Source of the DNA: Bacteroidota bacterium
GTDB taxonomy: Bacteria; Bacteroidota; Bacteroidia; UBA4408
Length of the DNA stretch: 64,000 nt
Assembly (NCBI GenBank): GCA_016718805.1
Contig: JADKCP010000004.1
Location: 12,284 to 76,283 of the forward strand
Direction of reading: 5' to 3'
Shown here: piece after piece, positions 1 to 64,000 of the stretch
Position numbering within the stretch: position 1 is the stretch's first letter
How the letters are laid out: each line of letters starts with the position of its first letter
The notes under the pieces: model-generated
Database searches by the model: none
Told to the model about the DNA's origin: nothing
The model's input: only the letters and a program-made list of their open reading frames with translations
Made by a program: the position numbers and the translations under genes

Positions 1-1
1 C

Positions 2-1087
2 CAAAGGGTGCATAAAACCTGCATGTGCTTACACCAACTTGGTTTTGAGGTAATGTTAGTTGGACGCAGGTTAAGAGACAGCATGGAAGTAAATGACCGT
101 CCTTACAAAACGCACCGTATGAAATTATTTTTCACAAAAGGAGTTTTCTTTTACCTGGAATTTCAAGTGCGTTTGTTTTTGTTCTTAGTGTTTAAAAAAA
201 CACACTTATTAGTAGCAAATGATTTAGATACCTTGCTACCAAACTATGCAATTTCAAAAATCAAAAAAGCAAATTTAGTGTATGATACGCATGAATATTT
301 TTGCTACGTGCCCGAATTGATGCACCGACCTTTGAAGCAAAAAACTTGGTTAACACTTGAGAAATGGCTTTTTCCAAAGCTCAGTACCATTATTACGGTG
401 AATGATTCAATTGCAGAGAACTATCAAAAAGAATATGGAAAAAAACTGCATGTAATAAAAAACGTACCAGCTAAAAGCAATTTTAGTTTGCAAAATAATC
501 CTGCTAAAACAAAGGAAGAATTAGGGTTGCCCGGTGATAAAAAAATTGTGATTCTGCAAGGAGCCGGAATTAATGTAAACCGCGGTGCAGAGGAAGCAAT
601 AGAAGCGATGCAATATGTTAGCAATGCCGTATTTTTAATTGTTGGAAGTGGGGATGTGTTAGAAGATTTAAAGTTAAAGGTATTGTTGTTAAAACTTGAA
701 AATAAAGTATTCTTCATTAAAAAACTACCTTTTAAAGAAATGCTGGAGTACACGCGTGTGGCCGATATCGGTATATCTCTCGACAAAGGCAATAGCTTAA
801 ATTATTACTATAGTTTACCCAATAAACTATTTGATTATTTCCATTCGGGCATTGCAGTATTAGCATCGTCCTTGGTAGAAATAAAAAAAATAATGGATGA
901 ATTTTCTCCGGGAACAATGATTGATTCGCATGACCCAAAGCACATTGCCGAAAAAATAAATTTTATGGTTTCGAATGATCAGAAGATGAAAGAATGGAAA
1001 GCAAATGCTAAACTTGCAGCCGAAAAATATTGTTGGGAAAACGAAGAAGCAAAACTGATTGAAATATACCGCCCCTTTGCAAACTAA
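2..1087 (+). CDS. Glycosyltransferase family 4 (GT-B), 5' end truncated by the window edge
   Basis: The frame is open from base 2 (QRVHK...). It contains YDTHEYF and the GT4 C-terminal signature PNKLFDY...GIAVLAS. Confidence 0.85.
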   Translation, partial: QRVHKTCMCLHQLGFEVMLVGRRLRDSMEVNDRPYKTHRMKLFFTKGVFFYLEFQVRLFLFLVFKKTHLLVANDLDTLLPNYAISKIKKANLVYDTHEYFCYVPELMHRPLKQKTWLTLEKWLFPKLSTIITVNDSIAENYQKEYGKKLHVIKNVPAKSNFSLQNNPAKTKEELGLPGDKKIVILQGAGINVNRGAEEAIEAMQYVSNAVFLIVGSGDVLEDLKLKVLLLKLENKVFFIKKLPFKEMLEYTRVADIGISLDKGNSLNYYYSLPNKLFDYFHSGIAVLASSLVEIKKIMDEFSPGTMIDSHDPKHIAEKINFMVSNDQKMKEWKANAKLAAEKYCWENEEAKLIEIYRPFAN

Positions 1088-2210
1088 AGAGCTCCATGTT
1101 GTATCTTTTAATGTTCCCTTTCCGGCCAACTACGGCGGGGTAATAGATGTATATTACAAACTTTTCCAATTGCATCAACTTGGCGTAAAAATACATTTAC
1201 ATTGCTTTGAATATGGTAGAGAAATAGCACCACAACTGAATACTTTATGCGAAAGTGTAAATTACTACCCACGAAAAAAAGGGTTGCTGTACTTATTCCA
1301 CTATTTGCCTTATATAGTGATTACACGTAAATCGGAAGCGCTTGTGCAACGCTTGATGAAGGATAATTTTCCGATACTATTAGAAGGTTTACATAGTTGT
1401 TATTTATTAGACGATGAGCGACTTTCAGCTCGATTTAAAATTTTTCGAGAGAGCAATATTGAACACGAATATTATTTTCATCTTTATAAAAGTGAATCAA
1501 AGTTTTGGCAAAAAGTATTTTACCGAATCGAAAGCTGGAAATTAAAGAAGTATGAAAAAATTGTTGCGAAATCACAATTGATGCTGGTGGTTTCACAAAA
1601 CGACACGCGTTACTTTCAACAACAATTTCCTAAAAACAAGGTAATTTATTTACCAAGTTTCCATCCTAATAGTTCAGTTGTTACTAAGCCCGGAAAAGGT
1701 GAATACGTGTTGTATCATGGAAATTTGGCCGTATCTGAAAATTACCTGGCTGCTCGTTATATACTTACTGAAATTGCAAGTAAATGTGCACATCAATTTA
1801 TTATTGCAGGTTTAAATCCACCACACGAGCTTGTTAAATTAGCGCAGTCTTATTCAAATGTTTCACTTATTGCAAATCCTGATGATGTGGAAATGGAGAA
1901 ATTACTTCGGAATGCACAAGTTAATTTGCTACTCACTTTTCAGGAAACTGGCTTAAAACTGAAACTGTTAAATGTGTTATATGGTGGAAGATTTTGTTTG
2001 GTAAATTCGGCCATGCTTGCAGGTACCGGATTAGATGAATTGTGTGTAATAGCTAATAGTCCGCAAGATATTATTAAGAACCTGAATGAATTGGTTGAAA
2101 AGGAGTTTACTACAAACGCTATTGAACGTAGAAAAATAAGTTTAGCTAAATCCTATTCGAATCAAGCAAATGCAGAGAAGTTGATTGCTGAAGTTTTTAC
2201 TTCAAACTAA
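1059..2210 (+). CDS. Glycosyltransferase, GT4-like
   Basis: N-terminal VSFNVPFPANYGGVIDVYYK motif and a C-terminal GT-B region (TGLKLKLLNVLYGG). It overlaps the upstream GT, so the two are likely an operon. Confidence 0.8.
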   Translation: MKYTAPLQTKELHVVSFNVPFPANYGGVIDVYYKLFQLHQLGVKIHLHCFEYGREIAPQLNTLCESVNYYPRKKGLLYLFHYLPYIVITRKSEALVQRLMKDNFPILLEGLHSCYLLDDERLSARFKIFRESNIEHEYYFHLYKSESKFWQKVFYRIESWKLKKYEKIVAKSQLMLVVSQNDTRYFQQQFPKNKVIYLPSFHPNSSVVTKPGKGEYVLYHGNLAVSENYLAARYILTEIASKCAHQFIIAGLNPPHELVKLAQSYSNVSLIANPDDVEMEKLLRNAQVNLLLTFQETGLKLKLLNVLYGGRFCLVNSAMLAGTGLDELCVIANSPQDIIKNLNELVEKEFTTNAIERRKISLAKSYSNQANAEKLIAEVFTSN

Positions 2211-2897
2211 TTAGGCAAAAGTTGGATTTGAATCGAGCACCCTTCCTGCTTCACATTTTATGGTACGTGATGGAAACTTTGTAAACAACGAATAATCGTG
2301 AGTCGCCATTACAATAGCCCTGCCTGTTTTACAAATTTCAAACAGTAAACTCATAATCTCTTCAGAAGTTTTTGGATCCAGATTTCCGGTGGGCTCATCT
2401 GCTAAAATTATTTCGGGATCGTTAATTAATGCACGAGCAATGGAAACACGCTGTTGCTCTCCTCCGGAAAGTTCGTGTGGCATTTTAAACCCCTTGGTAC
2501 CTAAACCAACTTTAGCTAAAACTTCCTGACAACGCTCTTGCATTTTGGTTTTGTCTTCCCAACCGGTAGCACGCATTACAAACAATAGGTTTTCGTTAAT
2601 ACTCCTATCGCTCAAAAGTTGAAAATCCTGAAAAACGATTCCCAATTTTCTTCTTAAAAAAGGAACCTCCTTATTTTTTAAAGCAACCAAATCAAATCCG
2701 GCCACTTTTCCATGACCTTCTTTAAGATGTAACTCACCGTATAAAATTTTAAGCAGACTACTTTTTCCACTTCCGGTTTCACCTATCAAATACACAAATT
2801 CGCCTTTATTAATTTCAATGTTTACATCAGTCAACACTAGGTTTGATTGCTGATACACAGAAACATTTTTAATTTCAATAATGGTATCCATTCCCAT
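2211..2897 (-). CDS. ftsE: Cell division ABC ATPase FtsE
   Basis: Walker A GETGSGKS, signature LSGGEQQRV, Walker [12 protein letters not shown], FtsE-type [11 protein letters not shown] and ATHD motifs. Confidence 0.85.
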
Positions 2898-2953
2898 AGC
2901 AATTCATAAAAAATTTGGATAAAGGTATTAAATGTTTGTGTGTAGTTTTACTA

Positions 2954-3841
2954 CTATTTATTTTTGTTTGAAGTAAGCGAAAAAACGCGTGAAATATTGA
3001 ACCCGAAATGAACATCACCTTTGTTCCATTTCCCGTCGGTTTCAGTAATTAATATGCGCTCGTTCATTCCCAATGCATTGGTAAAATGAAGCTGAAAAAC
3101 ATGTCCTCCGGTTTCAATATCAAATCCTATAGCAAGCGGTTGTTGCACATTTAACAATTGCTGATTCGGAAGTTGATAAATATAATCGATGGTAATAGCT
3201 AGTCTACGAGTTAACTTTATGCGTGCTCCTGTTCCTATTGCTAAAATATCGTGTTTTTCACTGCTTGTTTTTACGATGTTTCGATGCACATGGGTGGGTG
3301 AAATTTGCAATGAAAAACTCTCCGAAAATTTACGGCCAATGATAAGTTCGTTGTAATACCCTAAACGAGAAGTATAATAATTTTTACGCTCGGGATATTC
3401 CCATTTCAAAAAACTATTTGTAATTCCGCTTACCAAAATCATTGAAAATGGAATTGATTTTTTACCTGTTGATTGCCAAAGTAAGCGATATTTCATAAAG
3501 GCATCGGCTTCCTTTTTATAGCTGCTGCGTCCTATACCAATCATAAAACGTGGACTAATGCCATAATCCAGCCCTAAGCGAACCCTAGCCTGATCAATTC
3601 CAAAAGCTTCATAAGCACCTCCGTTTATGGCACCAAAACGATGTAGGATCCGCACATCTAGTACCCCTTTGCCTATAAATTCGAGTGAATGACTGTTTAT
3701 TACTCGGGTAGATTTAAAAGCATTTTTCACAAATTCCTTTGTTGGAGCCTCTTCTTCCAGAAGGTCCATCATGTCTTGTGAAAATGCAGTTTGAAAAAAT
3801 ACAGTAAGAAAAAAAGCAAGAATATTATGTTTGTATTTCAT
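2954..3841 (-). CDS. DUF5777-like outer-membrane beta-barrel protein
   Basis: Sec signal peptide ending AFS|Q. Motifs RVINSHS, HRFG, DIETGGHVFQLHFTN and a C-terminal FGFNISRVF strand match this Bacteroidota family as I recall it. Confidence 0.75.
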   Translation of the reverse strand: MKYKHNILAFFLTVFFQTAFSQDMMDLLEEEAPTKEFVKNAFKSTRVINSHSLEFIGKGVLDVRILHRFGAINGGAYEAFGIDQARVRLGLDYGISPRFMIGIGRSSYKKEADAFMKYRLLWQSTGKKSIPFSMILVSGITNSFLKWEYPERKNYYTSRLGYYNELIIGRKFSESFSLQISPTHVHRNIVKTSSEKHDILAIGTGARIKLTRRLAITIDYIYQLPNQQLLNVQQPLAIGFDIETGGHVFQLHFTNALGMNERILITETDGKWNKGDVHFGFNISRVFSLTSNKNK

Positions 3842-3851
3842 GGTTGACTTG

Positions 3852-4214
3852 TTAATTATTTAAGGCTCCTGATGCAATCCATTTGTCTATCGACTCTAGC
3901 GAACAGCTTGATATTGGTCCTGAAGGAGGCATTGATTTTTCGGTAATTGCACGTACTTTAACTCGTTCGATACTCGCTTTTAAATTTGTGTATGATGATA
4001 AGTCTGGTGATTGAGCACCCGAGGTATGACAACCGGTAATTGCACATGAAGCAGCTATGAGGGGTTGAATGGTGGCACTATAAGTTGGAGTAGCAGTGTC
4101 GCAATTAGTGGTTGTTGTGGGATATAATTCAGACTCTACATCGTAATAACAGGCCGAAAAAAAAGTAATTATGAGCAGCAAAGCTATACTCCTATTTTGC
4201 AGTATATATTTCAT
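3852..4214 (-). CDS. Small monoheme c-type cytochrome lipoprotein
   Basis: Lipobox FSA|C, heme motif CAITGCH and distal Met in KSMPP. The start at 4214 overlaps the upstream stop as ATGA. Confidence 0.75.
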   Translation of the reverse strand: MKYILQNRSIALLLIITFFSACYYDVESELYPTTTTNCDTATPTYSATIQPLIAASCAITGCHTSGAQSPDLSSYTNLKASIERVKVRAITEKSMPPSGPISSCSLESIDKWIASGALNN

Positions 4215-4960
4215 TGAGGGTAATTTAAATTTATCCAATTGTTAATGATGTCGATTTCACATGCCGGTAACTTTTGCCCTCCTTTTGGCATATTCGAATA
4301 GGGTGCTTGATGTTTGATAGAACCTAGTAATGCTCCACTTTGTGCAGCAGCAACACAACTTGTATAGGTTTCCAAATTAATGCCATTGGGGGCATTCCCT
4401 GAATTATGGCAACCCTTGCACTTTAAATCAATAAATGGCTTCACTTTGGTGGTATAAGTTACATTAGAAGTATCGCAACTGTTGCAATAATTATTCTTAG
4501 CCCCTTGCGAAATCCATTTTGATATCCAAGTTATTTGTTGAGCAGTTAGCGGAGTATTCCCTGGTGGCGGCATTATTTTATTAGGGTCGGTTGATTTTAT
4601 TGTTTTCATAATATCTCCTTTCGCAGGATTTCCGGGAGTTATTTCACCGGAACTTAAAATACCTGTATAAGAATTAAACACAAAGCCTTCTTCGTGTGTA
4701 ATAGGATCGTGACAACCGGCTTTTGCACAGTTTGAAGTAAAGAGCGGTAAAATGGTAGTTGAGAAATAAACTGAATCCGAATCACATGGTATTAAATTTT
4801 GATTCGGAGTTGGCAATGTGGTCGAAGAAGTTGGTGTTAATTCCTCCATATTTAATGGATAATGTTTGCAACTTACAACTAACACAATGCAACAAAAAAC
4901 TATAAAATATAGTAGGTTATTTGATGAACTTTTGTGCGATATTTTTTTATCTATTTTCAT
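4211..4960 (-). CDS. Diheme c-type cytochrome lipoprotein (planctomycete cytochrome c-like domains)
   Basis: Lipobox VVS|C. There are two repeated domains, CAKAGCH...IMPPPG...ISKWISQGA and CKGCH...NMPKGG...INNWINL. Confidence 0.8.
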   Translation of the reverse strand: MKIDKKISHKSSSNNLLYFIVFCCIVLVVSCKHYPLNMEELTPTSSTTLPTPNQNLIPCDSDSVYFSTTILPLFTSNCAKAGCHDPITHEEGFVFNSYTGILSSGEITPGNPAKGDIMKTIKSTDPNKIMPPPGNTPLTAQQITWISKWISQGAKNNYCNSCDTSNVTYTTKVKPFIDLKCKGCHNSGNAPNGINLETYTSCVAAAQSGALLGSIKHQAPYSNMPKGGQKLPACEIDIINNWINLNYPQ

Positions 4961-4965
4961 ATAGC

Positions 4966-5379
4966 TTACACTTTTTCAAAGGTTAAATAATCTGTGCCCC
5001 CATTGCCACCGCTAACATCCTCGAGCTTTATGGTAGAAGAATTTTGTTCAACAACATGCCAGTCTTCACTCAAATCATCAAAAGGAGAACTTGTAAAATT
5101 GAGGTATAACTTGTCTTGGCTATCGTCGTTACCGCTCGACCAGGTGCCATTAACTAATGTACTTCCAGATGTAGCACTCACACTACCATTTGAATTAAAA
5201 TGAAATACAAATCCTGAAAACTTAGCAGTTTCGTTTTTCGAATTATCTTCAAAGTAGGTGATTTTCCAATTGCCTTGCTCAATAAAAGCATTCGTAGTTG
5301 GTGTGATGGAAGTTGAATTGTTAGAGCACGAAAAAAACAATAGAGACACTAGTAGTAATGAGGTTAGTAATTTTTTCAT
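4966..5379 (-). CDS. Lipoprotein, lipocalin-like beta fold
   Basis: MKK-hydrophobic-FFS|C lipobox, GNWKITYF and GTWS motifs. Confidence 0.65.
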   Translation of the reverse strand: MKKLLTSLLLVSLLFFSCSNNSTSITPTTNAFIEQGNWKITYFEDNSKNETAKFSGFVFHFNSNGSVSATSGSTLVNGTWSSGNDDSQDKLYLNFTSSPFDDLSEDWHVVEQNSSTIKLEDVSGGNGGTDYLTFEKV

Positions 5380-5564
5380 TGTATGAATGTTAGATGGATT
5401 AATAATTAATAATGCACTTAATAGGTTCTAATTTTTAGAATTAGGCTTAGGTTAAATTTTTGTCAGAAGCATAATTGTGTATTTTACTTTCACTATAAAG
5501 TGTACAAAGCAAAAGTTCGGTATGCAATAAGCAACTGATAAAAACCGATTGAGTAAATTGCGAA

Positions 5565-5951
5565 TTAGCCTAAAAGTAATTGCGGAGGATGAAAAACCAA
5601 TTTAAAGAAATTGGAATAGTAGGATGATTCGTCAGTTATAAAGTGTTCTGATTTTAGTTCAAAAAAAGGAACATTCGCTAGAGCAGTTGAATAAGCTGGA
5701 ACGACAAGCGGAGCTAAAGGAGCATTCTCGCCTGACTTAAAAGGCAATTCCATATCTCTGCTGTTATCTGCAGTATTGTTATCGTCGGTTACATAATGCA
5801 TTTTTAAAAAATCAATAAAACCAATTTGACTATCCAATTTCTTTGATTCTTCAAAATGCACCAGCAATACTTTTAGTTTCACCAACTCATGGAGATTCAT
5901 TACTGTAAAACAGTAAACTAATAGTAAGGTGGTTATACCAATTCGTTTCAA
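5565..5951 (-). CDS. Conserved Bacteroidota exported leader-type protein ending in FHPP
   Basis: TTG start, N-terminal hydrophobic segment, ELVKL..L..HF, FIDFLKMHY, D..D..D.ELPFK and C-terminal VFHPPQ. Confidence 0.65.
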   Translation of the reverse strand: MKRIGITTLLLVYCFTVMNLHELVKLKVLLVHFEESKKLDSQIGFIDFLKMHYVTDDNNTADNSRDMELPFKSGENAPLAPLVVPAYSTALANVPFFELKSEHFITDESSYYSNFFKLVFHPPQLLLG

Positions 5952-5989
5952 AATTCGATGATGATTTTTTGTAGGAACTAAAAGTACTT

Positions 5990-5997
5990 CAAAAATA
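5990..5997 (-). promoter_or_regulatory. Bacteroidota -7 promoter box for the leader/cytochrome region
   Basis: The minus strand reads TATTTTTG (TAnnTTTG consensus), about 40 nt upstream of the 5951 start. Confidence 0.5.
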
Positions 5998-6200
5998 ATG
6001 AAGCTACACTTAAAATTAGCCGAATGGGAAGAATAGTGAGTTGAATAAAATAGAAACTTTGAAATAAAAATTGCCCTTCGATTTAGTACACTAAGAAACT
6101 ATTTTAACCTTTACTATAGAAGTAACTAAAGCTAAAAACATTTATAAAAACCGGGGAGTACAAAATGAAGATAAAATGTTAACAAATGAGTCTTCAACAT

Positions 6201-6231
6201 TTTGTACCGGCTGTTTTTTAGTTTAATTTTG
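6201..6231 (+). promoter_or_regulatory. Bacteroidota sigma-70 promoter of carA
   Basis: TTTG at 6201-6204, a 19-nt spacer, then TAATTTTG at 6224-6231. Confidence 0.7.
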
Positions 6232-6258
6232 CCCAGCATTTCAAGCAAAAATCCTTCA

Positions 6259-7392
6259 ATGAAACAATCCGATAAACAAAAAGCCTTGCTGGTATTGCAA
6301 GATGGGACCGTTTACAGCGGTACAGCAATTGGAAAAACCGGTACAGCAACCGGAGAGATTTGTTTTAATACGGGGATGACAGGTTATCAAGAGATTTTTA
6401 CGGACCCATCTTACTACGGACAAATGATGTTGATGACCAATGTGCACATTGGAAATTATGGAGTACATGATGCTGAAATTGAATCGGAAAGTTTAAAGAT
6501 AGCGGGTTTAATTTGCAAAAGTTTTAGCGAACACTATTCACGCAAAGCCGGTAGTAGTTCACTAAACGACTACTTAGTAAAAGAAGGATGTGTCGGTATT
6601 GCAGATATTGACACTCGTGCATTGGTGCGCCACATTCGCGATAAAGGTGCAATGAATGCAATCGTTTCATCTGAAGATTTGGATATTTCTAGTTTGTTGG
6701 CTAAAGTTGCAAAAGTACCTTCGATGGCAGGACTTGAACTATCATCGGTAGTTTCTACTCGAACAGCTTATACCTTGGGAAATCCAGAAGCTGCTTACCG
6801 TGTATCAGTAGTGGATTATGGCGTAAAGAAAAATATTTTGCGTTGTTTGGTCGAACGTGGCTGTTACGTTAAAGTATTTCCGCATTCAGCAAGTTTTGCT
6901 GAACTAAAGTCTTTTGAACCACATGGATATTTTTTATCCAACGGCCCCGGCGATCCTGCAGCAATGAATTATGCTTTTGAAACAATTAAGGCCATTGTAA
7001 ATTCGGGCAAGCCTGTATTCGGAATTTGTTTAGGACATCAGTTGTTGGCTGAATCACTTGGCATTCGCACTTATAAAATGCACAATGGCCATAGAGGAAT
7101 AAATCATCCGGTTCAGAATACAATTAGTGGAAAATGTGAAGTTACCTCTCAAAACCATGGATTTGCAGTTAATTCAGAAGATGTAAAAGCACACACTGAT
7201 TTAGAAATAACCCACATCAACCTCAACGATGGAACGTTAGAAGGCATGCGCATGAAAAGTAAAAAAGTATTTAGTGTTCAATATCATCCGGAAGCCTCTC
7301 CCGGACCGCACGACTCTCGCTATTTGTTTGATGAGTTTGTTGAAAATATGCGCAGCAGTAAACTTGAAAAAAAACAGGTTATTGCTTCTTAA
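6259..7392 (+). CDS. carA: Carbamoyl-phosphate synthase small subunit
   Basis: GEICFNTGMTGYQE, LSNGPGDP, catalytic GICLGHQ and QYHPEASPGP. The start is moved to the ATG at 6259, downstream of the promoter. Confidence 0.97.
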   Translation: MKQSDKQKALLVLQDGTVYSGTAIGKTGTATGEICFNTGMTGYQEIFTDPSYYGQMMLMTNVHIGNYGVHDAEIESESLKIAGLICKSFSEHYSRKAGSSSLNDYLVKEGCVGIADIDTRALVRHIRDKGAMNAIVSSEDLDISSLLAKVAKVPSMAGLELSSVVSTRTAYTLGNPEAAYRVSVVDYGVKKNILRCLVERGCYVKVFPHSASFAELKSFEPHGYFLSNGPGDPAAMNYAFETIKAIVNSGKPVFGICLGHQLLAESLGIRTYKMHNGHRGINHPVQNTISGKCEVTSQNHGFAVNSEDVKAHTDLEITHINLNDGTLEGMRMKSKKVFSVQYHPEASPGPHDSRYLFDEFVENMRSSKLEKKQVIAS

Positions 7393-7539
7393 ATTTACGG
7401 TAGGTTAGTAATATTTTCCTAACTTCATAATTCTATAATTCCCTCCATTCTTCTTTATTAATAGGAATTTCGTAAATCGTTGCCTTACCATTAAGTATAC
7501 TTTATTCATTTGAACGAGTAAGAAATTACCCATTTTGGC

Positions 7540-7570
7540 TTGTACTTGTTAGTGGTTTGATTTAGTTTTG
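7540..7570 (+). promoter_or_regulatory. Promoter of the PKD/T9SS gene
   Basis: TTG at 7540-7542, a 20-nt spacer, then TAGTTTTG at 7563-7570. Confidence 0.6.
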
Positions 7571-7597
7571 TATCGAACAATTAAAACAACCTTCATT

Positions 7598-10306
7598 ATG
7601 AAAAAAATTATTTTACTAACACTGCTCTTTGCTTTATCCTTTTTTAAAGCATCTCAAGCTCAAAACTGCCAAGCTGGTTTTGTATATAGCTTGCTTCCGG
7701 GTTCAACCGTTGTAGCTTTTTATGATTCGAGTTTTACATCAGGCGACACAATTACAAGTTACGTTTGGTCGTTTGGCGATAGTACAGTTGGAACAGGTAT
7801 GAATCCAATTCATACTTATAATTTTACAGGAATGTATTTTGTATCACTAACAATTACAACTAGTTCAGGTTGCACTAGTACTGCGTATGATACAGTATGG
7901 TTTGGCACTCCTTGTAATGTGTTTGCAACCATTACCTATTCAAATTTTGTTCAAACACTTACTGTTGCAGCTACCAATGGAACTCCACCATATACCTATT
8001 TATGGTCAAACGGAGGTACTGGTAGTTCCATTCAAGCATTATCACCGGGTACATATTGTGTAACTGTTACTGATGCAAATGCTTGCAGTTACCAAACATG
8101 CTATCAAGTGGTATCAAATAATAACTGTTATGCCGAATTTACTTACAGCAGTACAATGGGATCTCCAACAGTATACTTTTACGATACAAGTTACGCAGGC
8201 AATGGAAGCATTAGCAGTTACCTTTGGAATTTTGGAGACAATACTACCAGCACTTTAGCGAATCCAACACACACTTATCCGAATACCGGGACTTATGGTG
8301 TTACACTAACAATATTAACCACAACCGGATGCACAAGTACTTATTATGACACAGTATATGCCGGTGTGCAATTTTGTAATATGTTTGCCTTTGCTTCGTT
8401 TAATCCAACAAGTTCTAGCTTAGATGTTCAAACCTTTGGTGGGGCAGCTCCTTACACATATATGTGGAATCCGGGTAATGGTTTGAGCAGTCCTATTGTT
8501 CCAAATCCAACAGTAAGTGTGAGTACTCCAACTACCTATTGTGTTATTATCACTGATATGATGGGTTGCACCTATCAAACTTGCGCTACTGCATTGCCTG
8601 CTTCTACAGATACTATTTGCGGAAATGTATTTAATGATGTGAATGGAAATGGAATACAGGATTCAACCGAATCAAGCGGGTATGGTTACTTAACTGTGTA
8701 TGGAAATAATGGTCAATATAGTGCTGCTGTTGATAGTATCACCGGACATTATTCATTAGCAGTACCTGCAGGTGTATACACCATTTGGTTTTGCAACTGG
8801 GGGATGCTTACAAGCTTTACCATTCCTACCAACGATACAGGATCATGTGCTTATTACGACAGTGTTGTAGTTTCTGGAGGTGGTGTTCATTGTGGATACA
8901 ATTTTGGATTACAATACAATGCTTCCTTTATTGAAGGAGATATTTTCTTTGATACAAATAACAATGGTGTTTTTGATTCAAACGAATCAGGCATTCCTTA
9001 CCAAAGTGTACATGCAGGAAATTACTGGGGCTATACAAACCAAAATGGGCATTACTCCATTACTGTGTTGCCAGGAACCTATACTGTAGCTTATACCCCG
9101 AGTGGTAATTATGCAGGCTATACCGTTACTACGCCAACTAGCTATTCTGTTACTTTAGCTAACGGAGCAACTTCAGCGAATAATAATTTTGGATTGTACA
9201 CCATTCCGGGATCTACTAATTTAGCTGTTAGCTTAGTTCCACACACTACAGTTACATCAGGTTTTCCAGCATGGTACGACATTTATGTAAACAATATTGG
9301 TGCAAATCCAACATCGGCTACTTTAACGATGTATTACGATCCTGCTTTAAACTTCACCAATGCAACTCCTGCGCAAGCCTCACACAATGCAGGTGCTCAT
9401 TCCATCACTTGGAATGTTCCAACAATTAACCCGGGAAGCAGCCGCTCATTTCATGTAAATTTTGTTGCAGCTTTAGGACTTACTTTAGGAGCAAGTACAT
9501 TTGAATTTGTTGGAGTAACTGCGAATAGTGGAATTGATATTAATTTGAGCAATAATTCTGATACCTTACATCAGGTAGTAACAGGTTCATGGGATCCTAA
9601 TAACAAATTGGTTGTATCTAGCAATTACAGTGATCCAAACTATCAGGTTATTTCTAGTGTGAATCCAAATCAAACAATTGATTATACCATTAACTTCCAA
9701 AATACAGGAACCGGACCAGCTGTGAACATTACTGTACTTGATGAGTTGTCTGCCGATTTAGATGCAAACAGTTTCCAACTTTTAGGAACCAGCCACAATG
9801 CAACTGTAAGCAAAAATGGAAATCAATTGAGTTTCTTATTTGCAAATATCATGTTAGCCGATTCAAACAGCAATGAGCCTGCAAGTCATGGTTATATTAA
9901 CTTCAGAGTAAATGCAAATGCAGGTTTACTACCAGGCCATAGCATACTCGACAAAGCCGATATTTATTTTGATTTTAACTCACCTGTTGCCACCAACGAT
10001 GCTACACTTTTATTGATAAATCCATTAAGCATTCTTGAAAGCAGCACTACAAACACAGCTTTTGTTAGCCCTAATCCGGTAAGCGATGAGTTTGTATTAA
10101 ATTATGCATTAGCGAAAGCATCAGATGTGCGTTACACTTTGAAAAACATCCAAGGCCAAACACTTGAAACAGTGCTATTGAAAAACCAAGTTGCTGGTGC
10201 TACAGCTTTAAAGTTATCTTCTGCACACTTAGCTGAAGGTCTTTATTTGCTAGAGTTGAACGATGGTTATAAAACTCAAACTATTAAGTTGGTGAAAACA
10301 AAATAA
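7598..10306 (+). CDS. T9SS cargo with PKD domains, SdrD B-like domains, a DUF11/DUF7619-type region and a type A CTD
   Basis: Signal peptide ending QA|Q. Two PKD repeats (Y.W.FGD...NP.HTY), two G..F.D.N.NG..D..E motifs, GSWDPNNK...YTINFQNTGT and CTD VSPNP...GLYLLEL...KLVK. Confidence 0.85.
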   Translation: MKKIILLTLLFALSFFKASQAQNCQAGFVYSLLPGSTVVAFYDSSFTSGDTITSYVWSFGDSTVGTGMNPIHTYNFTGMYFVSLTITTSSGCTSTAYDTVWFGTPCNVFATITYSNFVQTLTVAATNGTPPYTYLWSNGGTGSSIQALSPGTYCVTVTDANACSYQTCYQVVSNNNCYAEFTYSSTMGSPTVYFYDTSYAGNGSISSYLWNFGDNTTSTLANPTHTYPNTGTYGVTLTILTTTGCTSTYYDTVYAGVQFCNMFAFASFNPTSSSLDVQTFGGAAPYTYMWNPGNGLSSPIVPNPTVSVSTPTTYCVIITDMMGCTYQTCATALPASTDTICGNVFNDVNGNGIQDSTESSGYGYLTVYGNNGQYSAAVDSITGHYSLAVPAGVYTIWFCNWGMLTSFTIPTNDTGSCAYYDSVVVSGGGVHCGYNFGLQYNASFIEGDIFFDTNNNGVFDSNESGIPYQSVHAGNYWGYTNQNGHYSITVLPGTYTVAYTPSGNYAGYTVTTPTSYSVTLANGATSANNNFGLYTIPGSTNLAVSLVPHTTVTSGFPAWYDIYVNNIGANPTSATLTMYYDPALNFTNATPAQASHNAGAHSITWNVPTINPGSSRSFHVNFVAALGLTLGASTFEFVGVTANSGIDINLSNNSDTLHQVVTGSWDPNNKLVVSSNYSDPNYQVISSVNPNQTIDYTINFQNTGTGPAVNITVLDELSADLDANSFQLLGTSHNATVSKNGNQLSFLFANIMLADSNSNEPASHGYINFRVNANAGLLPGHSILDKADIYFDFNSPVATNDATLLLINPLSILESSTTNTAFVSPNPVSDEFVLNYALAKASDVRYTLKNIQGQTLETVLLKNQVAGATALKLSSAHLAEGLYLLELNDGYKTQTIKLVKTK

Positions 10307-10328
10307 CCCAATTTGTGATTCACCTGTT

Positions 10329-10369
10329 ACCGGCTCGCACTCCTTTCGGATCTGCGAGCCGGTTTTTTT
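10329..10369 (+). terminator. Intrinsic terminator after the PKD/T9SS gene
   Basis: Stem ACCGGCTCGCA / TGCGAGCCGGT followed by a T-run. Confidence 0.9.
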
Positions 10370-10461
10370 ATGCCCATACTATCAAGGAAGGCATTTTTAT
10401 TTTTTTGTGAAATTCAGTCAATCAGATTCCATTTTGACTATGCTCGTTTCAAATATTTAGC

Positions 10462-10469
10462 TATTTTTG
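10462..10469 (+). promoter_or_regulatory. -7 promoter box of eno
   Basis: TATTTTTG, 33 nt before the ATG. The -33 element is not clear. Confidence 0.5.
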
Positions 10470-10478
10470 AAACGCTAA

Positions 10479-11792
<1,314 letters not shown>

Positions 11793-11856
11793 TATTTTCT
11801 CAAAGTCAACTAAAAATTACACATTAAAATATCACACAAATAAAAGCACCGAAGAG

Positions 11857-13182
11857 ATGGCAGCAATGAAAGACACACTTAAGGAAAAATTCGCAGCAAA
11901 ATTTCCTACAGTAGCAGCAGAAGTAAAATCGTTGGTTAAAGACCATGGAAGTTTTGTATTGGGCCAATATACTGTTGAACAAGTATACCAAGGTATGAAA
12001 GGTATGTTGGGGATGGTTACTGAAACTTCAAAATTGGATTCAGAAATTGGGATAAAATTCAGAGGATACTCTATTCCTGAATTACGAGAAAAACTTCCAA
12101 AAGCTCCGGGAGGTACAGAGCCACTGCCGGAAGGAATTTTTTATTTGATGTTGTTGGGCGAATTACCCAGCGTACAAGACGTAGTGGAATTAGGAAATAA
12201 TTGGGCACGCAGAAGCAATGTTCCTAAGCATGTTTTTGACATTATCGATAAAATGCCTTCCAATGCGCATCCAATGACCCAGTTTAGTGCTGCAATTATT
12301 GCTTTACAAACCGAATCATTATTTTATTCAGCATACCGAAAAGGCATTAATAAAAAAGATTATTGGGATTACATGTATGAAGATTCCATGAATTTAATTT
12401 CCCGTTTGCCTCGTATTGCAGCTTATATTTATCGTCGTACCTACCATAATGGAGTGCATATTGAGCCGGATCACACACTTGATTGGGCAGCTAATTTTGC
12501 GCACATGTTAGGTTTCGAACAATTTGATATGAAGCGTTTAATGCGGTTGTATTTGACAATACACGTAGATCATGAAGGAGGTAACGTATCAGCACATGCT
12601 ACGCATTTGGTGGGTTCTGCATTAAGTGATGCGTATTATTCATTTGCATCTGGAATGAATGGATTGGCAGGTCCTTTACATGGATTGGCAAATCAGGAAG
12701 TTGTAATTTGGTTGCAAAAATTGAGAGCCGATATTGGCGGAACTTTCCCTACTAAACAACAAATTGCAGAATATATACAGTCCACTTTAGCAGCCGGAAA
12801 AGTTGTACCCGGATATGGACATGCTGTATTGCGCAAAACTGATCCACGCTTTACTGCACAACAAGAGTTTTACCGCACCTACATTAAAAGCGATGAATTG
12901 TGTGAAATAGTACAAATGGTATATGAAGTAGCACCACCCATATTAGAGTCAACCGGAAAAATTAAAAATCCTTGGCCAAATGTGGATGCGCATTCAGGTG
13001 CTTTGCTGTTGCATTATGGTTTAAAAGAATACGAATTTTATACAGTTATTTTTGGAGTATCACGTGCCTTAGGAGTATTAGCTTCGCTTATTTGGGACCG
13101 TGCATTAGGCCATCCGCTTGAGCGACCAAGTTCGGATACTACCGAAGGTATTCGTAAAAAAGTTACTGCTGCTGCTAAATAA
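11857..13182 (+). CDS. gltA: Citrate synthase, eukaryotic-type (Si)
   Basis: GIKFRGYSIPE, DHEGGNVSAH, NGLAGPLHGLANQEV, GYGHAVLRKTDPR and WPNVDAHSG. Confidence 0.93.
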   Translation: MAAMKDTLKEKFAAKFPTVAAEVKSLVKDHGSFVLGQYTVEQVYQGMKGMLGMVTETSKLDSEIGIKFRGYSIPELREKLPKAPGGTEPLPEGIFYLMLLGELPSVQDVVELGNNWARRSNVPKHVFDIIDKMPSNAHPMTQFSAAIIALQTESLFYSAYRKGINKKDYWDYMYEDSMNLISRLPRIAAYIYRRTYHNGVHIEPDHTLDWAANFAHMLGFEQFDMKRLMRLYLTIHVDHEGGNVSAHATHLVGSALSDAYYSFASGMNGLAGPLHGLANQEVVIWLQKLRADIGGTFPTKQQIAEYIQSTLAAGKVVPGYGHAVLRKTDPRFTAQQEFYRTYIKSDELCEIVQMVYEVAPPILESTGKIKNPWPNVDAHSGALLLHYGLKEYEFYTVIFGVSRALGVLASLIWDRALGHPLERPSSDTTEGIRKKVTAAAK

Positions 13183-13203
13183 AATTTATTTACTTTGATT
13201 ATG

Positions 13204-13238
13204 AAAACGCAATCGATATTTTTGATTGCGTTTTTTTT
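13204..13238 (+). terminator. Intrinsic terminator after citrate synthase
   Basis: Stem AAAACGCAATC / GATTGCGTTTT followed by further Ts. Confidence 0.85.
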
Positions 13239-13276
13239 ATTTATTCCAATTAATCAATTCATTAAAACTCCATACA

Positions 13277-14341
13277 GTGAATCAAAACCCATCCGGTCAA
13301 TTTATAAGTAAGCGCTCACTGTTAAAAATACTAACCGTGAGCACCATACTGTTTTTTGGAATACTCGTTTTGTATTCGCTCAAAGAATTTATTGATGCGG
13401 CTCTTGGTGCAGTTATTATTTATGTGTTGTTCCGACCAATGATGCGCTGGCTTACCGAAACAAAAAAATGGAAAGCTACTTATGCAACTTTACTCATTTT
13501 TTTTATCACTTTTATTAGTGTCTTAGCTCCTGCATTTTTAATAGCTAGCTTGCTGATTCCAAAGTTTAGTTTGTTTTTTAATAATGATTCGTTTCTTGTA
13601 CAATTCTTACATACTAGCGACTTATACCTAAAATCGAACCTTGGTATTGATTTATTAGCTGCCGAAAACATTAGCAAAATTCAAGGATCTGTAACCACCG
13701 AAATTGCAGATTTATTGGGTCAAACCTTTTCCATTTTTGGAGATATCATTTTGATGTATTTCGTTTTGTACTTTATGCTTATCAATGTAAATAAGCTGGA
13801 AGATGGCATCGAAAAACTACTTCCTATGTCGAAATCGAATCTAGAAAAATTTGGTGCAGAACTAAAATCAATGACCATTAGCAATGTTATTGGTTCTCCA
13901 CTATTAGCTATATTTCAAGGAATAATTGCTTCGCTTGGATTTTGGATTTTTGGATTACCAGATCCGGTTTTTTGGGGAATGATGGCAGGTGTTTTTTCAT
14001 TTATACCATTTATTGGCTCTGCTATTATTTGGGTACCGGCAGCAATCTTCCAATTGAGCAATGGACTTGTTTGGCAAGGTGTTGCCATTGTTATTTTTGG
14101 ACTTGCGATAATATCAACCATCGACAATGTGTTTCGATTTGTATTCCAAAAAAAGTTTGCGGATGTTCACCCCATGGTTACTGTTTTTGGAATTATTTTA
14201 GGCTTGCAACTTTTTGGATTACCCGGATTTATTTTTGGTCCATTGATTATTTCCTGGTTATTAATTTTAATAAAAATATACCGGGAAGAATATATTGCAA
14301 ATAGCAACCAGATTGAGCTTAACCAGCAATTAGACCAATAA
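13277..14341 (+). CDS. AI-2E (PerM/UPF0118) family transporter
   Basis: Multi-TM protein with FSFIPFIGSAIIWVP, DNVFR, HP and FG..G.IFGP motifs. The ORF-track start at 13226 lies inside the terminator, so GTG 13277 is preferred. Confidence 0.85.
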   Translation: MNQNPSGQFISKRSLLKILTVSTILFFGILVLYSLKEFIDAALGAVIIYVLFRPMMRWLTETKKWKATYATLLIFFITFISVLAPAFLIASLLIPKFSLFFNNDSFLVQFLHTSDLYLKSNLGIDLLAAENISKIQGSVTTEIADLLGQTFSIFGDIILMYFVLYFMLINVNKLEDGIEKLLPMSKSNLEKFGAELKSMTISNVIGSPLLAIFQGIIASLGFWIFGLPDPVFWGMMAGVFSFIPFIGSAIIWVPAAIFQLSNGLVWQGVAIVIFGLAIISTIDNVFRFVFQKKFADVHPMVTVFGIILGLQLFGLPGFIFGPLIISWLLILIKIYREEYIANSNQIELNQQLDQ

Positions 14342-14363
14342 TCCATTGTAAAAATGGAAGTGA

Positions 14364-15248
14364 TTATGAGCTATGCAATTTAAACGAAGTCATTGAAAAA
14401 GAACCACCGATTACTTTATCATTGAAAAAACTAAGCTCATCCTTTTTACTTCTTAATGCCAACGCATAAATCATTGGCAAATAATGATCGGGGCTGGGCG
14501 CTGCCAACTGAAAGGCTTTGCTGTAACTTCTATAATTAATTAAGGAGTTAAAATCGTTTTGGCTAATTAATTTTTTAAACTCTTCATTAGCTTCTATGGC
14601 CCAATCAAGTGCCGTTTCAACAAGCCCACCACTCCCCCATTTTGCAAATTGAAAATTATGAACCATGTTTCCACTTCCAATAATTAAAACCCCCTTTTTC
14701 CGCAAGCCAGCAAGTTCCTTTGCAAGGTTGTAATGATACAAGGTATCTTTTGTATAATCTAAGCTCAATTCTATAACCGGTATATCGGCTGCAGGATACA
14801 GGTGCTTCAACACACTCCAGCTACCATGGTCTAATCCCCAACTTTCATCCAACCCAACAGGCACAGTTAGTATACTATTTTTTGTTTCCTCGGCTAACCA
14901 CTTACTACCGGGTGCATTATATTGCACATCAAACAATGCTTGTGGAAAACCTCCAAAATCGTGAATGGTTTTAGGACGCTCCATTGCTGTTACAAATGTT
15001 CCGTTAGTTTCCCAATGAGCCGAAACACAAAGTATTGCTTTAGGTTTTGGAATACTGGTGGCTACCTGTCGCCAAGCTTTCGAAAATTCATTCTCTTCAA
15101 TTGCATTCATTGGAGAACCATGTCCCACAAACAAAACAGGCATCTCATTTTCTTGCTCTTTTAAATTTGCTGTGGCTGTTTTTAACCCATTCAGTGTTGT
15201 CATAGCTGTAAGCCCTATTGCTGCTTTTATAAATTCATTTCGCTTCAT
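14364..15248 (-). CDS. ygiD: 4,5-DOPA extradiol dioxygenase (LigB family)
   Basis: LFVGHGSPMN, SAHWET, WGLDHGSW, GSGNMVHN and PDHYLP. Confidence 0.9.
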   Translation of the reverse strand: MKRNEFIKAAIGLTAMTTLNGLKTATANLKEQENEMPVLFVGHGSPMNAIEENEFSKAWRQVATSIPKPKAILCVSAHWETNGTFVTAMERPKTIHDFGGFPQALFDVQYNAPGSKWLAEETKNSILTVPVGLDESWGLDHGSWSVLKHLYPAADIPVIELSLDYTKDTLYHYNLAKELAGLRKKGVLIIGSGNMVHNFQFAKWGSGGLVETALDWAIEANEEFKKLISQNDFNSLINYRSYSKAFQLAAPSPDHYLPMIYALALRSKKDELSFFNDKVIGGSFSMTSFKLHSS

Positions 15249-15427
15249 ACAATTGGGGTATGAATTAGTATTTTTTAATAACGTAAAGATAGAATTTTTG
15301 AAAGGTTGCTGCTAAAAATGCGTTAGCAAAAATGTAGTAAATAATGATTAAATAACTTTAAAGATAACTGCAGTATCTAGAACACCCTTTCTTCTTTTTT
15401 AACTAGAATATCTAAAAGAATAAAATT

Positions 15428-15850
15428 TTAACGCCTTGTTCTAAACTTCCGTTTCACAGCTATTTCATCATAAGCGTAAGCTTCTTTCAAAAGTCTTGAT
15501 AGTGCTTCAATGTTAATTTCTTCAGGCTTATTATATAGTTTGTAAAAAATTTGTTTGTTGGTACCTCTATCAAGGTATTTCTCAACATCCTTTAATTTAT
15601 TTCCGTACCAAAATCCAAATAAAACACCTTTACTTATTCCTCCACCCGGAATAGCTGCCGGCCAAATTATGCAGATACCACGTTTCCTATAAAAGAAAGG
15701 GACATTGTAACTGATTTTTTCTTTGCAATCTTCAGGAAGCGTATCAATAACGAGTTGTCTGAGAATATCTGTAATCAAACGCTGATCATCCGGAAGTAAT
15801 GGCATTAACTCAACTACAGAGCTAATTTTTACTTTGTGACGCGGAGGCAT
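15428..15850 (-). CDS. DUF1801 (YdhG-like) protein
   Basis: LRQLV...EKISYNVPFF...ICIIWP and a C-terminal L..LLKEA helix. Confidence 0.7.
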   Translation of the reverse strand: MPPRHKVKISSVVELMPLLPDDQRLITDILRQLVIDTLPEDCKEKISYNVPFFYRKRGICIIWPAAIPGGGISKGVLFGFWYGNKLKDVEKYLDRGTNKQIFYKLYNKPEEINIEALSRLLKEAYAYDEIAVKRKFRTRR

Positions 15851-15877
15851 GTTACCTAAACAAAAAAGAAAAAGAAA

Positions 15878-17596
15878 CTAGTTGAGCAAAATTTTTGTAC
15901 TGAAAACAGCTCCATCTTTTCCCTTGGCTTTAAGTAAATACACACCTTTGGGATAAGAGCTGAAATCGAGCCTTACATTTCCTGCAGTAACATTTTGGTT
16001 TGAAATAGATATACCTACTAAATCTATCAACTCAATTTGTTGAATTCCAAAGTTGTTTTTAAAATAGATAATTCCACTACTTGGAATTGGACTTACCTTA
16101 AACTCTTGCACTTTTGAAAGCAACTGAATGGTTGTTCCAACAGGTGGTTGAATGTAACTGTAGTAAACATCTTGCTCACCGTTTAATGTATTTGCCCAAG
16201 CTAAATGCGCACCATTGCTATCTGAAACCATATCGAAATAATCGCCCATTTTATTTTGATTGGGGTATCCAACATGCGGATCAAAATTGGGTGATAATTT
16301 TTCGTTATTCGACCAAGTTACTCCTTGATCTATAGAATACGAATAATATAATGCCGAAGAATCACTTCCGGAACCATCGCGTGTATCTAACCAAATTACA
16401 TCAATTCGTCCGTTTGGCGCAACCGACATGGTTCCAAACCATTGTGTGTTTGTAAACGAATTATCGTCGTTAATTCTAATGGGAGCCGACCAGGTAACAC
16501 CACCATCGCTGCTTCGCACAAACATCACATCGCCAGGATCAAAATTTGAGTTTCTGAAAACGGATGCCAACACATATACATTTCCTTGTCCGGCACCGTT
16601 TGACACATCAACTTCCACGTTCACCTGACCCATTAAACCTTGCGGATTAATTGGAGTAAATCCTTGAACTCCACCATCCATAAAAATATAAGAAGGCGGC
16701 TCCCAAATAATTGGAGCACCTGCAATTTGCGCTGTAATTGACTTGCATAAAAGCAAACTATCGTTGAGTGCATTCGCTCCGGCAATGTATAATTCACCCG
16801 ATGTACCTAATGCCATTGTATTCCAAAATGGTTCATTATCAACCAATGTACAAGTATCAAAACTACTTCCATTGTTTTGCGAACGTGTAAAATTATACGG
16901 AACACAAGTGCTGAAAGCTGCATTCCAACTCGAATAAATATTGCCACTGCTTGGACCATTCGTGCGATCAATTACCATCCATTGCTTATCGCCACCTGCC
17001 GCTGCAACTCCAGTATCCCAAGCTGCTCCGCCATTGGTACTTTTAAAAACTCTGCAAAAAAAGTTGGGATTATTAGTTAAACTGTTATAATAAAAATTAC
17101 CGCCGGTATCAGTATCTAAAACAGGATCTGATCTAAATATACCGGGTTCAATAACCCCAGTAAAATTCCATGTTTGGCCAGAGTCGGAAGTAGATGCAAC
17201 ACCTGCTTGACGAAAATTACTTAGTACATTATCAAATTGTCGCCAGCCAATTGTAATGTTTCCCGGTTGTTTCCAATTTACTCCAATACTTGGTTCATTG
17301 GCTGCATCACCAATAATATTTTGACCAATTGAATTTACATTCACCTGAGCCGTAAAAACACTGCTATTGCTGGCATTAGTAGAAATAACTTGTTTACGTT
17401 TTGCAATTTGAGAGGAATTGAAACGATACGCAGGTGCTGTTTTTTTATTTTGAAAAGCATTGGGAAGATAGGGATCATCAACTGATTCATGCAATAATTC
17501 CTTTTTTTCAGAAGGCGCAATTTTATTTGATTGAGCAAATACCTGAACTATAGAACAGGAATAAAATGCAGTTGCAAGTACCAATACTTTTGTCAT
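15878..17596 (-). CDS. T9SS cargo with BNR/Asp-box beta-propeller (sialidase-like fold)
   Basis: Signal ending FA|Q. Asp-boxes STSDSGQTW, STNGGAAW, SSDGGVTW and SIDQGVTW. CTD VSPIP...KGVYLLK...KILL. Confidence 0.8.
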   Translation of the reverse strand: MTKVLVLATAFYSCSIVQVFAQSNKIAPSEKKELLHESVDDPYLPNAFQNKKTAPAYRFNSSQIAKRKQVISTNASNSSVFTAQVNVNSIGQNIIGDAANEPSIGVNWKQPGNITIGWRQFDNVLSNFRQAGVASTSDSGQTWNFTGVIEPGIFRSDPVLDTDTGGNFYYNSLTNNPNFFCRVFKSTNGGAAWDTGVAAAGGDKQWMVIDRTNGPSSGNIYSSWNAAFSTCVPYNFTRSQNNGSSFDTCTLVDNEPFWNTMALGTSGELYIAGANALNDSLLLCKSITAQIAGAPIIWEPPSYIFMDGGVQGFTPINPQGLMGQVNVEVDVSNGAGQGNVYVLASVFRNSNFDPGDVMFVRSSDGGVTWSAPIRINDDNSFTNTQWFGTMSVAPNGRIDVIWLDTRDGSGSDSSALYYSYSIDQGVTWSNNEKLSPNFDPHVGYPNQNKMGDYFDMVSDSNGAHLAWANTLNGEQDVYYSYIQPPVGTTIQLLSKVQEFKVSPIPSSGIIYFKNNFGIQQIELIDLVGISISNQNVTAGNVRLDFSSYPKGVYLLKAKGKDGAVFSTKILLN

Positions 17597-17676
17597 TTTT
17601 TAATTTTGCTTTAGGTTCAATTATCTAAAATTACAAATTAAATACCTTGTTTAGAAATTAAAATCGAGCACTTGCA

Positions 17677-19215
17677 TTATCGTTTGTCTACTGCAATTAC
17701 TAAGGCAACCGCATTTTTACTCTTCGTATCACATTCGAAATTCACTTTCTGATTTGTAGTAAACCCAACAGCTGGAATAAGTTCAGCTGCCAATACTCCA
17801 TTTATTTTATCAACGTAAGTTGAAGCTTGAAAATTATTAATTGCATTGTTAATGGCTTTGTAGTCGATTGGGTTTTTACTTACAACTATTGCCATAAAAT
17901 CTTTTGCGCCAATAGCATCCACCAACATACTGTAGTCGCGAGGAAATATGCGGGTTCCGGTAATTCCACAATAGGCCGAATGTTTGGGTGTGTAAGGAAA
18001 CAAAACATAGGAACTTTTATCGGTATCTTGTGCAAAAACATAAGTATAACATTCAATTGAATTGCTTACTTCTACTTTAAATTTAGTCCCTTTTGCCAAC
18101 GGACGAAGCGTGCTAAATGAGTTTTGCGTTTGATTTTGGAGTGCTATATAACTGCCGCTTTCTTTGTCAATCAAGCCAATTGAACAATTTAAACGAGTTT
18201 CATTTGCAACAGCACCAGTTCTGGCAAGTGGATAAATACCGTATGCTTCGTTACAAAAATATTCGAAGTCTTTGTAACGAACCCAAGCAAAACCTTTGTT
18301 TCCCCATGCTGTTCCCCAACTATTCATGAGTTGAAATGAACCTCCATTTAAAAACTCGTCGTACCCAACTACACACATGCAATGCCCTCCAAATCCATTT
18401 TTATCATAATCCTCATTGCTTGGCATCCAACTTTCTTGTCCTTCCATTTCGCGCATAAATGTTCCGCCAACGCTCATTCCTACTACCACAGGCGCTCCTT
18501 GTGCGAGGTTTTGCTTCATGGCTTGCATGTCAACTGTAAAATCATCGCCGTTCAGGGTAAGTCGGTTGTAGCCTTTCATTTTAAACTTACTTGCATCTTG
18601 TAATTCGTAACTATTGGGCAATTTATCACAACTATTTTCATCGTATGGAAAATCACGATAGGGCATTGCACCTGTGTGTTTCATATTGTCCATAGCGCGA
18701 TTAATATAAGAGCCTTGACAACCTTCGAGACCAATTTGATTGTATAAAAAACTTGGACTGAAAGCAATTTGATTGGGATCTTCTCCGGTAGCTACAGCTT
18801 GCAAAATAGTTCGCGCAGCATAGGCACTTCCCCATCCTACACATGAACCTTGCTGACCTTGGTTCTGAGGAGTAGGACAGAAACGCTGCAAACTCACTTG
18901 ATCGGGTAATTTTTCTTTATCAGATAATGCTGCAAAAACTTCTGCACTATCGTATACTTCGCGTTTCATTTCGCAGCCTGTAGCGTAACTACTTTGCGCT
19001 TGTTGATCTGGAGCTCCGGAACTACATCCTTTTTGAAATAAAAAATAACCTCCCCCAAGCACTAATGCAATCAACGCAAGTTTGGGATTTCGAAGTAATA
19101 AAGGCAATAACATTCCAATGATGTTACCCGCTCCACCTCCACCCTTTTTCCGCTCAGGTGGGTTATTGTTATTAGAATTTTGATTGTCGTTGTCTTCGAC
19201 CATTCGAATAGGCAT
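17677..19215 (-). CDS. Membrane-anchored C1 (papain-like) cysteine peptidase with C-terminal DUF4384-like domain
   Basis: QGQQGSCVGW (Cys), GGHCMCVVGY (His), LMNSWG (Asn) and an N-terminal TM segment. The start is placed at MPIRM. Confidence 0.85.
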   Translation of the reverse strand: MPIRMVEDNDNQNSNNNNPPERKKGGGGAGNIIGMLLPLLLRNPKLALIALVLGGGYFLFQKGCSSGAPDQQAQSSYATGCEMKREVYDSAEVFAALSDKEKLPDQVSLQRFCPTPQNQGQQGSCVGWGSAYAARTILQAVATGEDPNQIAFSPSFLYNQIGLEGCQGSYINRAMDNMKHTGAMPYRDFPYDENSCDKLPNSYELQDASKFKMKGYNRLTLNGDDFTVDMQAMKQNLAQGAPVVVGMSVGGTFMREMEGQESWMPSNEDYDKNGFGGHCMCVVGYDEFLNGGSFQLMNSWGTAWGNKGFAWVRYKDFEYFCNEAYGIYPLARTGAVANETRLNCSIGLIDKESGSYIALQNQTQNSFSTLRPLAKGTKFKVEVSNSIECYTYVFAQDTDKSSYVLFPYTPKHSAYCGITGTRIFPRDYSMLVDAIGAKDFMAIVVSKNPIDYKAINNAINNFQASTYVDKINGVLAAELIPAVGFTTNQKVNFECDTKSKNAVALVIAVDKR

Positions 19216-19232
19216 AACTTTATATTTTAAGG

Positions 19233-20501
19233 TTAATAAATCGTACTTTGAAAGAATAAATATACAGCCGCTCCCGAAAGGAAGCCAAGAAGCGCTAAGC
19301 CTCCAATATTTTTTAAATACCAAACAAATTCAATCTTTTCGATACCCATCGCTGCAACTCCTGCAGCAGATCCAATAATTAAAATACTTCCTCCGGTACC
19401 GGAGCAATAAGCTAAGAATTCCCAGAAAAAATGATCCATTGGAAAATCATACATGCCCATCACTGCAGCAACTAAAGGAACATTATCTACCACAGCAGAT
19501 AGCAGTCCGATTAAAATACCAATCATCGCATGACTCTGAATTCTTGTATCAATGGTTTCTGCAAAATTACTCAATACATCAGCGGCTTCAAGGCTACTTA
19601 CTGCCAATAAAATTCCTAGAAAAAATAAAATACTTGGAACATCTATTCGCTGCAAGGCACGAGCTACTGAATACTGAACTTTATACTCGCTTTCCTTTTT
19701 TCGGTGCACTATTTCTACCAGCATCCATACTACACTTAATGCTAACAAAATCCCCATGTAAGGTGGCATGCCGCTAAGTGTTTTAAAAACCGGAACAAAC
19801 AATAAAAGCATGAGTGCCAAATAAAAAACCAGGTTCCGTTCCCAAACTTTCGTTTGCAAACTTTCGTTTTGAATCGATTTGTTAGGTGTTTGAACATTTC
19901 CTTTCAGTCGAAACGACAAATAAATTAAGGGTGTTAACAAACAAAATAAAGAGGGCAAAAACAATTTGAGCATGCAATTTTGCGCCGAAATTTGTCCACC
20001 AATCCATAGCATTGTAGTTGTAATATCGCCAATTGGTGACCAAGCTCCACCGGCATTTGCAGCAATAATAACCATACCTGCAAAATAACGTCTATCACTT
20101 GTGTCGCTCATTAATTTCCGCACCAGCGAAACCATTACAATGGCTGAAGTTAAATTATCAAGTAGGGCCGAAAGGAAAAAGGTGATTAACGAAACCATCC
20201 AAATCAGTTTTACTTTGTGTAATGTTTTTATCTGCGACGTAATTACATCAAAGCCATCATGGGCATCAATCAGTTCAACAATGGTCATTGCTCCCAGTAA
20301 AAAAAATAGTATTTCCGAAATACCCGACAAATGGTGGGTCAACGCAGGCATTGCTACTTGAGTTGATGCAATGCCTGTATAAATTACCCAGCAAAGCACA
20401 CCGGTAATTAGTGCGATTGCTGTTTTATTTATTTTGCTCCATTCTTCTATGGCTATTAAGCTATATCCAATACAAAATATAAGAATGAGTAAAGCTGTCA
20501 T
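19233..20501 (-). CDS. nhaD: Na+/H+ antiporter NhaD family
   Basis: LDNLTS, AANAGGAWSPIGDITT, SAVVDNVPLV and GTGGSILIIGSAAGV. Confidence 0.9.
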   Translation of the reverse strand: MTALLILIFCIGYSLIAIEEWSKINKTAIALITGVLCWVIYTGIASTQVAMPALTHHLSGISEILFFLLGAMTIVELIDAHDGFDVITSQIKTLHKVKLIWMVSLITFFLSALLDNLTSAIVMVSLVRKLMSDTSDRRYFAGMVIIAANAGGAWSPIGDITTTMLWIGGQISAQNCMLKLFLPSLFCLLTPLIYLSFRLKGNVQTPNKSIQNESLQTKVWERNLVFYLALMLLLFVPVFKTLSGMPPYMGILLALSVVWMLVEIVHRKKESEYKVQYSVARALQRIDVPSILFFLGILLAVSSLEAADVLSNFAETIDTRIQSHAMIGILIGLLSAVVDNVPLVAAVMGMYDFPMDHFFWEFLAYCSGTGGSILIIGSAAGVAAMGIEKIEFVWYLKNIGGLALLGFLSGAAVYLFFQSTIY

Positions 20502-20517
20502 TGTAAAATTTTAAAAA

Positions 20518-20525
20518 CAAATATA
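20518..20525 (-). promoter_or_regulatory. -7 promoter box of nhaD
   Basis: The minus strand reads TATATTTG, 16 nt before the ATG. Confidence 0.5.
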
Positions 20526-20611
20526 GGATTTCAGTTATCAGCAAATTGCAAAATTCGCTTTGCAAAAAATTTTTATATTAGTCGCATATTAACCAATCTA
20601 CTTCTATTGTT

Positions 20612-22087
20612 ATGGCAAATTTGTTTGTAAAAAAATCCCTCAATAAATTGATGACCGAAGCGGATGATACCGAAAAAGGCATGAAAAGAACCCTTAGTGC
20701 CGGTAACTTGGTTGCTTTGGGAATAGGTGCTATTATTGGCGCAGGACTTTTTGTTCGTACGGCAGCAGCAGCAGCTAATTATGCCGGACCAGCAGTTACC
20801 ATTGGATTTATTGTTGCCGGAATTGGTTGTGCTTTGGCCGGATTGTGTTATGCAGAATTTGCCAGCATGATTCCTATTGCTGGAAGCGCTTATACATACA
20901 GCTATGCAACGATGGGCGAATTCGTAGCCTGGATTATTGGGTGGGATTTGGTGTTGGAATATGCATTGGGAGCAGCCACAGTTAGTATTGCCTGGAGTGA
21001 ATACTTAAATAAATTGTTGCACATATTTTTTGATACGAGTATACCTTTTGAATGGTGCCATTCACCTTTTGAAGTATCGGCAAGCGGTGCATCCGGTTTG
21101 ATAAATTTACCGGCCTTATTTATTTTGTTCTTATTAACGGTATTATTGATAAGAGGCACAAAAGAATCAGCATTTGTAAACGGACTAATAGTAATAACAA
21201 AAGTTGCGATTGTTATTTTATTTATTGGATTTGGATGGTCGTTTATTAATCCCATGAATCATACACCCTATATACCTGAAGCTTCTTTGTTTACTGATTC
21301 ACAAGGAGTAACGCATAACTATGGCGGCATACTTGGAATACTTGGAGCTGCAGGAGTTGTATTTTTTGCCTTTATCGGATTTGATGCGGTGAGTACTGCT
21401 GCACAAGAAGCAAAAAATCCCAGAAAAGATATGCCTATCGGAATTTTAGGTTCTTTAGTGATTTGTACGATTTTGTACATTTTGTTTGCGCATGTTTTAA
21501 CCGGAATTGCTACAGTTGATGACTTTAGAACTCAAGGAAAAGAAGCTTCTGTTTCTTTCGCAATCGACCATTACATGACCGGCTTTGGTTGGTTAGCTAA
21601 GTTTGTAACCATTGCTATTCTTGCCGGATTTTCATCTGTTATTTTAGTGATGTTGATGGGACAATCACGTGTGTTTTATTCGATGAGCATGGATGGTTTA
21701 GTTCCAAAAATATTTTCAGAATTGCATCCAGTGTTTCGAACTCCTTATAAATCGAATTGGTTGTTTTTAATTTTTGTTGGAGTATTTGCAGCCTTTGTAC
21801 CTGGTGATATAGTAGGTGATATGACTAGTATTGGAACACTCTTCGCATTTATTTTAGTATGTGCCGGAGTTTGGATAATGCGTGTTAAACATCCCGAAAT
21901 AAAACGCGAGTTTACTACTCCACTAGTGCCATTGGTTCCAATTTTAGGTATCCTTGTATGTTCAGCCATGATTTATGGATTGGGATGGACTAATTGGTTG
22001 AGATTGGCTGTATGGATGGTTATTGGCTTGTTGATTTATTTTGTATACAGCGTTAAAAAAAGCAAATTGAATAATCCCGAAAATTAA
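20612..22087 (+). CDS. Amino acid permease (APC, cationic amino acid transporter-like)
   Basis: GIGAIIGAG, GLCYAEFASMIPIAGSAYTY and FFAFIGFDAVSTAAQEAKNP. Confidence 0.92.
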   Translation: MANLFVKKSLNKLMTEADDTEKGMKRTLSAGNLVALGIGAIIGAGLFVRTAAAAANYAGPAVTIGFIVAGIGCALAGLCYAEFASMIPIAGSAYTYSYATMGEFVAWIIGWDLVLEYALGAATVSIAWSEYLNKLLHIFFDTSIPFEWCHSPFEVSASGASGLINLPALFILFLLTVLLIRGTKESAFVNGLIVITKVAIVILFIGFGWSFINPMNHTPYIPEASLFTDSQGVTHNYGGILGILGAAGVVFFAFIGFDAVSTAAQEAKNPRKDMPIGILGSLVICTILYILFAHVLTGIATVDDFRTQGKEASVSFAIDHYMTGFGWLAKFVTIAILAGFSSVILVMLMGQSRVFYSMSMDGLVPKIFSELHPVFRTPYKSNWLFLIFVGVFAAFVPGDIVGDMTSIGTLFAFILVCAGVWIMRVKHPEIKREFTTPLVPLVPILGILVCSAMIYGLGWTNWLRLAVWMVIGLLIYFVYSVKKSKLNNPEN

Positions 22088-22106
22088 TTTTTTAATACGT
22101 TAGAGG

Positions 22107-22760
22107 ATGAAAAAAATTGGCATATTAGGTACCGGAACAGTAGGAAAAACTGTAGGTACTGCTCTAGTAAAATTAGGGTATGAAGTAAAAATGGGTTCGC
22201 GCAGCAGCGACAATGCCCTAGCAAAAGAATTTTCCGAAACCAATGGCTCAAAAGCCAGTAATGGAACATTTTCAGAAGCTGCTGAGTTTGGTGAAATCCT
22301 GTTTAATTGTACTTTGGGTATGGCTTCAATACAGGCCCTGAACCTTGCAGGAAAAAATGTTTTAAAGGGCAAAATATTAATTGATTTGAGTAATCCACTA
22401 GACTTTTCGAAAGGTATGCCTCCTAGTTTAAGTGTGTGTAATACTGATTCATTGGGGGAACAAATTCAAAAAGAGTTTGCTGATTTACAGGTAGTAAAAA
22501 CCTTGAATATTGTAAATTGCGAAGTGATGGTAAATCCATCAAAATCGGGTGGTGAGCCTACTATGTTTATATGTGGTAATGCGGCATCTGCTAAGGAACA
22601 AGTGCTGGAAATATTGCATCAATTCGGATGGAAAGATTGTATTGATTTGGGCGATATCAGCAATGCGCGAGGAATGGAAATGCTTTTACCACTTTGGGTT
22701 CGAACATACATTGCTACCAAGAATGGTTATTTTGGATTTAAGGTAATTCGTCAAGCTTAA
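22107..22760 (+). CDS. NADP-dependent oxidoreductase (F420-dependent NADP reductase-like family)
   Basis: Rossmann GILGTGTVG, GSRS, IDLSNPL, VVKTLN and D.GDI..AR..E. Confidence 0.82.
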   Translation: MKKIGILGTGTVGKTVGTALVKLGYEVKMGSRSSDNALAKEFSETNGSKASNGTFSEAAEFGEILFNCTLGMASIQALNLAGKNVLKGKILIDLSNPLDFSKGMPPSLSVCNTDSLGEQIQKEFADLQVVKTLNIVNCEVMVNPSKSGGEPTMFICGNAASAKEQVLEILHQFGWKDCIDLGDISNARGMEMLLPLWVRTYIATKNGYFGFKVIRQA

Positions 22761-22761
22761 C

Positions 22762-23217
22762 TTATTGAATTATTTTTTCAAGCAATTTTATTAATTCTTT
22801 AGCTTCCTTTTGGGTAAGCTGTGTAAGCGGCGTTTCTAACACATCAATATTTTGATCAATTTTAGCCAGTAATTTTAAGCCGTTTTTAGATATTCTAATT
22901 TCAACTTCACGGCGGTTATTTTCATTTAAACAACGATCAACATAACCCGCAATTCGCAAGCGTTCAACTATACGCGAAACATCGCTCATTTTATCCATCA
23001 TTCGCTCCTTAATCAACAATAGGTTACAAGCATTGGGTTGCTGCCCACGTAATATTCGCAGTACATTAAACTGTTGGAGCGTAATGTTATAATTTTTAAA
23101 AAAAGCATGATGTATTCCACTAACCTGGTTACACACATAAAAGAGCGCTACAGTTGCTTTATGGTAATCGTTGCGAAATTTTGATTGAACGATTGCTTCA
23201 GAAATAGTTTTCGTCAT
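22762..23217 (-). CDS. MarR family transcriptional regulator
   Basis: ITLQQFNVLRILRG, SDVSRIVERL and G.V.R......RR wing motif. The start is placed at MTKT. Confidence 0.9.
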   Translation of the reverse strand: MTKTISEAIVQSKFRNDYHKATVALFYVCNQVSGIHHAFFKNYNITLQQFNVLRILRGQQPNACNLLLIKERMMDKMSDVSRIVERLRIAGYVDRCLNENNRREVEIRISKNGLKLLAKIDQNIDVLETPLTQLTQKEAKELIKLLEKIIQ

Positions 23218-23262
23218 ACCTGCTATAGTTAATTGAAAGTTAAAATTAATAGAATTTAGCAA

Positions 23263-23294
23263 TAAAAAAAGGGTGCATTCAAATTATGCACCCT
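23263..23294 (-). terminator. Intrinsic terminator of yceI
   Basis: Stem AGGGTGCAT / ATGCACCCT with a T-run on the minus strand. Confidence 0.8.
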
Positions 23295-23315
23295 CTCTTA
23301 CTAAAACTAAACCAA

Positions 23316-23912
23316 TTATTTTCCTTTTACCAATTCCAAATTCACACTGATGCCCACTTCCTCGCCTACTAAAACTCCACCTGCTTCCAAAGCTGCATTC
23401 CATTTTAAATTATAATCCATGCGGTTAATCGACGACTTAGCTTTGAATCCTGCTACTGTCATTCCCCAAGGGTTTTTGCTGATTCCGAAATACACCACAT
23501 CAAATTTTACTTTTTTCGTTACGTCGCGAATGGTAAGATCACCTTCAAGTACATAATTATTTCCGGATACTTTTTTAAAGGAAGTTCCTTTAAATTTAAC
23601 TTGAGGAAATTTTTCAGCATTAAAAAAATCGTCGGACTTTAAATGTGCATCACGTTTTTCATCCTCTGTATTAATGCTATTCACATCAACAGTAAAGTTA
23701 ATTTGAGCATCGGTAAAATCTTCGTTTGTAGATACAACAGTTCCGTCGTACACTTTAAATTTACCATCCATTTCACTCATCATCATGTGAGCTACTGAAA
23801 ATTTTACTCCTGAGTGTGACTTATCCACTGCCCAGGCACTTACTTCAGGTTTTGCAACAGCAGTAGCGATAACGCTAACCAACATGCTTGCACTAAGAAT
23901 TAATTTTTTCAT
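23316..23912 (-). CDS. YceI family periplasmic lipid/polyisoprenoid-binding protein
   Basis: Signal peptide, W.VDKSHS.V.F.V.H, SINT....RD.HLKSDDFF and GDLTIRDVTK. The start is placed at MKKLILS. Confidence 0.92.
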   Translation of the reverse strand: MKKLILSASMLVSVIATAVAKPEVSAWAVDKSHSGVKFSVAHMMMSEMDGKFKVYDGTVVSTNEDFTDAQINFTVDVNSINTEDEKRDAHLKSDDFFNAEKFPQVKFKGTSFKKVSGNNYVLEGDLTIRDVTKKVKFDVVYFGISKNPWGMTVAGFKAKSSINRMDYNLKWNAALEAGGVLVGEEVGISVNLELVKGK

Positions 23913-23946
23913 TTTAGTATTTTTTAGTTGAATAATTTTAAGACTG

Positions 23947-23981
23947 CAAATATATGTTATAACTATTGATGTTGCAACATC
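23947..23981 (-). promoter_or_regulatory. yceI promoter with overlapping palindromic operator
   Basis: The -7 box TATATTTG is at 23947-23954 and the -33 TTG at 23975-23977. The perfect palindrome GATGTTGCAACATC at 23968-23981 covers the -33 element. Confidence 0.7.
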
Positions 23982-24181
23982 TTTATAATCATTTTTTGTA
24001 TCTATCTGTATTTCTGACATTTAAAATTATTTATACGATTTCCCCTTTCAACTTTTATCCCAAGTAATGAAAGTATATTTTTTTAGAACATTGGCTAAAA
24101 GAACATTTTTTTTGTACTATTTATTCAGTTTATCCTGACAAGTGTTAATTACTTTGTTTAAAGTCCTTCCGAACTATATAA

Positions 24182-24210
24182 TTTGACAGGCTAGACTTGT
24201 GCTATTTTTG
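24182..24210 (+). promoter_or_regulatory. Promoter of the GT2-ECF sigma-GNAT-rsmG run
   Basis: TTTG at 24182-24185 and TATTTTTG at 24203-24210. Confidence 0.55.
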
Positions 24211-24232
24211 TGCTTTAGAATAAACTAACACT

Positions 24233-25351
24233 ATGCCTATTTCACTTGGAGAGCTTGTTTTTGGAGCCTTTGTTTTTATAACCTTTATTCAATTGGTTTA
24301 TTATATATTTCTGTTTGGTCGTTTTGCTTTTCGCAAAGTAAATACCCGCAGTGTACAAAGTAATGAGCCTGTTTCCATTGTGATGTGTGCCAAAAATGAA
24401 GCTCAAAATTTACAAAAAAATTTACCCTTGTTTTTTGCACAAAACTACCCCGAATTTCAACTTGTAGTAGTGAATGATTGCTCATTAGATGAATCTGAAG
24501 ATATATTGGATGAGTTTGAAAAGAAATATCCCAATTTGCATGTAGTAAATTTAAAAGAAGATGAAATAAAGGAACACGATAAAAAACTAGCATTAACACT
24601 GGGAATCAAAGGAGCAAAGTACGAGTTACTCTTGTTAACTGATGCCGATTGCAGTCCGGCCGATGAGAATTGGATTAGCAGTATGGTGCGTAATTTTGAT
24701 GATAAAACAGCTATTGTTTTAGGATTTGGAGCCTTTAAAAAATCGGATGGCTTTTTAAATAAACTCATTCGCTTTGATGCTTTTTTTGTGGCACTTCAAT
24801 ACCTCTCCTTTTCACTAGCCAAATTAACCTATATGGGAGTAGGCAGAAATTTAGCCTATCGAAAATCCCTTTTCTTTAAGCACAAAGGTTTCGCCTCGCA
24901 CTACCATATCCAATCAGGTGATGATGATTTATTTATTAATGGGGCCGCCACTAAATTTAATACTCAAATAGAATTTAGCAGAAGTAGCTTTACCTATTCA
25001 GAACCTAAAAAAACCTTTCGTACCTGGGTCAATCAAAAGAAACGACACATTACTACTGCCAAGCACTACAAGTCGATACATAAATTTTTATTGAGTACTT
25101 TTTCAGTGAGTACGCTGTTGTTTTACCTCCTTTTTGTTGCGTTGATAATTCTACACTTTCCTTTGCATCTGGTGCTTTCACTCTTTTTTATACGAATGTT
25201 GGTACAAATGATTATTTTTAGAAAATCAATGGTAAAACTGGAGCAAAAAGATGTATGGTGGTTATCATTCTTCTTTGAAATTTTGCTCTTATTGTTTTAT
25301 CCTTTTATTTTCGTATCCAACATATTTGTAAAAAAGCATAAATGGAAGTAG
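24233..25351 (+). CDS. Membrane glycosyltransferase family 2
   Basis: SIVMCAKNE, VVNDCS, LTDADC, SGDDDLF, a Q-K-K-R-H motif, and N- and C-terminal TM segments. Confidence 0.88.
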   Translation: MPISLGELVFGAFVFITFIQLVYYIFLFGRFAFRKVNTRSVQSNEPVSIVMCAKNEAQNLQKNLPLFFAQNYPEFQLVVVNDCSLDESEDILDEFEKKYPNLHVVNLKEDEIKEHDKKLALTLGIKGAKYELLLLTDADCSPADENWISSMVRNFDDKTAIVLGFGAFKKSDGFLNKLIRFDAFFVALQYLSFSLAKLTYMGVGRNLAYRKSLFFKHKGFASHYHIQSGDDDLFINGAATKFNTQIEFSRSSFTYSEPKKTFRTWVNQKKRHITTAKHYKSIHKFLLSTFSVSTLLFYLLFVALIILHFPLHLVLSLFFIRMLVQMIIFRKSMVKLEQKDVWWLSFFFEILLLLFYPFIFVSNIFVKKHKWK

Positions 25352-25950
25352 GACAAAACTTATCGGAGAAAGCATTATACGATTACAACCTTGTGCGAAA
25401 AGCACTAGATACTGGTGATCAAAAGGCGTATGCCGAGTTAATGGAGCGCTATCGCGATTCAGTATACTTTATGCTTTTAAAAATGATTAATAACAAAGAC
25501 GATGCTGATGATTTAACTATTGAAGCATTTGGAAAAGCATTTCATCGTTTACACCAGTATACACCTACTTATGCCTTTAGTACCTGGTTATTTAAGATTG
25601 CTTCCAATAATTGCATTGATTTTATTCGCAAAAAGAAAACGAATACTTTTAGTTTAGACAAACCTTTTGAAAATGATGAAGGTGGAGAAATGAGCATTGA
25701 TGTAAAAGCGGATGTGCTTGACCCCGAAGAAAAGGTAATGAAAAAGGAAAAAATTAAGTTAATGCGGGATGTTGTCGACAAATTAAAACCACGTTACCGA
25801 AACTTAATTGAACTGCGTTATTTTGATGAACTTTCTTACGAAGAAATATCTGACAAACTTGAGTTACCTATTGGTACCGTAAAAGCACAGCTGTTCAGAG
25901 CACGTGAATTTTTATACAATTTCTTGAAAGACACCCAAGGAAGAATTTAA
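25342..25950 (+). CDS. ECF RNA polymerase sigma-70 factor
   Basis: Region 2 DADDLTIEAF...FSTWLFKIASN.CIDFIRK and region 4 SYEEIS..LELPIGTVKAQLFRAR. Confidence 0.93.
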   Translation: MEVGQNLSEKALYDYNLVRKALDTGDQKAYAELMERYRDSVYFMLLKMINNKDDADDLTIEAFGKAFHRLHQYTPTYAFSTWLFKIASNNCIDFIRKKKTNTFSLDKPFENDEGGEMSIDVKADVLDPEEKVMKKEKIKLMRDVVDKLKPRYRNLIELRYFDELSYEEISDKLELPIGTVKAQLFRAREFLYNFLKDTQGRI

Positions 25951-25965
25951 TTATTTACTTGAGGA

Positions 25966-26499
25966 ATGAAATCAATTCTTGAAACAAAACGCTTGCTTTT
26001 GCGAGAATTTTATGTTGCTGATGCTTCCTTTTTTTTAGAATTAAACGCATCACCCGAAGTGCTAAAGTACACAGGCGACAAACCATTTGAGAGCCTTGAC
26101 GCTGCTAAAATATTTCTTCAAAATTATTCCGAATATCAGTTACATGGCATGGGACGTTGGTTGTGCATGCATAAAGAATCCCTAAGTCCAATTGGTTGGT
26201 GTGGACTTCGGTTCCAAACAACAACCAAGGAAGTTGATTTAGGATTTCGATTCTTACAAAAATACTGGAATATGGGATTTGCTACCGAAGCTGCAAAAGC
26301 TTGCATTAGCTATGGTTTTGAGAAGCTACAGTTGAACGAAATTATAGGTCGCGCAATGTTTCAGAATAAAGCATCTATCGTTGTTTTGGAAAAAATCGGA
26401 ATGAATTTTATTGGAAATTTTGAATTTGAATTGCATCCGGGTGCAAAGTATTCAATTCGTAAAAATGACTATCTTCAACAACAAGCCAATGCTGAGTAG
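25966..26499 (+). CDS. GNAT family acetyltransferase (RimJ/RimL-like)
   Basis: LETKRLLLR, IGWCGL, DLGFRF...YWNMGFATEAA and N.AS..VLEKIGM. Confidence 0.88.
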   Translation: MKSILETKRLLLREFYVADASFFLELNASPEVLKYTGDKPFESLDAAKIFLQNYSEYQLHGMGRWLCMHKESLSPIGWCGLRFQTTTKEVDLGFRFLQKYWNMGFATEAAKACISYGFEKLQLNEIIGRAMFQNKASIVVLEKIGMNFIGNFEFELHPGAKYSIRKNDYLQQQANAE

Positions 26500-27118
26500 T
26501 GCCCTGATTGAATTTTATTTCCCTAATTTAAGTCCCTTGCAAAAGCAACAATTTTCGCAATTGCAAGCACTGTACGAAGAATGGAATGCACAAATAAATG
26601 TGGTATCGCGAAAAGATATTGATTTGCTTTATGAGCGACATGTATTGCATTCGTTGGGTATTGCAAAGGTGATTCAATTTAAGCCCGGAACAAAATTGTT
26701 GGATGTAGGCACAGGGGGCGGATTTCCAGGAATACCGCTCGCTATTTTATTCCCTGAATGCAGTTTCCATTTGATAGATTCTATAGGTAAAAAAATAAAA
26801 GTGGTGAAAGCTGTTGCTGAAGCACTGAATTTACAAAACATCTATGCCGAGCAAATTAGAGCAGATGAAGTAAAAGATACGTTTGATTTTGTGATAAGTC
26901 GCGCAGTTACAGCCTTCCCTGAGTTTTATTCCTGGATTAAAAACAAGGTAAAAACAGGAAATTTCAATACTCTCCCTAATGGTATACTTTATTTAAAAGG
27001 GGGCGATTTAAGTGAAGAGCTAAAAGATTATCGTTCCAAAATAGTTGAATTTCCGCTTTCATCTTATTTTGAAGGCGAGTTTTTTAAAACTAAAAAAGTG
27101 ATATACTTTCCTTTTTAA
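26489..27118 (+). CDS. rsmG: 16S rRNA m7G527 methyltransferase
   Basis: WNAQINVVSRKD, HVLHSL, DVGTGGGFPGIPLAI, IDSIGKK and SRAV. The start is placed at MLSS. Confidence 0.95.
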   Translation: MLSSALIEFYFPNLSPLQKQQFSQLQALYEEWNAQINVVSRKDIDLLYERHVLHSLGIAKVIQFKPGTKLLDVGTGGGFPGIPLAILFPECSFHLIDSIGKKIKVVKAVAEALNLQNIYAEQIRADEVKDTFDFVISRAVTAFPEFYSWIKNKVKTGNFNTLPNGILYLKGGDLSEELKDYRSKIVEFPLSSYFEGEFFKTKKVIYFPF

Positions 27119-27147
27119 CTCAGAAAATAAATTCAAATTAAATCGGG

Positions 27148-28083
27148 CTATTTCCTTTTTGGATGATAGGTTTTTAAATGACGCTCTTTTTTACTTTCGT
27201 AAATATCCGCTATGGTCACTAAAATTCCGGTTTCTTCAACTTCACCAAAGGTACTGTTGAGTGCAGTTCCAAAACTTTTCATGGTAGGCGATAAATTCAT
27301 GTAGGTATTCACTAATGGAGGAATATGTTCATTTAATTCACCCACTTCATGCTTTAATACTTTGTATCCTTCTTTGTAATCAAGTCCTTTAAAAAGTGAT
27401 TCCAAATAATTTACATCGCTCGTTAATGGCAATGGTTGCTTGGGGCGGAGCAAATTATCCGGATCGGGAAAGTAGTTTTTCAAGAAATACAAAATCATAT
27501 CTCTTGCTTGTACATTAAAATGGCGGTACATGGTTACCTTTCCGTAAAAATATTTTATATCCGGATTGTCTACAGTAATGGCCCCTAATCCGTCCCAGAT
27601 GTTGTCAAGTGAAAACAAGCCTTTACGATTACCTGCTGTTGGTTGAAAATTAGGCTGTACAAAAGAACGCCCCAGTTCAATGGTTACCGGTAAAATTTCG
27701 TTCACAAACTTGGCTGATAAATCAAACAGGCCGCTGGTAGCTAGTTGCAAATTTCCATTTTGATCACGATCGGCATCACCACATCGCATGTAGCGGTAAC
27801 CACCAACTACTTCTTTGTATTCAGGATTCCACACCACCAATTGCTGATAAGGATTAGGACGCGTATCAAAAGTATCTATGTCCATTTCTTTACCTGTACC
27901 TCCACCTGCATTACGAAAAGTAACTTCACGCAAACGCGCAATTTCACGCATTAAGTTTGGCGAATTGTGGTAAGTAACACTATAAATCAAATTTTTTCCA
28001 TTGTTTGTATTTCGAACAAACTTTTCTTCAGTAAGTTCGGCTTCAATAAGCGCAACATCAACGGGAGAAATAATTGGCTGCAT
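27148..28083 (-). CDS. GNAT-type N-acyltransferase (OlsB/GlsB/ChoA-like; probable N-acylglycine synthase)
   Basis: EIARLREVTFR.AGGGTG...DID.FD, VVGGYR, ELGRSF, DNIWDGLG and IPPLVN.YM match the Bacteroidota amino-lipid N-acyltransferase family. Confidence 0.8.
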   Translation of the reverse strand: MQPIISPVDVALIEAELTEEKFVRNTNNGKNLIYSVTYHNSPNLMREIARLREVTFRNAGGGTGKEMDIDTFDTRPNPYQQLVVWNPEYKEVVGGYRYMRCGDADRDQNGNLQLATSGLFDLSAKFVNEILPVTIELGRSFVQPNFQPTAGNRKGLFSLDNIWDGLGAITVDNPDIKYFYGKVTMYRHFNVQARDMILYFLKNYFPDPDNLLRPKQPLPLTSDVNYLESLFKGLDYKEGYKVLKHEVGELNEHIPPLVNTYMNLSPTMKSFGTALNSTFGEVEETGILVTIADIYESKKERHLKTYHPKRK

Positions 28084-28090
28084 AGTTTAA

Positions 28091-28954
28091 TTAATTACTT
28101 TTTGTTTGGGCTAATTGGTAAACTTCCTTTTTCACTTCTTGTGCCCATTCCAAGTCGCTCTTTTCAGAAGTAAAAGTGGCAAAGGGAATGGGTTTTCCAA
28201 AGATAACAGTAATTGTTTTATTTCGTTGTCGAAACATTTCATCAGCTAAAAAAAACATTTCAATATTTGCTTTTATTCCCAGTTTAGTTCGCCATCGAGC
28301 CAGGTTGTAAAAACGATTTGAATTTTTTCCGCTTACAAACAATGGAACAATATTTCGTTGGTGCTTTTTAGCTTTGGTTATAAAACTTTTTTTCCATTCT
28401 AAATCTACAATTTCACCAGCATCATTCTTTCGAGACACTAATCCTGCAGGATAAATAAAAATTGCTTGCTCAGAAGCATAGGCCTCATCAATATCGTTGA
28501 GTATTTTTACTGAATTTTTACCGTGCTTATTTACACCAACAAAAAGTGGTTTCAAATTTTTTAAATGCAACAAAATATCGTTCACAATAAACTTTACATC
28601 GCTACGCACATGGTGTATCGAATCTAATATTACCATGGCATCAAAGCCGCCCAATGGATGATTGGAAGCAAAAACGGCACCTCCACTTTTGGGTATATTT
28701 TCGAGTCCTATAATTTGAACCTTAACATTAAAATAATTTACAACAGCGGTTGAAAAAGCAAATCCGTCATCGGTACGATGCTCGAATAAAAAAGCATTTA
28801 TTTCGTCCTCGTGTATAATTCGCTTGATATAATTGAGAAGAAAACGAGGAAGAAACTTTAAAAGCTTTGGATTCTTGCTACGAATTAATTCTTCACTGTC
28901 GATAGTTTTAGTGAATTTCTCAGTAGTTGTAGTTGATGTTGTGTAACTATTCAT
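28091..28954 (-). CDS. PlsC-like acyltransferase (GlsA/OlsA-like O-acyltransferase)
   Basis: Catalytic NHPLGGFD (HX4D), IYPAGLVSR and W.KSFI. It lies 7 nt upstream of the N-acyltransferase. Confidence 0.82.
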   Translation of the reverse strand: MNSYTTSTTTTEKFTKTIDSEELIRSKNPKLLKFLPRFLLNYIKRIIHEDEINAFLFEHRTDDGFAFSTAVVNYFNVKVQIIGLENIPKSGGAVFASNHPLGGFDAMVILDSIHHVRSDVKFIVNDILLHLKNLKPLFVGVNKHGKNSVKILNDIDEAYASEQAIFIYPAGLVSRKNDAGEIVDLEWKKSFITKAKKHQRNIVPLFVSGKNSNRFYNLARWRTKLGIKANIEMFFLADEMFRQRNKTITVIFGKPIPFATFTSEKSDLEWAQEVKKEVYQLAQTKSN

Positions 28955-28983
28955 TCCTGCATTGATTCCTTTATAATCTGTTT

Positions 28984-28991
28984 CAAAGTTA
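28984..28991 (-). promoter_or_regulatory. -7 promoter box of the acyltransferase pair
   Basis: The minus strand reads TAACTTTG. Confidence 0.55.
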
Positions 28992-29103
28992 GAAAATGAA
29001 ACGATTTTTTAATGCACTCGCTGATATTCGTCAATTTGTTGCAAAATACTTTTTGAAAGAAATATCTTTACCTCTGATTAATTAAATTTAAAAGTAGCAC
29101 ACT

Positions 29104-30498
29104 TTGAAATCCTTTCTCATTTTTAGTCTCAAAAAAAATCGGGTAATCATCCATTTCATTTCATCAGTCTTGTTTATTCAAGCTTGTAGTACAACTAATG
29201 AAAAATCGAAAGAAATCACTTTTGCCAAAGACATTGCTCCAATAATTTACAAAAATTGTTCACCTTGTCATCAAAAAAATTCGGTTGGTCCCTTTCCCTT
29301 ACTGAGTTATAGAGATGTTGCCAAACGAGCTAAAATGATTGCTTCCGTTACTGCAAATCGATACATGCCTCCTTGGCCCGCAGATGCAAGTTACAGTCAT
29401 TTTGTGGATGAAAAAATATTGAGCAATCATGAGATTGAACTTATTGACACATGGGTGAAAGAAGGATGCGTTCTGGGTGATAGTGCTGAACTGCCTGCAA
29501 CTCCTGTATTTTCTAACGGTTCACAATTGGGTATTCCCGACTTGGTAATTAAAATGGACAAACCCTACAAAATCAAGGGCGATAATTTGGATCGTTTTTT
29601 ATTAATGAAACTTCCCTACGAAATTCAGCGAGATACATTTATACGAGCCATTGAATTTATTCCGGGAAATAGCAAATTATTACATCACATGAATGGAGAA
29701 ATGTTGCGCTATGAATTTGATAAAAAGAAAAATGTTTTTGATGGAGAAAAGGTAGTTGATGTTGCAGAATTCCCTACAGTTAAAGACGCCTATGAAAAAA
29801 TGAAATTAGCTAATGACGATGGGTCCTATCCTATTATGAAATTATCGGTTACTAATTTTTTACCAGGAGTTTTGCCTAATTTATATCCGGAAGGAATTGG
29901 TGGATTTTTTATGTCGCGCAAAGGAGCTTTTTTCTTTAAGGACATACATTATGGCCCATCCCCAATCGACACTAGTGACCAATCTCAACTTAACATTTTT
30001 TTTGGACCCGGTCCATTAAAGCGACCAACTTTAGAATTACAAATGGGAACTTTGGGAGTATCGCCAATAGTTCCACCACTCATTATTCCGCCAGATTCAG
30101 TGAAAACTTTTTTAACGAGCTATTACGTTGGTACGAGTATATCCTTACTCACAATTAATCCGCACATGCATTTGTTAGGAAAAAAATTCTGGGCCTTTGC
30201 TCTTGCACCAGATGGTGATACAATTCCACTTATAAAAATAAATAAATGGGATTTTCGTTGGCAATATTTTTACACCTTCAAAAAAATGGTAAAAATTCCG
30301 GAAGGTTCTACTATTTACGTGTATGGTACTTTTGATAATACCTCACAAAATCCGCTCAATCCATTTCACCCTCCACGCACCATTTCAGAGCGCGATGGAA
30401 GTATGCGCACTACCGATGAGATGTTTCAGTTTATTATAACTTACTTACCTTATGAAGCGAACGATGAAAATATTTCGCTGGAAGGGAAATTGAAATAG
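29104..30498 (+). CDS. Cytochrome c-fused copper type II (PHM/DBH-like) monooxygenase, probable lipoprotein
   Basis: Lipobox-like IQA|C, heme motif CSPCH with distal YMPPW, and Cu ligands LLHHMN, IHY, PHMH and TDEM. Confidence 0.75.
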   Translation: MKSFLIFSLKKNRVIIHFISSVLFIQACSTTNEKSKEITFAKDIAPIIYKNCSPCHQKNSVGPFPLLSYRDVAKRAKMIASVTANRYMPPWPADASYSHFVDEKILSNHEIELIDTWVKEGCVLGDSAELPATPVFSNGSQLGIPDLVIKMDKPYKIKGDNLDRFLLMKLPYEIQRDTFIRAIEFIPGNSKLLHHMNGEMLRYEFDKKKNVFDGEKVVDVAEFPTVKDAYEKMKLANDDGSYPIMKLSVTNFLPGVLPNLYPEGIGGFFMSRKGAFFFKDIHYGPSPIDTSDQSQLNIFFGPGPLKRPTLELQMGTLGVSPIVPPLIIPPDSVKTFLTSYYVGTSISLLTINPHMHLLGKKFWAFALAPDGDTIPLIKINKWDFRWQYFYTFKKMVKIPEGSTIYVYGTFDNTSQNPLNPFHPPRTISERDGSMRTTDEMFQFIITYLPYEANDENISLEGKLK

Positions 30499-30505
30499 GT
30501 ATTGC

Positions 30506-31081
30506 TTACTTTATACGTTTCGCATTATCTTTTATAAAAGCATCCCAGCCCGAATACTTTTTATCGCCAACAGTTGAATTGTTTTGATAGGTATGACAAA
30601 CTGCAGCTGCTAATCCATCGGTTGCATCTAAATCATCAGGGAGTTGCTGAATCTTTAACATGTTTTGCAACATTGCTGCCACTTGTTCCTTTGAGGCATT
30701 ACCATTGCCCGTAATTGATTGTTTAATTTTTTTAGGAGAGTATTCGAAAATGGGAATATCGCGGTACATGGCCGCTGCAATAGCAACACCTTGTGCCCTT
30801 CCCAACTTCAGCATCGATTGCACATTTTTACCAAAAAACGGAGCTTCCACTGCCATTTCATCCGGTTTGTATTCTTCGATCAAACCTAAAGTACGTTCAA
30901 ATATTTTCTTCAATCGCAAAGGATGGTCATCGTATTTGTTGAGGTGCAAAACACCCATAGCCAGCAATGAAATCTTGGTACCTGTGCTGTGTAGGATTCC
31001 ATATCCCATAATTGTTGTACCGGGATCGATTCCTAAAATAATTTTATCCTTAACGGTACTTTTAATTCCTTGTATTGCCAT
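30506..31081 (-). CDS. ruvC: Holliday junction resolvase RuvC
   Basis: [38 protein letters not shown] and DATDGLAAA. Confidence 0.96.
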
Positions 31082-31144
31082 TTCTAATTTCAAAAATACA
31101 TTATTTTGATGCAATCAATTAGTTTTAACTTTATCTAAAAAAAA

Positions 31145-31636
31145 ATGAAAACAGTACATTATATGCAACAACTAGTAAAATATAATGTTTGGGCCAATAC
31201 TAAAGTGGCTGAGATTTTACGTACACTCACTACTGATGAATTACAACTAGAAATAATTAGTAGTTTTTCCTCTATTCAAAAAACAGTGCTGCATATTTGG
31301 GATGCTGAGTTTATATGGCTCAACCGAATTAATGGAATTCCAATTACTACTTTTCCAAGTAAAGCCTATTCAAAGAATAGTGCTATCGATGCATTTGTTA
31401 ATTGCTCCATTGACTGGCAAGTGCTGATGGAAAATAAATCGGATGCCTATTTTGATGAATTATGCAGCTACACAAACTTGCAACAAAAAGTATTTAGTAA
31501 CCGAATTGGTGAAATAGTTATCCATTGCATGAATCATTCAACTTATCACCGAGGTCAGTTAATTACCATGTTTCGGCAACTTGGAAAAGAGCAATTGCCT
31601 TCAACAGATTTCATTACTTTTCTTCGAGAAAATTAA
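31145..31636 (+). CDS. DinB/YfiT family protein
   Basis: YN.WAN, SI..T..HIWDAE..W and H..NHSTYHRGQ. Confidence 0.9.
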   Translation: MKTVHYMQQLVKYNVWANTKVAEILRTLTTDELQLEIISSFSSIQKTVLHIWDAEFIWLNRINGIPITTFPSKAYSKNSAIDAFVNCSIDWQVLMENKSDAYFDELCSYTNLQQKVFSNRIGEIVIHCMNHSTYHRGQLITMFRQLGKEQLPSTDFITFLREN

Positions 31637-31777
31637 TCACTATAGTTTTTCGAATTTATTTGCACGGGCAATGCAGTATATCCTACAAGAACAAACGCTT
31701 TATTGTAACTGCATTAACAAATAGCTTTGCAATTAACTTTAATTCAACTGATTTTGCGTCATTCTAAGTACAAAAAA

Positions 31778-34700
31778 TTATTGCACTACTACTAATTTTT
31801 TGTTTAGCGTAAAATTCTCACCTTTCACCACAACAACATAAATCGCAGAAGCTAATTCCGCAATATCAAGTTTATATTCGGTCACATCTACAGCAGAAAA
31901 TATTTTAGTAAAAACTACATTTCCTAGCTTATCAAAAATTTGAACCGAATTTACACCAACCTGATTAGTGCTTTTTAGTAAAACACTTTTACTAGCTGGA
32001 TTAGGTGTTAATATTAAGTTACCGCTTGTTAATTTATTCTCGGTTATACCTACAGCTTTGTTTTTAATATTACTTTTTGATGTATTGATTCCTGTTAATG
32101 TACGTAGTGTTGGAGTACAACTTAAACCACCCATATTCGTTACTAATCGATAACTTGCATTGGGAAACAAATTGTAATCAGGATCGCTTATTTGATTCAC
32201 ATTTCCAGAAGTAATGGCAATGGTTCGCCAAACACCCGAGCTAATACTATCGCGCAGTAACAAATATTGTAAAACCGGAGTTGTTTGATTTTGTATTTGA
32301 TAAAAATTCCAATCAAAATTACCATTGCTTTGGTCGTTTAATTTAATGGTATGATGAAAATCGCTTTTTGCACTTTCGGTTCCACAAGCATCAATGGCCG
32401 ACAATTTGTATAATTTTGAAGTGACATTGGGATTGGCATATAATAAATTTGAATCAACAAATAAACTCAGTTGGTTATAGCTAACTGATTTTACGTATGA
32501 AAATATATTGGTTATATCTTCTCTATAGATTCTAAAGCTATCTATAACATCAGTAATCGGTTTTTCCCAAACAAGCACATTGTATTTTGATAAACTATCA
32601 ACTGTGCATATGCACAATGGAACGGATGGTGGAATAGAATCGATAAAAAGCACAGAGCTACTATCTCTACAACCAGCCAGGCTAGTAACCAGATAGGAAT
32701 AATTTCCACCTTGTGTAGCCGAATAAGTTGCACCGGTTGCTCCTGCAATTGCAGTTCCTTCGTAAAACCATTGATACGAAAAACCTGTACCACTTAAAGC
32801 ACTTAATAATTCAGGATGATTGGTACAGGCATAGGCTGTTCCGTTATAAGAAATAGCTGCAGTAACTGCATTGCATGGACCATCAATTTTAGCGATAACT
32901 CCATCCCAAACACCGCCACCATAACTATTTTGAAAACCATTTGTTGCAATTCCTGCAGTACTTTTTGTTGTGCCGCAAAAAATTATGTCATTGTTTTTAT
33001 CAACAGTAATTGCATTAGCATACTCTTCTAAATTTCCTCCCAAATAAGATCCAAAAATTCGTTGGCCAAGAGCATTAAATCCTGCAATTAATACATCACC
33101 TGCTCCTCCTCCAAAAGAAGTTTGAAATGCGTTTGATGCTATGCCTGATGTACTTGAAGTTTCGCCAGCAATAAAAACATTCCCTTTTGAATCGCTGGTA
33201 CACGTAATTGCATAATCATTTCCGCCAGTTCCATAATATGTGCCCCATAAGCGATTTCCCGAAGGATCAAATTTCGCTACAAAGGCATCGAGTGGTCCAC
33301 CTCCAAATGAATTTTGAAATCCTGAAGATGCTATCGAAAAACTGCTATTTGTTTGACCACACAAGAAAACATTGTTGTTGTAATCTACAGCCACATCAAA
33401 TGCAATATCCGAATCAATATCGCCATAATATGAGCTCCACTGAAATGAACCACTTCCTGTAAACTTTACAATAAAAGCATCTGTAAGTCCACCAAAGGTG
33501 TTTTGAAAACCACCTGAAATATGTTGGCCTAAACCACTCGTACTTCCACATAAATAAACATTACCTAAAGCATCCGATGCACATGAATATGCTCGATCAT
33601 CTCCTCCATTACCAAAATAAGTTCCCCAAATTCGAGCACCGGCTGAATTAAACTTTGCTAAAAATCCATCAATGGTTGCAGAAGGTGAAGAAGTCTGAAA
33701 GGAAAGAGGCGTCGCAAGACCTGAAGAACTATTCGTAGAACCGCATAAGTATATATTATTCGAATTATCGATTGCGCAATTATTGGCAACGTCATCGCCA
33801 AAACCTCCATAATACGTTGCCCAAACACGAGCACCTGCAGCATTAAATTTTGCTAAAAAACAGTCGTATTGTCCACCGATAAAACTGTTTTGAAATCCAC
33901 CGGATGCAATTCCAGAAGTGCTTGAAGTAAATCCTGAAACATAAATATTTCCGCCTGCATCAGCAGCACATCCTTGTCCAATATCAGTATCATTACCTCC
34001 ATAATAAGTAGCCCACTGACGCACACCTGAAGAATTAAACTTTACAACAAATGCATCACTTAATGATGCATGAGACGTTTGAAAACCACCGGCTGTTGCA
34101 ATACCATTATTGCTATCGGTTTCGCCACTCATAAAAATATTTCCGCTGGTATCGGTACTGCATCCGTATCCATAATCAGTTCCTGTACCTCCATAATAAC
34201 TCGACCATTGCAAGGTTGGATCAATGACGAGTGTTTTGGTATTGTCGTAATTTTCGAGTAAAAACTTTACTTGATTTGCAGTTACACTAAAGTTACTTTT
34301 TATACTTTTTCCTGTTTCAGCAATAAAACTTATAGGTGAACCTTCTACTAATTCGCCCAATCGGGTTACAATATTCAAGTTACCCTCTTTATTTCTTTCA
34401 ACGGAACCTGCATGTTTGTAGCGAATACTAATTTGATTAGGATTCCCACCGGGATGTACAATAAAATCATATTCCATTTTCCCATTTTTACTATAAAGTA
34501 CCCAATCAATTTGCGGATAAACATTTTGAAAAGTCAAACGCGAAAATGCAGGAACATTTGTTATTCCTTGAGGGCAATTCGATAAATAAAAATTTTCGTA
34601 ATACTCGCTTTTTTGCCCGGCAATTACTTTTGCAGAAGTATTTGAATTTTCAAGACACATATCTAGTCGAAATATTTCAGCGTCTTTTGATGGAATTGAT

Positions 34701-34981
34701 TGCGCAATAATACTTTCATTTAAAGGTTGTTTTTGACTATTCCTTTTTTTCCATTGATAATAAATTGCGCCTTTGCTAATAAATACTTTAACTCCGTTAC
34801 TTTCTGTTGTGTATACTATATCAGGCCTTGCTTGCCCATCCAAATCTATTACTTGCCCTCTATTCTCAACAAACAATAATTGATTGTCTTTAGAATTATT
34901 AGTTAAAATACTCGTTAACTGTTTTGCCTGTACTGTAATAAAAAAAGAAATACATGCACTAAACCATACTATTTTTTTCAT
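31778..34981 (-). CDS. T9SS cargo with DUF7948-type N-domain, 7-bladed SBBP beta-propeller, Ig/Fn3-like domains and CTD
   Basis: FVENRGQ, YDFIVHPG, IDPTL, seven W(S/A/G)(S/T)Y(Y/F/L)G repeats and CTD LTPNP...IYVVVV...KKLVV. Confidence 0.85.
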   Translation of the reverse strand: MKKIVWFSACISFFITVQAKQLTSILTNNSKDNQLLFVENRGQVIDLDGQARPDIVYTTESNGVKVFISKGAIYYQWKKRNSQKQPLNESIIAQSIPSKDAEIFRLDMCLENSNTSAKVIAGQKSEYYENFYLSNCPQGITNVPAFSRLTFQNVYPQIDWVLYSKNGKMEYDFIVHPGGNPNQISIRYKHAGSVERNKEGNLNIVTRLGELVEGSPISFIAETGKSIKSNFSVTANQVKFLLENYDNTKTLVIDPTLQWSSYYGGTGTDYGYGCSTDTSGNIFMSGETDSNNGIATAGGFQTSHASLSDAFVVKFNSSGVRQWATYYGGNDTDIGQGCAADAGGNIYVSGFTSSTSGIASGGFQNSFIGGQYDCFLAKFNAAGARVWATYYGGFGDDVANNCAIDNSNNIYLCGSTNSSSGLATPLSFQTSSPSATIDGFLAKFNSAGARIWGTYFGNGGDDRAYSCASDALGNVYLCGSTSGLGQHISGGFQNTFGGLTDAFIVKFTGSGSFQWSSYYGDIDSDIAFDVAVDYNNNVFLCGQTNSSFSIASSGFQNSFGGGPLDAFVAKFDPSGNRLWGTYYGTGGNDYAITCTSDSKGNVFIAGETSSTSGIASNAFQTSFGGGAGDVLIAGFNALGQRIFGSYLGGNLEEYANAITVDKNNDIIFCGTTKSTAGIATNGFQNSYGGGVWDGVIAKIDGPCNAVTAAISYNGTAYACTNHPELLSALSGTGFSYQWFYEGTAIAGATGATYSATQGGNYSYLVTSLAGCRDSSSVLFIDSIPPSVPLCICTVDSLSKYNVLVWEKPITDVIDSFRIYREDITNIFSYVKSVSYNQLSLFVDSNLLYANPNVTSKLYKLSAIDACGTESAKSDFHHTIKLNDQSNGNFDWNFYQIQNQTTPVLQYLLLRDSISSGVWRTIAITSGNVNQISDPDYNLFPNASYRLVTNMGGLSCTPTLRTLTGINTSKSNIKNKAVGITENKLTSGNLILTPNPASKSVLLKSTNQVGVNSVQIFDKLGNVVFTKIFSAVDVTEYKLDIAELASAIYVVVVKGENFTLNKKLVVVQ

Positions 34982-35042
34982 GTCTATTACTTATAAATGG
35001 TATTTTAATTTGCTAACTATTTTCCGTTAGGATAGTTTACAA

Positions 35043-38000
35043 TTATTTTTTTACAACCAATTTTTTTGTTTCTGTAAAATTATCTCCAACAATATTCATA
35101 TGATAAATTCCGGAACTAAATTCTGATAAATCTAATTTATAATTATTTTTAATTAAATCTTGCTCATATAAATGAATCATTTCTTTTCCTAAAATATCAA
35201 GTATTGAAACAGTTTTTATTTTGATTCCGATTGGAAAAGTAATTGCAACTTGCTCATTGGTTGGATTAGGAATCAAAATTATTTGAGACTCAAAATCAAT
35301 CTTTGAATCATTAATACCTACGGTATTGGTTCTATTTTTAATGTTAGATTTAGAACTGTTAATACCTGATATCAATTTCTGAGATGGAGAACAAGGTGAA
35401 AACCATTTCATCTCAATTTTATACAAAGCTGTTGGATATAAATCGGTTGCATTGTCACTAAAAATTGTTGGTGAGGTAAAGGACACAAAGCCGATGGAAT
35501 CGAACTGGGAAATAGGAGTATTGGCACGCAAAACAACATAATATGCTCCAGTAACATTTACGCCTTCATATGGATTCCAAGATAAATTTGTAATACCGGC
35601 TCCCAAATTATAGTTGGTTTGCAAAAACAAACACGTATGCTTGTCTGCAACAGGCATAGTGCTTCGATGGTCACAACTATCTACACTTTGTAATAAATAA
35701 CTCCAGGCCTGGCTATTAGGATTTGATACAGTATCTCTGAAAAATCCGGGAGCTAAGGCATCAATTGAATCAACAGCTGTAAATAAATTTCCTGCTGTTT
35801 CACGCAAAAACACATAGCGTTTAATAAAAGTGTTAGCAGGCTTTTCAAAGTAGATTAAATTATATTGAGAATTAGAATCAACACTGGCATAACAAATTTG
35901 AGCAAGTGGAGGAGCCGGATTTATTTGTATACTGTTGCTGGTATCGCTACAAATACCATGATTGGTAACCAGCACAGAATATGTATCGCTAGTGGTTCCG
36001 CTTGCTACAAAAAATGTATCTGTGATTCCTGTTGAATTTCCATTTTTTAACCAAACATAAGTGAAATCTGGAGTTGATGAAAGTGATAAAGAACTGGTTG
36101 ATGACAAACAAGTATAGGGTGATCCGGATAACACAATCTGTGCTTGTGGATAAGCATACACTTCAACATGCAGTATATTACTAGTACTATCGCAATTATT
36201 AATATTCAATTCTTTTACAAAATAATTTCCTGTTTTGTTTGCTGAATAAAATTGAGAAGTTGCACCTTGCACCAGTGTATCATTTCTATACCATTGATAG
36301 ATAACACCTGCTGAACTATTTGCTGAAAGAGTTATGCTTTGCCCATTACAAATTTCCAAACTACCATTTGCACTGATAAAAGCAGGCGGTTTTAAAAATC
36401 CTGTCACAGCAAAACCAACACTTTCGGTACTGCATCCTGCGCTGTTTGTTACCATAACCTTATAAACAGCACTTGCATTAACTATCAATGAATCGCTTAG
36501 TGCACCGGAAATTAATTGATTGTTTACAAACCATTGATAGGTATAACCTGCTCCTGTATTCGCGTGCAATACCAAGTTATCTCCAATACAAAACAACTGG
36601 CTACTTGCTGATATACTTGCTTGCGGCGTTGGTTGAACTATTACATTAATGCTGTTACTAATAGAATCGCAACCGGTAACACTTGTTGTAATTACACGAT
36701 AGCTTCCAGCTGAATCGGCAGTGTAGCTAATTGAATTGGCTCCCGGAATACTACTCCAATTGCTGTTTTTGAACTGTTGCCATTGACGAAAAACGATATT
36801 GGTGTTGGAAGGAGATTTTAGTACCACTGTACTCCCGTTACAAATATTTGTTGATGTTAAGGCCTGTATATGCGCATTTGGTAAAGCGCCAATAGCCCCT
36901 ACAGTTTGAGTTGTTGAGGAAATAGGCGGATTGTTTGGCAAATTTGAAGCAACACGAATTGAATTTCCTGAAAAAGAAGCTCCGACTGTAAGTGGAATAT
37001 ATCCGTGAATTATACCTGAACTTGCTGTAGTTGTTCCTAAAATTTCGGGGTTTGTAGTTGAAAAATTTGTATAAAGTAAGGCTCTGAAAATTGTACCTAA
37101 AGGAAAATTCCCAATAGTATTAAAAGGCACCATAACACTATCGCCCGGGCAAATTGATGTATTGCTTATGGGTAATGTAAGTATAACACGATCATTAAAA
37201 CGTGCCAACAAAACATCGCTGTTGCCGCTGAAAGTACTTGATGAATTGTAAGCCATCCCAAAAGCACTATTGGTACTACCTCCAGCGATTAAATTATTTC
37301 CTATGAGTGATACCGAATTAAAGGTTTCTGTTCCTTGTGAAGTCCCTAATGGGGATGACCATTGAAACTGACCATTTGTTGTAAACTCAGCAACTACAGC
37401 ATCTATATCGTTATTATTGTGATTTGCCCCAACAAATCCAACGCCGTTAATATCCATGAAAGGACTATTACTATAGCCTCCAACAACAATCAAATTTGAA
37501 GTATTAATAGATATGCAGGTTGCAATATCACTTAAAAAACCACCAAAATAGCTGGCCCAAACTCGATTTCCCAAACTATCAAATTTTACCAAAAACCAAT
37601 CTTCCAAACCACTTATTGAAGTAGCATAACTTCCACTCGTTGCCAATCCTCCGGAAGTAGTATTTCCAAGCAAATAAATATTTCCAGTTGTATCAATTGA
37701 ACAATAAGCTCCATTGTTGGCACCACCGGTTTTTTCGCTTGCAGTAGGATTGCTTACAGTTGGTGTTCCACCATAATAACTTGCCCATTTCATTGTTAAA
37801 TCACTGTTGAAGCAAGCAATGTAATCATCATCAATTCCACCTAAAGTCATATCAAAAGCACCTGCTGTTGCAATGTTTGAATTACTGGATGTATTGCCTG
37901 ATAAAAAGTAGGTATTGTTTTTTCCCAGACAAATTGTATTTGCTAGTTCCGAATCGATTCCACCATAATATACAAATCCGTTATTTACAAGCGTAGCTCC

Positions 38001-39281
38001 GGACAAACTTACTTTTGCTACAAAAGCATCATTCGCACCTTGATAAGAATTAGAAGCTGAAAATCCGGACGTGCTGGAGGTTACACCGCACAGTAACAAT
38101 TGTGTCCAATCATTCTTTGCGCCTGAAAGTTTAACATCACTTATATAATCAACATCGTTACCACCAAAGTAAGAACTGTATTGAAAGGTTCCATTCGTAT
38201 TAAAAACAGCAATAAAACCATCCGACAAACCATCTAACGTTGTATCTGACAATGCACCATTTGGAGTAATACCTTGTGCACTATTTGTACTACCAACCAT
38301 TACAGCTTTAGATAAAGCTCCATCTGAAACAAATTGTCCGGAGAGTGCCTCATCATCTCCTAAACCACCGAAATAAGTCGAATACACAATGGTTCCACTG
38401 TTATCAAAATAGCTATAGAACGCATCTTTTGAACCACCTAATAAAGTTTGATACCCACCACTCGTTGCTATTCCAAATAAACTTGAAGTATAACCAAAGG
38501 CCATGTTATCAGTAACTTTAGTTATTGCTTCATTTAAGTTTCCTCCAACATAGCGACTCCAAACTAATGTTGGGTCAATTATTAAAGTTTGTGCCGAATT
38601 ATAATTATCTAATTGAAAGCTTAGCGTTGTATTTTTTAATTTGAAATGGGAAGCAACAGCTGTATTGTTTTCGAGAATAGTGCACATGGGCTTTCCTTCA
38701 ACCAATTGACCTAATCGGGTTGAAACTAGCAGCTCACCAGTTTCATTGAGTTCCAATTTATCAGCATGTGAATAGTTTAGTTGAATAACATTAGGATTAG
38801 CTCCCGGATGCACTATAAAGTCATATTCAACTAAATTATTCTTAGTATAAATAACCCAATCTACTTTAGGATACACATTTTTAAAAATAAGTTTTGAATA
38901 CCCATGCACACCGCTTACCGCTTGTCCTGATAAAAAATAATTTTCATAGTATTCGCTTTTATTCTCTTTGCGAATTTCACTCGGTCTTTTAGAATTTACT
39001 AAATTCATTTCTAGCTTGTGAAGCTCCATCTTACCATTCTCCCCAACTTGCATAAACTGATAAAAAATACCCTTTTCTGTAATAAACAATTTGGTACCAT
39101 TAGCGCAGTAGGTAAATTTCACATCGTTACGTTGCTTTCCCTTTATATCCAGTATTTGCCCTTTATTTTCCATAAATAGCAATGGCTTTTGCTCAGCTGC
39201 TTGTATAGCTTGGCTTTGAGAAATTAAAAACAGGAGTAAAAATTTTACCCAGTTGAGTTGATTGCTAAATAATGTATTCAT
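35043..39281 (-). CDS. Paralogous T9SS cargo with DUF7948-type N-domain, SBBP propeller, several Ig-like domains and CTD
   Basis: FMENKGQ, YDFIVHPG, IDPTL, seven propeller repeats, repeated (Y)QW(Y/F).N...I.GA Ig-like units and CTD LIPNP...GIYHM...KKLVVK. Confidence 0.85.
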   Translation of the reverse strand: MNTLFSNQLNWVKFLLLFLISQSQAIQAAEQKPLLFMENKGQILDIKGKQRNDVKFTYCANGTKLFITEKGIFYQFMQVGENGKMELHKLEMNLVNSKRPSEIRKENKSEYYENYFLSGQAVSGVHGYSKLIFKNVYPKVDWVIYTKNNLVEYDFIVHPGANPNVIQLNYSHADKLELNETGELLVSTRLGQLVEGKPMCTILENNTAVASHFKLKNTTLSFQLDNYNSAQTLIIDPTLVWSRYVGGNLNEAITKVTDNMAFGYTSSLFGIATSGGYQTLLGGSKDAFYSYFDNSGTIVYSTYFGGLGDDEALSGQFVSDGALSKAVMVGSTNSAQGITPNGALSDTTLDGLSDGFIAVFNTNGTFQYSSYFGGNDVDYISDVKLSGAKNDWTQLLLCGVTSSTSGFSASNSYQGANDAFVAKVSLSGATLVNNGFVYYGGIDSELANTICLGKNNTYFLSGNTSSNSNIATAGAFDMTLGGIDDDYIACFNSDLTMKWASYYGGTPTVSNPTASEKTGGANNGAYCSIDTTGNIYLLGNTTSGGLATSGSYATSISGLEDWFLVKFDSLGNRVWASYFGGFLSDIATCISINTSNLIVVGGYSNSPFMDINGVGFVGANHNNNDIDAVVAEFTTNGQFQWSSPLGTSQGTETFNSVSLIGNNLIAGGSTNSAFGMAYNSSSTFSGNSDVLLARFNDRVILTLPISNTSICPGDSVMVPFNTIGNFPLGTIFRALLYTNFSTTNPEILGTTTASSGIIHGYIPLTVGASFSGNSIRVASNLPNNPPISSTTQTVGAIGALPNAHIQALTSTNICNGSTVVLKSPSNTNIVFRQWQQFKNSNWSSIPGANSISYTADSAGSYRVITTSVTGCDSISNSINVIVQPTPQASISASSQLFCIGDNLVLHANTGAGYTYQWFVNNQLISGALSDSLIVNASAVYKVMVTNSAGCSTESVGFAVTGFLKPPAFISANGSLEICNGQSITLSANSSAGVIYQWYRNDTLVQGATSQFYSANKTGNYFVKELNINNCDSTSNILHVEVYAYPQAQIVLSGSPYTCLSSTSSLSLSSTPDFTYVWLKNGNSTGITDTFFVASGTTSDTYSVLVTNHGICSDTSNSIQINPAPPLAQICYASVDSNSQYNLIYFEKPANTFIKRYVFLRETAGNLFTAVDSIDALAPGFFRDTVSNPNSQAWSYLLQSVDSCDHRSTMPVADKHTCLFLQTNYNLGAGITNLSWNPYEGVNVTGAYYVVLRANTPISQFDSIGFVSFTSPTIFSDNATDLYPTALYKIEMKWFSPCSPSQKLISGINSSKSNIKNRTNTVGINDSKIDFESQIILIPNPTNEQVAITFPIGIKIKTVSILDILGKEMIHLYEQDLIKNNYKLDLSEFSSGIYHMNIVGDNFTETKKLVVKK

Positions 39282-39402
39282 CTTAATAATATTTATACTA
39301 ATCTATAAAAAAAGTCTGATTATACTATATATTCTGTTAAAATAATCTATTTTTACTCTGCTTAAAAAACAAAGGTTACAAAACTTACTAACACCAAGAA
39401 AT

Positions 39403-41979
39403 ATGAAAAAATTAATACTCTTTTTATTTATCTCTCTGAGCTCCCTCGTATCAGTTGCTCAGGTAAACATTGCTCGTTATTTGGCAGTAGGTCATATAAA
39501 CGACACTTTAAAGGTAATTGACACTACCAATTACACAGTTATTCGATCGATGAAAATGACCTGCGATTCAACAATCATTGGAGCTACAGGATTGACGCGC
39601 CATCCACAAACCGGTGTGTACTATATAATGCTCCGATTTCAAGATTTGTACAATCGCTATTTAGGAACAATTGATCCTGCGAACGGGGCAGTTACTATTA
39701 TAGGCCCTGTTGGTGATAGAATGTCGAACATTATTTTTCTACCAACCGGAACATTATTGGGAGTAACAGGCGATGGTGCATTAACACCTGAATCGCTTTT
39801 TTCTCTAAACCTTACTAGTGGAGCTCCAACATTTATTCGAGCATTAGGCGCAGGAAGCGGTGGAGAAGCGATTGGCTTTTGCTCCGACAATAATAAAGTT
39901 TTTCATCGATCAGGTATATCCAATCAGGCTTACGAAAAAATGGATACTGTACTTTACAATTTAACGCCTATTCCACAACAAGGAAATCCCGGAAACGAAA
40001 CCTTTTGCATGTTGTATGCAGGTTTTGGAAATTTTATTTCAATCGACAGAAACAACGATGTCGTAATTATTGACACCTTGGGTAACTATACATTTAAAAG
40101 CAATTTAAGTCAACCCTATAAAGGCTTGGAATATTTAAATTGTATACGAAATATAACCGGTACATTAAGTTTTTGCGCTGGTGAGTCAACTGTGCTTACT
40201 GCTACAGCAGGCGCTTCTTCGTATGCTTGGTATAAAAACGGAGTATTATTATCGGGTACTAATTCAGCTACTTTAACAGTTACATCAGCCGGAAAATACA
40301 ATTGCATTTTTACTGATTTATGTGGTGCCGACTCATTGCCTACTTCGGTAACGGTTACTCAAAAATCATTACCACTTGTAAGTTTGAGTGGTGCTGCCGA
40401 ATTTTGTGAAGGTTCAACAACCTTGTTGAGTGGAACCGGCGGTGGTACAAGTCAATGGTACAAAAATTCAATTCTTATTAATGGAGCCACTTCGACTTCT
40501 TACTTAGTTAATAGTCCTGGTCTTTACAACATGATTAAAACAAATTCAAACGGATGTAAAGATTCGGCTGCAGTTGGTATAAGTGTAACAATGAATCCAA
40601 AACCAATAATTGTGATTTCAGCTGTGCATGATGTAATTTGCAACGGAGGCAGCACTGGTGCTATTGATGTAGTAATGCAAAGTGGTACTGCTCCTTACAT
40701 CTACAATTGGTCTAATGGTACCACTTTACAAGGAGCAAGTTCACTCTCAGCTGGTAATTATATTTTGATTTGTGAAGATAGCAAGCAATGTAAGGATACT
40801 GCCAGTGCTCAGGTAAACGAAGCTCCTGCAATAACTTTGTCACTTTCATCTACCGCTGTATTATGTAATGGTGGAAACAGTGGATCTGCAACAGCTATTG
40901 CTGCTGGTGGAACAGGATTGTTGAGCTACTCTTGGTCTAATGGAAATACATTATCAACAAACACAAATTTGCCAGCCGGTATGTATTCAATTTTAGTACA
41001 GGACGACAGTTTATGCACCAAGATGGATAGCGTTGAAGTTACAGAACCTGGAATCCTATTGGCAAATTTTAATTCAACCAACGTAACCTGTAACGGTTTA
41101 AATAATGGTGCTGCCCAAGTTATTGTATCAGGTGGTACACTTCCTTATTTCTACAACTGGTCTAACGGTGGAAACTTTGATACCATTAACAATTTATCGG
41201 CTGGCTATTATATTATTACTACCGTTGATGGGAATTTATGTACATTAATTGACTCTGTTGAAATTATTGAACCTGCTGTATTACTTGCTAATTTAACTTC
41301 AACTTCAGTTACTTGTTTTGGAAATAATGATGGAGTAGCAATGGCCAATCCAAGTGGTGGAACAGGTTCTTATACTTATTTATGGTCGAGCGGAGCTACT
41401 GGTCAAACTAGCAGTAATTTAACTGCAAGTAATTACAGCGTTACGATTAGTGATGCTAATTTATGTAGCATTATAGATACTGTATCGGTACTTCAGCCAA
41501 CTTTATTGGTAATTGATACAATACAAGTTACTAATGCAAATGGTGGCTTAAACAACGGTGCTATAAACGTAATAGCTTCGGGTGGAGTTCCTCCATACAC
41601 CTACAATTGGAGCGATGGCAGTACTACTCAATCAATATCTAATCTTTCACCAGGTATTTATTTTGTTACAGTAACTGATCAAAATGGTTGTGACACTCTT
41701 AGCATAAATATTTCCTTAATAGGAGTAGGAATAAATGAATCTTCTTCTGTCGAAAATTTGCAGGTGATTCCGAATCCTTCAAATGGAGACTTTTCATTAC
41801 TAACAGAAAGTAATATGCAGTTGGATTTGTATTCAATACTAGGTGAAAAAATAACTTCTTTTAGTACAGAAAAAAATCAACCGCTCTTGATACATACACA
41901 ATTAGCAAACGGAATTTATTACCTAAAAGGCAGAAATGACGAAGAGCAGGTATTGTATAAAATTTGTATTCGTAATTAA
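39403..41979 (+). CDS. T9SS cargo with N-terminal beta-propeller, Ig-like domains and five SprB-type repeats
   Basis: Signal ending VA|Q, five C.G...G.......GG..PY.Y.WS.G repeats and CTD VIPNPS...GIYYLK. Confidence 0.85.
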   Translation: MKKLILFLFISLSSLVSVAQVNIARYLAVGHINDTLKVIDTTNYTVIRSMKMTCDSTIIGATGLTRHPQTGVYYIMLRFQDLYNRYLGTIDPANGAVTIIGPVGDRMSNIIFLPTGTLLGVTGDGALTPESLFSLNLTSGAPTFIRALGAGSGGEAIGFCSDNNKVFHRSGISNQAYEKMDTVLYNLTPIPQQGNPGNETFCMLYAGFGNFISIDRNNDVVIIDTLGNYTFKSNLSQPYKGLEYLNCIRNITGTLSFCAGESTVLTATAGASSYAWYKNGVLLSGTNSATLTVTSAGKYNCIFTDLCGADSLPTSVTVTQKSLPLVSLSGAAEFCEGSTTLLSGTGGGTSQWYKNSILINGATSTSYLVNSPGLYNMIKTNSNGCKDSAAVGISVTMNPKPIIVISAVHDVICNGGSTGAIDVVMQSGTAPYIYNWSNGTTLQGASSLSAGNYILICEDSKQCKDTASAQVNEAPAITLSLSSTAVLCNGGNSGSATAIAAGGTGLLSYSWSNGNTLSTNTNLPAGMYSILVQDDSLCTKMDSVEVTEPGILLANFNSTNVTCNGLNNGAAQVIVSGGTLPYFYNWSNGGNFDTINNLSAGYYIITTVDGNLCTLIDSVEIIEPAVLLANLTSTSVTCFGNNDGVAMANPSGGTGSYTYLWSSGATGQTSSNLTASNYSVTISDANLCSIIDTVSVLQPTLLVIDTIQVTNANGGLNNGAINVIASGGVPPYTYNWSDGSTTQSISNLSPGIYFVTVTDQNGCDTLSINISLIGVGINESSSVENLQVIPNPSNGDFSLLTESNMQLDLYSILGEKITSFSTEKNQPLLIHTQLANGIYYLKGRNDEEQVLYKICIRN

Positions 41980-42000
41980 ATAGCCAATTTATTTAAAGAG

Positions 42001-42037
42001 AGAGGATCTGGAAATTATTCCGGATCTTCTTTTTTTG
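42001..42037 (+). terminator. Intrinsic terminator after the SprB-repeat gene
   Basis: 13-bp stem AGAGGATCTGGAA / TTCCGGATCTTCT (two G-U pairs) followed by a T-run. Confidence 0.85.
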
Positions 42038-42046
42038 TAACCCATT

Positions 42047-42083
42047 AAAAACTGAAACGCCTCGCATTACTGCAAGGCGTTTC
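42047..42083 (-). terminator. Terminator at the end of the dcw/yqeY transcript
   Basis: Stem GAAACGCCT / AGGCGTTTC with an inner GCA/TGC pair, followed by AGTTTTT on the minus strand. Confidence 0.7.
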
Positions 42084-42105
42084 TCCCCTTAAACTAAGTA
42101 AACCA

Positions 42106-42549
42106 CTACTTACTCAACAGCTCTTTAACAATGGCACTCACAATTTTGCCATCGGCTTTTCCTGCAAACTGTTTGCTGGCAACACCCATTACTTTTCCTA
42201 AATCGGCGGGTGATGCTGCTCCCAGGTTGTTTATAATTATTGAAATTTCACTTCGTAATTCGTCTTCACTCATTTGCTTTGGCAAATAATTTTCGATTAC
42301 TGCCGCTTGTGCTAATTCTACATCAGCTAAGTCTTTTCGATTTTGAGTTGTGTACACTTCTGCTGTTTCCTTACGCTGTTTCACCATCTTATTGAGCGCT
42401 TTCATTTCGCTTTCGGAAGTGAGTCCTTCAGGTGAAGTTTTTAATAAAAGTATGGCCGATTTTACTGCACGCAATGCTTCCAATTTTGCAGCTTCTTTGG
42501 CTAGCATTGCTGCTTTTATGTCGGCATTAATTTGTTCTTCTAAAGTCAT
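42106..42549 (-). CDS. GatB/YqeY domain protein
   Basis: IKAAMLAK...LRAVKS, KQRKE, E..VIE.YLPKQMSE and GKVMG...GKADGK. Confidence 0.92.
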   Translation of the reverse strand: MTLEEQINADIKAAMLAKEAAKLEALRAVKSAILLLKTSPEGLTSESEMKALNKMVKQRKETAEVYTTQNRKDLADVELAQAAVIENYLPKQMSEDELRSEISIIINNLGAASPADLGKVMGVASKQFAGKADGKIVSAIVKELLSK

Positions 42550-42564
42550 TTGATTTACGAATAT

Positions 42565-44109
42565 TTAATCAACGTTATCGTGTAAAAAAGAATTGTTAGG
42601 CTTTATCTCAGCTGACGACTTATCCTCAGCAGCCGATAAAGTAAATCGAGAAACATTTGAATCGCTTGAGTGAGGCACGTTTGATAAAGTGATGTTTTTT
42701 CGCAAGTAGGCTGGTTGACTTTCCATTTCACTTAATCCACCGGGAGTTTTAAACTTATGACTTAAATTTTTCAAACGGTTTACTCTATCATTTGCCAATC
42801 GCATACGATCGTCGGCCGGGATTGTACTTTCAAACCTCTCTTCAACTTTTTTAGTAATAATAAAAGGCTCATCAACCTTTTCATCATTTGAATTGCTTGC
42901 AGCAGAAGTAACTTCAAATTCGAAGCTTAGATTTGCGTTTTCGTTGCTAGAAGCAACAGCAGTGCTTTCTTCCAATTCTTCCAATTCTTCCAACTGATGA
43001 ACAATTGGCTGTTGAACTGAGTTAGTTTCAACACGAACTTCAGTAGTCTTTTCTATTGTTGTTGTTGGAAGTATATCTCCATCTAACTTGTATTTTGTTA
43101 CTTCAACTTTTTTAGGAATATCGTAACCCAAATCGCTTTTCTTTTTGAAACCAGTAGCTATAATTGTTACGTTTACTCTATCTCCCAATGTTTCATCAAC
43201 TCCATAACCTTGAATTACCTCGGCTGTTTGTCCGGCAGCTTCCTGAATATAATCGGCAATTTCGCCAAATTCATCCATGGTAATTTCTTCGGTACCACAA
43301 GTAATATTTAACAATACATAATTGGCACCTTTAATATTTCCATCGTTCAATAATGGTGATGCCAATGCTTGCTCAACTGCATTGATGGCTCTGTTCTCGC
43401 CGGTTGCGGATGCCGATCCCATAATCGCTCTTCCACTATCTTTTAAAACAGTTTGAATATCTGCAAAATCGGTATTAATGTGTAAGGTAGTTGTGATTAT
43501 ATCGGCAATTCCTTTCGCTGCTGTACTTAAAATATTATCCGCATGACTAAATGCCTCTCCCATTTTTAAGTTACCATATATTTCGCGTAACTTGTCGTTA
43601 TTGATAATAAGCAAGGTGTCTACATTTTTCTCCAATTCTTCCAAACCTGCTTCTGCTTGTTGCTTACGCTTTCTTCCTTCTAATGCAAATGGTACAGTAA
43701 CAATACCAACGGTAAGAATTCCCATTTCTTTGGCTGTACCTGCAATTACAGGAGCTGCACCGGTTCCGGTTCCTCCACCCATACCCGCAGTTACGAAAAC
43801 CATTTTGGTGGTACTTCCTAATATTTCTTTAATTTCTTCAATATTTTCAATTGCTGCATTTTTTCCAACTTCGGGTTGAGAACCTGCACCGCGTCCTTCT
43901 GTTAATGTTGCTCCCAATTGAACCTTGCACGAAACCGGACTGATATCAAGCGCTTGTTGATCGGTGTTGCAAACCATAAAGTCTACTCCCTTTATTCCCA
44001 TACGATACATGTGGTTTACAGCGTTGCTGCCACCTCCACCTACTCCTATTACTTTAATAATTGAGGAGTTGTCTTTTGGTAAGTCGAATTTCATCATTTC
44101 GTTTTGCAT
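42565..44109 (-). CDS. ftsZ: Cell division protein FtsZ
   Basis: IKVIGVGGGGSNAV, tubulin signature GMGGGTGTG, long acidic linker and C-terminal PAYLR. Confidence 0.98.
   Translation of the reverse strand: MQNEMMKFDLPKDNSSIIKVIGVGGGGSNAVNHMYRMGIKGVDFMVCNTDQQALDISPVSCKVQLGATLTEGRGAGSQPEVGKNAAIENIEEIKEILGSTTKMVFVTAGMGGGTGTGAAPVIAGTAKEMGILTVGIVTVPFALEGRKRKQQAEAGLEELEKNVDTLLIINNDKLREIYGNLKMGEAFSHADNILSTAAKGIADIITTTLHINTDFADIQTVLKDSGRAIMGSASATGENRAINAVEQALASPLLNDGNIKGANYVLLNITCGTEEITMDEFGEIADYIQEAAGQTAEVIQGYGVDETLGDRVNVTIIATGFKKKSDLGYDIPKKVEVTKYKLDGDILPTTTIEKTTEVRVETNSVQQPIVHQLEELEELEESTAVASSNENANLSFEFEVTSAASNSNDEKVDEPFIITKKVEERFESTIPADDRMRLANDRVNRLKNLSHKFKTPGGLSEMESQPAYLRKNITLSNVPHSSDSNVSRFTLSAAEDKSSAEIKPNNSFLHDNVD
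42967..42993. repeat. 9-bp tandem repeat x3 in the FtsZ linker
   Basis: TTCTTCCAA x3, encoding LEE-LEE-LEE. Confidence 0.85.
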
Positions 44110-44133
44110 TTTAATTTAGTTTACTAGTGGTTA

Positions 44134-45438
44134 CTATTGAATATCTTCATCAAAAATTCCTTTTGCTTTATTCAGCAAATTGTCAAAAAAACTGCCTTTC
44201 TTTTTTACTGAATGGTCTTTTATTTCTGTATGTGTTGGAGCTGGTGGTGCATCATTGGTAGTTGTATCAGTTGCTTCTTCAACTGGACTAGCAGTAGCCA
44301 GCCCTCGTATTACCAATCCAACTCCGGTTGCATACATTGGGCTAGTAACATCTTCAAGACCTTTGCTCAAGTGTTCGTTAGGATAACCAACACGTGCATC
44401 CATTCCTGTTATATACTCCATTAATTGAGTGATGTGTTTAAGCTGAGCTCCACCACCGGTAATAACAATTCCAGCTATTAACTTCTTTTCGTAACCAGAG
44501 TTTTTTATTTCGTAATAGATGTGTTCAATAATTTCCTCCATGCGAGCTTCAATGATGCTCGCCAAATTTTTTAACGAAATTTCTTTAGGCTCACGACCTC
44601 TTAAACCTGGAATACTTACAATTTCATTATCGAGATTTTCGCTGGCAAGCGCAGAGCCAAATTTTATCTTCAATAATTCGGCTTGATTTTTTATGATGGT
44701 GCATCCCTCTTTGATATCCTCCGTAATAACATTTCCACCAAAAGGAATTACTGCAGTATGGCGAATTATTCCCTCATGAAAAATTGCAATATCGGTTGTA
44801 CCACCTCCAACATCCACCAATACTACTCCAGCCTCTTTCTCTTCATTACTCAATACTGCATCCGCAGAGGCAAGTGGTTCAAGCATTACTTCTTTTGTAG
44901 TTAATCCTGCCTTTGTAACACATTTAATAAGGTTATGAATTGCGGCAACCTGTCCGGTTATGATGTGAAAATTAGCTTCTAATCTTTTTCCAGCCATTCC
45001 AATCGGATCCTTTATGCCCATCTCATTATCCACGATATATTCTTGTGGAAGTACGTGAATAATTTCCTCGCCCGGTAGCATCGCCAATTTGTACATATCT
45101 TCAATTAAGGCATCTACATCTTTCTGACTAATTTCTTCTTCCAAACTATTGCGCATTCGAATACCTCGATGCTGCAAACTTTTTATGTGTTGACCGGCAA
45201 TTCCAACATGTACTTCATTGATAGTAATACCGGATTTACTCTGAGCTTCTTCAACAGCTACTTTTATCGATTGAACAGTTTTTTCAATATTCGAAACAAC
45301 GCCTCTTGAAACGCCAACTGATTCGGTCTTTCCAAGACCAAGAATCTCAATTTTACCAAATTCATTTTTACGCCCAACGAGCGCAACAATTTTTGTGGTA
45401 CCTATATCTAATCCTACAACTATATCGCTGTTTTTCAT
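44134..45438 (-). CDS. ftsA: Cell division protein FtsA
   Basis: GLDIGTTKI, VHVGIAGQHI, LEPLASA, DVGGGTTD and GIVITGGGAQL. Confidence 0.97.
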   Translation of the reverse strand: MKNSDIVVGLDIGTTKIVALVGRKNEFGKIEILGLGKTESVGVSRGVVSNIEKTVQSIKVAVEEAQSKSGITINEVHVGIAGQHIKSLQHRGIRMRNSLEEEISQKDVDALIEDMYKLAMLPGEEIIHVLPQEYIVDNEMGIKDPIGMAGKRLEANFHIITGQVAAIHNLIKCVTKAGLTTKEVMLEPLASADAVLSNEEKEAGVVLVDVGGGTTDIAIFHEGIIRHTAVIPFGGNVITEDIKEGCTIIKNQAELLKIKFGSALASENLDNEIVSIPGLRGREPKEISLKNLASIIEARMEEIIEHIYYEIKNSGYEKKLIAGIVITGGGAQLKHITQLMEYITGMDARVGYPNEHLSKGLEDVTSPMYATGVGLVIRGLATASPVEEATDTTTNDAPPAPTHTEIKDHSVKKKGSFFDNLLNKAKGIFDEDIQ

Positions 45439-45443
45439 TCTAG

Positions 45444-46238
45444 TTATTTTTTGCAAACAACATTATTTTCGAATTTCAGGTTTATTTCAGAATAGGTATT
45501 CCAACCTACTTTGCTTAATCCGCGTGTATAAAAAATGTACAGCTTCTTAAATTTCTTATCTATATCCTGTGTATCTCCGAAAATAATTTTGTGCTTGCCA
45601 ATCGATGGTATCAACTCAATATCAGCACCAACAGTAATTTGCTGAATTTGAGCTTTCCAAAATTCGTTTGAATCAATATATTTCGCAAGGCAATAAAGAC
45701 CAAATAGCTTGTTTTTTTTCAACAGCGAATCGTTAATATCCTGCGATGAAAAATCAAGCAAATTATTGCTTACAAATCGTTCATAAATTTCTCCTGTAAT
45801 TACTGGTACGCGTGCAGTATAGTTCGGCGACCATAACATTAATTTCCCGTTTGAATCTATGTAATAGCTTTCACCTCCAGCGGTAATTACTCGTGCAATG
45901 GGTCTTTTTTGTGTAATATTCACGGTAAGGTCACCGGCAATATTTTCAAAAACCTCGGCATTTGAAATGGCCGGATGGGTATTAAATACTTTCTCCAATT
46001 TATTGATATCAATACTTGCTAATGTTTGTCCATTTAGCTTATCCCTGTTTTCGAGCGCCATTTGAAGAATATCGGCTTTGCTCACAAATTCGTTATCGTC
46101 AGTTTCATCAATGTTTATTTCAACAGAAGAGCAGGTTAGGCGGTTGTGTTCCTTTTTTACAAAACCAAGCAATACAACTGTTACAGCAAGTATTGTTATC
46201 CAACTGAAAACTATAAGTACTTTTTTTATCGACTTCAT
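45444..46238 (-). CDS. ftsQ: Cell division protein FtsQ/DivIB
   Basis: Single N-terminal TM, POTRA-like region (HPAISNAEVF), position between murC and ftsA, and C-terminal INLKFENNVVC. Confidence 0.88.
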   Translation of the reverse strand: MKSIKKVLIVFSWITILAVTVVLLGFVKKEHNRLTCSSVEINIDETDDNEFVSKADILQMALENRDKLNGQTLASIDINKLEKVFNTHPAISNAEVFENIAGDLTVNITQKRPIARVITAGGESYYIDSNGKLMLWSPNYTARVPVITGEIYERFVSNNLLDFSSQDINDSLLKKNKLFGLYCLAKYIDSNEFWKAQIQQITVGADIELIPSIGKHKIIFGDTQDIDKKFKKLYIFYTRGLSKVGWNTYSEINLKFENNVVCKK

Positions 46239-47638
46239 GCTTTCAAATTATATTTTTTTAGTAATGCAATTTCAATAGGTTCAACACATTTATCAATATC
46301 GCCGGCACCCAGCGCTAATATTACATCGGGTGATTTTTGAATAATTGTTTCAACTAAATTTTCTTTACTACAAAGCAATTTATTGTTTGATTGCATGCGC
46401 TGTAACAACATTGCTGAATTCACATTCGGAATGGGTAATTCACGAGCCGGATATATTTCAAGTAAGATGGTGTCGTCTAACAAATCCAAACTTCGGGCAA
46501 ATTCATCTGCAAAATCGCGGGTGCGCGAAAATAAATGCGGTTGAAAAATTCCAAGAATTTTTTTCTGAGGATAAAGTTCCTTCACTGAATTAATACATGC
46601 TTTCAACTCTTCGGGATGATGTGCATAGTCATCAATAAATACAAGCTGTTCTGATTTTATTCGATAATCAAACCTCCGCTTTACTCCACGAAAACTTGCC
46701 AATGCTTGCTTTATTTCTGAAGCAGTAACACTGAATATCTGTGCAGCTGCTACAGCTGCAATTGCGTTTTCTGTATTGTGCTGTCCGGGAAATGAAAAGT
46801 ACAATCCATCAATTGACTCAATTTTACTTTCCAAATCAAACGAATAACTTCCATTATCAATGCGCAAGTTCTTTGCAAAAAAGTCAGCTTGTTGTTGCAA
46901 TGAATAGGTGTATTTTGTAACACCTGTAGAAACAGGAAAATCACTTTCAAGCCCAATTTTAGAAATTAAAAATCCTCCGGATTTAATTTGATTTGAAAAA
47001 AGTTCGAAAGATTGTTTTAAAAATTTATGCTCTGAATATATATCCAAATGGTCAGCATCAATGGAAGTAATAATGGCAATGTCAGGATGTAGTGTCAAAA
47101 AAGAACGGTCATATTCATCCGCTTCAACAACTGTTGGTCCTGGTCCATTTAGTTGTTGAGAAAGTAAAAAATTGGAATTGTAATTCCGTGTTATTCCTCC
47201 CAAAAATGCACTACAATCTTTGTTGGCTGACTTTAGGATATGCGCCAAAATACTTGATGTTGTTGTCTTTCCATGTGTTCCAGCAACAGCCAATGTAAAA
47301 GTATTTTGAGTAATGATTCCCAAAACTTCCGAACGTTTTTTTAGTGAATAACCTTCGTTGATAAAATAATTATATTCTGAATGATCCTTGGGAACTGCCG
47401 GTGTGTAAATGACTAAAACTTTTTCCTTAGCCGTTGATTGTAACCCTTTAAAAAAAGCAATCGAATCGTCAAAATGTACGCGAATTCCTTCTTTTTGCAA
47501 TTCATCGGTTAAGGAAGTAGGTGTTTTGTCGTAGCCACAAACTTCCATATTCAGAGTTTTAAAATAACGCGCAAGTGCACTCATACCGATGCCTCCGATT
47601 CCTAAAAAATAAATTGTTTTAAGGGCGTTAAAATCCAT
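46235..47638 (-). CDS. murC: UDP-N-acetylmuramate--L-alanine ligase
   Basis: FLGIGGIGMSALA, AGTHGKTTT, EADEYDRSF, GVKRRF, DDYAHHP and FQPHLFSRT. Confidence 0.97.
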   Translation of the reverse strand: MDFNALKTIYFLGIGGIGMSALARYFKTLNMEVCGYDKTPTSLTDELQKEGIRVHFDDSIAFFKGLQSTAKEKVLVIYTPAVPKDHSEYNYFINEGYSLKKRSEVLGIITQNTFTLAVAGTHGKTTTSSILAHILKSANKDCSAFLGGITRNYNSNFLLSQQLNGPGPTVVEADEYDRSFLTLHPDIAIITSIDADHLDIYSEHKFLKQSFELFSNQIKSGGFLISKIGLESDFPVSTGVTKYTYSLQQQADFFAKNLRIDNGSYSFDLESKIESIDGLYFSFPGQHNTENAIAAVAAAQIFSVTASEIKQALASFRGVKRRFDYRIKSEQLVFIDDYAHHPEELKACINSVKELYPQKKILGIFQPHLFSRTRDFADEFARSLDLLDDTILLEIYPARELPIPNVNSAMLLQRMQSNNKLLCSKENLVETIIQKSPDVILALGAGDIDKCVEPIEIALLKKYNLKA

Positions 47639-47642
47639 TGAT

Positions 47643-48743
47643 TTAGTTTGAATTTGCAATACTTGCTACTTCACTTGCTATAACTTCAGCTGCATCTCTA
47701 AAGGCCAGTTTCAAAATGTTTTCTTCCAACTTCTTGCGCTTATCATCATTTGCTAATAAATCAAAAAGTGTAGATGGTAAATTTTCACTAACATCTGCAT
47801 CCTTAATCAATATAGCAGCATGATGTGTTACCAAAGCTTGTGCATTACTTGTTTGGTGATCTTCAGCAGCAAAAGGATAAGGTATTAAAATAGCTGCCTT
47901 ATCAACAACACACAACTCTGAAACCGAACTTGCTCCGGCTCGCGAAACCACAACATCAGCAACCGCGTAAGCATAATCCATTTTAGATATAAAATCGTGC
48001 ACCCGTATAGTACAGTTGGTATAATCAGCTGCTGCCTTATCAGCCACTGCCTTAAATGTTGTACCCGTTTGCCAAATCAATTGAACCTTGTTTTTTTCAA
48101 ATTCTGGAAGGAAACTTTTGATGGCTTCGTTAATACTCCTCGCCCCTAAACTTCCACCAATTACAAGCACAGTTTTTTTACTTGCTTCCAATCCAAAAAA
48201 TTCCATTCCACGCTCTCTTTTTCCTGCCAGGTTTTTAATATCCTGACGTACGGGATTACCTGTGAGAATAATTTTTTCCTTTGGAAAATATTTTTCCATT
48301 CCATCGTAAGCAACACAAATACGTTTTGCTTTTTTTGCCAAAAATTTATTGGTAATTCCAGGATAAGAATTTTGTTCTTGAATTAATGCCGGAATACCCA
48401 TTTTTGTAGCGGCATATAACAAAGGTCCGCTTGCAAATCCACCCACTCCTACTACAACATTGGGTTTAAATTCACGAATTATAGTTTTGGATTTTCGAAC
48501 ACTCGAAAATAATTTAAATGGAAATGAAAGATTTTTTAAAATCGATTTGCGTTGTAATCCGCTTATATTTAAACCAACAATTTTATACCCGGCTGCAGGA
48601 ACTTTTTCCATTTCCATCTTACCTTCTGCTCCCACAAATAATATTTCAACTCGATTGTATTTTTCCTTTAAAGCATTCGCTATAGCAATGGCCGGAAAAA
48701 TATGTCCGCCGGTTCCTCCACCGCTTATAATTACCTTAAGCAT
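47643..48743 (-). CDS. murG: UDP-GlcNAc:lipid I GlcNAc transferase
   Basis: GGGTGGHIFP, GVGGFASGP, QEQNSYPG, GNPVR, GGSLGA and EDHQTSNA. Confidence 0.97.
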   Translation of the reverse strand: MLKVIISGGGTGGHIFPAIAIANALKEKYNRVEILFVGAEGKMEMEKVPAAGYKIVGLNISGLQRKSILKNLSFPFKLFSSVRKSKTIIREFKPNVVVGVGGFASGPLLYAATKMGIPALIQEQNSYPGITNKFLAKKAKRICVAYDGMEKYFPKEKIILTGNPVRQDIKNLAGKRERGMEFFGLEASKKTVLVIGGSLGARSINEAIKSFLPEFEKNKVQLIWQTGTTFKAVADKAAADYTNCTIRVHDFISKMDYAYAVADVVVSRAGASSVSELCVVDKAAILIPYPFAAEDHQTSNAQALVTHHAAILIKDADVSENLPSTLFDLLANDDKRKKLEENILKLAFRDAAEVIASEVASIANSN

Positions 48744-49890
48744 GCGCAGGTTCTCCTTTCGTTTCTGCTTCGATTTCGCGACTTACACTTAACATGATAC
48801 CTATGGCGATACTCGAAAAAATTACGGATGTTCCTCCAGCGCTAACCATGGGTAAGGGTTGACCAGTGACGGGAAATAAGTGAACTGCTACTCCCATATT
48901 TATCATGGCTTGAAATACCAACATAAAACACAAACCTATTGACAATAAACTTCCAAAAGTCTTTGGACTTTTGGTTGCAATTCGTGTAGCCCGGAAGAGC
49001 AAAATCATGTATAAAAAAATAACCAAAAACCCGCCAAGTATTGAACCATATTCTTCAATAATAATTGCGTAGATAAAATCGGATGATGCTTGCGGTAAAA
49101 AATTTCGTTGTGTACTTTTCCCGGGGCCTTTACCAATTGGTCCACCGGTTGCTATTGCAATCATTGCTTGCTCGGCCTGGTAATTTTCATCACTGTCTCC
49201 GCTAACAAAACTTTCTAATCGAGTTTTCCAAGTTTCAACACGATTATTAATATGCGGAAAAGTAAAAACAAGGAGTATAAACAATCCCAGAAACACAATT
49301 CCACTTGCAACTAAAAGTAAAATATATTTAATGTTTACTCTACCAATAAACATCAGTACCAAACAGGTAACAAACAAGACTGCAGCGGTAGAAAAATTAG
49401 CCGGTAGTATTAAACCGCAAATAATTAAAATTGGTGCAACAATCGGAACAAACGCTTCTTTAAAATCCTTTATTTGATCCTGTTTCATTGAAAGCAACCT
49501 GGCAACATATACAACCAATGCCAACTTAGCAAAATCGCTTGTTTGAAATGTAAATCCAATTCCGGGAATTGCAATCCATCTACTTGCCTCACCGGCACTA
49601 ACTCCTTTTACCAAAGTAAAAAGCAATAATGGCGCTGCAAGAAACACCGCTATTTGAGAGCCTCTTGAATAATAAGTGTATTTAATTAAATGCGTAAAAT
49701 AAATGCAGAGTAGCGATAAAGCAACAAAACCAATTTGCTTAAAAAGAAAAAACTCGGTATTTCCTCCTTTGTATTTATAGGCTAAAGTTCCGGAAGCACT
49801 GTAAACAACCAATACCGAAAATATGGAGAGCATTACAGCTACTACCCATATTACTTTATCACCGCTTAATTTACTTAAAACTTTGTTCAC
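48736..49890 (-). CDS. ftsW: SEDS peptidoglycan polymerase FtsW
   Basis: ASRWI, FQTSDFAK, SDFIYAIIIEEYG and GQPLPMVSAGGTS. Confidence 0.93.
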   Translation of the reverse strand: MNKVLSKLSGDKVIWVVAVMLSIFSVLVVYSASGTLAYKYKGGNTEFFLFKQIGFVALSLLCIYFTHLIKYTYYSRGSQIAVFLAAPLLLFTLVKGVSAGEASRWIAIPGIGFTFQTSDFAKLALVVYVARLLSMKQDQIKDFKEAFVPIVAPILIICGLILPANFSTAAVLFVTCLVLMFIGRVNIKYILLLVASGIVFLGLFILLVFTFPHINNRVETWKTRLESFVSGDSDENYQAEQAMIAIATGGPIGKGPGKSTQRNFLPQASSDFIYAIIIEEYGSILGGFLVIFLYMILLFRATRIATKSPKTFGSLLSIGLCFMLVFQAMINMGVAVHLFPVTGQPLPMVSAGGTSVIFSSIAIGIMLSVSREIEAETKGEPAHA

Positions 49891-49901
49891 TTTTAGTTGA
49901 A

Positions 49902-50447
49902 TTATTTAATTCGTTGATCGAAAAACTCACGAACAGAATTCTTAAAACTATTGCCTCGTACTTCATAATTTTCATACAAGTCGTAACTTGGACAAGCAGG
50001 TGAAAACAATACTACGTCACCCTTTTTTGCCCAGTGATAACTGTATTCAACAGCTTCCTTCATTTCTTTTGCATCCACAATAAGCGGCACAATATTTTGG
50101 TATTGAAAAATTTTAAATAAGGTGCTGTTATCTTTACCTAGACAAATAATTGCCTTTACTTTTTCACGCATTATTTCTGCAAGTACTCCATAATCGTTTC
50201 CTTTATCAACACCACCAACAATCCAAATAATGGGCTTCTCCATTTTTTCCAAAGCAAGCCATGTACTATCTAAATCGGTGGATATACTATCGTTGATATA
50301 TTCAACATAATTAAATTCACCTACCTTTTCTAATCGGTGTTCAGTGCTATTTAACTCTGTATAATTTTCACGTTCAATTTCCTTGCGCATTTGCAAAAGT
50401 CTGCGCATGTATTCAATTGGATTGGTAGTTATCTTTTTTGATTCCAT
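49902..50447 (-). CDS. Stand-alone MurD C-terminal (ligand-binding) domain paralog
   Basis: About 55-57% identical by my manual alignment to the last ~137 aa of the adjacent MurD (EHRLE, INDS, WIVGGVDKGNDY, SPAC.S, ENYE.RG). It has no P-loop and no N-terminal domain. Confidence 0.85.
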   Translation of the reverse strand: MESKKITTNPIEYMRRLLQMRKEIERENYTELNSTEHRLEKVGEFNYVEYINDSISTDLDSTWLALEKMEKPIIWIVGGVDKGNDYGVLAEIMREKVKAIICLGKDNSTLFKIFQYQNIVPLIVDAKEMKEAVEYSYHWAKKGDVVLFSPACPSYDLYENYEVRGNSFKNSVREFFDQRIK

Positions 50448-50468
50448 TGTTAAAAATTAAGGTGGATA

Positions 50469-51821
50469 TTATAATGATTTCACATCTCTTTTAAATTGAC
50501 GACCACGGTCTTCGTAGTTTTCAAACAAATCAAAACTGCTGCAAGCCGGCGATAACAATACGGTATCGCCTTTTTTAGCAAGTTTGTAAGAACGCTTTAC
50601 AGCTTCTTCGGAAGAATGAGCGTCTACAATTATCTCAACTAAATCGGCAAAAGCATTGTGAATTTTTTCGTTTTCCTTACCAAGGCAAACAATTGCTTTC
50701 ACTTTATCTTTAACCAATTCGCGTAACATTGAATAGTCATTTCCTTTATCAACTCCTCCTACTATCCACACGGTAGGATTCGTCATACTTTCCAATGCAT
50801 ACCATGTTGAATTCACATTCGTTGCCTTACTGTCGTTAATAAATTCGATGCCATGCACCTTAGTTACAAACTCAAGTCGATGTTCGATGTTTTCAAAATC
50901 GGCAAGACTTTCGCGCACAATTTCATTGCGGATATCCAAAACTTTGGCAACAATACCTGCGGCCATTGAATTGTAAATGTTGTGCTTGCCTTGTAAGGCT
51001 AAACTGTGTATTGACATAGAGAAGGGTTTATTGTTTATATCCAGGATTAATTCTGTTTCGTTTAAATAGGCACCATTTTCAACCTTTTCGTAAATAGAAA
51101 TAGGAATTAATTGTGCAGTAATTTTTTGGGATGCAAGGTTCGATTGTGTAATTGTATCGTCTTTGCAATAAATAAATACATCTTGTTGCAATTGATTTTG
51201 TGTGATGCGAAATTTTGAATCCACATAATTTTGCAATTCATATTCGTAGCGGTCGAGATGATCGGGAGTTATGTTTAACAACACAGCTAAATTGATACGC
51301 GTTTTAAACATGCCATCTAATTGAAAACTGCTTAATTCCAAAACATAATAATCGAAGTTTGATTCTGCCACTTGTCTTGCAAAACTTTTTCCGACATTTC
51401 CCGCCAATCCAACATTTAATCCGGCCTTTGTAAGAATATGATATGTAAGCAATGTTGTTGTTGTTTTTCCGTTTGTTCCGGTGATACCGATTAATGTAGC
51501 ATGTGTGTGACGTGCAGCAAATTCAATTTCAGATATTACTGGTTTGCCTTTTTTCAGAATGGCTTGTACTAGTTCTGCTTTGTCAGGAATACCGGGACTT
51601 TTAACGACTTCATCCGCTGCTAAAATTCGTTTTGTTGTATGTTGATTTTCTTCAAACTCAATTTGATGGCTCAACAATTCCTTTTTATACTTCTCTTTAA
51701 TACTGCCTTGATCAGAAACAAAAACGTCAAAACCCATTTTTACGCCCAATACAGCAGTACCAACGCCGCTTTCTCCTGCCCCTAAAACCACTAATCGTTG
51801 TTTATTGCTTGTTGCTTTCAT
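50469..51821 (-). CDS. murD: UDP-MurNAc-L-Ala--D-Glu ligase
   Basis: LGAGESG, KSPGIP, GTNGKTTT, ELSSFQL, DHLDRY, NDSKATN, GGVDKGND and SPACSSFD. Confidence 0.97.
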   Translation of the reverse strand: MKATSNKQRLVVLGAGESGVGTAVLGVKMGFDVFVSDQGSIKEKYKKELLSHQIEFEENQHTTKRILAADEVVKSPGIPDKAELVQAILKKGKPVISEIEFAARHTHATLIGITGTNGKTTTTLLTYHILTKAGLNVGLAGNVGKSFARQVAESNFDYYVLELSSFQLDGMFKTRINLAVLLNITPDHLDRYEYELQNYVDSKFRITQNQLQQDVFIYCKDDTITQSNLASQKITAQLIPISIYEKVENGAYLNETELILDINNKPFSMSIHSLALQGKHNIYNSMAAGIVAKVLDIRNEIVRESLADFENIEHRLEFVTKVHGIEFINDSKATNVNSTWYALESMTNPTVWIVGGVDKGNDYSMLRELVKDKVKAIVCLGKENEKIHNAFADLVEIIVDAHSSEEAVKRSYKLAKKGDTVLLSPACSSFDLFENYEDRGRQFKRDVKSL

Positions 51822-51827
51822 CTCTTA

Positions 51828-53084
51828 TTAGCGAAGTTTTAGTGTAACAAAAGTGAGTATGGCAAGCATCACACCTACAATCCAAAAACGAGTAACGATT
51901 TTCGATTCATGAAATCCCAATTTTTGATAATGATGATGTAAGGGTGACATCTTAAAAATTCTTCGCCCTTCACCATATTTCTTTTTGGTGTATTTGAAGT
52001 AACTAACTTGCATCACCACTGATAAATTCTCCACCAAAAAAATTCCACATAAGATTGGAATCAGTAATTCTTTACGAATTGCCAATGCAAAAACTGCTAT
52101 AATTCCACCTAAGGTGAGACTTCCTGTATCGCCCATAAACACTTGTGCCGGATAAGAATTGTACCACATAAATCCTACACAGGCACCAATGAATGCTCCC
52201 ATAAATATTACCAACTCGCCGGTACTTGGTATATACATTATGTTGAGGTAATTGGCAAAAATCATGTTACCGGATACATAAGCGAAAATGAGCAAAGTAG
52301 CGCCAATGATGGCTGATGTACCAGTGGCTAAACCGTCAAGACCGTCGGTTAAGTTTGCACCATTGCTTACTGAGGTAATAATTAAAATTACAATTGGTAT
52401 AAAAACCAACCAGCCCCATTTTTCATAATCATCTCCAATAAATGAAATCAGTTTTGAATAATTAAACTCATTATTCTTCACAAAAGGAATGGTGGTTTTG
52501 AGCGATTTAGAAGGGGTTGTTGAGTAGTGTGGCAAATTGCTCGCATTCACATCGCGGGCAAACATATCGTTCGCCATTTCAACTTCCAGTGAGTTGTATA
52601 CCTTTTCCTTTATAACAACATTGCTATTAAAATACAACGTAATTCCAACAATTAATCCTAAACCTATTTGTCCGATTACTTTAAATTTTCCCTTTAAGCC
52701 TTCCTTATCCTTTTTAAAAACCTTTATATAATCATCCAAAAATCCAATTGTACCAAGCCAAATTGTTGTACACAGCATGAGTATGATGTATACGTTATGA
52801 AGTTTTGCAAACAAAAGCGTGGGAATTAAAATGGCGGCTATAATTATTAATCCTCCCATTGTTGGTGTTCCTTGCTTCTGATTTTGACCTTCCAGTCCTA
52901 AGTTTCGGATTGTTTCACCAACTTGTTTTTTACGGATGTATTCAATAATTCGTCTTCCAAAAATTAGAGAAATTAATAGCGAAGTGATAATTGCCATAGC
53001 TGCCCTGAAAGAGATATACTGAAAAACTCCCGAACCAGGTAAGTCAAAATGTTTGTGCAAATAATCAAATAAGTAATAAAGCAT
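51828..53084 (-). CDS. mraY: Phospho-MurNAc-pentapeptide transferase
   Basis: [27 protein letters not shown] and PLHHHY. Confidence 0.97.
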
Positions 53085-53096
53085 TTCCCTTAATTT

Positions 53097-54557
53097 TTAG
53101 TCTAATAATTCAAATGAATTTTTCAATTCCTCCATATCGTCAAATGGATATTTTACACCTTTAATCTCTTGGTATTTCTCGTGTCCCTTTCCGGCCACCA
53201 ATATGATATCGCCAGGTTGAGCCAAGGAGCATGCTGTTTTAATAGCTTCGCGTCTGTCGAGTATTGCCAACGATTTTTTATTGTAAGGAGGAAGAATTCC
53301 CTTTTTCATTTGCTCAATAATTTCATCCGGATTTTCTGAACGTGGATTATCGCTTGTAAGAATTACCTTATCGCTTAAATCGCATGCAATTTTTGCCATC
53401 AACGGACGTTTCAAAGCATCTCTGTCGCCTCCGCATCCAACTAAGGTGATCACCTTTTCGTTGCCGGTTCGAATGTCATTAATGGTAGTTAGTACATTTT
53501 TCAATGCATCCGGCGTATGAGCGTAATCAACTATTCCCGTTATTTTATTTGCCGAACGCAAATATTGAAACCTTCCTTCAACAGCATTCAAAGTACTCAA
53601 TGCAGTTAGCACATTGGTTGAATCTTCTTTCAATAACACTCCAATGCTGTATGCAAGGAGTAAATTGTAAGCATTAAAGGTGCCAATCAACTTTGAATAA
53701 AATTCCTTTCCATCAATTGTGAGCAACAATCCCGAAAACTGATTTTCTATAATGCGGCATTTAAAATCAGCCATAGAATTTATGGCGTATGTTTTTTTAA
53801 TAGCACGCGTATTTTGCAACATCACTTCACCGTTCTTGTCATCTTTGTTTACCAAGGCAAATGCTGTGGCTGGCAGGTTATCAAAAAACCCTTTTTTTGC
53901 TTTAATGTAATTGTCAAATGTTTTATGATAATCTAAATGATCGTGTGTAATATTGGTAAATGCAGCTCCTGCAAATTCAAGTGCAGTAATTCGATGTTGC
54001 ACAACCGCATGTGAACTTACTTCCATAAAGCAATGTGTACAGCCCTTTTCAACCATCCTTTGCAATAGCTGATTAAGTTGCAATGCATCAGGAGTAGTGT
54101 GTGTCGCTGCTACTTGTTCACCATCAATATAGTTGCAAACTGTGCTCAGCATTCCGGTTTTATATCCGAGCAGCTTAAATAAATTATAGAGTAATGTAAC
54201 CGATGTTGTTTTTCCGTTGGTTCCTGTTACTCCAACGAGTTTAAGTTTTTCAGAAGGATTCTCGTAAAAGTTTGCTGCTACTGTTGCAAGCGCTTCACTT
54301 GTATTTTTAACTTTTATATAGGTTACTTTTTCATCTTTTTGCTCAGGTAGTTCCTCACACAAAATTGCAATAGCTCCTGTTTGTATTGCCTTTTGAATAA
54401 ATGTATGACCATCTGAAACTTCACCTCTAATTGCTACAAAAAATGAAAAACGCTCTACTTTGCGCGAATCGAAACAAATAGATTCAATCGCAACGTTGGT
54501 ACTCCCAACCACCTCTTCAATACGAGTTTTATAAAGTATGTCGCGTAATAATTTCAT
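53097..54557 (-). CDS. murE: UDP-MurNAc-Ala-Glu--meso-DAP ligase
   Basis: GTNGKTT, HTTPD, MEVSSH, DHLDYH, DYAHTPDA, the DAP-specificity motif DNPR and GKGHE. Confidence 0.97.
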   Translation of the reverse strand: MKLLRDILYKTRIEEVVGSTNVAIESICFDSRKVERFSFFVAIRGEVSDGHTFIQKAIQTGAIAILCEELPEQKDEKVTYIKVKNTSEALATVAANFYENPSEKLKLVGVTGTNGKTTSVTLLYNLFKLLGYKTGMLSTVCNYIDGEQVAATHTTPDALQLNQLLQRMVEKGCTHCFMEVSSHAVVQHRITALEFAGAAFTNITHDHLDYHKTFDNYIKAKKGFFDNLPATAFALVNKDDKNGEVMLQNTRAIKKTYAINSMADFKCRIIENQFSGLLLTIDGKEFYSKLIGTFNAYNLLLAYSIGVLLKEDSTNVLTALSTLNAVEGRFQYLRSANKITGIVDYAHTPDALKNVLTTINDIRTGNEKVITLVGCGGDRDALKRPLMAKIACDLSDKVILTSDNPRSENPDEIIEQMKKGILPPYNKKSLAILDRREAIKTACSLAQPGDIILVAGKGHEKYQEIKGVKYPFDDMEELKNSFELLD

Positions 54558-56666
54558 TTACGATAATTCTATAATTACTTGTGTTCCTTTATTCACTTTG
54601 GTTCCAGCTTCAGGTAATTGTTTGGTAACCGTTCCCTTGCCCGAAATTTTCACCGACACTCCTGCATTTTCTAACATATAAATTGCGTCCTTCAAACCCA
54701 TTCCGATAACATTGGGAATTCCATTTTTGCTTGTTGATCTTGCTGCCAGTGCAATACCTTTGGCATCGCTACTTGCTGTTACCCATTCAGCGTTTCCGCT
54801 TTTATCCTTTTCACCAAGTTTTAACTTATTTGCAACAAGGGTTAAATCAGCTTTATTACCAGCTTTTGCAATAGGTGTTTTAAGTGTATGGCTAGTATCG
54901 GATTGTAGTTCCTTGTGAATCTCAGTGCTTGTTGCATATACTTTATCTGCAATTTCTCGGAATACCGGACCAGCAACATCGTTTCCATAATACACTTTTT
55001 GTGTCGGCGCATTCACTACTACAATGCAGGTATATTTAGGGTTTGATGCAGGAAAGTATCCGACTAAGGATGCTTGATAACTCACTTTTCCTTGATATTT
55101 ATAACCGTATGCTTTGTTATAAATTTGAGCAGTTCCGGTTTTTGCAGCAATTTTATAATCGGCCGAACGCAGGTTAGTTGCGGTTCCTCGTTCAACTACT
55201 CCTTCGAGCATTTTTTTTGCATTGCGAATGGTTTCTTTAGAACAAATAGATGGATTCAATACCGTTGTTTGAAATGATTTAACCAGCTCGCCTCTTTTTC
55301 GAATTTCCTTTACAAAAATTGGTTTCACCATTTTGCCATCATTTGCAACAGCATTATAAAAAGTAAGTATTTGCAATGGCGTCATGCGCGATTCATAACC
55401 AGTTGACATTACTGGTAAAGTAACGGGGCTCCAAGTTTTATCCTTTGTATTTTTAATATAGGGCAAACCTTCTCCGGTGATGTCAAGATTTAATGGATTA
55501 TTTAAACCCATTTTATACAAGCGGTCAATAAATTTTTGCGGTGTTTTAGCATAGTATTTAGAAATTACTTTCGCTATTCCCACATTGGAAGATTTTTCAA
55601 AGACTTCCTGTAAAGTAATTTTTCCATAGCCACCTTCGTGCGAATCTCTAATATGATGATCATAAAAAACCACATCCCCATCTTCGGTATCAACCATCTC
55701 ATCCAAATTAGTATATCCATCTTCCATAGCTGCTATCAAGGAAACTAGTTTAAATGTTGAGCCGGGGTCGGTACTTTCGCCAATTACATAATTGTAGGTT
55801 TCGGCGTAATTCGTTGAATCAATTTTTTTAAGATTCACGATGGCTCTAATTTCTCCGGTTGAAACTTCCATTAACGCTGCACAACCATGATCAGCTTGTT
55901 GTTTACGCAATTGTGTTAACAAAGCGTGATGTGCCACATCTTGAATATTTACATCAATGGTTGTATAAATATCACTACCATCTGTTGCTTCAATATCATC
56001 TTCCTTATGCACAGGAGCCCAGTTATTACCTGAAATTTTTTGCATCAAGCGCTTGCCTGAAACACCTTTTAAATAATTATTAAATGAACCTTCAATTCCA
56101 ACAGGCTTAATTCCTTCGCGCTGATATCCAAGTGTTCGAGCAGCTAATTCGCGGAATGGCATTTCTCTGCGGTTATTTTGAATACACATTAAACCACCTT
56201 TGTATTTTCCCATTCGGAAAAGTGGAAATGTGCGCAAGGTTTTTACATCTGAATAACTAACTCCTTTTTGTAAAAAAAGATAACGTTCCTTTTGCTTGCG
56301 TGCTCGAACTAATAATCGTTTGTATTCTTTCTGGCTGCGATCCTGAAATAACTCTGATAAGCACAATGCAAGCGAATCAACATTCTTAGCAAATAATTTA
56401 TTTGTTATAGGGCCGGCGCATACGTCCATTCTAATTTCATATATCGGAACAGAAGTAGCTAGTAAGCTTCCATCGTTACTAAAAACATTCCCTCTTGAAG
56501 CTTCAATATTAAAATAAGTTGTAGTAAGCTTTTGTGCCTTTTCTTTCCACTCTTTACCTTGAACAAATTGAATTTTTACAACGCGTACAACAATGAGGAG
56601 CGCAAAAATGCTCATCAATAGATATACGAGGTAAATCCTCCACAATATGTCCTTTCTGGTTTCCAC
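54558..56666 (-). CDS. ftsI: Class B penicillin-binding protein FtsI with C-terminal PASTA domain
   Basis: SxxK in GSTFK, SxN in KSSN, KTG in AKTGTAQ, and PASTA PNVIGMGLKDA. Confidence 0.93.
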   Translation of the reverse strand: METRKDILWRIYLVYLLMSIFALLIVVRVVKIQFVQGKEWKEKAQKLTTTYFNIEASRGNVFSNDGSLLATSVPIYEIRMDVCAGPITNKLFAKNVDSLALCLSELFQDRSQKEYKRLLVRARKQKERYLFLQKGVSYSDVKTLRTFPLFRMGKYKGGLMCIQNNRREMPFRELAARTLGYQREGIKPVGIEGSFNNYLKGVSGKRLMQKISGNNWAPVHKEDDIEATDGSDIYTTIDVNIQDVAHHALLTQLRKQQADHGCAALMEVSTGEIRAIVNLKKIDSTNYAETYNYVIGESTDPGSTFKLVSLIAAMEDGYTNLDEMVDTEDGDVVFYDHHIRDSHEGGYGKITLQEVFEKSSNVGIAKVISKYYAKTPQKFIDRLYKMGLNNPLNLDITGEGLPYIKNTKDKTWSPVTLPVMSTGYESRMTPLQILTFYNAVANDGKMVKPIFVKEIRKRGELVKSFQTTVLNPSICSKETIRNAKKMLEGVVERGTATNLRSADYKIAAKTGTAQIYNKAYGYKYQGKVSYQASLVGYFPASNPKYTCIVVVNAPTQKVYYGNDVAGPVFREIADKVYATSTEIHKELQSDTSHTLKTPIAKAGNKADLTLVANKLKLGEKDKSGNAEWVTASSDAKGIALAARSTSKNGIPNVIGMGLKDAIYMLENAGVSVKISGKGTVTKQLPEAGTKVNKGTQVIIELS

Positions 56667-57137
56667 TTACTTTACTTCTGCTATGTTGTTTGAATTTTGA
56701 GCTGCATCTTCCTGCACTTTCGCATCTTTTTCGATAATTATTTTTTTAGGCGCAACAACTGATTCTTTAATTCCTAAATTCATTTCTGCAGCTGCACGTG
56801 CTACTTCCGATTGTTTACTGATAAACATTAAATCTGATTTTGATGTGATGTATTCAGATCGTAATTCCTTTATTTCATTAGTTACAGTATTCGTTTTTCG
56901 CATTATTTTTTCGGCATAATACGTATTCGATATGTACACAATAGCGACAAATACTAAGAAAAACACAAAAGGAACTTGCTTTACCACACTAGCATTGGTA
57001 AGAAAATTTCCGTTAATAAAATCTATTAGGGGACGATCCTTTTTGCCAGATTTTTTAGGGGAGCTTGCCGCTGATGAAGTAGATACTTCATCAATTATTT
57101 CGTTTTCATTACCAATTGGCTCCTTTATTTCTGCCAT
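56667..57137 (-). CDS. ftsL: FtsL-like cell division protein (Bacteroidota type)
   Basis: One TM followed by a coiled coil (EIKELRSEYI..KS.LM..S.QS.V), located between rsmH and ftsI. Confidence 0.8.
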   Translation of the reverse strand: MAEIKEPIGNENEIIDEVSTSSAASSPKKSGKKDRPLIDFINGNFLTNASVVKQVPFVFFLVFVAIVYISNTYYAEKIMRKTNTVTNEIKELRSEYITSKSDLMFISKQSEVARAAAEMNLGIKESVVAPKKIIIEKDAKVQEDAAQNSNNIAEVK

Positions 57138-57147
57138 TAAATTTGAA

Positions 57148-58044
57148 TTATAATTTTTCTGCTATTCTTAATTTTGCACTTCTTGATCTTGTATTTTGTT
57201 CCATTTCTGCGGCTCCCGGAATAATTGGTTTTTTCGTAATCAGTTCAAACGGAACTAAACTATTTCCAAAAAAATCTTTCTCCACTTCTCCTTCAAACTT
57301 TCCTTTCCTCATAAAATGCTTTACCAATCTGTCTTCCAAAGAGTGATAAGAAATCACTACCAATCGTCCACCTTTATCGAGCACTTCTAAACTTTGTACC
57401 AACAACTCCTTTAAAACTTGCATTTCATTATTTACTTCAATCCGCAAAGCCTGAAAAACCTGCGCTAAATATTGATTCTCTTTACCTCTTGTTACCAAAG
57501 GAGCAATTATATTTTTCAACTCACTTACCTTGTTAATAGGTTTCAACTTTCGCTCATGTACAATTCGGTAAGCAAGTTTTGAGGCATTCGGAATTTCACC
57601 ATACACTTTAAAAATTTCCTTCAATTGCTCTTCCGAAAATTCATTCAATACCATCTTTGCTGACTTTTGCGAATTGGTATCCATACGCATATCAAGCTCA
57701 GCTTCAAAGCGGGTTGAAAAACCTCGCTCGGCAGTATCAAACTGATGACTTGAAACTCCTAAGTCGGCCAAAATTCCGTTTACCGGTAAAGCATTGTGCA
57801 GGCGCAAATAATTTTTGAGGTACTTAAAATTTTGTCTCACAAAAATTAATTTGCTTGTATCAGCTTTATTTTTCTCAGCTGCTTCATCCTGATCAAAAGC
57901 TATTAATCGCCCACCTTTAAGTTGGGCAAGTATTGCTTTTGAATGCCCTCCACCGCCATAGGTAACATCCACATAAGTACCATTGGGGTCGATTTTCAAA
58001 CCTTCAATACATTCATTTAAAAGAACGGGTTGGTGGTACATCAT
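57148..58044 (-). CDS. rsmH: 16S rRNA m4C1402 methyltransferase
   Basis: YHQPVLL, DVTYGGGGHS, DLGVSSHQFD, FQALRIEVN, SYHSLEDR and RSRSAKLR. Confidence 0.97.
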   Translation of the reverse strand: MMYHQPVLLNECIEGLKIDPNGTYVDVTYGGGGHSKAILAQLKGGRLIAFDQDEAAEKNKADTSKLIFVRQNFKYLKNYLRLHNALPVNGILADLGVSSHQFDTAERGFSTRFEAELDMRMDTNSQKSAKMVLNEFSEEQLKEIFKVYGEIPNASKLAYRIVHERKLKPINKVSELKNIIAPLVTRGKENQYLAQVFQALRIEVNNEMQVLKELLVQSLEVLDKGGRLVVISYHSLEDRLVKHFMRKGKFEGEVEKDFFGNSLVPFELITKKPIIPGAAEMEQNTRSRSAKLRIAEKL

Positions 58045-58512
58045 TTAATTTTCTTGCTGAGAATTACCACCCATTACTTTCTCTGCAAGCTGTGCAAATG
58101 CATCAGGATCGTAGCCTTTCATAACATCCTTATAGGCTTTGTCTGACCATATTTCAATTTTATTTAAGCTCGATGTGAGCACTATATCTTTTTTAATTTT
58201 TGCAAACTCAGCCAAATGTTTTGGTAGCAAAAAACGATTTGTTGCATCCAATTCAACCGTGCTAGCCCCATTCGTATACTGACGAATAAAATCGTCGTTC
58301 TCTTTGCGAAATCGGTTGAGCTTACTCAAATCGCGCACTATTTCTTCCCAAGCATCCATCGGATACAGCACCAAACATTTTTGAAAAACACTTCGGTTTA
58401 TCACAAATTTTTCCCGCAACTCAGTCGGAAATTGTTTATACAACCCGGCCGGCATCATCACTCTTCCCTTCACATCCATCGTACACTGAAATTCGCCTAT
58501 GTAGTTCGTCAT
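58045..58512 (-). CDS. mraZ: dcw cluster transcriptional repressor MraZ
   Basis: D.KGRV..P and D...RF.LP AbrB-like repeats, plus EIW. The start is MTNYIGEF, because the longer ORF-track start runs through the operator repeats. Confidence 0.95.
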   Translation of the reverse strand: MTNYIGEFQCTMDVKGRVMMPAGLYKQFPTELREKFVINRSVFQKCLVLYPMDAWEEIVRDLSKLNRFRKENDDFIRQYTNGASTVELDATNRFLLPKHLAEFAKIKKDIVLTSSLNKIEIWSDKAYKDVMKGYDPDAFAQLAEKVMGGNSQQEN

Positions 58513-58550
58513 TACTGGTGTTTCGCTTCGAGCGGTAAATTTAAAACAAT

Positions 58551-58583
58551 TTTTACCACATTTTGACACTTTTTACCACTTTT
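58551..58583 (-). promoter_or_regulatory. MraZ-binding direct repeats
   Basis: The minus strand reads aGTGGtaaaa aGTGTcaaaa tGTGGtaaaa, a 10-bp period typical of MraZ boxes, 38 nt upstream of mraZ. Confidence 0.85.
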
Positions 58584-58790
58584 GTTCAAAACTTTTTGGT
58601 TATTAACTGTTTGAGGTTCATTCTTATCTCATTAAATAACGCTGTAATCCTTTGTAAAAAAGGGTTTTATGATTCTGGGTAAAAAGTGGGAAGGATTTTG
58701 GAGAAATTATCTTTCTATGCATTTCGCAAACAAGCGTGTTGAATTGCGAGGATTATTAATTCGATAAGCAGCTAATCAACATCAGGGCAT

Positions 58791-58823
58791 AAAAAAACCC
58801 TGCATAGTTTTGTGCAGGGCTTT
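58791..58823 (-). terminator. Intrinsic terminator of the two T9SS genes upstream of mraZ
   Basis: The minus strand reads AAAGCCCTGCACA-AAAC-TATGCAGGG-TTTTTTT. Confidence 0.8.
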
Positions 58824-58846
58824 ACTAAAACAAGTTAATTTAGAGT

Positions 58847-60274
58847 CTATCTTGCAACTATTAGTTTTTTGGTAACTTCTATTCTTCCATAGTTGCTTAC
58901 TATGCTGCATAAATAAGTTCCGGTGATAAATTGTGAAGTGTTAATTACCTCCCTCGAATCTTGACCAGCTACTTGCTTTTTGTAAATAATTTGACCTTGT
59001 TCGTTAGAGATTACTAAGAAGTTAGTTGCATTGCCAATGTAATGTATACCTGTGTAACTGCTCGAAGGATTAGGATAAATATGTAAATAATTTTCCTCCT
59101 TTTTATGTTGACTAATTGCAGTTGAAACATTTCCTAATGTGTCTGTTTTTAGATAGTAAACGCCTAATTGAGTTCCATTATTTCGAATCTGTCTTCCTGC
59201 TGCAAAAAATGTTTCATCAGGTAAAGTAAAAAAGTGTTCAATTCGTGTATCAACTGAATCACCATAATACTTGGTCCAAACAGAATCGAATTGAGCATTG
59301 TACTTTGTTGCAAATGCTAAAGGATATTGGTTCCCAGGCAGGGTAACATAGCCCCCAAAATAAAATCCACCTGAAACTGTTGATGTGATTCTAGGAACAT
59401 ACACATTGGAAGAAGGGGGTATATTAATGGAAGTGCGCTTCTCAATTAATAGGTTTCCCAATGAATCGTTTAGTGAAACGCCAAGCCCAAACTGCATAGT
59501 ATTCCCATAAGCGCCTTGTGATAGTATTTTTTTATCGGGCAACAAAAATGAATTTCCAAAGTTTGAATGAACCGAATCCAACTGCAATTTCACAGATGAA
59601 ATAGTATCCAGACTGTCATTGATTATTAGCGCTCTGCATTGATTGTAAATTGGAATTGGAAAGGATTGGTAGGTTAACAATAGAAAGTTCGAATCGTATT
59701 TAAATAAATTTCCGGAATAGGGATAAGATGTTCCAAAATTTGATGACTTAATAATTGAACCCAAACTATCACAAATAATAACTATGTTGCCCGGATAAGC
59801 TGATGAAATCATCAAATGCTTATTTGCTAAAAATTGTATACCGGTGATGTTTATGGCCCCACCGCTGTATATTGATGTAGGAACAATAAATTGAGAAAGT
59901 ACATTCCCGCTGCTGCTATCCACTCGCATCACCCAAGTATCTAGTTCACCATTAGCATTATAAACTGTTCCTACACCAACATAATCTCCTTCTGGTGACA
60001 GCGCAATTTTTCCAAAAATAGCTCTATCCGGAAAATTAACTCGTGCTACCCAAATTGTATCACCAATACTGTTAATTCTAACAATACATTCAGTTGAAGG
60101 TGAACCATTATTGTATCCACCTTCTAAACCAATAAGATATCCACCATTATTGTCACTCACACATCTAATCCCATATTCATTAATAGTTGGATACCAATTT
60201 TCGAAAGAAATCTGAGCGGACGAATAATTTGTATAGATTACGACACAAAAAATTACTATTATAATTTTTTTCAT
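58847..60274 (-). CDS. T9SS cargo with a probable beta-propeller
   Basis: Signal ending SA|Q, repeats NSIGDTIW / DSLGSII / NDSLGNLL / DSVWTKYYG and CTD IYPNPS...GTYLCSI...KKLIV. Confidence 0.8.
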   Translation of the reverse strand: MKKIIIVIFCVVIYTNYSSAQISFENWYPTINEYGIRCVSDNNGGYLIGLEGGYNNGSPSTECIVRINSIGDTIWVARVNFPDRAIFGKIALSPEGDYVGVGTVYNANGELDTWVMRVDSSSGNVLSQFIVPTSIYSGGAINITGIQFLANKHLMISSAYPGNIVIICDSLGSIIKSSNFGTSYPYSGNLFKYDSNFLLLTYQSFPIPIYNQCRALIINDSLDTISSVKLQLDSVHSNFGNSFLLPDKKILSQGAYGNTMQFGLGVSLNDSLGNLLIEKRTSINIPPSSNVYVPRITSTVSGGFYFGGYVTLPGNQYPLAFATKYNAQFDSVWTKYYGDSVDTRIEHFFTLPDETFFAAGRQIRNNGTQLGVYYLKTDTLGNVSTAISQHKKEENYLHIYPNPSSSYTGIHYIGNATNFLVISNEQGQIIYKKQVAGQDSREVINTSQFITGTYLCSIVSNYGRIEVTKKLIVAR

Positions 60275-60277
60275 TTT

Positions 60278-62200
60278 TTAAGGATTAACAACAATTTTTT
60301 TATTAATCAAGCAATTTCCATTACTTACAATAGTTACATTGTACAAACCATAACTCAAGTGGCTCAACGAAATAGCAGATGAATTTTCCTTCAATTCAAA
60401 TTTTTCAATATTTCTACCTAGCATGTCTGTGATAGATAAGACGCAGTTACTATTAAGTTCAGCCAACCCAATATTGAGAATATTTGAACTAGTTGAATAG
60501 TTAACTTGCATTTCGCGGTGATAGGTATGATTTTGAGGTGTATTTGATGTATTGTTGTTGTAAAGCGTTGAATAATTGAACCACATGAATCCTGTGTTAG
60601 TTTGGAAATCGGCTGCCGGAATTACAACTGGACCTATGGCTGTTTCATTTGGATGAGTTTGCATTGTTAATTGTGTATATCCACTTGCAGTTTGCGACAT
60701 GTAATCAGCTTCGATATTGCCCATTGTTATAGTTGGGGTGCTTGATGCCAACACCGGTCCCATAAAAGACTGAGGCCAGTTTTCGGGTGATGTTGTTGTA
60801 CCAACAGTAGTTGTTTGACCTATACCAAAACAGTGTTTTTGTTCACCTGCAGTTGCCGCCGAAAATAAAGGAACAACTTTAGCAACTGAACCTTGCGCCG
60901 GATTAGCACCCAACCAATAAACTTCATGTGCGGTTCGCGAAAGCAAATCATCGCCAAAAGTATAATTCAACACATAATCATTGGTAAGGCAACGATGAAA
61001 ATAATAATTAATAAACTGAGCTTGTTTATCTGTTGGTAGAGGGAAAGAAGGATATGGATCGTCAACATTGTTGGATGTTAAAGGAGTAAAATTCAGGCTT
61101 AATGGTGTAATGGAATTTTGGTCTCTTGGAGTTTTTAAAGTAAGTTCCATTTCCATTTTTGTATACCAGCACATATCTTTGGTTGCTATTGCCATTGCCC
61201 AAACAATGTCCCTAAAATTGTCCCAAACTATCCGGTCTGGTGTTAAGTTTATGTCATTATGATCAAATAAGTAAGTATTAGTAGTGTTATTAACTTTTTT
61301 ATCAATCAGCCCTGCATTCCAATATTCATATTCCAAACTTAAATAATCAAATAAAATATCTTGGTTTACCGGTTGCAAAATTCTGTCCGCTGAGGATGAA
61401 TCAACATCTTCATCTTCACCTCCTTCGTCAGATAAAGTTGGTGAATTCCTTGTTTTACCAAATGCAAAATAAGTATACGATTTTACAGCCAATATTTGTT
61501 TTATCATTTCAGAACGTTCGAGCCTGCGATAATCAGCCGCATTATTGAGTTCATTTCTGTTTGGTGGGTTTATTATACTATCTGGAATTGTCGTCCAAGA
61601 GTTTAGCCCTGGCAATACCTTGGCACCACAATCGAGTTGACCGCTAAATGGGAAATAAAAGTTTGATGTTATAAAATTCTTATTTGCAGCTGCCATATCT
61701 ACAAATGGTAAATTGGAAACTACCACTCCAACTTCAATTCTATAACCGCTAAATAGAGTATGTGCTTTTAATAAAAATTCTTTAATGGATAAATCATATT
61801 TATTTAATCCTACAACTGTACTCATGCCATAAAGAGCAATATAAGTTATGTTATTATCGTGTGCATAATTTAATAAATCTCTATTTATTTTGGTGGTACA
61901 AGTTGTACCGATGGTCATATCAAGAACAGGCGAAACAACAGCACTATTAACTGTTCCATAAAGTTCACGAATTAGCTCATCACCACAACTAACATACATA
62001 CCTCTAAATTTTCCACTTGGAGGTAACGACTGGGCATTCAATGGAAGGTAGCTGATACTAAAACAAAACAAAATAAAAGGGAGTACCTTATTAAAAAACT
62101 CGCAGTACCTGAAATCACCGTTTTCTAAAACACTTATTCTTGTAGGGGGGGGAGTTAAGTTCAAGTTGGTGCACCCATTGGAAATATAAGATTTTTTCAT
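60278..62200 (-). CDS. Secreted T9SS-type protein with a putative TIM-barrel glycoside hydrolase-like domain
   Basis: Long n-region then h-region ending NA|Q. Motifs GMYV, LLNYA..NNITYIALY and FDYLSLEYEYW. CTD-like tail ITDMLGR...GLYNVTI...KKIVV. Confidence 0.6.
   Translation of the reverse strand: MKKSYISNGCTNLNLTPPPTRISVLENGDFRYCEFFNKVLPFILFCFSISYLPLNAQSLPPSGKFRGMYVSCGDELIRELYGTVNSAVVSPVLDMTIGTTCTTKINRDLLNYAHDNNITYIALYGMSTVVGLNKYDLSIKEFLLKAHTLFSGYRIEVGVVVSNLPFVDMAAANKNFITSNFYFPFSGQLDCGAKVLPGLNSWTTIPDSIINPPNRNELNNAADYRRLERSEMIKQILAVKSYTYFAFGKTRNSPTLSDEGGEDEDVDSSSADRILQPVNQDILFDYLSLEYEYWNAGLIDKKVNNTTNTYLFDHNDINLTPDRIVWDNFRDIVWAMAIATKDMCWYTKMEMELTLKTPRDQNSITPLSLNFTPLTSNNVDDPYPSFPLPTDKQAQFINYYFHRCLTNDYVLNYTFGDDLLSRTAHEVYWLGANPAQGSVAKVVPLFSAATAGEQKHCFGIGQTTTVGTTTSPENWPQSFMGPVLASSTPTITMGNIEADYMSQTASGYTQLTMQTHPNETAIGPVVIPAADFQTNTGFMWFNYSTLYNNNTSNTPQNHTYHREMQVNYSTSSNILNIGLAELNSNCVLSITDMLGRNIEKFELKENSSAISLSHLSYGLYNVTIVSNGNCLINKKIVVNP
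62145..62152. repeat. G8 (C8 on the coding strand) homopolymer
   Basis: Eight consecutive Gs, encoding T-P-P-P-T in the leader of the 60278-62200 gene. Confidence 0.9.
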
Positions 62201-62598
62201 AGAATTAAATTTAGACATTATTTATTACGAATGTAACCTTTTTATTTTTAAGTATATAACATAAATTTTAAAAAATATAGAATGAATTAACTAACCTAAA
62301 TAATTTGAAAAGTATCTCCATTTTGCAATATCAAAATAAGTGATCAAATTAGGCAATGTAATTATTTAACTTTTCAATAAATGTAATGGTGAATGCACGA
62401 CACTAATCCAAAAGTAAAGTAATTATTGCTATAACATTTCACAATTAATATCTAATGTAAATGCAATAACTGGCCTTATTACGATTAAAAAAATGAATCA
62501 AAAAAGTTTCCTTTCCTCAGTTTTAAAGTATTGAAGTTAAAATTTCTTCTCAACCAGAATCAAAAATTATCTTTACAAAAAAAACAACAAACACCTAC

Positions 62599-63531
62599 GT
62601 GTCTTCACCTTTAAGCAATACACAACTAATTAAAACGGAAGCTAAACGCTTGGGCTTCGACTATTGCGGAATTTCAAAAGCCGGCTTTTTGGAAGAGGAA
62701 GCTCCTCGTCTTGAAAGTTGGTTAAAAGAAAACAGACACGGGAAAATGCACTACATGGAGAATTATTTTGATAAGCGCTTAGACCCTCGTCTGCTTGTTG
62801 ATGATGCTAAATCAGTAATTTCCCTTTTACTAAACTACTATCCTTCGGATGAACAACAGGATGAAACTGCTCCCAAAATTTCAAAATACGCGTATGGCAA
62901 TGATTACCATGAAGTGATTAAAACAAAATTAAGGGCATTGCATGAATTTATTTTTGAAAAAATTGGCGAGGTGGGTGGAAGAGCTTTTGTTGATTCAGCT
63001 CCGGTAATGGATAAAGCCTGGGCTAAAAAAAGTGGACTTGGTTGGATTGGTAAAAATGCCAATTTAATAAGCCCAAAAAATGGTTCCTTCTTTTTTATTG
63101 CTGAATTAATTGTTGATATAGAATTGGAATACGATGGTGCAATTAAAGACTATTGTGGTACTTGCACACGTTGCATCGATGCATGTCCTACCGAGGCTAT
63201 AACCGAACCTCATAAAGTTGATGGAAGTAAATGTATTTCCTATTTTACTATAGAATTAAAAGACGCAATACCTCAGACAATGAAAGGTAAATTTCAAAAT
63301 TGGGCGTTCGGCTGCGATGTATGTCAGGATGTTTGTCCTTGGAACCGCTTTTCGACTCCACACAACGAACCTTTATTAGCGCCCAATAGAGCTTTACTGG
63401 ATATGCGTAAAAATGAATGGGAAGAAATTACACTTGATGTTTTTCAAAAAGTATTTAAGAATTCGGCCGTAAAACGAACCAAATACGAAGGCTTAATTCG
63501 TAACCTAAAATTTCTTAAACAAAACGTCTGA
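62599..63531 (+). CDS. queG: Epoxyqueuosine reductase
   Basis: [48 protein letters not shown] and [12 protein letters not shown]. Confidence 0.96.
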
Positions 63532-63703
63532 AAACCTCTTTGATAATAGGACCATATTGGTTTCCAAAAGTGGCAAGACACCATACTTTTAACATGAGCG
63601 CCTCATCCTTCTTTAACCATTTTATACCTTTTAGTAATTCCTTTTTAAAAAGCTTTCTATCGAAACTCACTTTTTCCAAGGTGAGCTTTGTTAACTCAAA
63701 CAT
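63515..63703 (-). CDS. Small conserved Bacteroidota hypothetical protein (62 aa)
   Basis: MFE..K..LEKVSFD..LF.KEL.K..KWL...E...L..WC is a pattern I recognise from Bacteroidota. It has its own -7 box upstream. Confidence 0.7.
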
Positions 63704-63756
63704 GTACTAATAATTTGTAGTGAATACTAAATTTCAATTTTCCTATATCTAATACG

Positions 63757-63764
63757 CAAAGTTA
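63757..63764 (-). promoter_or_regulatory. -7 promoter box of the 62-aa gene
   Basis: The minus strand reads TAACTTTG. Confidence 0.55.
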
Positions 63765-63857
63765 ATCGCCGGGGTTACTAAAAAAAGTAGAATAATGTTA
63801 AGAAAGCGCAAAATACAGTATAGCAACAGTTTATTTTTTGTGTTTACTTTCATAAAA

Positions 63858-63998
63858 CTATTCCTTCACTTCACCCCAACGATACGAATCTTGTTGTAAC
63901 CCGGCCAAATCTATTGCTCTATTTACAACTGTGGCTGCAAGTTCTTCAAAGGTTTTTGGAAGGCTATAAAATGATGGACTGGCAGGACAAATTATTCC
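63858..63998 (-). CDS. ubiX: UbiX family flavin prenyltransferase, 3' end only (not in the ORF track)
   Basis: Manual translation gives GIICPASPSFYSLPKTFEELAATVVNRAIDLAGLQQDSYRWGEVKE*, the UbiX C-terminal PxFY..P...RW pattern. Confidence 0.85.
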   Translation of the reverse strand, partial: GIICPASPSFYSLPKTFEELAATVVNRAIDLAGLQQDSYRWGEVKE

Positions 63999-64000
63999 GC

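Follow-up and report, generated by a model that had tools for sequence, protein, structure and literature searches.

We analysed a 64,000-nucleotide stretch of a Bacteroidota genome (hereafter the window) that carries a dcw operon with the gene order mraZ-rsmH-ftsL-ftsI(PASTA)-murE-mraY-murD-S-ftsW-murG-murC-ftsQ-like-ftsA-ftsZ by Pfam annotation, where S denotes an additional open reading frame (ORF) between murD and ftsW (Table 1). An intact ORF of 181 codons had been predicted at this place, separated by 21 nt from murD and by 11 nt from ftsW, and its coordinates were reproduced. The MurD, MurE and MurC proteins of the window are each full length by Pfam. A terminator scan found the sole strong terminator-like hairpin of the operon after ftsZ. 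A sigma-70 promoter scan, whose model is uninformative for Bacteroidota, returned fewer sites than shuffled sequences, and no Rfam or tRNA match was obtained across the window. A PADLOC search for a defence system at S gave no match; the gene sits in the conserved dcw operon with no mobile-element context.

Table 1. Positions of S, its sequence elements and its neighbours in the window (residue numbers of K348 and S415 and substitutions follow E. coli MurD)
Feature	Position	Strand	Description
Terminator-like hairpin	42054-42083		After ftsZ (terminator scan)
dcw operon holding S	42565..58569	(-)	Pfam annotation and terminator scan
ftsW	48736..49890	(-)	384 aa; FTSW_RODA_SPOVE; start 11 nt past the S stop codon
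S-ftsW spacer	49891..49901	(-)	11 nt, TTCAACTAAAA
S	49902..50447	(-)	ATG start, 181 aa; stand-alone MurD domain-3 paralogue with N-terminal helix and complete Mur_ligase_C fold
SPACPSYD loop	49980..50003	(-)	S415 retained; A414P and F416Y specific to S
GGVDKGN loop	50196..50216	(-)	Holds the K348 equivalent (12/12 core S, 82/82 MurD)
NDSISTDLD loop	50268..50294	(-)	NDSKATNVN in MurD; residue map and type-II site analysis
HRLE motif	50328..50339	(-)	H301, R302 and E304, by alignment; kept in 82/82 MurD
N-terminal helix, S residues 10-34	50346..50420	(-)	PIEYMRRLLQMRKEIERENYTELNS; homologous to the helix before MurD domain 3
murD-S spacer	50448..50468	(-)	21 nt, TATCCACCTTAATTTTTAACA; without a terminator-like site
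murD	50469..51821	(-)	450 aa, full length; N, M and C domains; above the TIGR01087 cutoff

S had been predicted to align with the C-terminal part of the neighbouring MurD, and BLASTP bore this out: residues 16-175 of S match MurD residues 293-450, with 84 of 160 residues identical (53%, E 7e-59), and S begins at the equivalent of MurD residue ~278-293. Pfam assigned to S the Mur_ligase_C domain (PF02875) alone, at 44.9 bits against a cutoff of 28.4 and over model positions 1-127 of 127. MurD_N and Mur_ligase_M were absent from S in the same Pfam search, so that it is without the UDP-MurNAc-L-Ala-binding and ATP-binding domains, in keeping with the predicted lack of a P-loop and a UDP-MurNAc-binding domain. 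The features by which a MurD ligase was recognised here, namely the P-loop (K115), H183 and the carbamylated K198, belong to the N-terminal and central domains, and S does not have them. The TIGR01087 murD profile gave S 149.1 bits, over profile positions 299-440 only and under its cutoff of 211.95, versus 395.7 bits for the neighbouring true MurD. S cannot act as a ligase on its own, since the N-terminal and ATP-binding domains are missing and K319 (E. coli MurD numbering) is variable. The LLxxRKE core of its N-terminal helix is common to S, to the G family described below and to MurD in alignments, and neither overall charge nor pI differs among S, the MurD C-domain and G.

The AlphaFold model of S had a pLDDT of 79, with lower values in the N-terminal helix (residues 10-34, pLDDT 63-73). 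When it was searched with Foldseek, the top matches were MurD domain 3 (7U35, 3LK7 and 1E0D; E 1e-12 to 1e-10, TMq ~0.7), with an rmsd of ~2 Å across ~144 residues. The predicted structure shows S folding like MurD domain 3, as a Rossmann-like alpha/beta unit. Isolated E. coli MurD domain 3 (301-437) is a stable, well-behaved folded protein (PMC4652230).

We compared the ligand loops of 82 true Bacteroidota MurDs with those of 12 core S orthologues, using E. coli MurD numbering verified on MG1655 MurD. Residues H301, R302, E304, N316, D317, S318, G344, G345, K348, S415, R425 and G426, present in 82/82 MurDs, are all retained in core S, bar a Gln for E304 in one orthologue. K319 is Lys in 82/82 MurDs; among the 12 core S proteins it is Arg in five, Lys in three, Ile in two, Gln in one and Met in one, the window protein having Ile (I55). 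T321, which is likewise found in 82/82 MurDs, is kept by seven core S proteins and replaced by Cys in three and Ser in two. Other positions have become fixed in new states: A320 (80/82 MurDs) is Ser in 12/12 core S, N322 (82/82) is Asp in 12/12 (D58 in the window), N324 (Gly in E. coli, Asn in 82/82) is Asp in 11 and Glu in one, and F416 (Leu in E. coli, Phe in 82/82) is Tyr in 12/12. In a type-II site analysis the A320S, N322D, N324D and F416Y states were seen in 0-1 of the 82 MurDs, and these four S-specific fixed changes all lie within two loops lining the ligand site. A one-residue insertion in S brings with it a Phe (residue 111) and a Pro (residue 121) that have come under constraint, and the MurD residues that pack on domain 2 (F296, L409 and L436) are relaxed in it.

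For the window protein, the residue map agreed with the original prediction that H301, R302, D317, T321, K348, S415 and R425 are retained, that F422 is Tyr in both S and the host MurD, and that NDSKATN has become NDSISTD. At the positions of the MurD D-Glu pocket it has T57, K82, S154, Y155 and Y161 by sequence alignment. In MurD, T321, K348, S415 and F422 hold the D-Glu carboxylates, K348 being the alpha-carboxylate contact (PMC3527612), and in closed MurD K319 lies against UMA and the ATP gamma-phosphate (PMC4652230). Judged from these alignments, the pattern in S is that of a putative dicarboxylate pocket that has been retained and re-tuned while a catalytic-cleft contact was released, as would be expected once a binding protein has ceased to close over a site for ATP. 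Set against MurD domain 3 (E. coli 299-437; PDB 1E0D, 2UAG, 3LK7, 7U35), S shares the fold, the element order and the HRxE, NDS, GGxDKG, SPAC and RG motifs, but it differs from MurD in the missing domains 1 and 2, the unconserved K319, the four fixed substitutions, the insertion and the TIGR01087 score.

The murD-ftsW junction had been described as normally direct. In E. coli the two genes overlap by 1 nt, and a survey of one genome per GTDB species, restricted to the best 80 of at least 600 matches and skewed to close relatives, found a gap of 125 nt or less without an ORF at 57 loci. The proposed search for Mur_ligase_C-only genes between murD and ftsW in Bacteroidota returned a BLAST-detectable S at seven of these best 80 of at least 600 loci (L018, L022, L023, L040, L041, L048 and L060). 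A further 15 of the best 80 (L014, L016, L017, L024, L025, L027, L033-L036, L039, L045, L050, L079 and L083) hold a G or G-like ORF of 113-201 aa with no BLAST similarity to MurD, and one (L031) holds an unrelated lipoprotein-like ORF. The S family as defined here comprises proteins of 170-190 aa with Mur_ligase_C only, placed between a full-length murD and ftsW and carrying the S320/D322/D324/Y416 signature, all of which applies to the window protein. L041 ('Bacteroidia bacterium AMR_MDS_5553'), at 99% identity, belongs to the same species as the window or to one very close to it, and L060 has two tandem S copies. The copies in L018, L022, L023, L040, L048 and L060 are divergent, having lost various pocket residues among the equivalents of H301, R302, D317, K348 and S415 (K348 to D, E, H or V; S415 to G or A; R302 to N, C, D or S) and kept the slot and the fold. 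A320S and N322D are common to the core clade and several of these copies, which favours one origin for divergent and core S as far as these residues indicate.

Two observations that resembled further relatives were set aside. Matches of 182 and 165 aa that looked like a big stand-alone family were true MurDs cut at contig starts and called from a conserved internal Met, and a match to residues 1-173 in Wandonia haliotis (L015) was its full-length MurD, with no extra gene there.

The spacing to ftsW is tight throughout. The stop codon of S in relatives lies 0-25 nt before the ftsW start or overlaps it, and in all contexts read there is a 4-nt overlap between the stop codon of G and the start of ftsW. 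On the L011 contig, a 4.9-kb block with a TonB-dependent receptor lies between murD and G, the latter still being only 4 nt upstream of ftsW. S is linked to ftsW transcriptionally and probably translationally too.

The G family is defined here as 150-160-aa 'hypothetical' proteins between murD and ftsW with the motifs GKLWGMDVFSW, SFPFPVIWIG and VLLFTSSGE. It comprises 249 clusters within a set of 5.8 billion proteins, all annotated 'hypothetical', and no Pfam domain or NCBIfam match was found for its members; the 15 loci of this type in the survey belong to Fluviicola, Crocinitomicaceae, Vicingus and related MAGs. At the G motif sites the window protein reads EKVGEFNYVEYINDS, MEKPIIWIVGG and VVLFSPACPSYD; the G motifs are absent, hence it is no G member. 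G has no BLAST-level similarity to MurD, but it occupies the same slot and strand as S, with the same predicted fold order and a collinear profile. The 15 G-type ORFs gave weak yet consistent matches to an S-family HMM (16 sequences searched, E from 5e-9 to about 0.3), and hhalign aligned the G and S profiles collinearly over 131-142 columns with a probability of 87-91% and an E of 1e-6. In the G model (pLDDT 87) helices and strands succeed one another as predicted for S, and among the eight best PDB matches of this model six, including the top four, are C-domains of the Mur-ligase family (Mpl, MurF, MurD, FolC, pMurE and MurC), at marginal Foldseek E-values near 1e-3 to 4e-2. S and G share the LLxxRKE helix, P72 and W75; none of the MurD ligand residues is left in G, where an invariant aromatic-rich motif takes their place on the corresponding face. 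The hhalign probability, the marginal Foldseek E-values and synteny together suggest that G derives from a Mur-ligase C-domain and is related to S. Because deep nodes of the tree are weak (26-38% support, with 38% for the clade of all true MurDs), S and G could also be separate duplications with different roles.

The concern that S might be an assembly artefact was dispelled by its recurrence: the exact 181-aa protein is present on 56 public contigs from NCBI, JGI, ENA and Logan, the longest >1 Mb. Orthologues were found at 98, 88, 77, 71, 61 and about 50% identity. The murD-X-ftsW position is kept in orthologues as low as 47% identity, with a full-length flanking murD of 445-452 aa, as judged where the contig extends far enough upstream; the P0006 contig begins just before S and displays the ftsW side only. 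Between the window and L041, S has a dN of 0.002 and a dS of 0.64 (omega 0.004), equal to the 0.005 of the MurD C-domain in the same comparison, and at a larger distance (versus L004) the omega of S is ~0.11. The short-range dN of S (0.077) lies between those of the MurD C-domain (0.017) and the MurD N+M domains (0.136). These values, far below the ratio of 1 that would have indicated relaxed evolution, show an intact gene under strong purifying selection that should encode a functional protein, and, with the absent N-terminal and ATP domains and the variable K319, they agree with the original view that S is selected for a non-catalytic role. S has the general features of a pseudoenzyme paralogue, being derived from an enzyme, deprived of the catalytic parts and held by purifying selection.

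That S was inserted into the junction, in the sense of a recent event, did not survive comparison with MurD. S and the murD 3' end share 60% nucleotide identity, and 39.7% at third codon positions. Each S is about equidistant (median 53%) from all 82 sampled Bacteroidota MurD C-domains; the MurD of its own genome ranks 10th to 54th in closeness, and that of the window 21st of 82. The branching of S within the window's subclade mirrors that of MurD. Given the intact synteny, the dN/dS values, the nucleotide divergence, the equidistance and the mirrored subtree, S is an old partial duplication of murD, passed on vertically within the dcw operon. Neighbour-joining bootstrap support reached 100% in the window-L004 subclade and 70% in the core S clade of 12 members, and it is for this core clade only that we propose a single origin, on the 70% bootstrap and the four shared derived residues. 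An assembly artefact or a recent tandem duplication is ruled out by the nucleotide identity, the third-position value and the 56 independent contigs; gene conversion with murD and repeated recent duplications are rejected for the core clade, in which S resembles the MurD of its own genome no more than it does other MurDs.

What S does would follow from binding rather than catalysis. We judge the chances to be about even that it is a functional, non-catalytic MurD domain-3 paralogue serving as an accessory, adaptor or regulatory binding protein of the peptidoglycan-precursor and division machinery, likely with a protein partner. Its binding face would be the one that, in MurD, is turned toward domain 2 and the substrates, and the partner would most likely be the product of a neighbouring gene, whether FtsW, MurD or a further Mur enzyme. 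The residues of the dicarboxylate (D-Glu-type) pocket remain conserved in the window's lineage, and since they are still under selection, binding there may respond to D-Glu, UDP-MurNAc-L-Ala-D-Glu or a related ligand. Relatives without the pocket keep the gene, the fold and the coupling to ftsW, which makes protein-protein contact a more likely common role than D-Glu recognition; ligand binding would not be the role common to the whole S/G family. Among the functions first suggested for S, that of an assembly partner of the Mur ligases fits best and that of an in-trans specificity module is the least supported. Two points weigh against the adaptor reading: the cytoplasmic N-terminal tail of the window's FtsW, of only ~12 residues, offers an FtsW-binding protein little to hold, and the strict pocket invariance in core S would equally fit a pure small-molecule-binding role. 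A broader scenario, which we advance tentatively and regard as rather doubtful, would unite S and the degenerate G in one ancient MurD-domain-3-derived adaptor family of non-Flavobacteriaceae Flavobacteriales. Such a family would be a hitherto unnoticed part of the apparatus for division and peptidoglycan precursors. Made in a fixed ratio with FtsW, it would tie the septal glycan polymerase to the Mur pathway of the cytoplasm, or to how much of that pathway's D-Glu-containing intermediate is present; S as found in the window would represent a ligand-responsive early stage and G the end state of a transition from enzyme domain to adaptor.

The pocket itself bears most directly on the idea, raised originally, of a D-Glu sensor. 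In its general form this would be a free-standing binder, that is, a sensor or buffer of D-Glu, UDP-MurNAc-dipeptide or a dicarboxylate, acting with no dedicated protein partner, or else signalling to glutamate racemase or to MurD by sequestering the ligand. The D-Glu carboxylate residues (K348 and S415, with backbone 416/422) are kept in 12/12 core S, H301, R302, D317 and R425 are invariant too, and the four fixed substitutions, confined to the ligand loops, resemble a change of specificity and not decay. Still, T321 is kept in just 7/12 core S, Cys or Ser replacing it elsewhere, and the affinity of open, apo MurD for D-Glu is low unless, ATP having been hydrolysed, domain 3 has closed over domains 1-2 (PMC4652230). 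The sensor idea may hold for the core clade, in which most of the pocket residues are invariant, but it cannot be the role of the whole family, because divergent S and G have lost pocket residues and retain the gene; overall we hold a free-standing binder to be unlikely. S might instead regulate MurD itself, docking on the domain 1-2 cleft while the native domain 3 is open, or pairing with domain 3, and so throttling D-Glu addition in a dominant-negative-like manner. Copying domain 3 almost in full, together with the helix ahead of it, S would be suited to this, and the loss of K319 and the two extra Asp by the former phosphate site would inactivate the docked complex. A protein inhibitor of MurD, MigC, is known (PMC12208494). 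MurD domain 3 is also unusually frozen in the window's subclade, with a C/NM distance ratio of 0.09-0.18 against a median of 0.67 elsewhere, but that signal comes from one small clade and non-independent pairs. A tethered native domain 3 would out-compete a free copy, and on the L011 contig it is ftsW, not murD, that the G homologue has remained next to; we consider a regulator of MurD distinctly improbable.

Domain 3 largely sets the specificity of Mur ligases. On these grounds, and with a pocket that is retained yet altered, S could be imagined to lend an alternative amino-acid-binding domain in trans to MurD domains 1-2 or to a C-domain-less ligase encoded elsewhere, changing the amino acid that is added. 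However, K319, part of the closed active site and present in 82/82 true MurDs, is Ile in the window's S and variable in the family, MurD, MurE and MurC are full length, and there is no N+M-only ligase at the locus; a catalytic module in trans is a very remote prospect. Finally, the reading frame might be a functionless remnant, open only through translational coupling to ftsW, or an assembly artefact. The position of the stop codon near or overlapping the ftsW start in all relatives speaks for such coupling, and FtsW is normally kept at much lower levels than the Mur enzymes (PMC10214165). Against this, the amino-acid sequence is constrained (omega 0.004-0.11, with invariant motifs), the same arrangement occurs in dozens of independent assemblies and the DNA is 40% different from murD; we find a remnant scarcely credible. 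A 'spacer ORF' held solely for translational coupling is likewise contradicted by dN/dS.

Among known systems, one parallel to S is provided by the natural MurD-FtsW fusions of Proteobacteria and Actinobacteria (PMC10214165), in which domain 3 likewise lies directly ahead of FtsW and expression is in a fixed ratio. There, however, a whole active MurD is covalently joined, whereas S is a separate, extra non-catalytic domain beside an intact MurD. The MurE C-domain takes part in Mur-Mur contacts (PMC10214165); together with the fusions, this means that a domain 3 placed at FtsW or within a Mur complex would have a precedent. Distant C-domain structural matches of S (Foldseek ranks 34-50) were MurT (of MurT-GatD), FolC/FPGS, CapB and cyanophycin synthetase, but these are enzymes that keep the central ATP-binding domain, and S matches MurD better (E 1e-12 versus 1e-5). 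HisZ is a catalytically dead HisRS paralogue that regulates HisG. MigC is a protein regulator of MurD (PMC12208494), and a preprint describes truncated FtsZ paralogues in Hyphomicrobiales (bioRxiv 10.1101/2025.09.29.679267). With S these three share only a concept, in which a protein without catalytic activity, or a dcw gene's truncated paralogue, tunes the parent pathway; their folds and lineages are unrelated, and the regulatory role of S is putative.

Full-text literature searches returned no description of a stand-alone MurD C-domain protein, and Pfam and NCBIfam hold no curated family for S or G. From its sequence, S is a domain-only, non-catalytic Mur ligase paralogue, previously undescribed as far as we found. 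The organisation of the Mur enzymes and their linkage to the membrane steps and the divisome have so far been approached mainly via gene order and natural fusions (PMC10214165); S, a conserved copy of a substrate-binding domain between murD and ftsW, may serve as a natural handle on that organisation. The series from S to G, running from pocket-retaining to pocket-less in the same slot, may offer an example of an enzyme domain turned into a non-catalytic protein. In current annotation, S appears as 'MurD' (JGI) or 'hypothetical protein' (NCBI), and G as hypothetical.

The window as a whole is AT-rich (36% GC). It encodes many proteins with a type IX secretion sorting domain, a domain typical of Bacteroidota.

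We compared the MurD domains of the window with those of L041, which represents the same species or a very close relative, and of the related loci L001, L002 and L003. In this immediate clade, domain 3 of MurD itself differed at only 1.4-4% of amino acids, against 17-24% for the N-terminal and central domains. The resulting domain 3/N+M difference ratio was 0.09-0.18; Bacteroidota that lack the additional gene had a median ratio of 0.67. Recent recombination, as a source of the near-identical domain 3, was rejected because dS is saturated.

The content of the murD-ftsW slot varied among related Bacteroidota loci (see table). In L060, the 1058-nt gap holds both tandem C-domain genes, which encode 172 and 174 aa with ~31-34% identity to MurD domain 3. 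Short slot ORFs in L014, L083, L036 and L039 lack the N-terminal helix, and they scored better with the HMM of the stand-alone domain-3 family (S; E 5e-9 to 5e-5) than did the main group of the 150-160 aa family found in the same slot (G). These short ORFs may be S-to-G intermediates. Besides a 360-aa uncharacterised protein, the block in L011 encodes a DUF4249 protein as well as a TonB-dependent receptor of 778 aa; despite this insertion on the murD side, ftsW still lies 4 nt downstream of the G gene. The ORF in L031 has a lipoprotein-like N-terminus and showed no relation to MurD, S or G (E >1 against both HMMs).

Features of the window and related loci (L-numbers)
Position	Strand	Feature	Setting
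L060:4468-5535		Two tandem stand-alone C-domain genes	CAZWQX010000023.1, 'uncultured Cryomorphaceae bacterium'; between murD and ftsW
L014:4487-4885, L083:4516-4857, L036:4478-4843, L039:4467-4844		Short ORFs, 113-132 aa	murD-ftsW slot
L011:720-6075		~4.9 kb block	Logan SRR25400529 contig; separates murD from G-family gene
L031:4756-5352		187-aa ORF	CAXBJE010000049.1, 'uncultured Owenweeksia sp.'; murD-ftsW gap, 927 nt
Window 50469-51821	-	murD	
Window 54558-56666	-	FtsI-type class B PBP, 702 aa, C-terminal PASTA domain	dcw operon
Window 45444-46238	-	264-aa ORF	ftsQ position, murC to ftsA interval
Window 1059-2210	+	383-aa ORF	Adjoins group-1 glycosyltransferase
Window 31778-41979		Three large proteins with type IX secretion sorting domains	Directly downstream of ftsZ
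Window 7568-10306, 15878-17596, 58847-62218		Additional Por_Secre_tail proteins	

Elsewhere in the window, the ORF at the ftsQ position had no Pfam match at E <=1e-4, and its counterparts in related loci (263-279 aa) were likewise without a recorded Pfam family; the 383-aa ORF matched no Pfam family at E <=1e-5. The PASTA domain of the FtsI-type PBP spans residues 650-702 (55.9 bits) and also occurs in the homologues of L006 and L007. Two of the three large sorting-domain proteins are paralogous DUF7948 proteins of 1067 and 1412 aa on the minus strand, and the remaining one is an 858-aa SprB-repeat protein on the plus strand.
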